Positions 1 through 32,837 of a stretch of DNA of 32,837 nt are shown here, in pieces; the first letter of the stretch is position 1, and each line of letters begins with the position of its first letter. The notes under the pieces were generated by a model. It was not told where the DNA came from. It did not search any database and saw only the letters and a list, made by a program, of their open reading frames with translations. A program made the translations under genes and the position numbers. Origin of the DNA: a virus; IMG/VR virus record IMGVR_UViG_3300024581_000808, positions 1 to 32,837 of that record. One strand, 5' to 3'.

Positions 1-99
1 ACAGTAGAAACTACACATAACATTAACGAGTTCAATATAAAAGATGTCTTTAAGCTTAAATAGTAAGTACACACCTTTATTTAATAACGATAACAGATA
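1..99. repeat. Terminal direct repeat, copy A, identical to 32739..32837. Most likely an assembly overlap of a circular or circularly permuted genome; unique length 32738 bp.
   Basis: The first 99 nt (acagtagaaactacacataac...taacgataacagata) recur exactly as the last 99 nt. The 32738 offset is confirmed by the terL ATG at 44 and again at 32782. Bases 1..63 duplicate the 3' end of ORF 32526..32801. Confidence 0.9.
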
Positions 100-1255
100 C
101 TACATTGTAACTGGAGGTCGAGGATCAGGTAAGTCTTACACTATTAATATGTTCTTACTTGCTTTAACTTATGAAGCAGGACATACTATTCTATTCACAC
201 GTTACACATTAACATCTGCTCACGTTTCAATCATTCCTGAGTTCTTAGAAAAGATAGAACAGTTAGAAAATCACAATGACTTCCACATCACAAAAGATGA
301 GATTGTAAACCTGAAGACAGGTAGTAAGATAATCTTCAAAGGGATTAAAACAAGTTCAGGTACTCAAACAGCATCTTTAAAATCATTAGCAGGTGTTACT
401 TGTTGGGTATTAGATGAAGCTGAAGAGTTAGTTGATGAAGATATATTTGATAAGATAGACTTATCTATTAGAGCAAAGAACAAGCAGAACAGAGTTATAT
501 TAGTACTCAATCCTGCAACAAAGGAACACTTTATTTATCAGAAGTTCTTTGAAAGCAAAGGAGTAGAAGCAGGTAGTAACTTAACTAAAGGAGATACAAC
601 TTACATTCACACTACTTACTTAGATAACGTAGAAAACCTTTCACAATCATTCTTAGACCAAGTAGAAGATACAAAGAAACGTAGACCTGAGAAGTATAAA
701 CACGCTATTTTAGGGGGGTGGTTAAACAGAGCCGAAGGTATTATATATACTAATTGGAATGTAGGAGAGTTCCCTAACACAAATGATACAGTATTTGGAC
801 AGGATTTTGGATTTAGTCAAGACCCTACAACATTAATAGAAACTCATATAGATACATCTAAGAAGGTTATTTATGCAAGGTTACACGTTTATAAAGCAGG
901 TTTAACTACATCAGAGATAGCACAATTAAACTATAAGTTTGCTCAAGATAGATTGATAGTTGCTGATTCAGCAGAGCCACGTTTGATAGCAGAATTAAAA
1001 GCAAAGAAACTAAACATTGTACCAACGATTAAAGGTGCAGATAGTGTTAAATATGGTATTAGTTTGATTCAGGATTACGATATGATAATAGATGAGGGTT
1101 CTATTGATTTAATCAAAGAACTAAACAATTATTGTTGGTTAGAAAAGAAGAGTGAAACTCCTATTGATAAATTCAATCACGGACTGGATGCACTACGCTA
1201 TGCAGTAGCTTATCAGTTAGCTAATCCAAACAGAGGAAACTACGCGATATGGTAG
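44..1255 (+). CDS. terL: Terminase large subunit (PBSX/XtmB-like)
   Basis: 403 aa. Walker A GGRGSGKS (res 24-31), Walker B-like VLDEAEE, and C-terminal nuclease-type acidic motifs (VADSAEP, HGLDALRYA). Across the circular junction the start overlaps ORF 32526..32801 by 20 nt. Confidence 0.9.
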   Translation: MSLSLNSKYTPLFNNDNRYYIVTGGRGSGKSYTINMFLLALTYEAGHTILFTRYTLTSAHVSIIPEFLEKIEQLENHNDFHITKDEIVNLKTGSKIIFKGIKTSSGTQTASLKSLAGVTCWVLDEAEELVDEDIFDKIDLSIRAKNKQNRVILVLNPATKEHFIYQKFFESKGVEAGSNLTKGDTTYIHTTYLDNVENLSQSFLDQVEDTKKRRPEKYKHAILGGWLNRAEGIIYTNWNVGEFPNTNDTVFGQDFGFSQDPTTLIETHIDTSKKVIYARLHVYKAGLTTSEIAQLNYKFAQDRLIVADSAEPRLIAELKAKKLNIVPTIKGADSVKYGISLIQDYDMIIDEGSIDLIKELNNYCWLEKKSETPIDKFNHGLDALRYAVAYQLANPNRGNYAIW

Positions 1256-1458
1256 AGCATATACACATAAATAAAATGATAGCATTATGCGAAAGCTATC
1301 TAAAAGATGTTAAAGGTTATCAGGGTAAGATAATATTTAATCAGACAATTACACACGCAATACAAAGACAACAATTAAAGATACAGTTTCAGTTATTAGG
1401 CGAGTTATATTCAGTAGCAAAGAAATATTATGAAGATAAAGATAAAAGTACCAAGTGA
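1249..1458 (+). CDS. Hypothetical protein (69 aa)
   Basis: ORF overlaps the terL stop by 7 nt and the next ORF by 29 nt. No recognisable motif. Confidence 0.5.
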   Translation: MVEHIHINKMIALCESYLKDVKGYQGKIIFNQTITHAIQRQQLKIQFQLLGELYSVAKKYYEDKDKSTK

Positions 1459-2107
1459 TCTAAGTGAGATTACGTTATACGATTACCAACGTTATATGAA
1501 TGTGATAGATAATTCTAATGATGAGTTATTCATTGCACAAAAGACAGTAAGTATATTTTGTAATATATCACTACAGCAAACACTACAGATAAACATAAAC
1601 GACATTTACAGCATCGTAGAACACTTAAAAGATGTATTCAATAGTAAACCATCACTACAGCAAAGAATCACGTTTAAAGGTCACGATTTAGGTTTTATTC
1701 CAAAGTTAGATGATATTAGTTTAGGAGAGTTAATTGATTTGTCTAACAGCATTAACGATGTTCAAAAGTTACATATTGCAATGGGTGTTTTATACAGACC
1801 AGTTAAAGCTAAGTTTAAAGATATGTACGAGATAGAAGATTACAATGCTGATGAAGGAATAATGGAAGTGATGAAGAGTTTACCTTTAGATGTAGTTTTT
1901 GGAGCTATGCTTTTTTTTTATCATTTAGCGAACGATTTACTAAAAGCTATTCCGAAATATTTAAAGGAGAGAGTAACGGAAATGAGTACTCACTTGAAGC
2001 ACAGTTCGGAGGTAAATGGGGTTGGTATCACGCAATCTATCGACTTGCTAACGGAGATGTTACAAGATTTAACACTATTACCAAGTTACCTGCAACACAA
2101 TGCTTAA
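1430..2107 (+). CDS. Hypothetical late protein, zero-frame product (225 aa). Tail-assembly-chaperone-like only by its frameshift architecture.
   Basis: Open frame with ATG. Contains an internal T9 run (1911..1919). An 86-nt gap to the next gene is anomalous in this compact genome. Confidence 0.6.
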   Translation: MKIKIKVPSDLSEITLYDYQRYMNVIDNSNDELFIAQKTVSIFCNISLQQTLQININDIYSIVEHLKDVFNSKPSLQQRITFKGHDLGFIPKLDDISLGELIDLSNSINDVQKLHIAMGVLYRPVKAKFKDMYEIEDYNADEGIMEVMKSLPLDVVFGAMLFFYHLANDLLKAIPKYLKERVTEMSTHLKHSSEVNGVGITQSIDLLTEMLQDLTLLPSYLQHNA

Positions 2108-2175
2108 CTATGCTTATGTACGAGAATGACAAAGCAGAAGTTGAAAAGGAAAGAATGAGTAATACAAAAAGATAA
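1430..2175 (+). CDS. Candidate -1 frameshifted isoform (163 aa zero frame + 85 aa from the -1 frame = 248 aa)
   Basis: The -1 frame has no stop from 1855 to TAA at 2173..2175. It translates as LSFSERFTKSYSEIFKGESNGNEYSLEAQFGGKWGWYHAIYRLANGDVTRFNTITKLPATQCLTMLMYENDKAEVEKERMSNTKR and ends 18 nt before the next start. Confidence 0.45.
1912..1918 (+). promoter_or_regulatory. Candidate -1 ribosomal slippery heptamer T_TTT_TTT
   Basis: Zero-frame codons CTT TTT TTT TAT (L161 F162 F163 Y164) give an X_XXY_YYZ site. After a -1 slip the next codon is TTA at 1918..1920, in a frame that stays open to 2175. Confidence 0.45.
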
Positions 2176-2180
2176 TTTCA

Positions 2181-2196
2181 AGGTTAATAAAGTATG
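2181..2196 (+). promoter_or_regulatory. Conserved pre-start motif AGGTTAATAAAGTATG (SD-like AGGT at -13)
   Basis: One of four late genes sharing AGGTT, six A/T bases, GT, then ATG at identical spacing. Confidence 0.4.
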
Positions 2197-2649
2197 GTTA
2201 ACTATTACGACATAACAACTAAAATAAGAACGTACTTTGAGAATGAAGTACTGATTAAGAAGATTACAAAAGGTGGTTTAGATGATATTGCAAACGCTAA
2301 ACGTGAAGAGTATGCTTTAGCACATTTGATAGTAAACCAATGTAATCCACAAGATAGTTCATTAGTGTATAATGTATCTGTTATTGCTATGGATATAGTT
2401 GATATAAACAAAGCTGAGACTACAGATAACTTCAGAGGTAATGATAATGAAGATGATGTCTTAAACTCGATGTTGACTGTATTGGTTAGGTTTTACGAAA
2501 GACTAAGAAGAGGAGATCTATTTAGTGATTTGTACCAAGTAGGAGCAGGAGTTACTATCGAGCCATTTACAGATAGGTTTGAAGATAAGGTTGCAGGTTG
2601 GACAATTACAATGGATATAATCGTTCCTAATGGTGTTAGTATATGTTAG
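2194..2649 (+). CDS. Hypothetical virion protein (151 aa), possibly neck or tail-completion
   Basis: Position in the late module next to a gp10-like ORF. No firm motif. Confidence 0.5.
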   Translation: MVNYYDITTKIRTYFENEVLIKKITKGGLDDIANAKREEYALAHLIVNQCNPQDSSLVYNVSVIAMDIVDINKAETTDNFRGNDNEDDVLNSMLTVLVRFYERLRRGDLFSDLYQVGAGVTIEPFTDRFEDKVAGWTITMDIIVPNGVSIC

Positions 2650-3161
2650 ACAAAGAAGAGGTACAAGAAGTAATAGATAAGTTCAGGAAGTATGTCGTAC
2701 AACAAAGTAGGTCAAACCTCACTAAACAAAAGAAGAACGCAAGTAAGAGCCTTTATAATAGCATTAAGGGTGTTTCTAAGGTTAATCCTAATTCTATTAG
2801 CTTGTACTTTGAAATGGAAGAGCATGGTATCTATCAAGATAAAGGTGTTAAAGGTAAAACAAGTTCTACTAAAGCACCTAACAGTCCTTTTAAATTTGGT
2901 TCAGGAACAGGTAAGAAAGGAGGATTAACTCAAGGAATACAAAAGTGGGTAAAACAAAAAAGGTTTCAATTTAGAGATGAGCAAGGTAGGTTTATGAGTT
3001 ACAATTCAACAGCATTTTTAATTACAAGAAGTATTTATAATAAAGGATTAAAGCCAAGTTTATTCTTTACTAAACCATTTGAGAAAGCATTTGATAGGTT
3101 ACCTGATGAATTAGTAGAAGCATACGGATTAGATATAGAAAAATTATACGTTAAGAAATGA
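2643..3161 (+). CDS. Putative HK97 gp10-like head-tail/tail-completion protein (172 aa)
   Basis: Pattern SLYNSIKG ... HGIYQDKGVKG ... KPSLFFTKPFEKAF resembles the gp10 family as I remember it. ATGA overlap with the next gene. Confidence 0.4.
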   Translation: MLDKEEVQEVIDKFRKYVVQQSRSNLTKQKKNASKSLYNSIKGVSKVNPNSISLYFEMEEHGIYQDKGVKGKTSSTKAPNSPFKFGSGTGKKGGLTQGIQKWVKQKRFQFRDEQGRFMSYNSTAFLITRSIYNKGLKPSLFFTKPFEKAFDRLPDELVEAYGLDIEKLYVKK

Positions 3162-4246
3162 TAAACATATTTACAAGAAGCCCATTTATAGTAGAGATAG
3201 ACGAAGCAGGTCAACTATCAACAACTGTTAAATTATACATCTGGAACAATGGTGCATCACAACCAACAGATCCAACTTATACATTAACTAAGTTGATTCC
3301 CAGTTCAAATGTTACTGCTACTTATTACGATGTATCAAATTACATTAGAGAGTTCATCTCATTCAATAAAGTTAATGATGGTACTTATCCATCTTTTCCT
3401 ACTAATATAGGTAACTCAGAAAGAACACAATTCACAAACGTAATAATAGAACGTTATAAAAATATAGGTGCAGGAGATGTGTTAGTAGATACAACTACTT
3501 ATTTAGCATTTGATGGTTATACACCATACGAAAATGGAAGTAATTATGATTATGGAGATATACACTTAGCAGAGGGGACTTACTATTATTACGATGATGG
3601 GCAAGGTGCATTAGGTAACTTAGAATATGATAGAGCAGTTTCAAGTGTTAGAGTGTTAGAAGATTCTTTAGTGTTAACAGCTTATTATACTAACTTAGAT
3701 ACAGCAGCAACTTATTCAGAAGCATTATTAGCAGAGCCATCTAATGTTCCATTAATCTATAAAAACTACTATGGAGATTCAGTAAGGTTAGAGATAAAAG
3801 ATGCGAGTTTAAACGTATTAGCAACTTATGTTAGTGTACCTGTTACTGATTGTAAATACACAGTGAATAGAATAGACTTTGTAAATAAATATGGAGCATA
3901 TCAAAGAGAATGGTTTTTTGGTGCATCTTATGACTATGTAGATTCTACTTCTAAGGAGTTTATGAATAAGCAATCAAGCCTATCTAACTACTCTACTAAT
4001 GAGGGACAGATGAAAGAGTTCAACATTAATGGTGTTAAACGTATCAAAGTAAATACAGGGTGGGTAGAAGAAAGCTACAAAGAAACTATTGAAGAGATGT
4101 TGATGAGCGAGAAGATACTTGTTAATGGTTACCCTGCAAAGTTAACAACAAAGAACGTAGAGAAGTACAAGAACATAAACACTAAGCAAATAAATTACGA
4201 ATTAGACTTTACATACAATTATCAGTTAATTAATTCAGTAAGTTAA
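3158..4246 (+). CDS. Virion structural protein (362 aa), tail or baseplate candidate
   Basis: Y/N/T/G-rich, beta-type composition. Coupled to its neighbours by ATGA and TAATG overlaps. Confidence 0.5.
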   Translation: MINIFTRSPFIVEIDEAGQLSTTVKLYIWNNGASQPTDPTYTLTKLIPSSNVTATYYDVSNYIREFISFNKVNDGTYPSFPTNIGNSERTQFTNVIIERYKNIGAGDVLVDTTTYLAFDGYTPYENGSNYDYGDIHLAEGTYYYYDDGQGALGNLEYDRAVSSVRVLEDSLVLTAYYTNLDTAATYSEALLAEPSNVPLIYKNYYGDSVRLEIKDASLNVLATYVSVPVTDCKYTVNRIDFVNKYGAYQREWFFGASYDYVDSTSKEFMNKQSSLSNYSTNEGQMKEFNINGVKRIKVNTGWVEESYKETIEEMLMSEKILVNGYPAKLTTKNVEKYKNINTKQINYELDFTYNYQLINSVS

Positions 4247-6594
4247 TGAGGAAAGTTAGTATATATATAGAAGAAACAAGGGAGAGTAATAACTATTCAG
4301 AACTGGAGTTGTTTAAAGATGAAGAAATCAACATTAATTTATCAGTACAGAACGTTAAAGATATCTCAAAAGTATTCACAGACTTCACGCAATCTTTTAC
4401 AGTTCCTGCATCTTCTGTTAACAATAGTTTGTTAAGACATTACTATGAGAATGCAGTTGATTTAGATTTAGCTGAATGGGATAATAGATTAAGAATAAAT
4501 GCCTATATTGAGATTAACAGAATACCATTTAGGAATGGTAAAGTAGAGATTGAGAAAGCTAACATTGTTAATGGCAGAGTTGAAAGTTACACCATCACTT
4601 TTTATGGTAACTTAGTTAACTTAAAAGAATTGATTGGAGATGCTTTATTAAGTGAGTTAGACCTAAGTAATATAAGCAATCCCTATAGTTACTCAGATGT
4701 AAAAGAAAGGGTGTTTAATTACACTACAGATTACGATGTACGTTACCCACTTATAACATCAGATAGAATTTGGACTTATGGAGATAGTACAAGTACAGAT
4801 GTTAGTATAAATGGTGGTGCTATAAACTACACAGAGTTGTTCCCTGCTGTTAAGGTTGCTAAAATATTAGAATCAATAGAGAATACTTATGGTATTACAT
4901 TTAGTGGTTTATTCTTAACTGATAAAAGATTTACAGATTTATTCCTATGGTGTAAAAATTCAGAGTCAAAAAGTAATACATTACAAAATCAAAAGATAGA
5001 CTTCTTTAGTAAGAGTGGAGATACAGATGTATTTAATTTAGACTTAAATACTGATATTATTTCTATTAGAGGTGCGAGTTTAACAAATCTTAATAGGTTA
5101 GTATTAAATTTAGCTGTAACATCAATTTCAAGTACAACAACACCTTTTACAGTAGAAGTTTACGATAAAGGTGTATTATTAAAAACTATTACAAGAACTG
5201 GAGCAGTTGCTTTTAACGTTATTGAAGAATGGATTACAGCAACAACAGAAAAAGATATATCTTTAAGGGTACGTTCAGACGCTACTATTGATATTCAATT
5301 CTCTTTAGATTATAAACTTTTTGAGTGGTTTGATGGAACTACACAAATAGCAGAGCAAGAGAGTGCAGATGCTAAACAATTATCTGTGACTAATACAGTT
5401 GATTTATCTTTATTGATGCCTGAAATAAAAGTTACTGATTTCTTAAGTGGTGTATTAAATCAATTTAACTTAACATTAACTCCAACATCTTATAATAGTT
5501 TTCAGTTAGAGCCTTTAGAATGGTGGTATCAAAAAGGTGCAGTAGTAGATATTACTAACTATGTAGATGAATCGAGTGTAGATATTAAAAAAGTTCCATT
5601 ATATAAAAGATTATCATTTGAACACGAGCAAAGTCAATCAGTTTTAAATAGACAATTTTTAGCAGACAACAGGGTTGAATATGGAGACTTCTCTGAATCA
5701 TTTAGTTATAATGGTGATGAATTTAGTATTAAATTACCATTTGAAAATCTAAAATTTGAAAAGTTTAGTGGTACAGATTTAACAGTTGCTTACTCACTAA
5801 AAGAGAAAGACTTTACTACATACACGCCAAAACCTACATTACTTTATATGTACGAAAATAAAGCTGTTAATGGTAGTGGTTTAAAGATGACTGATGGAAT
5901 AGGTACTTTTGACACATCAACTACTTATATGCCTTTTGGACAAGATGTATATTACAACAATAATGAATACTCTCTAAACTTTAGTGTAGAAACATCAACA
6001 TTATTAGAGAAACCAATAGGTCGAACAACTTACGATGTTTATTATAGACCTTATATAGAGAATTTATTTAGCTATAAGAATAGGTTAGTAAGTGTTAAAG
6101 CTATATTTCCCTTATCATTAATTACAGGTTTAAAGTTAAATGATAGATTAATAATTAGAGATAAACGTTACACTATAAACGATATAGCTACAAACCTAAC
6201 AACAGGGGAGGTTCAACTCGAATTACTGAACGATTTCAGAAAGGTTGCTAATGACAGTCCTGAAGTGTTTGATGGAACAGTTACAAGTGTAGAGTTGCCA
6301 GTTTTACCTTTGAATCAAGCTGCTACTGTAAACTTATCGACTACTACAGCAGGTGTTACTTTTAGTCAAACTTCATTTGAAACTGAATCTTATGTTACGA
6401 TTACTATACCAACTAATCCAACAACAAGAACAGATTTAATTTCTGAAGATGCTTTATACGATATTATTTCTGAAGATGGTTTTGAGATTATAAACGAGGG
6501 AGCAGATTTTAATGTTATTCCTATAGAGTATGACCATACGTTACAAAATGGAGATAGTGAGGTTTATTATACATACATAGTACAAGAAATATGA
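4246..6594 (+). CDS. Large virion structural protein (782 aa), tail tip or baseplate candidate
   Basis: Largest ORF in the window. Sits in the late module just upstream of the tape-measure-like gene. Confidence 0.5.
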   Translation: MRKVSIYIEETRESNNYSELELFKDEEININLSVQNVKDISKVFTDFTQSFTVPASSVNNSLLRHYYENAVDLDLAEWDNRLRINAYIEINRIPFRNGKVEIEKANIVNGRVESYTITFYGNLVNLKELIGDALLSELDLSNISNPYSYSDVKERVFNYTTDYDVRYPLITSDRIWTYGDSTSTDVSINGGAINYTELFPAVKVAKILESIENTYGITFSGLFLTDKRFTDLFLWCKNSESKSNTLQNQKIDFFSKSGDTDVFNLDLNTDIISIRGASLTNLNRLVLNLAVTSISSTTTPFTVEVYDKGVLLKTITRTGAVAFNVIEEWITATTEKDISLRVRSDATIDIQFSLDYKLFEWFDGTTQIAEQESADAKQLSVTNTVDLSLLMPEIKVTDFLSGVLNQFNLTLTPTSYNSFQLEPLEWWYQKGAVVDITNYVDESSVDIKKVPLYKRLSFEHEQSQSVLNRQFLADNRVEYGDFSESFSYNGDEFSIKLPFENLKFEKFSGTDLTVAYSLKEKDFTTYTPKPTLLYMYENKAVNGSGLKMTDGIGTFDTSTTYMPFGQDVYYNNNEYSLNFSVETSTLLEKPIGRTTYDVYYRPYIENLFSYKNRLVSVKAIFPLSLITGLKLNDRLIIRDKRYTINDIATNLTTGEVQLELLNDFRKVANDSPEVFDGTVTSVELPVLPLNQAATVNLSTTTAGVTFSQTSFETESYVTITIPTNPTTRTDLISEDALYDIISEDGFEIINEGADFNVIPIEYDHTLQNGDSEVYYTYIVQEI

Positions 6595-6731
6595 TACAAT
6601 TAATTATACAATTATTAGCATTAGATGAGTTTTATGGTGTATCTAAGAATATAGATATAGCAAAAGGTGTTAATGCTTTACCTAAAACAAAAGATATTAT
6701 AAAAACTATTAAAAGAAGAACAGCCAAATGA
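6591..6731 (+). CDS. Small hypothetical protein (46 aa), below the ORF-track cutoff
   Basis: MIQLIIQLLALDEFYGVSKNIDIAKGVNALPKTKDIIKTIKRRTAK. It exactly fills the 6594..6728 gap, with ATGA overlaps at both ends (6591..6594 and 6728..6731). Confidence 0.6.
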   Translation: MIQLIIQLLALDEFYGVSKNIDIAKGVNALPKTKDIIKTIKRRTAK

Positions 6732-8626
6732 ATGAAAGAGTAGTATTTATTAATGTAAAGGATAATGCTGATGAAGCTAAAGGTAATTTTGATGAGTTAA
6801 ATGATGAAATTAAAGATACTGAAAAGACCACAGAGGGTGTAGCAGATAATACAGCTAAAATAGAAAAGTCAAGTAAAGGTGCTACAAAAGGTTTAAAAGG
6901 TGTAGGTAGTGCTGTTAAAGGATTAGGTTTAGCATTTAAAGCGTTAGGTATAGGTTTAATAATCTCAGCATTTGCAGTATTAAAAGATATATTTACACAA
7001 AATCAAAAGGTAGCAGATACTTTAAACACAGTATTTGAGACAATGTCTATCATATTTAATGAGGTTACAAGGGTAGTAGTTTCTGTATATGAAAGTGTAA
7101 GAGAAGCAACTGGGGGATTTGATGCTTTAGGTAAAGTAATGGGTGGTTTATTAGACTTAGTAATAGCACCATTTAAAGCTACTTTTTTTGGTATTAAGTT
7201 AGCTATTCAGGCAGTTCAGTTAGCTTGGGAGCAATCAGTATTTGGAGATGGAGACCCTAAAACAATAAAGAATTTAAGAAAAGAAATAGAACTAACAAGA
7301 CAGGATTTAGTTGGTGTAGGTCAAGATGTAATTAAGGCAGGAGGTCAAATAGTAGATAATTTTGTAGAAGCAGTTGGAGAGGTTGGTAGTATAGTTACAG
7401 AAACAGCTAAAGGCATTACTGATATATCTGTTAAAGCAGCATTTGAACAAGCTAAATTGAATGTAGAAATACAAAACCAAGCGAAGATAGCAGCAGCACA
7501 GCAATCATTACTAATAGAGAAGTACGATAGACAAGCTGAAAAGTTAAGACAAATAAGAGACGAAGAACGTAACACTATTGATGAAAGGATCAAAGCTAAT
7601 GATGATTTAAGAGAGGTATTAGATAGTCAAGAGAAAGCTATGTTAAGAGCAGCAGATATGCAAGTAAAAGCTGCAAGGTTTGAGTTCGAAAAAAACAAAT
7701 CAATAGAGAATAGAATCGCATTAATAGAAGCACAATCTAATAGAGAGGGTGTGTTAGCACAAATCGAGGGTTTTAGGTCTGAACAGTTAGCAAATGATTT
7801 AGCTTTAGATAAGGAAAAGATTGAACTTGTAAATGCAAAAATAGATGCTGAACAAGAACTATCTATGAATGAAAAGAGATTTGTAGCTGAAAGGATTGAA
7901 GATGAGCAAATGAGATTAGATGAACTAATCAGAATAACTCAAGAAGAAAAGCTATTAGAAGAGGAAAGGTTACAGAATAAAATAAACCAATATAAGCAAG
8001 GTACTCAGGCAAGATTAGATGCTGAGATAGAATATTTAACAACTAAGCAAGAATTAGACCAACAGCTAATAGAATTAGAAACTCAAAAAGCAAAGAAACA
8101 AGAGCAGATTGAGATGGATTTAGCTGAAGCGAAGAAGAAATTAACTTATGATTCTTTGAGTGCTGTTAATGATTTACTTGGTGCATTTGCAGGGGAAAAC
8201 GAGAAACAACAAAAGAGAGCATTTGAGATACAGAAAGCAGTAAGTATAGCACAAACTATTATAGATACTTATAAGGGCGCACAGGCTATTTTTGCAAGTG
8301 CTGCTGCTAATCCAAGCACAGTATTATTTCCTGCACAGCCATTTATCACAGCAGGTTTAGCAATCACAGCAGGTTTAGCAAACGTCAAAAGAATTGCATC
8401 AACTGAATTTAATTCGAGTGGTGGTGGTGTAGGTAGCCCATCAGTTCCAAATGTAGCAGGTAACACTTCTACACAACAACTAAGCACACCTAATTTTAAC
8501 GTGGTAGGTGCTACAGGAATATCACAAACTGAAGAACTACAACCAGTCAAAGCTTATGTAGTAAGTGGAGATGTAACAACAGCACAAGCATTAGATCGTA
8601 ATAGAATACAAAACGCAACATTTTAA
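6728..8626 (+). CDS. Tape-measure-like protein (632 aa). Alternative: internal or ejection protein.
   Basis: N-terminal hydrophobic segment GLGLAFKALGIGLIISAFAVL, a long E/K/Q/L-rich coiled-coil core, and a C-terminal Gly/Ala hydrophobic region. Confidence 0.5.
   Translation: MNERVVFINVKDNADEAKGNFDELNDEIKDTEKTTEGVADNTAKIEKSSKGATKGLKGVGSAVKGLGLAFKALGIGLIISAFAVLKDIFTQNQKVADTLNTVFETMSIIFNEVTRVVVSVYESVREATGGFDALGKVMGGLLDLVIAPFKATFFGIKLAIQAVQLAWEQSVFGDGDPKTIKNLRKEIELTRQDLVGVGQDVIKAGGQIVDNFVEAVGEVGSIVTETAKGITDISVKAAFEQAKLNVEIQNQAKIAAAQQSLLIEKYDRQAEKLRQIRDEERNTIDERIKANDDLREVLDSQEKAMLRAADMQVKAARFEFEKNKSIENRIALIEAQSNREGVLAQIEGFRSEQLANDLALDKEKIELVNAKIDAEQELSMNEKRFVAERIEDEQMRLDELIRITQEEKLLEEERLQNKINQYKQGTQARLDAEIEYLTTKQELDQQLIELETQKAKKQEQIEMDLAEAKKKLTYDSLSAVNDLLGAFAGENEKQQKRAFEIQKAVSIAQTIIDTYKGAQAIFASAAANPSTVLFPAQPFITAGLAITAGLANVKRIASTEFNSSGGGVGSPSVPNVAGNTSTQQLSTPNFNVVGATGISQTEELQPVKAYVVSGDVTTAQALDRNRIQNATF
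8345..8380 (+). repeat. Perfect 18-bp tandem duplication (atcacagcaggtttagca x2) inside the tape-measure-like gene
   Basis: 8345..8362 equals 8363..8380. In frame it encodes ITAGLA-ITAGLA. Confidence 0.9.
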
Positions 8627-8633
8627 TAAAATA

Positions 8634-8649
8634 AGGTTATAATAGTATG
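8634..8649 (+). promoter_or_regulatory. Conserved pre-start motif AGGTTATAATAGTATG
   Basis: Same spacing as the copies at 2181, 12277 and 14556. Confidence 0.4.
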
Positions 8650-9564
8650 GAAAAACTACAAAACATTGAACTAACAATAGGAGATGAACAAGAAGATGGA
8701 GTATTCGCTGTATCACTTGTTGAAAAACCTGCAATAGAAAAGGACTTTATTGCATTATCTAAAGAAGAAATTAAGCTAAAAGTTATTGATGAAGATAAAC
8801 GAATAGTTGTAGGTTTTGCATTAGTTCCTGATAAGAAGATTTATAGAAGAATTAAAGATAAGGAATTTAATGTGTTCTTTTCAAAAGATACTGTTAGAAA
8901 AGTTTCTGAGTTATATATGAAGAACTTAAACCTTAATAAATTCACAGTTGAACACGAAAAGAATGTTACAGGAGTGAATGTTATCGAATCTTGGATAGTT
9001 GAAGATCCTAAAAACGATAAAGCTAATTTATACAACTTAGAGCCTAAAGGTGGCGAATGGGTAATGATGTCAAAGATATACAACGATGATGTATGGAATG
9101 ATATTAAGAACGGAGACTACAAAGGATATTCTATTGAGGGTAAATTTGATGGTTTACAAGATTTAGAAATGAGCGATGAAGTAGAATTAAAAAGCTATAA
9201 CGACTATCCAAAAGCAGCAAGTAATAATGCAAAGACAGCATTAAGATATGCAGAAGAGAATGGGTGGGGTTCTTGTGGTACTTCAGTAGGTAAACAAAGA
9301 GCAAACCAATTAGCTAAAGGGGAAGCGATTTCAGAAGAAACTATTTCAAGAATGGCATCATTTGCAAGGCATAAACAAAACTCAAAAAAAGATTTAGGAG
9401 ATGGTTGTGGACGTTTGATGTGGTTAGCTTGGGGAGGCGATGCAGGAATTAATTGGGCATCTCGTAAGTTAGAGCAAATCAAGAAAGAGAAAACAAAGTT
9501 AAGTGAAGATAGTGAGCGTGAAGAAACTATTGAAGCAATTAAAGACTTTTTAAAAAGTATATGA
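8647..9564 (+). CDS. Putative XkdF-like prohead protease with a C-terminal W/G-rich domain (305 aa)
   Basis: The N-terminal half (VSLVEKPAIEKDF, VVGFALVPDK, TVEHEK, IESWIV, GYSIEGKF) resembles XkdF-type phage proteases as I recall them. The C-terminal LMWLAWGGDAGINWA domain is a pattern common at the ends of phage head-maturation proteins. Confidence 0.5.
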   Translation: MEKLQNIELTIGDEQEDGVFAVSLVEKPAIEKDFIALSKEEIKLKVIDEDKRIVVGFALVPDKKIYRRIKDKEFNVFFSKDTVRKVSELYMKNLNLNKFTVEHEKNVTGVNVIESWIVEDPKNDKANLYNLEPKGGEWVMMSKIYNDDVWNDIKNGDYKGYSIEGKFDGLQDLEMSDEVELKSYNDYPKAASNNAKTALRYAEENGWGSCGTSVGKQRANQLAKGEAISEETISRMASFARHKQNSKKDLGDGCGRLMWLAWGGDAGINWASRKLEQIKKEKTKLSEDSEREETIEAIKDFLKSI

Positions 9565-10352
9565 GTAAATTTAACTTTACACAAAGGTATTTAGATAGTG
9601 CATCTATAGATGATACAGATGGTGTTATTTTAGATGTAGTTGGTAGTGATGTACCTAAAAGAGTACCTTATAATAACTTTATTACTTCAGGTAGTGGATA
9701 TTGTGGTTACTCACATACAGGTGCATTTGCAGGTAAACCATTATCAAACAATTATGTATGGGAAGCAGGGTCTGGTATTAATTACACTCAAACCGATGTA
9801 GATAACGCATTGTACAAAGTTCTATCATTAGATAATGCAGTTCATTTAGCAGTAGATAATCCTTATTGGACTACACCTGATGTTACAGGAGAGCCTAACG
9901 TAGGTTTATTTAATGGATATGCTTTACCTCCAAATGTAGACAGTTTATTTGATTACACTTATGACTTTGATACTGAATATCCATCTTCTACAGGTACAGG
10001 ATTTGAGGGTTCAACAGGTAGGATAAAATTGAATGATTTGCAGTATGGAGACCAATTAAGAGTAAGGTTTGATTTTAACGTTATTCCACAAATAGCAAAT
10101 ACAACGATTGAACCTGCTTTATGGTACAGTAATAGAGATGATAATGATAACATCACATTTACTTTTCCTTTAACAACATCTCCTGTATTTTTTGGTGGTG
10201 GTACTGTAGGAAACACTTACTTAAATAGGGTAGAAATATCTGCGTGGGTAATAAGTAATGAAGATGTAAATGCTTTAACACTACCTGCAATTAAATCAGA
10301 TAATCCTATAATTATACAACCTTTAGGGTTGTTAGTAACTGTAATTAGATAG
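9561..10352 (+). CDS. Hypothetical virion protein (263 aa)
   Basis: ATGA overlap with the upstream gene. G/Y/N/T-rich composition. Confidence 0.5.
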   Translation: MSKFNFTQRYLDSASIDDTDGVILDVVGSDVPKRVPYNNFITSGSGYCGYSHTGAFAGKPLSNNYVWEAGSGINYTQTDVDNALYKVLSLDNAVHLAVDNPYWTTPDVTGEPNVGLFNGYALPPNVDSLFDYTYDFDTEYPSSTGTGFEGSTGRIKLNDLQYGDQLRVRFDFNVIPQIANTTIEPALWYSNRDDNDNITFTFPLTTSPVFFGGGTVGNTYLNRVEISAWVISNEDVNALTLPAIKSDNPIIIQPLGLLVTVIR

Positions 10353-10353
10353 T

Positions 10354-11616
10354 ATGAGTATAAAGATAAAAAGAAACGAGGCAGGGAATTGTATTACATT
10401 TGAGGGTAGTTCAAATCCTGTGTATTGGAATAGCTGTCTAAGTGGAGAGATAGATTCATCAGATAATACTTTAGTCAATGTAATAAATGATATTAGGACT
10501 GCACAAAGTGGTACACCATTTTATGAGTTTTTCAGAATACCTTACACAGATTTTTTAGATGCAGATGGTAATTCATTTTCTAATGCTCAAGATTGTGTTG
10601 ACTACATTAATCAAGAAGCTAATGTTTTAGAAGCTACATTAGCAGGTTTTTTAAATTTAGAAAATGTTTCAGGTACAAATGATAAAGTTGATTTAACAAG
10701 TGTAACAAGTCAAGAGAAAATTGGAGGAGGTATAAAATTTACAGCAGGTAGTAACATTCAATGTGGACAGCCTGTATTTTACAATTATAGTTCTACAGGT
10801 GTAGTTACAGCAGTATCAGCAGGTACTTTACCATTACAACACGATTACATAGGAATAGCTTTAAAAACAGTTACAGCAGGTGAATCAGTAAACGTATTAA
10901 CTAAAGGTTTAGTAACAGCAAGAAGAGATACAACTTATTTAACATCAGCAGAAACTGTAATTCTAAACAATACATCAAATAACACTACAAGGAACTTGAC
11001 TAACTCTACAACTTTTGTAGATAGTGGAGATACAGGTGGGGATTACACGAGTAACGAAAACTATAGTATCACTTTTGATGCACAAGCAGGTTACACAGTA
11101 GATATGATAGTTAATGATTTTCAGTTTGAACATACAACGTATAGAATGTACGACAGGTTAGGTATTCAAGGGTCTAATGATGGTGTAAACTTTAATAATT
11201 TAAGTGTACAATGGTTACAAAAATCAGCTACATCTACACCTACTTGGAGTACATCGTTTTATGGTAGTAATGCTTGGAATAGTACAGGTGCTGATAATGG
11301 TTATATTTTACCTAAAGATACATCTAGAGCAATTTTATTATCAAGTGGTACGTTCCCTGTAACAGTTAATACAGGTTATAGATATATAAGATTTTATTTT
11401 AGGTCAGATAGTAGTGCTAATGATGATGGATGGGACATTACATTACAACCTAACACACCTTATTCTTCAAACGTAGAATCAGTTGCAGAGGGAACTACGT
11501 TATATTTAGATAGTACAGATTTCACAAAAGTAACCACAGATGATACATCTCAAATAGTTGTAGGTTATTGTGCCTATAATGATGCTGCGAATGATAGCAT
11601 ATTTTTAAGAATATAA
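10354..11616 (+). CDS. Putative tail fibre or receptor-binding protein (420 aa)
   Basis: N/S/T/G-rich, beta-type sequence. Contains a jelly-roll/CUB-like stretch YSITFDAQAGYTVDMIVNDFQFEHTTYRMYDRLGIQGSNDG. Confidence 0.4.
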   Translation: MSIKIKRNEAGNCITFEGSSNPVYWNSCLSGEIDSSDNTLVNVINDIRTAQSGTPFYEFFRIPYTDFLDADGNSFSNAQDCVDYINQEANVLEATLAGFLNLENVSGTNDKVDLTSVTSQEKIGGGIKFTAGSNIQCGQPVFYNYSSTGVVTAVSAGTLPLQHDYIGIALKTVTAGESVNVLTKGLVTARRDTTYLTSAETVILNNTSNNTTRNLTNSTTFVDSGDTGGDYTSNENYSITFDAQAGYTVDMIVNDFQFEHTTYRMYDRLGIQGSNDGVNFNNLSVQWLQKSATSTPTWSTSFYGSNAWNSTGADNGYILPKDTSRAILLSSGTFPVTVNTGYRYIRFYFRSDSSANDDGWDITLQPNTPYSSNVESVAEGTTLYLDSTDFTKVTTDDTSQIVVGYCAYNDAANDSIFLRI

Positions 11617-11627
11617 ATTAATAAAAA

Positions 11628-12071
11628 ATGAGAATACAAGATTTAACAGAATTAACAAGTTTAGCAGATACTGATTTAATAGTAGTAGATGACTATCAAA
11701 GTGCAGGAGTTTACAAAACTAAAAAAATAACGGTTGCTAATTTAAAGAGTGAGTTAGGTTTACCAAGTAGGGTATTATATGCAAATCTTAATCAGTCAGG
11801 AACTGATGCGCCTACTATGACAGTAATTAAAAATACTTTAGGTTACACACCTACGTTTACTTATGATGGTGTTGGTGATTATACTATGAGTTTTAATGAA
11901 GCTATAAGTGCATCAAATGCTATTTTAACAGCAGGTTATAATATATACCCTTACATTACAGCTATACGATTATCGGGTGGTGGTGTTAAGATAGACACAT
12001 ACAGACGTTCTTCGGGTACAGCAGACGGAATATTAGTTAACGCATCAATTAAATTAGAAATATATGAATAA
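11628..12071 (+). CDS. Virion protein with a tail-fibre-type N-terminal anchor motif (147 aa)
   Basis: The N-terminus MRIQDLTELTSLADTDLIVVDDYQSAGVYKTKKITVANL parallels that of ORF 17548..18036 and the common phage fibre/spike N-terminal pattern. Confidence 0.45.
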   Translation: MRIQDLTELTSLADTDLIVVDDYQSAGVYKTKKITVANLKSELGLPSRVLYANLNQSGTDAPTMTVIKNTLGYTPTFTYDGVGDYTMSFNEAISASNAILTAGYNIYPYITAIRLSGGGVKIDTYRRSSGTADGILVNASIKLEIYE

Positions 12072-12252
12072 AAAAGTAAGCCCAAAAGGAGGGAAAAGAG
12101 GGTGCTTGTGTAAAGATGGTAAGTACTCTAAAAAGTGTTGTGATGGAGAGTTAAAATCTCAAGGAATAGGCAACATTACAAGTACAGGATTAGAGACTGT
12201 GACACAAACAGAAGTAAACGGAACTCGCTCAAGAACAAGGGTTTCAGGTTAG
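12064..12252 (+). CDS. Small basic Cys-rich protein (62 aa)
   Basis: KGGKRGCLCKDGKYSKKCCDGELK. Overlaps the upstream gene by 8 nt. Confidence 0.5.
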   Translation: MNKKVSPKGGKRGCLCKDGKYSKKCCDGELKSQGIGNITSTGLETVTQTEVNGTRSRTRVSG

Positions 12253-12276
12253 AAATTACAACAAAAATTAATAAAT

Positions 12277-12292
12277 AGGTTATATAAGTATG
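12277..12292 (+). promoter_or_regulatory. Conserved pre-start motif AGGTTATATAAGTATG
   Basis: Same spacing as the copies at 2181, 8634 and 14556. Confidence 0.4.
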
Positions 12293-12892
12293 AAAAAGGA
12301 AGTAATAGAAGCAATTAACACATTAAAAGTTTTCTTAGGAATGGAAAAACAAGAAGAGGTTGTTAAGTTAGCAGAGCAAATGAAGTTAGACAACGGTACT
12401 ATTATCGAAGTTGAATCTTTAGAAGCAGGTGCTGCTGTAGCAATCGTAAATGAAGATGAGCGTATTCCTTTACCAAAAGGAGAGTATTCATTAGAAGATG
12501 GTCGCGTTTTAGTGGCTAATGAAGATGGTGTTCTTTCTGAGGTTAAAGAGATGGAAGCTGAAAAAGAAGAAGAAAAAGAAATGAAAGAAGTAGAAGAAGA
12601 AGCTCCAATGATGAGTGAAGAGCCTGTTAAAGAGGCTAAGAAAGTAGTAGAATCTACTGTTAAAGAAACTTACTTTGAAGAGATTGAAAAGTTAAAAGCT
12701 GAAAACGAAGAGTTAAAAGCTAAAATAACTGAACTTTCAAAAGTAGAAGAAGTTAAAGAAGAAGTTGAACTTTCTGAAGAGCCTAAACCAATCAAAGCTA
12801 ATCCTGAAAACAAAACAGAAAAGGAAGCTATCAGATTTGGTAAACAAGGTAAATCAAAGATTTCATCAATTTTAGAAAAAGTATATAATTAA
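12290..12892 (+). CDS. Putative scaffolding protein (200 aa)
   Basis: Very acidic, E/K-rich helical sequence lying immediately upstream of the major capsid gene. Confidence 0.6.
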   Translation: MKKEVIEAINTLKVFLGMEKQEEVVKLAEQMKLDNGTIIEVESLEAGAAVAIVNEDERIPLPKGEYSLEDGRVLVANEDGVLSEVKEMEAEKEEEKEMKEVEEEAPMMSEEPVKEAKKVVESTVKETYFEEIEKLKAENEELKAKITELSKVEEVKEEVELSEEPKPIKANPENKTEKEAIRFGKQGKSKISSILEKVYN

Positions 12893-12905
12893 TAATTAAA
12901 TAAAA

Positions 12906-13859
12906 ATGGCAACAACAACATCAATTACAACATCTTATTCAGGTGAACATAGTGGAAAATGGATTTCTGCTGCTTTATTATCAGGTGTAACTTTATCAAA
13001 TGAGTTAATCACAATTATGCCTAATGTTAAATTTAAATCAGTAGTATCTAACTTAGTTAGTGCATCAGGTTTAGCAGACGCATCTTGTGACTTCACAGCT
13101 ACAGGAACAGTTACTTTAACTGAAAGAATTTTAGAGCCTAAGTCTTTACAAGTAAATAAGCAACTTTGTAAAGCTGATTTCAGAGACACTTGGCAAGCAA
13201 TCGAAATGGGTTATTCTGCTCACGATGTTTTACCTAAGTCTTTCGCTGATTATTTATTAGCACACCAAGTAGAGCAAGTTGCTGCTGACATCGAACAGCA
13301 CATTTGGAATGGAGATGCAGGTAACTCAGGAGAGTTCAACGGATTTATGACATTGTTAACTACAGATGCTGATTTACCAGCTGCTCAAGAGGTTGCAGGA
13401 ACTACTTTAACTGCTGCTAACATTATCACTGAAATGGGTAAAGTTGCTGATGCTATCCCTTCAAGATTATACGGTAAAGAGGGATTAAGAATTTACGTTT
13501 CTCAAAACGCTATGAGATTATACGTTAGAGCATTAGGAGGATTCGGAACTTCAGGATTAGGTGCTAACGGTGTTGATGGTAAAGGTACTTTATGGTATCA
13601 AGGTGGTGAATTAATGTTTGACGGTATCCCAGTAGTAGTAGCTAATGGATTGACTGCTGACCAAATGTTAGCTTCAACTAAAGAGAACTTATTCTTTGGA
13701 ACTGGTTTACTTTCGGATCAAAATGAGTGCAAATTGCTAGATTTAAGTGATATTGACGGTTCAGAAAATTGTCGTATCATTATGAGAATGACAGCAGGTG
13801 TTCAGTACGGAAATGTTTCTGATATCGTAACTTACGGAATCACTAACTCTGCTAACTAA
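12906..13859 (+). CDS. Major capsid protein (HK97-fold type, 317 aa)
   Basis: Follows the scaffold-like gene, has a typical size, and is followed by a strong intrinsic terminator. The A/G/T-rich composition is typical of capsid proteins. Confidence 0.7.
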   Translation: MATTTSITTSYSGEHSGKWISAALLSGVTLSNELITIMPNVKFKSVVSNLVSASGLADASCDFTATGTVTLTERILEPKSLQVNKQLCKADFRDTWQAIEMGYSAHDVLPKSFADYLLAHQVEQVAADIEQHIWNGDAGNSGEFNGFMTLLTTDADLPAAQEVAGTTLTAANIITEMGKVADAIPSRLYGKEGLRIYVSQNAMRLYVRALGGFGTSGLGANGVDGKGTLWYQGGELMFDGIPVVVANGLTADQMLASTKENLFFGTGLLSDQNECKLLDLSDIDGSENCRIIMRMTAGVQYGNVSDIVTYGITNSAN

Positions 13860-13882
13860 TATTAATAATAATTAATTGAAGA

Positions 13883-13910
13883 GGGGAGGTAAAGTGCCTT
13901 CCCTTTTTTT
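13883..13910 (+). terminator. Intrinsic terminator after the capsid gene
   Basis: Stem GGGGAGG / CCTTCCC (one G-U pair), 7-nt loop, then T7. Confidence 0.8.
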
Positions 13911-13934
13911 GTATAACTTTAAAAATATTTAAAA

Positions 13935-14480
13935 ATGGCTTGTTTATTATCTATGGGTAGAGCTGAATCGTGTAAAGACTCAGTAGGTGGATTAAAGAAC
14001 ATCTACTTTGCAAACTTTGACATTGAAGCTTCTGATATTACCTACGATGCAACAGATACTGATTTGATTACAGCAATTACAGGTATTTCAAACCTTTACA
14101 AATTTGAATTGAAAGGTAACTCTACATTCGTTCAAAATATTAACTCATCAAGAGAAAATGGTACTACTTTCTTTGAGCAAGTATTATCATTAGAATTGAA
14201 GAAGCAAGATGTTGCTACAACAAAAGAAATTAAAATACTTTCTTACGGACGTCCTCACGTTATCGTGGAAGGGAATGATGGTCAATATTTCATTGCAGGA
14301 TTGTTAAGAGGAATGGATTTATCGGCAGGATCTATAGAGTCAGGAGCATCACTTTCTGATTATAATGGTTATAAAATTACCCTAACTGGGCAAGAAAAAA
14401 CACCTGCAAATCACTTAGACTGTACAACTGAAGCTGCTTTAATCACTTTGTTTGATACAGCAACAATCGTAACTTCATAA
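13935..14480 (+). CDS. Abundant virion protein candidate (181 aa), possibly the major tail protein
   Basis: A monocistronic unit bracketed by two intrinsic terminators directly after the capsid gene. Confidence 0.4.
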   Translation: MACLLSMGRAESCKDSVGGLKNIYFANFDIEASDITYDATDTDLITAITGISNLYKFELKGNSTFVQNINSSRENGTTFFEQVLSLELKKQDVATTKEIKILSYGRPHVIVEGNDGQYFIAGLLRGMDLSAGSIESGASLSDYNGYKITLTGQEKTPANHLDCTTEAALITLFDTATIVTS

Positions 14481-14500
14481 TTACTCATAATTGTTTGTTT

Positions 14501-14530
14501 AGCCCTCACTTTAGTTAGTGGGGGTTTTTT
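14501..14530 (+). terminator. Intrinsic terminator
   Basis: AGCCCTCAC-tttagtta-GTGGGGGT followed by T6. Confidence 0.8.
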
Positions 14531-14555
14531 ATTTAAAAACAAAATAGCAACATTT

Positions 14556-14571
14556 AGGTTTATATAGTATG
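14556..14571 (+). promoter_or_regulatory. Conserved pre-start motif AGGTTTATATAGTATG
   Basis: Same spacing as the copies at 2181, 8634 and 12277. Confidence 0.4.
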
Positions 14572-14988
14572 ATAGTATTAACAACATCTACAAGTTTACA
14601 AAGTTTTAATTTTATTCCAAGAACAGGAACGCAACCAACTGTTATGTTAATTACAGATGAAGAAACTAATACAACTGAAAATGTAACCATTTCAAGCTAT
14701 GTAGTAGATACTTACTTTGATACTATTACAGCTACTTTTAACTTAAAAGAGGGTAGGTATTACACAGTAAGATTGCAAAACTTTGATAGTGATGAGTATT
14801 TACAAAGTGATGATTTCAGTTTCTTATTGACAAGTCAAAATGATAGAATAGGAATTGATGGTTACGATGGTACAACTGAGGTTATGTATGTAGGTAAGAT
14901 ATTCTGTACAGACCAAACTACAGATTATTCAGTTAATAGTGGGCAATACCAACAGAAGAACAGCACAAATGACTTTTTATATTTATAG
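14569..14988 (+). CDS. Hypothetical virion protein (139 aa)
   Basis: ORF between a terminator and the portal gene. No motif recognised. Confidence 0.5.
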   Translation: MIVLTTSTSLQSFNFIPRTGTQPTVMLITDEETNTTENVTISSYVVDTYFDTITATFNLKEGRYYTVRLQNFDSDEYLQSDDFSFLLTSQNDRIGIDGYDGTTEVMYVGKIFCTDQTTDYSVNSGQYQQKNSTNDFLYL

Positions 14989-14991
14989 AAT

Positions 14992-16743
14992 ATGAGTGAT
15001 AATTTAAAGATATTTTCGTTAGCAGAACACGAAAGACCTGAGATAATAGAGGATAAAAGAAAAGACTGGGTAACTTGGGGAGATGAAAATAGCTATTTCG
15101 AGTATTTAATGGATAGATACAAGAATAGCACAACCAACAATTCCATAATTAACTCTATTGTTAGGTTAATGTATGGTAAAGGATTAGGAGCAAAAGATGC
15201 TAATCGTAAAACAGAAGAGTATGCACAGATGATGTCAATTTTTAGTAAAGTTGACGTTAGGCAAATGTGTTACGATTTAAAACTATTTGGTAAATGTGCT
15301 ATTCAAGTACATTATTCTAAGGATAGAAAAAAGGTAGCTAAAGCATATCATATACCTGTTAACTTGTTAGCACCTGAAAAGTGCAACGAGGATGGAGATA
15401 TAGAAGCTTATTACTATAGTGATAATTGGCACGATGTAAGAAATTACGAGCCTAAAAGAATACCTGCATTTGGCACTTCAAAAGAAAGTGTGGAAATACT
15501 TTATGTACAGCCTTATTCAGCAGGAATGAAATACTTTGCTCACGTTGACTATCAAGGTGGTGTAGATTACGCTTTATTAGAAGAAGAGATTGCAGATTAC
15601 TTGATAAATGAGGTTCAGGGATCTTTTTCTGGGAGGATGTTAATCAATTTCAATAATTCCAAGCCCACTGATGAACAACAAAACTTAATACAATCTAAGG
15701 TTATTCAGAAGTTAACAGGGAGCAAGGGACAAAAAGTAATAGTATCTTTTAACGATGATAAAGATAGTGCTACAACTATTGATGATATACCTTTAAATGA
15801 TGCAGCAGAGCAGTACTCTTATTTGAGTGAGGAGGCTATGAGAAAGATAATGTTATCACATTCGGTAACATCTCCGTTAATCTTTGGTATTGCATCGACT
15901 AATGGATTCTCAAGTAATGCTGATGAGTTACAAAATAGTTTTGTGTTGTTCGATAATATGGTAATTAGACCATTTCAGGAAATGTTATTAGATGCTTTTG
16001 ATGAGGTGTTATCGTACAATGGTATTAAGTTAGATTTATACTTTCAAACATTAAAACCTTTAGAGTTCGGTACTGATGAGAATAGTCAAGAGGTTAAAAT
16101 GTCAAGTGAAGAAGTTGAAGAGAAGTCAGAACTTGAGTTGTACTTAGATGAAATAGGAGAAGATATTACAGATGAATGGCAGTTAGTTGATGAAAGGGAT
16201 GTTGATTACGATTTAGAAGATGAATTAGATGATGAATTACTACCTAAAGAAAGTTTATTATCTAAAATAGTGAATTTTGCATCCACAGGTACTGCAAGAC
16301 CTAGGTCTAAAAGTTTTCAAGACCAAACTATAAAAGGTGTTAAATGGAAAGTAAGATATCAATATGCAGGTAATCCTAACCCTGAAAGAGATTTCTGTAG
16401 ATTAATGATGAAATCTAAAAAGGTATATAGAAGAGAAGATTTAGAAAATATGAACTCTAAACTTGTTAATCCTGGATTTGAACATAATGATGAGGCATAC
16501 AATGTGTTTCTTTTTGCAGGTGGTCCACGATGCAGACATTACTTCAAAAGATTAACGTTTGCGAGTGTTGAAGGTGGTGATGTTGATGTAACAAGCCCAA
16601 ACGCTAAAAAAGTAGGGACAGCAGCAGCAGCAAGAAGAGGATACAAAATTACTAATCCTTATCAAGTAAGAGTGCCTAAAAACAACTTACCTTTGAAAGG
16701 GTTTCATCCAAACAATAAGAATTTACCATCAGACGTGAAATAA
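14992..16743 (+). CDS. Portal protein with an acidic linker and a C-terminal MuF/SPP1-gp7-like domain (583 aa)
   Basis: The N-terminal ~370 aa has a portal-like pattern (WVTWGDENSYFEYL, DYQGGVDYALLEEEI, VTSPLIFGI). An acidic linker (DELDDELL) follows. The C-terminus FCRLMMKSKKVYRRED...GGPRCRHYF resembles the head-morphogenesis (Phage_Mu_F) signature. Confidence 0.65.
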   Translation: MSDNLKIFSLAEHERPEIIEDKRKDWVTWGDENSYFEYLMDRYKNSTTNNSIINSIVRLMYGKGLGAKDANRKTEEYAQMMSIFSKVDVRQMCYDLKLFGKCAIQVHYSKDRKKVAKAYHIPVNLLAPEKCNEDGDIEAYYYSDNWHDVRNYEPKRIPAFGTSKESVEILYVQPYSAGMKYFAHVDYQGGVDYALLEEEIADYLINEVQGSFSGRMLINFNNSKPTDEQQNLIQSKVIQKLTGSKGQKVIVSFNDDKDSATTIDDIPLNDAAEQYSYLSEEAMRKIMLSHSVTSPLIFGIASTNGFSSNADELQNSFVLFDNMVIRPFQEMLLDAFDEVLSYNGIKLDLYFQTLKPLEFGTDENSQEVKMSSEEVEEKSELELYLDEIGEDITDEWQLVDERDVDYDLEDELDDELLPKESLLSKIVNFASTGTARPRSKSFQDQTIKGVKWKVRYQYAGNPNPERDFCRLMMKSKKVYRREDLENMNSKLVNPGFEHNDEAYNVFLFAGGPRCRHYFKRLTFASVEGGDVDVTSPNAKKVGTAAAARRGYKITNPYQVRVPKNNLPLKGFHPNNKNLPSDVK

Positions 16744-16744
16744 A

Positions 16745-17245
16745 ATGGCAGAAGTATTATTAATAGAAAGAGCAGACTTAGTTAAGTTCACAGTTGTAGA
16801 CGGAAATGTCGATACAGACCGTTTTATCCAATTTATCAAAATCGCCCAAGATATACATATCCAATCGTATCTCGGAACTGATTTACTTAACAAACTAAAA
16901 GCAGACATTGAAGCAGGTACACTATCAGGTAACTATTTATCTTTATTAGAAAATTTTGTGAAGCCTATGCTTATCCATTGGGCTATGGTGGAATATTTAC
17001 CATTTGCAGCTTATACAGTAGCTAATAAAGGAGTGTACAAACATACATCAGAAAATTCATCAGATGTATCAAAAAACGAAATAGATTTTTTAGTAGAAAA
17101 GCAAAGGATAACAGCAGAGAATTACTCACAAAGGTTTGTAGATTACATTTGTTTTAATACAGCTTTATTTCCTGAGTACAATACTAATTCAGGAGCAGAT
17201 GTTTATCCTAAGTCAAATTCAAATATAGGAGGTTGGTATTTATGA
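16745..17245 (+). CDS. Putative head-tail connector/adaptor (166 aa)
   Basis: Directly downstream of the portal gene. Helical N-terminal pattern (IKIAQDIHIQSYLGTDLLNKL). Confidence 0.35.
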   Translation: MAEVLLIERADLVKFTVVDGNVDTDRFIQFIKIAQDIHIQSYLGTDLLNKLKADIEAGTLSGNYLSLLENFVKPMLIHWAMVEYLPFAAYTVANKGVYKHTSENSSDVSKNEIDFLVEKQRITAENYSQRFVDYICFNTALFPEYNTNSGADVYPKSNSNIGGWYL

Positions 17246-17337
17246 AAAGGTATAAGATGAAACAAAACGACATTAAGAAGCTAGAGAAATATTTAGTAAA
17301 AATGTCACAACAAAAAGACACTAAAAAGGTTAATTAA
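17242..17337 (+). CDS. Small basic ORF (31 aa), below the ORF-track cutoff
   Basis: MKRYKMKQNDIKKLEKYLVKMSQQKDTKKVN. ATGA overlap at 17242..17245, and its stop lies 2 nt before the next ATG. Confidence 0.4.
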   Translation: MKRYKMKQNDIKKLEKYLVKMSQQKDTKKVN

Positions 17338-17339
17338 AT

Positions 17340-17543
17340 ATGTGGGGAGAAGCAGTATATAATACAATAGGTTTTGGTAAACAATCAGATGATGGAGATA
17401 ACATTATTGATGAAGCTGAAACATTACTTTTAATAAGTGAAGAAGATGAAACTGCTGTATCTGAGGACTTATCTATTGATTTAGGAGGATGGGGAGCAGC
17501 ATATGATAATAGTTGGTTTGGATTAACAAAATACGAAAGATAA
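17340..17543 (+). CDS. Small acidic hypothetical protein (67 aa)
   Basis: Plus-strand ORF, preferred over the antisense ORF 17330..17569. Confidence 0.5.
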   Translation: MWGEAVYNTIGFGKQSDDGDNIIDEAETLLLISEEDETAVSEDLSIDLGGWGAAYDNSWFGLTKYER

Positions 17544-17547
17544 AAAA

Positions 17548-18036
17548 ATGGCAACAAAGAAAATATCACAATTTACAGCAAAGGCAGCAAACTTATCAGC
17601 TGATGATTTATTATTAATTTCTGATTACAATGGTAGTACATATGATTCAAAGTATGTAACAGGAGCTGAAGTATTGCAGGAAGTTATTCAAGTAGCAGTA
17701 TCAGATGAAACTACAGCGTTAACTACAGGAACAGCAAAGTTAACTTTTAGAATGCCTTTTGCTATGACGGTTACAGAAGTTAGAGCATCATTAAGTACAG
17801 CAGGGTCAACTTCAGGAACTACAACAATAGACATTAACGAGGGAGGTGTTTCAATCTTATCTACATTATTAACGATTGATGCAACTGAAAAGACTTCTAC
17901 AACAGCAGCGACTCCAGCAGTAATAAGTGATTCTTCACTTGCCGATGATAGCGAGATTACAATAGATATAGATGCTATTTCAGGTGGTGCAACTGAAGCA
18001 GGTTTAAAAGTTACATTAATAGGAAATAGAGCGTAA
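17548..18036 (+). CDS. Virion protein with a tail-fibre-type N-terminal anchor motif (162 aa)
   Basis: The N-terminus MATKKISQFTAKAANLSADDLLLISDYNGSTYDSKYVTGAEVL is paralogous to that of ORF 11628..12071. Confidence 0.45.
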   Translation: MATKKISQFTAKAANLSADDLLLISDYNGSTYDSKYVTGAEVLQEVIQVAVSDETTALTTGTAKLTFRMPFAMTVTEVRASLSTAGSTSGTTTIDINEGGVSILSTLLTIDATEKTSTTAATPAVISDSSLADDSEITIDIDAISGGATEAGLKVTLIGNRA

Positions 18037-18037
18037 T

Positions 18038-18817
18038 ATGTTTTTAATTAATCCTTATATATTAGGTGGGGGTACATCATACGGTACTTTAACTACTAAT
18101 TGGATAAGTGCAACAGGAGAAACTGATACAACTATTCTAAATGCTTTGAATGATTTTGAAACAGAAATAACAGCTATCGGTTTAAGCAAGTTTTATTATG
18201 TTTACCCATTTGTTGGGGGTACTTCAACTAAGCATTCCTTTAATTTTTTAGATACTTCAAACCATCAAATAACTTGGTTCGGTGGTGTAACACACGATTC
18301 AAATGGTTACACACCAAACGGTACTACTGGTTATGGAGATACAGGTTTCAACACGACTACAGAAGGTGTTGTAACTACAGATTTCGGTATGACTATGTAT
18401 TCAAGAACAGCAAGTATCTCAGGTAATAGATGTCATATTGGTGCATCAACAGGTGCAAGTCAACATTTATTGTTAGAATTAAGTGGTAGTTGGTCGGTAG
18501 CTGCTTTTGACGATTCAAGTTTTTCTTGGTCTGATGCTACAACAAGAAAAGGTATGTTTTCAGTTATTAGAGATGGTTCAAGTAGTCAAAAATTTTATAA
18601 GAATGGAGTTTTTGATAGGTCTGATTCAGGTGTAGATAGAGGTGCTATAAATCTACCTTTATTCTTAGGTGCAAGAAATAGTTCAGGTACTGCATCTTTA
18701 TTCTCAAATTCAAATATAGCTTTACAGGTAGGTCATAAAGCATTAAGCGCTACAGACTTAGCTGCATTAAATACAGCTAATACAAATTTACAAACTGCTT
18801 TATCAAGATTCATATGA
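18038..18817 (+). CDS. Putative LamG/concanavalin-A-like lectin-fold virion protein (259 aa)
   Basis: The C-terminal pattern KFYKNGVF...LFLGARNSSGTASLFSNSNIALQVGHKALSATDLAAL is typical of Laminin_G_3-type domains. Confidence 0.4.
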   Translation: MFLINPYILGGGTSYGTLTTNWISATGETDTTILNALNDFETEITAIGLSKFYYVYPFVGGTSTKHSFNFLDTSNHQITWFGGVTHDSNGYTPNGTTGYGDTGFNTTTEGVVTTDFGMTMYSRTASISGNRCHIGASTGASQHLLLELSGSWSVAAFDDSSFSWSDATTRKGMFSVIRDGSSSQKFYKNGVFDRSDSGVDRGAINLPLFLGARNSSGTASLFSNSNIALQVGHKALSATDLAALNTANTNLQTALSRFI

Positions 18818-19011
18818 TAGTAAAATTAACACAAGCACAAAGAGATTCGTTAGTAGGTGTTCAATTTATGCCAAATACTTACTTTAACTTGGATTTAAAA
18901 GACATTAATAATAATTATGTGATTCACGAAACTGAAATTAATCAATGTAATATAGAATGGTTAAAACAGTTACCTTTAGAAGTGTATGAGCCAAAAGAAG
19001 AAGTTATTTAG
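18814..19011 (+). CDS. Hypothetical protein (65 aa)
   Basis: ATGA-coupled ORF. Confidence 0.5.
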   Translation: MIVKLTQAQRDSLVGVQFMPNTYFNLDLKDINNNYVIHETEINQCNIEWLKQLPLEVYEPKEEVI

Positions 19012-19329
19012 ATGGAACTTTACCAGTACATACTAACAGCATTATTAGCTATTATAGGTTACTTTCTTAGAGATGTCTATTCAAGATATAAGCAACTTGA
19101 AAAAGAACATTGGAAACTGAATGATAGGGCTATGAAATTAGAAGGTAAGATTGACAATTTAAACGAAAAAGTTCCATCTGAAATAGAGAATTTAGAGCGT
19201 ATAATGGACTTAAAATTTGAGCAGTTTAACAAACAGTTTGAAGATTTATCAAGGGCAATTAGACACGCGGAAAGAACTATGAAAACTAATGCTGAAACTT
19301 TTGTACAACTTTTCAATATGAAGAAATGA
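19012..19329 (+). CDS. Lysis-cassette membrane protein (105 aa), N-terminal TM plus coiled coil
   Basis: TM segment ILTALLAIIGYFL followed by a heptad-like E/K region. Lies three genes upstream of the endolysin. Confidence 0.45.
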   Translation: MELYQYILTALLAIIGYFLRDVYSRYKQLEKEHWKLNDRAMKLEGKIDNLNEKVPSEIENLERIMDLKFEQFNKQFEDLSRAIRHAERTMKTNAETFVQLFNMKK

Positions 19330-19547
19330 GAAGAATATTAAGAGATACATTAATGAAGTTAGAAGAGGGTAGATTTCGCTACTCTCGTACTTCTTTAACT
19401 ATGTTTTCAGCTTGGTTATTAGTTATCTATATGGTTATTTACGACTTGTATAAAGAAGGTTTTCGTTATGATGTATTTGTTACTATGGTTGGTGTAGCTT
19501 TAGGTACTAAATTAACAGATTCAATTAGTGAGAAATTAAAGAAATGA
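19326..19547 (+). CDS. Putative holin (73 aa, two TM segments)
   Basis: Two hydrophobic segments (FSAWLLVIYMVIY and VFVTMVGVALG) and a charged C-terminus. ATGA-coupled within the lysis cassette. Confidence 0.5.
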   Translation: MRRILRDTLMKLEEGRFRYSRTSLTMFSAWLLVIYMVIYDLYKEGFRYDVFVTMVGVALGTKLTDSISEKLKK

Positions 19548-19999
19548 AGTTAGAAAAAGTAATTATAGGAGTATTAATATTAGTTTGTGTTTGGTTAGCT
19601 TTTCACAAAGTACCTAAAAATGGTGTAGATATTAAATACATCACTAAGTACGAAAAAAGAATAGACACTTTAATTAAAGATACAATCGTTTATAAGACTA
19701 AAATAAGACGTTTTAAGGACACTATTATTATTTTTAGAGATAGTGTAAGAGAAGCTAAAGAAAACAACGACACAGTCAAGATAATTACATTTCAAGATTC
19801 AGTAATAGAACAACAAGATTATACAATTAAATGGCAAGATACTTTGATAGGTCAATTAGATACTATTATAATGTATCAAAACAGAGTTAACGACAAATTA
19901 AAAGATAGTGTTATTGACTTAAACAAGAAGAAAAAGAAGAGAAAGTTACTGCATATATTGAGTGTTATTGGAATATCAACGTTATTTATAGTTAAATGA
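19544..19999 (+). CDS. Lysis-cassette membrane protein (151 aa), spanin-like candidate
   Basis: N-terminal TM VIIGVLILVCVWLAF, a charged middle region, and C-terminal TM LLHILSVIGISTLFIV. ATGA-coupled to the endolysin. Confidence 0.4.
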   Translation: MKLEKVIIGVLILVCVWLAFHKVPKNGVDIKYITKYEKRIDTLIKDTIVYKTKIRRFKDTIIIFRDSVREAKENNDTVKIITFQDSVIEQQDYTIKWQDTLIGQLDTIIMYQNRVNDKLKDSVIDLNKKKKKRKLLHILSVIGISTLFIVK

Positions 20000-20430
20000 G
20001 AATATCAGAAGAGGGAAAAGATTTAATAAAGTCGTTTGAGGGGTGTAGGTTAAATGCTTACAAATGTTCAGCAGGTGTACCAACTATTGGTTACGGAAAC
20101 ACATATTATCCTAATGGAGACAAGGTGCAGATGGATGATGTTATTACATTACAACAAGCTATAGAATTATTTGATGACCTCATCGTAAGGTATGAACGAA
20201 TAGTTAACAGCAAGTTAAAAGTAGAAGTTAAGCAGAATGAGTTTGATGCTTTAGTATCTCACACTTATAATACAGGTGGATCAACTACATTGTTCAAATT
20301 AGTTAATATGAAAGCTGATAAAGATAAAATTAAGAACTGGTTTACTACAAAGTACATCACTGCCAATGGAAAAAGGTTAAAAGGTTTAGTAATTCGTAGA
20401 CAAAAAGAGTGGTTATTATATAATAAATAG
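19996..20430 (+). CDS. Endolysin, GH24 (T4/lambda-type lysozyme)
   Basis: SFEGCRLNAYKCSAGVPTIGYGNT matches the catalytic-region signature E-G-x-R-L-x-x-Y-x-x-x-x-G-x-x-T-I-G-Y-G. Confidence 0.85.
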   Translation: MRISEEGKDLIKSFEGCRLNAYKCSAGVPTIGYGNTYYPNGDKVQMDDVITLQQAIELFDDLIVRYERIVNSKLKVEVKQNEFDALVSHTYNTGGSTTLFKLVNMKADKDKIKNWFTTKYITANGKRLKGLVIRRQKEWLLYNK

Positions 20431-20470
20431 TTATATTTGTAACGATTTCATAATTAATATTTAGTGTTTT

Positions 20471-20503
20471 AGCCCTTACTGATAAAAAAGTGAGGGTTTT
20501 TTT
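20471..20503 (+). terminator. Intrinsic terminator ending the late/lysis transcription unit
   Basis: AGCCCTTAC-tgataaaaaa-GTGAGGG followed by T7. Confidence 0.8.
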
Positions 20504-20556
20504 ATGCTCAAAATCAACAACTTATAGATCAATTTAAAAATATTTTTATAAAATAG

Positions 20557-20586
20557 TTTGTAATTAAAAAAGAATGTATATATTTG
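20557..20586 (+). promoter_or_regulatory. Early promoter, Bacteroidota type (-33 TTTG, -7 TATATTTG)
   Basis: TTTG at 20557..20560, an 18-nt spacer, and TATATTTG at 20579..20586. It lies 30 nt upstream of the first early ORF. Confidence 0.7.
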
Positions 20587-20616
20587 TCCTATACAAACAC
20601 ACAAAAATAAATAAAT

Positions 20617-20784
20617 ATGTTAGTGATTAAAGACAAAATGTTAGCAAGTAGTTATGACTACTTCACAAGAAACGGAAAAGGTAGCTTTAATTTTGATTTA
20701 TATGCAAGATTATTGACTGCTAAGGGTATCAATCCAGAAGACAAGATTGAGTTTATTAAACGTGCTAAAAACATTAAAAAATGA
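20617..20784 (+). CDS. Early small protein (55 aa), below the ORF-track cutoff
   Basis: MLVIKDKMLASSYDYFTRNGKGSFNFDLYARLLTAKGINPEDKIEFIKRAKNIKK. ATGA overlap with ORF 20781. Confidence 0.6.
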   Translation: MLVIKDKMLASSYDYFTRNGKGSFNFDLYARLLTAKGINPEDKIEFIKRAKNIKK

Positions 20785-20963
20785 GTTCAATTAAAGTAAT
20801 ACAGGAGGGGTTAGAGAAAGACCTATCAATAGCTAAGAAAATGATTTTAGAAGATGAGAATGATTATATAATTATTCAACATTTAATGCAAAGTTTAACA
20901 ATAATTAATAAGCAGTTGCTATTAGAGTTAAAATGGGAAAATAATAATAATGATAAAAAATAA
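20781..20963 (+). CDS. Early small protein (60 aa)
   Basis: ORF-track entry coupled to its neighbours. Confidence 0.55.
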   Translation: MSSIKVIQEGLEKDLSIAKKMILEDENDYIIIQHLMQSLTIINKQLLLELKWENNNNDKK

Positions 20964-20968
20964 GAATT

Positions 20969-21112
20969 ATGGCAGGATGTTATGGAAGTAGTCGAGAGGA
21001 TCTTTATTTTGAAAGAATGTTAGATAGATATTTAGACCAATACGAAGACTACGACGAAGAAGAAGAAAACGAAGAAGAAGAAGAAGAACAAGTTAATAAC
21101 AATAAAAAATAA
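20969..21112 (+). CDS. Early small hyper-acidic protein (47 aa), below the ORF-track cutoff
   Basis: MAGCYGSSREDLYFERMLDRYLDQYEDYDEEEENEEEEEEQVNNNKK. Bounded by two identical TAAGAATTATG junctions. Confidence 0.5.
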   Translation: MAGCYGSSREDLYFERMLDRYLDQYEDYDEEEENEEEEEEQVNNNKK

Positions 21113-21117
21113 GAATT

Positions 21118-21435
21118 ATGGATACATTATGGATTTACGATGGAGTTGCTTACCATTCAAGAGATTTAGCTATTTTACACGGAGCAGATGAATTAAGTTT
21201 ACATTCAGTTAAGTATAATGATACATTAGATGATGATATTGAAATAGATGTAAGATTTGATGAGGTTACTTTCACAGAGTGTTACGATGAGATTCAAATA
21301 AAAACTAATCAAGATCCTGACTTCTTTGAATTAGATTTCAGTATGAGATTATTAAGCAAAGATATGAAAGGTAGAATAGAAGATAAATTATATATCTTCG
21401 CAGAAGAAAGTAAGTGTAACGATTTAGAAGATTAA
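21118..21435 (+). CDS. Early strongly acidic protein (105 aa)
   Basis: By eye about 28 D/E against about 10 K/R residues. No catalytic motif. Confidence 0.55.
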   Translation: MDTLWIYDGVAYHSRDLAILHGADELSLHSVKYNDTLDDDIEIDVRFDEVTFTECYDEIQIKTNQDPDFFELDFSMRLLSKDMKGRIEDKLYIFAEESKCNDLED

Positions 21436-21436
21436 G

Positions 21437-21571
21437 ATGAGAAGTTTAGTATTAGGATTAGTAGTGTTAGTAACAGCAGTAAGCTGTAAAAAAGAAGAGA
21501 TTAAACCACAAACTCAAGAACCTTTAGGAACTCAACAAGAGCAGATGTTAGAAATGAAAATCAATAAATAA
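21437..21571 (+). CDS. Early small lipoprotein (44 aa), below the ORF-track cutoff
   Basis: MRSLVLGLVVLVTAVSC|KKEEIKPQTQEPLGTQQEQMLEMKINK: a signal peptide with a lipobox-like AVSC. TAATG overlap with ORF 21571. Confidence 0.55.
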   Translation: MRSLVLGLVVLVTAVSCKKEEIKPQTQEPLGTQQEQMLEMKINK

Positions 21572-21897
21572 TGAGCCAAGTTACAGATTACGTTAAACGA
21601 GAAGTTTTAGAATTAGTCAAGCAGGGTGTAGATGTTACACCCTCTATGATTACAAAATTAAGAAAAGACTTCATTAACCACAGGAACTATTACAATAACA
21701 AAATCTTAGCTTGTGTAGATGCACAAATCTATAACCACAGAATAAAGAAAACACAATCTGAAGAAGAAGTAGTTACAGTTGATTTAGGTTACAAAAATGA
21801 ATCATACCTAACAGAAGAAGAGATGATCAATGGCTATGTAGCACCGAAATATAGTGAACTATCAATAGCAGAAAAAGAGATTTGGAAAACAAAATAA
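21571..21897 (+). CDS. Early hypothetical protein (108 aa)
   Basis: ORF-track entry. No motif recognised. Confidence 0.55.
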   Translation: MSQVTDYVKREVLELVKQGVDVTPSMITKLRKDFINHRNYYNNKILACVDAQIYNHRIKKTQSEEEVVTVDLGYKNESYLTEEEMINGYVAPKYSELSIAEKEIWKTK

Positions 21898-21905
21898 GTA
21901 AATAT

Positions 21906-22046
21906 ATGTTAATTAAACAGTTAAGAACAAGAAAACAAATGGTTAAAGGTGGTGTAATTAAACAGCGTTATTTTCGATTGCTACACAAAGAACACGCCCA
22001 AGTATTAAAATCTCTAAAATATTACAAAAATGCAGAAGAGAATTGA
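21906..22046 (+). CDS. Small basic ORF (46 aa), below the ORF-track cutoff
   Basis: MLIKQLRTRKQMVKGGVIKQRYFRLLHKEHAQVLKSLKYYKNAEEN. Fills the 21897..22030 gap and overlaps the next gene by 17 nt. Confidence 0.35.
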   Translation: MLIKQLRTRKQMVKGGVIKQRYFRLLHKEHAQVLKSLKYYKNAEEN

Positions 22047-23163
22047 TGAGTTACTATTATCAGGTAAAAGCGTAGCTGATGTAGTTAGAATAGTATCAAA
22101 TGAAACTGGTAAATCACATCAGAACGTAAGATACCACGTTAACAAGATTAAAGATAGAAATAAAGCACTAAGAGAAGAGTGTGAAGAAAAAGGTATAGAC
22201 TTCGATAGTGTGAACTACTATTGGTATAAATCTGAAAAGTTTTCAATTAATGCTACACCTAAAGAAACTGTAGATTATGAGAAAATCATTAGTGACATTT
22301 TAGAACAAAAGTTTACTAAGTTAGAGAAGAAACAAATACCAGAAGTAGAGACATTTGATAGATTAGTATTTACTGATACACACGTTGGTATGGATGCATC
22401 TCGAAAGGGAGTTGCAATGTATGCTGAAGAATGGGGAGGGGAGATGTTATTCCAACGTATTGAAGAAATGGCTAATAAAATGTTATCTTGTAAACGTTCA
22501 AGCGTATTATATATAGACGACTTAGGCGATTATATGGATGGCTTTAATGGATTGACAACAAGAGGAGGTCACAAGTTGCCACAGAATATGACTAATGAAG
22601 AAGCATTTGATACAGGTTTAAAAGCTAAGTTGATGCTTGTTGACTTACTAAGTAAAGAATATGAATACATCACGTTTAATAATGTGTGTAACGATAATCA
22701 CTCAGCATCTTTTGGATATACAGTTAACTCTGCATTTAAGCAAATCTGTGATGTTAAATACAATAATGTAGAAGTAGTTAATCATCTAAAGTTTATGAGC
22801 CATTACACAGTAGGAAACCACGCTTTCGTGATAACTCACGGTAAAGACGACAGGCATATGAAGTATGGATTTAAACCGATATTAGATGCAAAGCAAGTAT
22901 ACAAAATAGACCAGTTTTTAAAGAATGAGGGGATCTATAGAAAAGCAAAGTATATAGAAATAAGTAAAGGAGATTCACATCAATGTTTATTTGATATGTG
23001 TACATCAGATGATTTCCATTATTTTAACTTTGCTGCTTTTTCTCCATCTTCTGAGTGGGTACAACTAAACTTTACGAAAGGTCGTTCAGGTTTTACTATT
23101 ATGCACATCGACAAATACACACCAAATAAATCAATATTTCCTTATTTTTTTAATAACAATTAA
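22030..23163 (+). CDS. Calcineurin-like metallophosphoesterase with an N-terminal helix-turn-helix domain (377 aa)
   Basis: Ordered motifs FTDTHVG (DxH), DDLGDYMDG (GDxxD), CNDNHS (GNH-like) and VITHGKD (GH). The N-terminal SGKSVADVVRIVSNETGKSHQNVRYHVNKIK looks like an HTH. Confidence 0.6.
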   Translation: MQKRIDELLLSGKSVADVVRIVSNETGKSHQNVRYHVNKIKDRNKALREECEEKGIDFDSVNYYWYKSEKFSINATPKETVDYEKIISDILEQKFTKLEKKQIPEVETFDRLVFTDTHVGMDASRKGVAMYAEEWGGEMLFQRIEEMANKMLSCKRSSVLYIDDLGDYMDGFNGLTTRGGHKLPQNMTNEEAFDTGLKAKLMLVDLLSKEYEYITFNNVCNDNHSASFGYTVNSAFKQICDVKYNNVEVVNHLKFMSHYTVGNHAFVITHGKDDRHMKYGFKPILDAKQVYKIDQFLKNEGIYRKAKYIEISKGDSHQCLFDMCTSDDFHYFNFAAFSPSSEWVQLNFTKGRSGFTIMHIDKYTPNKSIFPYFFNNN

Positions 23164-23165
23164 TT

Positions 23166-23450
23166 ATGACAAAAGCAAAACAAAGAAAGCTACAAAGATT
23201 AGCACAGTACAAAATGAATAAGCAAAGATATGACAAAGCGATAATGGTAACCTATGGAGGTTTATTAGCTTTAATAGATTATATCGAAGAGTGTAATGAA
23301 GTGTTCCCTGAACTGGTTACAACATCACTAAAGAATGAAGTAAACAGAACTCTAAACAAGGTTTACGACACTAAAGCAGAACCTGAAGTTATTGAAGAAC
23401 ACAACGAGATAGCAAATTTATTTAGAGAAGTTATTGCTGAATTAAAATAA
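23166..23450 (+). CDS. Early hypothetical protein (94 aa)
   Basis: ORF-track entry with a basic N-terminus and an acidic C-terminus. Confidence 0.5.
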   Translation: MTKAKQRKLQRLAQYKMNKQRYDKAIMVTYGGLLALIDYIEECNEVFPELVTTSLKNEVNRTLNKVYDTKAEPEVIEEHNEIANLFREVIAELK

Positions 23451-23467
23451 TTTATTATATTTGCAAA
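23445..23467 (+). promoter_or_regulatory. Promoter-like repeat copy 1 (AAATAATTTATTATATTTGCAAA, with -7 box TATATTTG at 23456..23463)
   Basis: Exact 23-nt duplicate of 23844..23866. ATTG at 23433..23436 sits 19 nt upstream of the -7 box. Confidence 0.5.
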
Positions 23468-23469
23468 AG

Positions 23470-23537
23470 GGGTTATTTGTCAACTCCGATTTTTAACATT
23501 CTTTACTCTAGCCCCTGTAGAAATACAGGGGTTTTTT
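23470..23537 (+). ncRNA. Candidate short terminated transcript (about 65-70 nt)
   Basis: Predicted only from promoter copy 1 followed by the terminator at 23511..23537. No ORF lies within it. Confidence 0.3.
23511..23537 (+). terminator. Strong intrinsic terminator
   Basis: Perfect 8-bp stem CCCCTGTA / TACAGGGG with a GAAA tetraloop, followed by T6. Confidence 0.85.
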
Positions 23538-23605
23538 GTTAGGTTACACTTTAGAGTAAATAATCCGAAACCTCGCAACTAACATAAAATCAACAAGTTA
23601 AAGCG

Positions 23606-23619
23606 AAAAGTTACAGGTT
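23606..23619 (-). repeat. Inverted copy of AACCTGTAACTTTT
   Basis: AAAAGTTACAGGTT is the reverse complement of 23806..23819. Confidence 0.85.
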
Positions 23620-23717
23620 TCAAGTTTCTCTTAATGTTTCTAAAAGTTCTAACGTAAAAAAAATAAAGTTTAATCAAACAAAAAAAATACATATAGTTTA
23701 TAAATATATATATTATG

Positions 23718-23731
23718 TGTAACCTGTAACC
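23718..23731 (+). repeat. TGTAACC TGTAACC tandem heptamer
   Basis: The 13-mer TGTAACCTGTAAC is identical to 23803..23815. Confidence 0.85.
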
Positions 23732-23802
23732 TATATAAAGAATCCTTAGTGTTTATGGGGGTTTTGAATGTTACAGATTGTTGTTTTTAAACTGAAACCT
23801 TA

Positions 23803-23819
23803 TGTAACCTGTAACTTTT
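23803..23819 (+). repeat. TGTAACCTGTAACTTTT repeat copy
   Basis: Direct copy of 23718..23730 and inverted partner of 23606..23619. Confidence 0.85.
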
Positions 23820-23843
23820 TTTAATATAGTTCGTATTTATATT

Positions 23844-23866
23844 AAATAATTTATTATATTTGCAAA
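23844..23866 (+). promoter_or_regulatory. Promoter-like repeat copy 2 (-7 box TATATTTG at 23855..23862), upstream of the primase-helicase gene
   Basis: Exact 23-nt duplicate of 23445..23467, about 110 nt upstream of the ATG at 23973. The -33 element is weak (TTCG). Confidence 0.5.
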
Positions 23867-23972
23867 TGTGAAGGGACGCACAATTAAAGACATTATTAAA
23901 AAAGGGTTTTAAATTAGTAGGTACGTCCCTCCGAAAGTTTGAAGCCCTTTTTACTTTTTAAAACTTTTATAA

Positions 23973-26063
23973 ATGATTAGTATTTTTAGAACTTGCAAAG
24001 AGAAAAACGCAAAACCTATTAGAAACTTATCTGAACATTCCTTTTTTGATGGAGTAAAAAATGGCCAATGGCAAGATGAGGTGTTAGATTACAGAACTGG
24101 TAAAGTAGAGAAAACAAGGTTAAACTGTTTAACACCATCGGGAGTATTCTCACAAAGAGAAATAAAAGGGTTAGTAGAACATTCTAACATAATTTGTTTA
24201 GATGTTGATGCAAAAGATCAAATAGCAGTTTTTGATATTGAAGAAATCAAACAAGACCCTTACGTTTATGTAGTTCACGAATCTTGCTCAGGTAATGGAG
24301 GATATGCTATTTATGTAAAGATTGATGGTAATAAACACTTAGAAGCATTTTTAGGATTAGAACACTACTTTTTTGTTAACTATTCAATAGTATTAGATAA
24401 AGCTTGTAAAGATGTATCACGTTTGAGATTTGTATCTTTTGACCCTTACTTGTTTCAAAATAATAAATCAAAGGTATTTAAAAAGTATTTAAAGAAGAAA
24501 GAAGTACAAGCAAGGCAACATAAAACTATAGTAGTTAAATCAGATTTTGATGAAATGGTTAACAAGGCAAGTACAATGAATTTATTTGATGATTATAATG
24601 ATTATATTTCATTATGTTTTGCTTTAGTTTCTGAATTTGGGGAGAGTGGTAGAAATTACTTTCACACGCTTTGCTCATCATCAAGTAAGTATAAGTATGA
24701 AGATTCAGATAAACACTTCACACAAGCTTTAAAACGTGAAAAAACAGGTATTACAATTTCAACTGTTTACTATAAATTTAAAGAAGCAGGTATTTCATTA
24801 ACATCTGAACGTACAGAGCAAATAAAATCTATTGCTAAGTTAGTTGAAAATCCATCTGAAGTATTAGAAGAGTTGAATATTAAAGATGATGAAAACTTAA
24901 TTGAAAAGTTTAAAGATAAATCTGATGAAGAAAAAACTGAGATTGATTTAATAATTGATTTAATTAAATTCTCTAAGGTTAAATTTAATGAAGTATCAAG
25001 AAACTTTGAATTTAATGGCGAAGAGATGAACGATAGATTATTAGCAAAGTTTTATACTCAGGTTTGGACTAAAATTGATGATGGAATTTCAAAAGATAAG
25101 ATATTTACATTAATACAAAATAGAGATAATTCTGAAAGTTATAATCCTATTCACGATTGGTTTAATAAAAATAAACATATCGAAGCTAAAGGTAATTTTG
25201 ATGAGTTAGTTAAATGTTTTAATATTGAATCTCACATTTATGAAGAGAATAAGGTTTATAACGTAACAGATTATTTAGATGTATATCTTAAAAAATGGTT
25301 ATTAGGTTTGATAGGTTCTGCTTTTGGTACTTATTCATTAATGATTTTAGTGTTAAGTGGGGAGCAAGGAATTAAGAAAACAGAGTTTTTTAGAAATTTA
25401 CTACCTAAAGATTTAAGAAAGTTTTATGCTGAATCTAATTTAGATGAGGGTAAAGATTCAGAAATATTAATGACTAAAAAATGGTTAATTATTGATGATG
25501 AATTTGGTGGTAAATCTAAAAAAGATGCAACAAAATTGAAACGTTTATCTTCACAGCAAAGTTTTTCTATTCGTATGCCTTATGGTAGGGTATCAGAAGA
25601 TTTAAACAGATTAGCAGTTTTAGGTGGTACTTCTAATGATTATGAGATTATTAATGACCCTACAGGTAACAGAAGGATTATTCCTGTTAACTTAATATCT
25701 TTTGACTTTGATAGATTTGATAAGATTAATAAAACTGAATTGTTTATCGAATTGTATAAGGAATGGGAACAAGATAAAAAAGGGTGGTTCTTAACAAAAG
25801 AAGAGATTGAGCATCTTAATATGGCTACTACAAAGAACGTTCAGGTAATGTCAGAAGTTGAGATTATTGATAGGAATTTAAGATATGACCCTTATTCAAA
25901 AATGACTAATACAGATATAAAATTAGAATTAGAAAAGTTGTTCCCAAGTTTAAGAACATCATCTAAAAGAATAGGTCAAGCTTTAAAGCTTTGTGGATAT
26001 GAACAAAAGATTAAGAAGATAGATGGTAAAACAACAAGATATTACGAATGTATTTTTAAATAA
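23973..26063 (+). CDS. VirE-like (P4-alpha-type) primase-helicase
   Basis: 696 aa. P-loop GEQGIKKT, Walker B LIIDDEFG, and an N-terminal primase-like region with LDVDAKD and SGNGGYAIYVKI, as in virulence-associated protein E family replicative proteins. Confidence 0.75.
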   Translation: MISIFRTCKEKNAKPIRNLSEHSFFDGVKNGQWQDEVLDYRTGKVEKTRLNCLTPSGVFSQREIKGLVEHSNIICLDVDAKDQIAVFDIEEIKQDPYVYVVHESCSGNGGYAIYVKIDGNKHLEAFLGLEHYFFVNYSIVLDKACKDVSRLRFVSFDPYLFQNNKSKVFKKYLKKKEVQARQHKTIVVKSDFDEMVNKASTMNLFDDYNDYISLCFALVSEFGESGRNYFHTLCSSSSKYKYEDSDKHFTQALKREKTGITISTVYYKFKEAGISLTSERTEQIKSIAKLVENPSEVLEELNIKDDENLIEKFKDKSDEEKTEIDLIIDLIKFSKVKFNEVSRNFEFNGEEMNDRLLAKFYTQVWTKIDDGISKDKIFTLIQNRDNSESYNPIHDWFNKNKHIEAKGNFDELVKCFNIESHIYEENKVYNVTDYLDVYLKKWLLGLIGSAFGTYSLMILVLSGEQGIKKTEFFRNLLPKDLRKFYAESNLDEGKDSEILMTKKWLIIDDEFGGKSKKDATKLKRLSSQQSFSIRMPYGRVSEDLNRLAVLGGTSNDYEIINDPTGNRRIIPVNLISFDFDRFDKINKTELFIELYKEWEQDKKGWFLTKEEIEHLNMATTKNVQVMSEVEIIDRNLRYDPYSKMTNTDIKLELEKLFPSLRTSSKRIGQALKLCGYEQKIKKIDGKTTRYYECIFK

Positions 26064-26068
26064 GAATT

Positions 26069-27565
26069 ATGTTAAGGGACTATCAAAAAGAAGCAATACA
26101 ACAGTTTGAAACATCTGAATCTAAAAACATACTTTTACAGATGCCAACTGGTGCAGGTAAAACTTTCACATTTTGCGAAGTAGCTAAAAGGTATAATCAA
26201 AAGAATAATAAGAAAGTATTAATATTAGTACACCGTACAGAATTATTAGAACAAGCTAAACGTTCTTTAGGTCAGAGATGTTTCGCAATAGAAAAAGGTG
26301 TTAAAAATATATCACACCATTATGATTTTTATGTTGGTATGGTTGAAACATTAAACCGTAGATTAGATAAAATACCTGCATTTGGTTTAGTTATTATTGA
26401 TGAAGCACACATAGGTAACTTTAAGAAGATGCCATTCTTTGCTGATTCAGAGATAAAAGTTTTAGGTGTTACTGCTACTCCTGTAGCTGAACAGCCTTTA
26501 GCTGATTATTATAATAGAATGTTAATGCCTGTAACCATTAATAAGTTGATTGAAGATAAATACTTATTGAATTGTCAAGTTTATGGTTTTGCATCTGATT
26601 TAGTAGCAACACAAAAATTTAAAGTTAAACGAGGGGATTTTGATGATAAGCAGTTAGAAGAGTTTTATTCATCTGAGAAGATGGTTAAAAATGTTATTAG
26701 AGCATATAACGAAAAGTTACATAATCAAAAGACATTAATATTTAATGTGAATGTAAAACACAATCAAGCTGTTTATAATGCTTTTAAAAGTCAAGGTTAT
26801 AATGTTTATTCATTAACTGGCGAAACACCAACGAATGAACGTAAAGATATACTTAAAAGATTTAAAGAAGAAGATAATGCAGTTCTTTGTAATGTAGGTG
26901 TATTAACAGCAGGATTTGATGAACCAAGTGTTAAGGGTGTTATATTGAATAGGGCTACAAAATCTTTAGCTTTATATCTTCAGATGATAGGTAGAGGTTC
27001 AAGATTATATCCAAACAAAGATAAGTTTATTGTTTTAGATTTAGGTAAGAATACAATAAGACATGGTTTTTACGATGGTTATTTTAATTGGAATAAGTAC
27101 TTTCTTAATGGTACTAAGAAGAAAAAAGGTACAGAGAAAGAAGGTGCAGCACCGATAAAAGAATGTCCTGATTGTGGGTTTACTTTACATAGCAGAAAAG
27201 TAAGTTGTGATAATTGTGGACACGACTTTGAAGAGGAACGTGAAAGACAAAAGAAAGAAGAACGTGAAGAGAAGTTATATCTTCTAACAAAAGAAAAACC
27301 TATCAATATTCCTTATGATAAGTTATATGAACTTGCTGAGAAAAGACAATGGAAACCTTATGCAATGTTACATAAGATACAGGAACATATTTTAAAGTAT
27401 CAAAAGAGATATGCTGATATAGTAGATGATGAATTTTGTGAAGCACAGGCATTAATAGAATTATCAAACTGGTGTATAAAACACAATAAGAAGAATAATA
27501 AATGGCACAAAGAATTAATGATTAAACAATTAAATGAAAAGAGAAATGCAGAAGTCAGAAAGTAA
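26069..27565 (+). CDS. SF2 DEAH-box helicase with a C-terminal zinc ribbon
   Basis: Motif I MPTGAGKT, motif II VIIDEAH, motif III VTATP, motif VI QMIGRGSR, then CPDCG...CDNCGH. Confidence 0.85.
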   Translation: MLRDYQKEAIQQFETSESKNILLQMPTGAGKTFTFCEVAKRYNQKNNKKVLILVHRTELLEQAKRSLGQRCFAIEKGVKNISHHYDFYVGMVETLNRRLDKIPAFGLVIIDEAHIGNFKKMPFFADSEIKVLGVTATPVAEQPLADYYNRMLMPVTINKLIEDKYLLNCQVYGFASDLVATQKFKVKRGDFDDKQLEEFYSSEKMVKNVIRAYNEKLHNQKTLIFNVNVKHNQAVYNAFKSQGYNVYSLTGETPTNERKDILKRFKEEDNAVLCNVGVLTAGFDEPSVKGVILNRATKSLALYLQMIGRGSRLYPNKDKFIVLDLGKNTIRHGFYDGYFNWNKYFLNGTKKKKGTEKEGAAPIKECPDCGFTLHSRKVSCDNCGHDFEEERERQKKEEREEKLYLLTKEKPINIPYDKLYELAEKRQWKPYAMLHKIQEHILKYQKRYADIVDDEFCEAQALIELSNWCIKHNKKNNKWHKELMIKQLNEKRNAEVRK

Positions 27566-27872
27566 GATACAACAAGAGATTGTAGTATGGTTTAGAAACA
27601 ATAACCTGAAAACAAATAACATTATTTTTAGTGTACCTAACGAGGGTAAAAGTGCAAAGGAGCAAATGTTTAAGAAAGCTACAGGTTTAATGTCAGGAGT
27701 TAGTGATTTGATATGTATTAATGATGGAGAGGTTATATTCGTTGAATGTAAAGATGCAAAAGGTAAGCAATCAGATAAACAAATTAAGTTTGAAGAGGTA
27801 GTAAAAACACAAGGTTATAGATATATTTTAGTAAGAAGTTTAGATGAATTTAAAAATAAATTAAAAAAATAG
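27534..27872 (+). CDS. VRR-NUC-type (PD-(D/E)xK) nuclease
   Basis: 112 aa with GVSDLICI ... VIFVECKDAKGKQSDKQ. Overlaps the helicase end by 32 nt; the ATG at 27546 is an alternative start. Confidence 0.65.
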   Translation: MKREMQKSESKIQQEIVVWFRNNNLKTNNIIFSVPNEGKSAKEQMFKKATGLMSGVSDLICINDGEVIFVECKDAKGKQSDKQIKFEEVVKTQGYRYILVRSLDEFKNKLKK

Positions 27873-27902
27873 TTGTAAATCAATTTATAATAACTATCTT
27901 TG
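27872..27902 (+). promoter_or_regulatory. Bacteroidota-type promoter (-33 TTG at 27873..27875, -7 TATCTTTG at 27895..27902)
   Basis: 19-nt spacer. Lies in the 44-nt gap before the recombination cassette. Confidence 0.6.
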
Positions 27903-27916
27903 ACAAAAAAACGATT

Positions 27917-28102
27917 ATGAACAAAACAAGATTAATTCAAGTAAAAGTAGATAAGGCTAACCAAAGCTTTATCAAGAAAGTTGAGCCTATTGCAAAGCTA
28001 AATGGCTACGAGTACAAACCTGAAAGAGTGAACTATTGCTTAACAATGTTAAGAGAATTACACGAAGCAGGTAAATTCGATTTAAAAGATTTTATTAAGT
28101 AA
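27917..28102 (+). CDS. Hypothetical protein (61 aa)
   Basis: First ORF after the 27872 promoter. Confidence 0.5.
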   Translation: MNKTRLIQVKVDKANQSFIKKVEPIAKLNGYEYKPERVNYCLTMLRELHEAGKFDLKDFIK

Positions 28103-28118
28103 CACAAAACAATTAATT

Positions 28119-28628
28119 ATGAAGATTTACAAAGCATTATCAGATTTTCAAAACGAAGTACCAGTAATACATAAAGGAACGCAAGGTTATGGTTATAGTT
28201 ATGCAGATTTACCTGCTATCTTTGAAGTTATCAATCCACTACTAAAGAAGCATGGTTTAGGATTCACTCAACCAATAATGGGAGATACAATCAAGACTAT
28301 TATCTTTCATACAGAAAGTGGCGAAACGATAGAATCATTAACACAGATTCCTCAAGGTGTAGCATTAAAAGGAATGAATGACTTTCAGGTATTAGGTTCA
28401 GCAATTACATACCTTAGAAGATACGCATTGAGCAGCGTGTTAGGTTTAGTAACAGATAAAGATACAGATGCAGGAGGTCAACAAGTATTAAAGAAAAAAG
28501 AGAAGATTACAAACGATAGATTTGAGAAAGCTTGTCAATTAATAGCAGATAAGAAGTACAGCATTGAATCATTAAAAGAATCTTTTGAACTAACAGAAAT
28601 ACAAGAAAAAGCATTATTAACACTTTAA
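28119..28628 (+). CDS. erf: ERF-family single-strand annealing recombinase
   Basis: YGYSYADLPAIFEVINPLLKKHGLGF and GSAITYLRRYALSSVLGLVTDKDTDA parallel the P22 Erf motifs (KYKYRSCEDILEGVKPLLKGL and TSSYARKYCLNGLFGIDD). Confidence 0.8.
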   Translation: MKIYKALSDFQNEVPVIHKGTQGYGYSYADLPAIFEVINPLLKKHGLGFTQPIMGDTIKTIIFHTESGETIESLTQIPQGVALKGMNDFQVLGSAITYLRRYALSSVLGLVTDKDTDAGGQQVLKKKEKITNDRFEKACQLIADKKYSIESLKESFELTEIQEKALLTL

Positions 28629-28640
28629 TAACAAATAATT

Positions 28641-29150
28641 ATGAATGAAAATTTAGACATCGACAGAGAAAGAGAAGAGTACGAGTACAACAACGTACAG
28701 CAATCACAGGACAGATTAGAAATAGTTAAATCTGTAGGTATGCCCAACGTAGTATCAATAATTGATGGTATAGTATCAGATGTAGAAGTAGGTAACATTA
28801 ACCCATTAGATGCTTTTGCTATCTTCAAAAAGATGGAGGCAATGTTTAACGAAGCTAAGAAGTCAATAGATAGTTTAGCAGTAGATGAAGCAGAAACATT
28901 TGGAGAGTCTACATTCACACATAATGGGCAAAAGTATGAGGTACGCAATGGTGCAACAAGATACTCATTCAAAGAGATTCCTGAATGGATAGAAGCTAAC
29001 AAAAATCTAAAGCAGATTGAAGAGAAGTACAAAACAGCTTACAAGAATAGACAAATGAATTTAAGTTCATTAGATGAAACAACAGGGGAGTTGTTACAAC
29101 TTCCAACAGTAACAAAAAGTAAATCAAGTTTAATAGTTAAAAATAAATAG
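28641..29150 (+). CDS. Hypothetical recombination-module protein (169 aa)
   Basis: Charged, helical plus-strand ORF, preferred over the antisense ORF 28625..29032. Confidence 0.55.
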   Translation: MNENLDIDREREEYEYNNVQQSQDRLEIVKSVGMPNVVSIIDGIVSDVEVGNINPLDAFAIFKKMEAMFNEAKKSIDSLAVDEAETFGESTFTHNGQKYEVRNGATRYSFKEIPEWIEANKNLKQIEEKYKTAYKNRQMNLSSLDETTGELLQLPTVTKSKSSLIVKNK

Positions 29151-29152
29151 TT

Positions 29153-29434
29153 ATGAGTGCAATTATCAATGCAAGTATCGACCTATCTAAAGTAGATAGT
29201 TCAAGAATCTTTGAAAAAGATGGGAGAAAGTGGTTAAGCCTTTCAATCAGTGTAAACGATGAAACTAACTACGGTAATAACGTAGGGATAGCTTTATCTC
29301 AAACTAAAGAAGAACGTGAAGCTAAACAGCCTAAAACGTATTTAGGTAATGGTAAAGTAGTATGGAACAATGGAACTATTGTGAACGCTACAAAAGATGC
29401 TCCAGTAGACACATCTAACGATTTACCTTTCTAA
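29153..29434 (+). CDS. Putative non-canonical ssDNA-binding protein (93 aa) with an SSB-like C-terminal tip
   Basis: Ends in TSNDLPF, compared with E. coli SSB DDDIPF. Short and beta-rich, located beside the ERF gene. Confidence 0.45.
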   Translation: MSAIINASIDLSKVDSSRIFEKDGRKWLSLSISVNDETNYGNNVGIALSQTKEEREAKQPKTYLGNGKVVWNNGTIVNATKDAPVDTSNDLPF

Positions 29435-29446
29435 TTATTAACTAAG

Positions 29447-29504
29447 CACCCTACTAAGATTAAATTAACATTTAATAAACATATGATAACGGTAGGGTGT
29501 TTTT
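29447..29504 (+). terminator. Terminator-like hairpin with an unusually large loop
   Basis: 8-bp stem CACCCTAC / GTAGGGTG around a 37-nt A/T-rich loop, followed by T5. Confidence 0.4.
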
Positions 29505-29516
29505 AACTTTAAACAA

Positions 29517-29627
29517 ATGAAAGCATTTTTAATATTTATAGCAGTAGCAGGAATAGTGAGTTTAGTAGCACCAATGGTGTACGGAATCATAGCAGGAATA
29601 ATAGACAGTTTAAACAAGAATAAATGA
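29517..29627 (+). CDS. Small membrane peptide (36 aa), below the ORF-track cutoff
   Basis: MKAFLIFIAVAGIVSLVAPMVYGIIAGIIDSLNKNK. ATGA overlap with ORF 29624. Confidence 0.5.
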   Translation: MKAFLIFIAVAGIVSLVAPMVYGIIAGIIDSLNKNK

Positions 29628-29998
29628 AAATAGGAGATAATATATTAATTACAGAATCAGCTTATGGAAGTGATTTACTAACTGTAGGTAAAGAATATGA
29701 AATATTAAATTTTGATTTTGATGGAGAACCAGTTGTAACTTTAGATGATGGTTACAAGATAGGATTATGCTTAAATCAAATAGAGTACATACTAAAACCA
29801 ACAGATAACAAACCAAAGCAATACCAAATAGGTATAGATACTTTTCAACGAGCAGAAGCTAATATGACTAAAGATGAAATCTTTGCTTGTGTAAGGTTTA
29901 ACATCGACAAATACAACTGGAGAAAGAAAGGACAAGACAGAGAAGATTTTGAAAAGATTATGGATTACGCTGCTTGGGCATTAAAACAAATGAAATGA
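29624..29998 (+). CDS. DUF3310-like protein with an N-terminal small beta domain (124 aa)
   Basis: The C-terminal IDTFQRAEANMTKDEIFACVRFNIDKYNWRKKGQDREDFEKIMDYAAWAL fits my recollection of the DUF3310 pattern. Confidence 0.5.
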   Translation: MKIGDNILITESAYGSDLLTVGKEYEILNFDFDGEPVVTLDDGYKIGLCLNQIEYILKPTDNKPKQYQIGIDTFQRAEANMTKDEIFACVRFNIDKYNWRKKGQDREDFEKIMDYAAWALKQMK

Positions 29999-30014
29999 AG
30001 ATATTAAATTTATA
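29984..30014 (+). repeat. 31-nt duplicated gene junction, copy 1 (aaacaaatgaaatgaagatattaaatttata)
   Basis: Identical to 30604..30634. Covers the last codons (KQMK, stop) of the upstream gene and the first 7 codons of the methyltransferase. Confidence 0.9.
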
Positions 30015-30618
30015 TAGTGGAATAGGTGGAAATAGAAAATTGTGGGGAGATGAACACGAAATAACATCTGTTGAATACAACGAAAGCATAGCAAATATTT
30101 ATAAGGATCTTTATCCTAATGACAAGGTAATAGTATCGGATGCACACGAATATTTACAGGAACATTTTAAAGAATTTGACTTTATTTGGAGTTCACCACC
30201 TTGTCCAACACATAGTAGAATGAGATTTAAAGCGTATTGTAATGGTAAGGGAAAAGCATTATTTCCTGATATGAAACTTTATGAAGAAATATTATTCTTG
30301 CAACAATACACAAAGAATACAAATATTAAATACGTTGTTGAGAATGTGAAAGGATGGTACAACCCTTTAGTAGAACCACAATCTATTGGTAGACATTACT
30401 TTTGGTCGAATTTAGAGTTACCACCTATTAAAATAGTTAGTAATTCAACAGGGAATAATAAAGGAATGACATTAAAGAAGAAAATGGATGCTAAAGGTGT
30501 TGATATTACTGATTGGCATAACTACAAAGGAGATAAAAGAACATTGCTAAATAATTGTGTTGAACCTAAACTTGGATTACATATTCTTAATTGTGCGATT
30601 AATAAACAAATGAAATGA
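29995..30618 (+). CDS. Short DNA (cytosine-5)-methyltransferase-like protein 1 (207 aa from the ATG at 29995)
   Basis: Motif I LNLYSGIGGN, motif IV FIWSSPPCPTHS, motif VI VVENVKG, and GRHYFWSN (motif VIII-like). Start chosen by analogy with the paralogue and the ATGA overlap; the ORF track begins at 29974. Confidence 0.7.
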   Translation: MKILNLYSGIGGNRKLWGDEHEITSVEYNESIANIYKDLYPNDKVIVSDAHEYLQEHFKEFDFIWSSPPCPTHSRMRFKAYCNGKGKALFPDMKLYEEILFLQQYTKNTNIKYVVENVKGWYNPLVEPQSIGRHYFWSNLELPPIKIVSNSTGNNKGMTLKKKMDAKGVDITDWHNYKGDKRTLLNNCVEPKLGLHILNCAINKQMK

Positions 30619-30634
30619 AGATATTAAATTTATA
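30604..30634 (+). repeat. 31-nt duplicated gene junction, copy 2
   Basis: Identical to 29984..30014. Confidence 0.9.
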
Positions 30635-31283
30635 CGCTTGTTTAGGTGGTAACCGATACAAGTGGGATGAAGTAGCAAAAGAAAAAGGAATTGAAATAGA
30701 AGTTACAGCAGTAGAGTTAGATGAAGAAGCTGCTAAATTATATCAAGAAAGATTCCCAAATGATAAAGTAATAGTGGCTGATGCACATCAATATTTATTA
30801 GACCATTATAAAGAATTTGATTTTATATGGTCAAGTCCACCTTGCCCAAGTCATTCACGAGCAAGATTTGCCCGTAGAAATACAACAACTGCTGTTTATC
30901 CTGATTTAAAATTATATGAAGAAGTGCTTTTTTTAGAAAATTATTTTGATGGTAAATATTGTGTTGAAAATGTCATCCCTTATTACGATCCTTTAATACC
31001 TGCACAAAAAAGAGGTCGTCATTTATACTGGACTAATTTTAACTTACCTACAGACTTAAACGAAAGAAAAAGTTCAATTATAGAGGGTAAAGATGAAGTA
31101 AATAAATTGTGTGAATTTCATGATTATGATTTCAGAAAGTACAAAGGTACTCAAAGGGTGGATAAAATGGCGAGAAACCTTGTAGATTACGAAGCTGGAA
31201 AAACAATATTTGAAACAGCATTAGGAATAGTTAAGAAGAAAGAAGTAAATCAAATAGATATTTTTGACATAATAGACAAGTAA
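30615..31283 (+). CDS. Short DNA (cytosine-5)-methyltransferase-like protein 2 (222 aa)
   Basis: Motif I LNLYACLGGN, motif IV FIWSSPPCPSHS, motif VI CVENV, and GRHLYWTN. Paralogous to ORF 29995..30618 along its whole length. Confidence 0.7.
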   Translation: MKILNLYACLGGNRYKWDEVAKEKGIEIEVTAVELDEEAAKLYQERFPNDKVIVADAHQYLLDHYKEFDFIWSSPPCPSHSRARFARRNTTTAVYPDLKLYEEVLFLENYFDGKYCVENVIPYYDPLIPAQKRGRHLYWTNFNLPTDLNERKSSIIEGKDEVNKLCEFHDYDFRKYKGTQRVDKMARNLVDYEAGKTIFETALGIVKKKEVNQIDIFDIIDK

Positions 31284-31284
31284 A

Positions 31285-31446
31285 ATGAAGAAAAGAGTTA
31301 AATACATACTAAACCACAAAACAACATACTTAGCATTTAAACATAATTACGAAGTAGAATCAGAAGATGAGAACTTTTACTACTTTAAGTTCGGAGATGA
31401 ACTAATAAAATATCCTAAATTTTATTTCATAGTGATTAACAACTAA
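31285..31446 (+). CDS. Small hypothetical protein (53 aa), below the ORF-track cutoff
   Basis: MKKRVKYILNHKTTYLAFKHNYEVESEDENFYYFKFGDELIKYPKFYFIVINN. Starts 1 nt after the upstream stop. Confidence 0.45.
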   Translation: MKKRVKYILNHKTTYLAFKHNYEVESEDENFYYFKFGDELIKYPKFYFIVINN

Positions 31447-31459
31447 TCAAAAAAATGAT

Positions 31460-31467
31460 TATATTTA
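31460..31467 (+). promoter_or_regulatory. Weak -7-like box TATATTTA upstream of the sigma-factor gene
   Basis: One mismatch to TAnnTTTG and no clear -33 element. Confidence 0.25.
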
Positions 31468-31492
31468 CGTCGTAACAATAAACGACAAAAAA

Positions 31493-32023
31493 GTGAGCCT
31501 ATTAGGAGAATTAAGTAAGTACCATAATGAATGGTTAACCATCGTTAAGTCTTTTGGAGAGAAGAATGAACACGAGGATATAGTTCAAGAGATGTACTTA
31601 AAATTAAACAAGTACACCAAGCTAGAAAACATACAACAAAATGGTAAATTAAATAAATCCTACGTTTGGCTCACTTTACGCAACCTATACTACAACAAAC
31701 AAAATCAATCAAACAAGGTTTATTATATAGATATAGAAGACTGTAGGTCGATATCTGCTGAAGATTACAACAAACTACACTTTGAATCACAATCAAAGAT
31801 AAGTGAACGTATTCAACAAGAGATAGACAGTTGGCACTATGCAGATAAGATCCTATTCGAAATATATCTAAAAGAGAAGAAGTCAATGCGACAACTTGCA
31901 AAAGAGATAGACATCAGTTTAACGACTGTATTCTGGACTATAAAAAGATGTAAGCAAAGACTATTTGAAAGCGTAGGAGAAGACTATGAAGATTATTTGA
32001 ATAACGATTACGAATTGATATGA
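31493..32023 (+). CDS. ECF-like sigma-70 family sigma factor (176 aa, GTG start)
   Basis: Region 2-like HEDIVQEMYLKL ... YVWLTLRNLYYNKQ and region 4 HTH KKSMRQLAKEIDISLTTVFWTIKRCKQRL. Confidence 0.7.
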   Translation: MSLLGELSKYHNEWLTIVKSFGEKNEHEDIVQEMYLKLNKYTKLENIQQNGKLNKSYVWLTLRNLYYNKQNQSNKVYYIDIEDCRSISAEDYNKLHFESQSKISERIQQEIDSWHYADKILFEIYLKEKKSMRQLAKEIDISLTTVFWTIKRCKQRLFESVGEDYEDYLNNDYELI

Positions 32024-32409
32024 GTGAACAAAAACCAAAAGCAAAAAGAACAAGAAAACCAAGAGCAAAGAGTAAGGGTTTAGGCGATAGTATAGAGAAG
32101 GTAACTAAAGCTACAGGGATCGATAAAGCAGTTAAATTTATTGCAGGAGAAGATTGTGGGTGTGACAAAAGAAAAGAGTTCCTAAACAAACTATTCCCAT
32201 ACAAACAAATGCAATGTTTATCAGAAGAGGATTACAACTACTTAACATTATTCTTTGAAACAAAAGAGAATGTATTAGCACCATCACAACAAAGAGTGCT
32301 ACTTACAATCTATAACAAAACATTCAACACAAAGGAACAAATGACATCGTGTCCTGATTGTTGGCGTAAAATGATAAGTGAATTAAAGAAAGTTTATAAT
32401 GAGTACTAA
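32020..32409 (+). CDS. Basic N-terminus / Cys-motif protein (129 aa), translationally coupled to the sigma factor
   Basis: N-terminal KPKAKRTRKPRAKSK, then DCGCDKRK and SCPDCW. ATGA overlap at 32020..32023. Confidence 0.55.
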   Translation: MSEQKPKAKRTRKPRAKSKGLGDSIEKVTKATGIDKAVKFIAGEDCGCDKRKEFLNKLFPYKQMQCLSEEDYNYLTLFFETKENVLAPSQQRVLLTIYNKTFNTKEQMTSCPDCWRKMISELKKVYNEY

Positions 32410-32506
32410 ACTAACAGAATTATTTGAATGGTATCAGTTTGACATCCATATTGATGAGACTATGGAGCTTTATCATAAATCATTCTTTATGGTTTGTAAT
32501 AATTGA
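32399..32506 (+). CDS. Small ORF (35 aa), below the ORF-track cutoff
   Basis: MSTKLTELFEWYQFDIHIDETMELYHKSFFMVCNN. Overlaps the upstream gene by 11 nt. Confidence 0.35.
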   Translation: MSTKLTELFEWYQFDIHIDETMELYHKSFFMVCNN

Positions 32507-32525
32507 ATAAACAAAACAAAATCAA

Positions 32526-32801
32526 ATGGACAAAAGAAAGAATAACGGTGGTGCAAGGAAAGGTGCAGGTCGTAAACCAAAGGATGAAGAACAAAAGATA
32601 AGGGACTTAATGAAACCTTACTCATTAGATGCTATTCAATGTTTAGCTAATATCATAGTAGATGAGAAAGCAAGGCATTCAGACAAGATAAGTGCATCTA
32701 AACTTATAATAGAGTACACCTATGGTAAACCAAAAGAGACAGTAGAAACTACACATAACATTAACGAGTTCAATATAAAAGATGTCTTTAAGCTTAAATA
32801 G
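32526..32801 (+). CDS. terS: Putative terminase small subunit (91 aa)
   Basis: Basic N-terminus NNGGARKGAGRKPKDEEQK. Lies immediately upstream of terL and overlaps it by 20 nt across the junction. Confidence 0.5.
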   Translation: MDKRKNNGGARKGAGRKPKDEEQKIRDLMKPYSLDAIQCLANIIVDEKARHSDKISASKLIIEYTYGKPKETVETTHNINEFNIKDVFKLK

Positions 32802-32837
32802 TAAGTACACACCTTTATTTAATAACGATAACAGATA
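32739..32837. repeat. Terminal direct repeat, copy B (identical to 1..99)
   Basis: See copy A. Confidence 0.9.

Follow-up and report, generated by a model that had tools for sequence, protein, structure and literature searches.

A conserved T9 run as a putative net −1 recoding site in a large gene family of marine flavobacterial phages

Does a run of nine T residues inside a phage open reading frame (ORF) mark a base-calling error, or does it connect two reading frames of one gene with two products? This question is raised by a 32,837-nucleotide stretch of viral DNA, hereafter the window (IMG/VR record IMGVR_UViG_3300024581_000808, positions 1 to 32,837). An earlier note on the window, made from its sequence alone, had proposed a programmed −1 frameshift of the kind found in tail-assembly chaperone genes, with a miscalled T10 as the alternative. 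Here we follow up this proposal by comparing the locus with its cultured and uncultured relatives.

The T9 run and its two reading frames

The ORF in question occupies positions 1430–2107 of the plus strand, on which all features of the gene lie. It was taken from the ORF listing and translates into a 225-aa protein composed of an N-domain (residues 1–163) and a 62-aa zero-frame tail. The zero-frame peptide of this ORF is LFFYHLANDLLK, and the letters of the tail, within 1430–2107, read FFYHLANDLLKAIPKYL...NGVGITQSIDLL... The T9 run at 1911–1919 has the phase C_TT T_TT T_TT T and is the longest T run of the window; the heptamer T_TTT_TTT at 1912–1918 lies in X_XXY_YYZ phase, with the zero frame reading CTT TTT TTT TAT. 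In the −1 frame, no stop is met between 1855 and the TAA at 2173–2175. Past the run this frame continues over 1918–2175 (85 codons plus the TAA stop), giving a fused protein of 163 + 85 = 248 aa with the junction peptide GAMLFFLSFSER, and its end reduces the gap to the next gene, which starts at 2194, from 86 to 18 nt. Translation and inspection of the sequence confirmed what the earlier note had claimed on each of these points, and showed the zero frame to remain open for 62 codons beyond the 163 shared residues.

The −1 continuation first extends a helix (LSFSERFTKSYSEIF) and then passes through a disordered linker into a C-terminal helical domain that bears a KWGWY motif. Both the zero frame and the −1 frame would be read in the dual-coding overlap at 1919–2107. 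In the third frame (+1), a TAG is met two codons past the T9 run, within ATCATTTAG (1920–1928); therefore, a truncated N-domain of 165 aa would be expected from a +1 slip or from transcripts with U8 or U11. Database proteins of 163–165 aa ending in LFFII or LFFTI were found (P0024 and P0085). In most related loci, the +1 frame likewise stops two codons after the run, at TTTAG or TTTAA, and this stop may be a by-product of the conserved Phe-Arg/Lys codons of the −1 frame and the Leu codon of the zero frame.

The fold of the fused 248-aa protein was predicted using AlphaFold2 (pLDDT 87, pTM 0.80). The model comprises an alpha/beta N-domain, a helix (residues 153–173) that passes through the junction at residue 163, a disordered linker (179–188), and a helical C-domain (189–247). 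The two parts differ in charge, with a pI of 4.9 (acidic) for the shared N-domain and of 8.0 (basic) for the −1 tail.

We then considered the run by itself. The T9 is the sole A or T run of at least nine on either strand of the 32.8-kb window. Dinucleotide shuffles of this sequence, in which A makes up 39%, contained at least one A9 or T9 in 97 of 100 cases and had a mean of 6.6 such runs, as compared with the one observed. A lone T9 is therefore not improbable by chance. The window genome is depleted of runs of nine or more, and the only one that it has kept is the T9. The evidence that argues for the T9 exceeding chance is comparative.

Conservation of the run and constraint on both frames

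Among cultured phages, tblastn with the fused 248-aa protein matched only the Nonlabens (Persicivirga) phages P12024L and P12024S, at 32% amino acid identity and in two pieces; with the window and the Nonlabens fused proteins as queries, no cultured phage beyond these two was found even at E ≤ 1. No annotated relative therefore supplies a function. A near-identity DNA search of window positions 1–6600 against 50,697 phage records gave no match. P12024L and P12024S belong to the genus Inhavirus, and their gp40 (175 aa) and gp41 (55 aa) are annotated in RefSeq as separate hypothetical proteins. In the records of both phages, gp41 lies in the −1 frame of gp40. The DNA at the gp40/gp41 join reads CTT TTT TTT TAT CAT TTA G, which is a T9 in the same phase as that of the window.

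The same arrangement was found in uncultured loci. In each of the 78 related IMG/VR loci, the N-terminal and C-terminal parts can be joined only by a −1 shift. Most of these loci have a T9 run, and the others have a T10. Of the eight T10 loci, six carry the extra T at the 5′ side, which makes the preceding codon TTT; the other two (L077 and L078) differ in phase and are the only exceptions to a phase that is identical in 79 of 81 related loci with the run. With the context AYCRTTTAGGGA, exact-pattern scans found T9 in at least 120 loci and T10 in 22, along with a single, broken T8 locus. The −1 shift was needed in 108 of the 119 T9 loci and in all 21 T10 loci of this context that were analyzed, the remaining 11 T9 loci comprising 10 that were undeterminable and one that was odd. 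A further clade, T10+G, in which the run is followed by GTGGAATTTAG, contributed at least 120 loci. The run is exactly T10 in 120 of the 120 listed, and 113 of these demonstrably need the −1 shift, the other 7 being undeterminable. Furthermore, all 13 Inhavirus-type loci have a T9 and need the shift. Across these locus sets, no in-frame gene was found among more than 300 IMG/VR contigs. Every frame-breaking locus examined carries T9 or T10 and never fewer than nine T residues.

The composition of the run is also conserved. The codon TTC is used for Phe in 22% of cases elsewhere in these genes, as compared with 0 within the run; TTC stands at the invariant Phe of the GF[IH]P motif in 16 of 75 loci. 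When 30 diverse loci were aligned over 129 nt, no block other than the T9 and a TTT four bases downstream was fully invariant. The −1 ORF, 80–91 codons long, is kept in all complete loci. Taken together, the comparison of these loci points to the T9 being a deeply conserved site of net −1 recoding.

A protein search returned 420 homologues. Most are ORFs of 216–236 aa that cover the first two thirds of the fused query, and a minority are single ORFs of 245–260 aa with 96–100% query coverage. Thirty single-ORF homologues of 227–262 aa can be aligned with the fused window protein over its whole length, and the alignment is unbroken across the junction in 27 of the 30; P0049, P0056, and P0057 are unmatched or gapped there. 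At the junction, the window protein reads FFLSFSERFTKSYSEIF, aligned with the homologue consensus FFL.FR.R.V..Y.ELF. Among these 30 homologues, P0061 is N-terminally truncated, at 199 aa. A profile search of 1.84 billion cluster representatives identified 4063 family members at E ≤ 1e-3, so that the family comprises approximately 4000 clusters at 50% identity. The best 150 of the 4063 representatives include approximately 135 with the split architecture and approximately 15 of full length. The marine flavobacterial phages concerned form a very large and uncharacterised group.

In-frame homologues make up approximately 10% of the database homologues and have runs of T7, T10, or T11. Six in-frame contigs were examined: three (L083, L085, and L087) come from polished nanopore or low-coverage long-read assemblies, one (L084) from a Logan assembly, one (L230, with T10) from an NCBI metagenome, and one (L229, with T11) is a 1.3-kb contig from a JGI metagenome. 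All six keep an intact alternative ORF of 55–64 codons. These contigs resemble errors in run length or infrequent variants of the T9/T10 genotype, and some real DNA-level variation in run length may be present among them. The in-frame 'FFFVEFR' proteins (T11+G) were considered as a clade fused by default, which would have favored transcriptional slippage; this candidate was rejected because the listed loci of that clade are exactly T10 in 120 of 120.

These data bear on the possibility that the frame break is a sequencing or assembly artefact, in which case the true run would be T10, the gene would encode a single 248-aa protein, and the 225-aa ORF would not be real. Long homopolymers are indeed error-prone, and in-frame versions with T7, T10, and T11 do occur in public assemblies, as the full-length members among the best 150 representatives illustrate. 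However, a frame-breaking length is carried by more than 300 IMG/VR contigs from many metagenomes and by two cultured phages, with T9 or T10 in conserved phase and none in frame. It is instead the in-frame contigs that come, in three of six cases, from long-read or polished long-read assemblies, and all of them retain the alternative ORF. The miscall that the earlier note had offered as its alternative does not hold against these counts, and we regard an artefact as extremely improbable.

Variation of the run at the DNA level was considered separately. Replication slippage could interchange T9 and T10 genomes, so that each genotype would encode one isoform and the population would supply both. 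Homopolymers are known contingency loci, and run-length variants with both ORFs intact are present in some assemblies (the T11 contig of JGI and the T10 contig of the NCBI metagenome). Against this, no in-frame genotype was found among the more than 300 IMG/VR loci, which speaks for the frame-breaking length as the sole fit state of the genome. A structural or assembly gene whose two isoforms are both required in one infected cell cannot depend on co-infection, and both frames are selected within single genomes, as described below. Phase variation of this kind is therefore very unlikely.

To evaluate selection on the two frames, we analyzed the overlap in the window's clade. The zero frame remains free of stops for 52–87 codons past the run in all 76 complete loci, and the −1 frame for 82–91 codons. 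Over the N-terminal part, stops occur in the corresponding relative frame at 0.12 per codon, as compared with none over the first 52 codons past the run. When the −1 codons were resampled synonymously, the median position of the first zero-frame stop was 7 codons, and the per-locus probability of a zero frame as open as that observed was at most 0.094 (median 0.015). In pairs with less than 55% amino acid identity, fourfold-degenerate third positions of the −1 frame showed an identity of 0.58 within the overlap, as compared with 0.38 across the N-terminal part and 0.44 past the overlap; these values are descriptive because the sequence pairs are not independent. Thus, conservation of both frames with suppressed synonymous change, which the earlier note had suggested looking for, was found: the zero frame is open in 76 loci, and synonymous sites are more conserved in the overlap than in the N-terminal part. 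Part of the conservation of a zero-frame NGxGI motif is a shadow of KWGWY in the −1 frame. At the level of comparative sequence, the open frame and the constrained synonymous sites together show that the zero-frame tail matters in the window's clade. An artefact cannot explain either observation.

In the Inhavirus sister clade, the zero frame ends 16–26 codons past the run, indicating that the long alternative tail is a trait of the window's clade. By this comparison, the T9 and the −1 domain are older than the long zero-frame tail. The short zero frame of the sister clade also suits another explanation, namely that only the 248-aa fused protein is functional and that the T9 is a tolerated frameshift rescued by slippage, the zero-frame product being waste. 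The fused form does equal the full-length single-ORF form of distant structural homologues. However, the frame-breaking state has been kept across lineages at 32% amino acid identity, although a one-base insertion would mend it, which argues that the unshifted product, or the ratio of the isoforms, is selected. Moreover, the zero-frame tail is both open and sequence-constrained in the window's clade. We consider such a correction site unlikely.

The reading that we prefer is that one gene has two functional products through net −1 recoding, which is highly probable from the comparative data. Standard decoding would yield the 225-aa protein, in which the shared N-domain carries the 62-aa zero-frame tail, and a net −1 shift at the T9 would yield the 248-aa protein, made up of the same N-domain and the conserved C-terminal helical domain with KWGWY. 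Both isoforms would be needed. The shared N-domain would be expected to bind one partner, the alternative C-termini would likely provide differing second interactions, and the T9 run would likely fix the ratio of the isoforms. The earlier suggestion of two products sharing 163 N-terminal residues is accordingly upheld by the conserved requirement for a −1 shift and by selection in both downstream frames.

Mechanism of the shift

A net −1 shift at the T9 could arise by two routes. RNA polymerase could add a surplus U at the moment when all 9 bp of the RNA:DNA hybrid are rU:dA, or two tRNA-Phe could slip back on U_UUU_UUU; the two routes could also act together. Bacterial RNA polymerase has an RNA:DNA hybrid of 9–10 bp and slips at high efficiency in vivo on runs of nine A or T residues, and such runs are used productively in Thermus dnaX and in several Shigella type III secretion genes (PMC5009743). 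For Escherichia coli ribosomes, U_UUU_UUU is much less shift-prone than A_AAA_AAG (PMC5009743).

We searched the region around the run for elements that could stimulate a ribosomal shift. Folding z-scores did not differ from those of shuffled sequences (mean 0.06 for the 45 nt upstream and 0.34 for the 60 nt downstream), and RNAalifold predicted 0 consensus pairs over 30 loci. There was no match to an Rfam element at the site and no terminator-like hairpin ahead of the run. No Shine-Dalgarno-like (GGAGG-like) motif is conserved upstream of the run, where the codons vary among related loci. Of the features of a canonical ribosomal −1 site, the heptamer in phase is thus present and the stimulatory element is absent; such an element is not obligatory, as lambda G/GT is without one. 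The feature expected for transcriptional slippage is present, namely an A/T homopolymer of at least nine residues, the length of the RNA:DNA hybrid, without a TTC break.

The lack of a conserved stimulator, together with a run that never falls below nine, makes RNA-polymerase slippage at least as likely as ribosomal −1 frameshifting. The run length and the third-frame stop two codons away favor a substantial transcriptional contribution. Given the heptamer, however, a hydrophobic NTT codon upstream and a TTR Leu codon in the −1 frame can account for the two flanking T residues, so that the purity of the T9 alone does not separate the two mechanisms. In view of this codon account, and of lambda G/GT operating without a stimulator, we keep the two mechanisms nearly in balance: from the sequences compared, we lean slightly toward a mainly transcriptional shift, and a mainly ribosomal one falls just short of an even chance. 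Of the programmed −1 frameshift put forward in the earlier note, the conserved net −1 recoding site and the selection on both downstream frames stood, and a ribosomal shift is one of two candidate mechanisms.

We put forward tentatively, as a possible reading that we would not call probable, that the T9 is a long-kept programmed RNA-polymerase slippage site that sets the ratio of 225-, 248-, and 165-aa products of an unrecognised morphogenetic family. If so, the 248-aa protein would come from mRNA with U10 and the 165-aa protein from mRNA with U8 or U11, with approximately 60 codons being dual-read. This would represent the first widespread conserved transcriptional slippage in the assembly of tailed-phage virions.

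Genomic context, possible function and comparison with known systems

The gene with the T9 lies near the start of the window. The gene for the terminase large subunit (44–1255; Pfam Terminase_3 and Terminase_3C) is followed by a 69-aa ORF and then by the ORF at 1430–2107, which heads a block that is conserved with the Nonlabens phages and continues with ORFs of 151, 172, 362, 782, and 632 aa. The 632-aa ORF (6728–8626) is tape-measure-like, with weak matches to PHROG tape-measure families (E from 1e-11 to 1e-7), and is the only such ORF. The T9 gene is four genes, or 4.5 kb, upstream of it and not adjacent to it. Genes for an XkdF-type protease, a capsid-like protein, and the portal lie farther downstream. 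The gene order expected of G/GT was therefore not observed: the T9 gene follows the terminase gene and is not next to the tape-measure-like gene.

Similarity searches did not connect the protein with a described family. The product of the ORF at 1430–2107 matches PHROG 32199, a family of unknown function, at E = 4e-21. There was no match to Pfam or NCBIfam with the protein itself, to Pfam with 31 family members at E ≤ 1, or to PDB sequences in a profile search with the family. Foldseek with the fused model found nothing in the PDB (best E = 0.9) and, in BFVD, retrieved 44 uncharacterised phage proteins, some of which are full-length single ORFs of 258–267 aa from uncultured phages. A tube gene was also looked for. 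When the 151-, 172-, and 362-aa proteins were compared with PDB sequences by profile search, no match had an E value below 0.27. Foldseek with an AF2 model of the 362-aa protein (pLDDT 78) returned nothing beyond generic Ig/FN3-like matches, and the tube gene was not found. No other gene of the structural block has a G/GT-like overlap. In the Nonlabens phages, a small gene pair, gp48/gp49, with gp49 in the −1 frame, stands directly before the tape-measure-like gene; this pair is missing from the window.

As the gene opens a tail-type structural block, a morphogenetic or chaperone role analogous to G/GT would be its likeliest function, an assignment by analogy to which we give somewhat less than an even chance. 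It is favored by the gene having the sole G/GT-like overlap in the block, by the acidic N-domain, and by an actinophage set in which 2397 of 2476 annotated frameshift genes (97%) are tail chaperones (PMC10274946). The absence of a family match, the distance from the tape-measure-like gene, and the Nonlabens gp48/gp49 pair speak against it. The G/GT architecture proposed at the outset is thus retained in its two frames, conserved −1 shift, and common N-terminus, and membership in a chaperone family is not, there being no similarity in Pfam, NCBIfam, the PDB, or Foldseek.

Full-text literature searches for this recoding event found no report; it appears to have gone undescribed in the literature searched and to lack an annotation in RefSeq. 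Gene callers split or shorten the T9 gene in every genome, and public protein databases hold thousands of truncated entries. With the halves annotated separately and the entries truncated, recognising the recoding site corrects the annotation of abundant marine Bacteroidota phages. Furthermore, the locus offers a natural system, with a cultured host–phage pair, in which RNA-polymerase and ribosomal slippage can be compared as means of fixing the proportions of the isoforms; the hosts do without Shine-Dalgarno pairing. Its dual-coding region is unusually long and well sampled for studies of how overlapping frames evolve. If the protein is a tail chaperone, it would represent a new chaperone family outside the canonical gene order.

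The closest known system is the lambda-type G/GT chaperone, which is expressed by a programmed −1 frameshift (Levin 1993; Xu, Hendrix and Duda 2004, 2013, 2014; summarised in PMC5009743). Both systems involve a gene of the morphogenesis region with two products that have a common, acidic N-terminal part and a −1 shift at a slippery run, without an obvious RNA stimulator and with an architecture that outlives sequence divergence (PMC5009743). The short zero-frame ends of the Inhavirus sister clade also resemble that of G. Unlike G/GT, the window gene is without sequence or fold similarity to any chaperone family and is located after the terminase gene, not between the tube and tape-measure genes. 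Its slip site is an invariant homopolymer of at least nine T residues, whereas those of G/GT are varied heptamers, and a selected tail of 52–87 codons, which overlaps the −1 frame for approximately 60 codons, is specific to the zero-frame product in the window's clade.

Transcriptional slippage offers a second comparison. Thermus thermophilus dnaX and the Shigella genes mxiE, spa13, spa33, and mxiA share with the T9 gene a homopolymer of hybrid length (at least nine) without a further signal, at which a one-base insertion opens the other frame (PMC5009743); Thermus dnaX also has a nearby stop in the third frame. These are cellular genes, whereas slippage at the T9 of the window is a proposal from sequence, and Thermus dnaX yields its long product in frame, whereas the domain-complete product of the window gene needs the shift. 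Finally, the tail chaperone genes of phages P2 (E/E+E′) and Mu reportedly frameshift on T-rich heptamers (Christie et al. 2002; Xu et al. 2004). Their sites are said to differ from that of the window in being heptamers such as T_TTT_TTG, located beside the tape-measure gene and within recognised chaperone families, and to share with it a −1 shift on a T run within a phage morphogenesis gene.

Homopolymer runs and run-length variants

The window (positions 1..32837, both strands counted) was found to contain a single A/T homopolymer of at least 9 nt. A accounts for 39% of its bases, yet such runs number just one, compared with 6.6 expected from dinucleotide shuffles. The recoding site, a T9 run at 1911..1919 within the zero-frame ORF of the recoded gene (1430..2107), seems to be the lone place where this genome tolerates slippage-prone runs, which appear to be avoided elsewhere.

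In-frame versions of the recoded gene, with runs of T7, T10 or T11, were present in six public assemblies (L083, L084, L085, L087, L229 and L230), three of which are long-read assemblies. L086, a further public contig encoding the homologous protein P0049, retained T9; some 15 codons past the run, another indel put the KWGWY motif of the C-terminal helical domain back in frame. Because this T9 version regains the KWGWY frame through a downstream indel, the disordered linker preceding that domain can be read in either frame.

Gene order around the recoded gene

The structural genes at 44..16743 all lie on the plus strand in an unusual order: terminase, the recoded gene with tail-type genes, the tape-measure-like gene, a protease, a capsid-like gene and, last, the portal. 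A 69-aa ORF at 1249..1458, which yielded nothing beyond a weak PHROG match (E=0.007), shares its first 7 nt with the end of the terminase gene and its last 29 nt with the start of the recoded gene.

Farther downstream, the 782-aa gene directly precedes the tape-measure-like gene (6728..8626, 632 aa). A -1 frame is free of stops at 6561..6731, continuing for 44 codons beyond the stop of the 782-aa gene and extending into the 133-nt gap that precedes the tape-measure-like gene.

Counterparts in the Nonlabens phages

In the cultured phages, the homologue of the recoded gene is annotated as two genes: gp40 and gp41 in P12024L (L001 3001..3695; NC_018272.1 23946..24640), and gp38 and gp39 in P12024S (L002; NC_018271.1 23136..23830). 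Each pair comprises the halves of one gene, every half being entered in RefSeq as a separate hypothetical protein, and recoding is annotated in neither record.

Nonlabens phage gp01 (349 aa, PHROG 24921) matched two separate window ORFs, one corresponding to its XkdF-type protease part (8647..9564) and the other to its C-terminal, scaffold-like part (12290..12892). Three ORFs of 263, 420 and 147 aa lie between them, so the two represent a fused gene that has been split or rearranged.

Three small genes of P12024L, gp47–gp49 (L351 29868..31058), which have no homologues in the window, are located directly upstream of the tape-measure-like gp50. The 46-aa gp49 is in the -1 frame relative to gp48, with an ATGA overlap between them. 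A canonical chaperone-like pair could be present among gp47–gp49 in P12024L.
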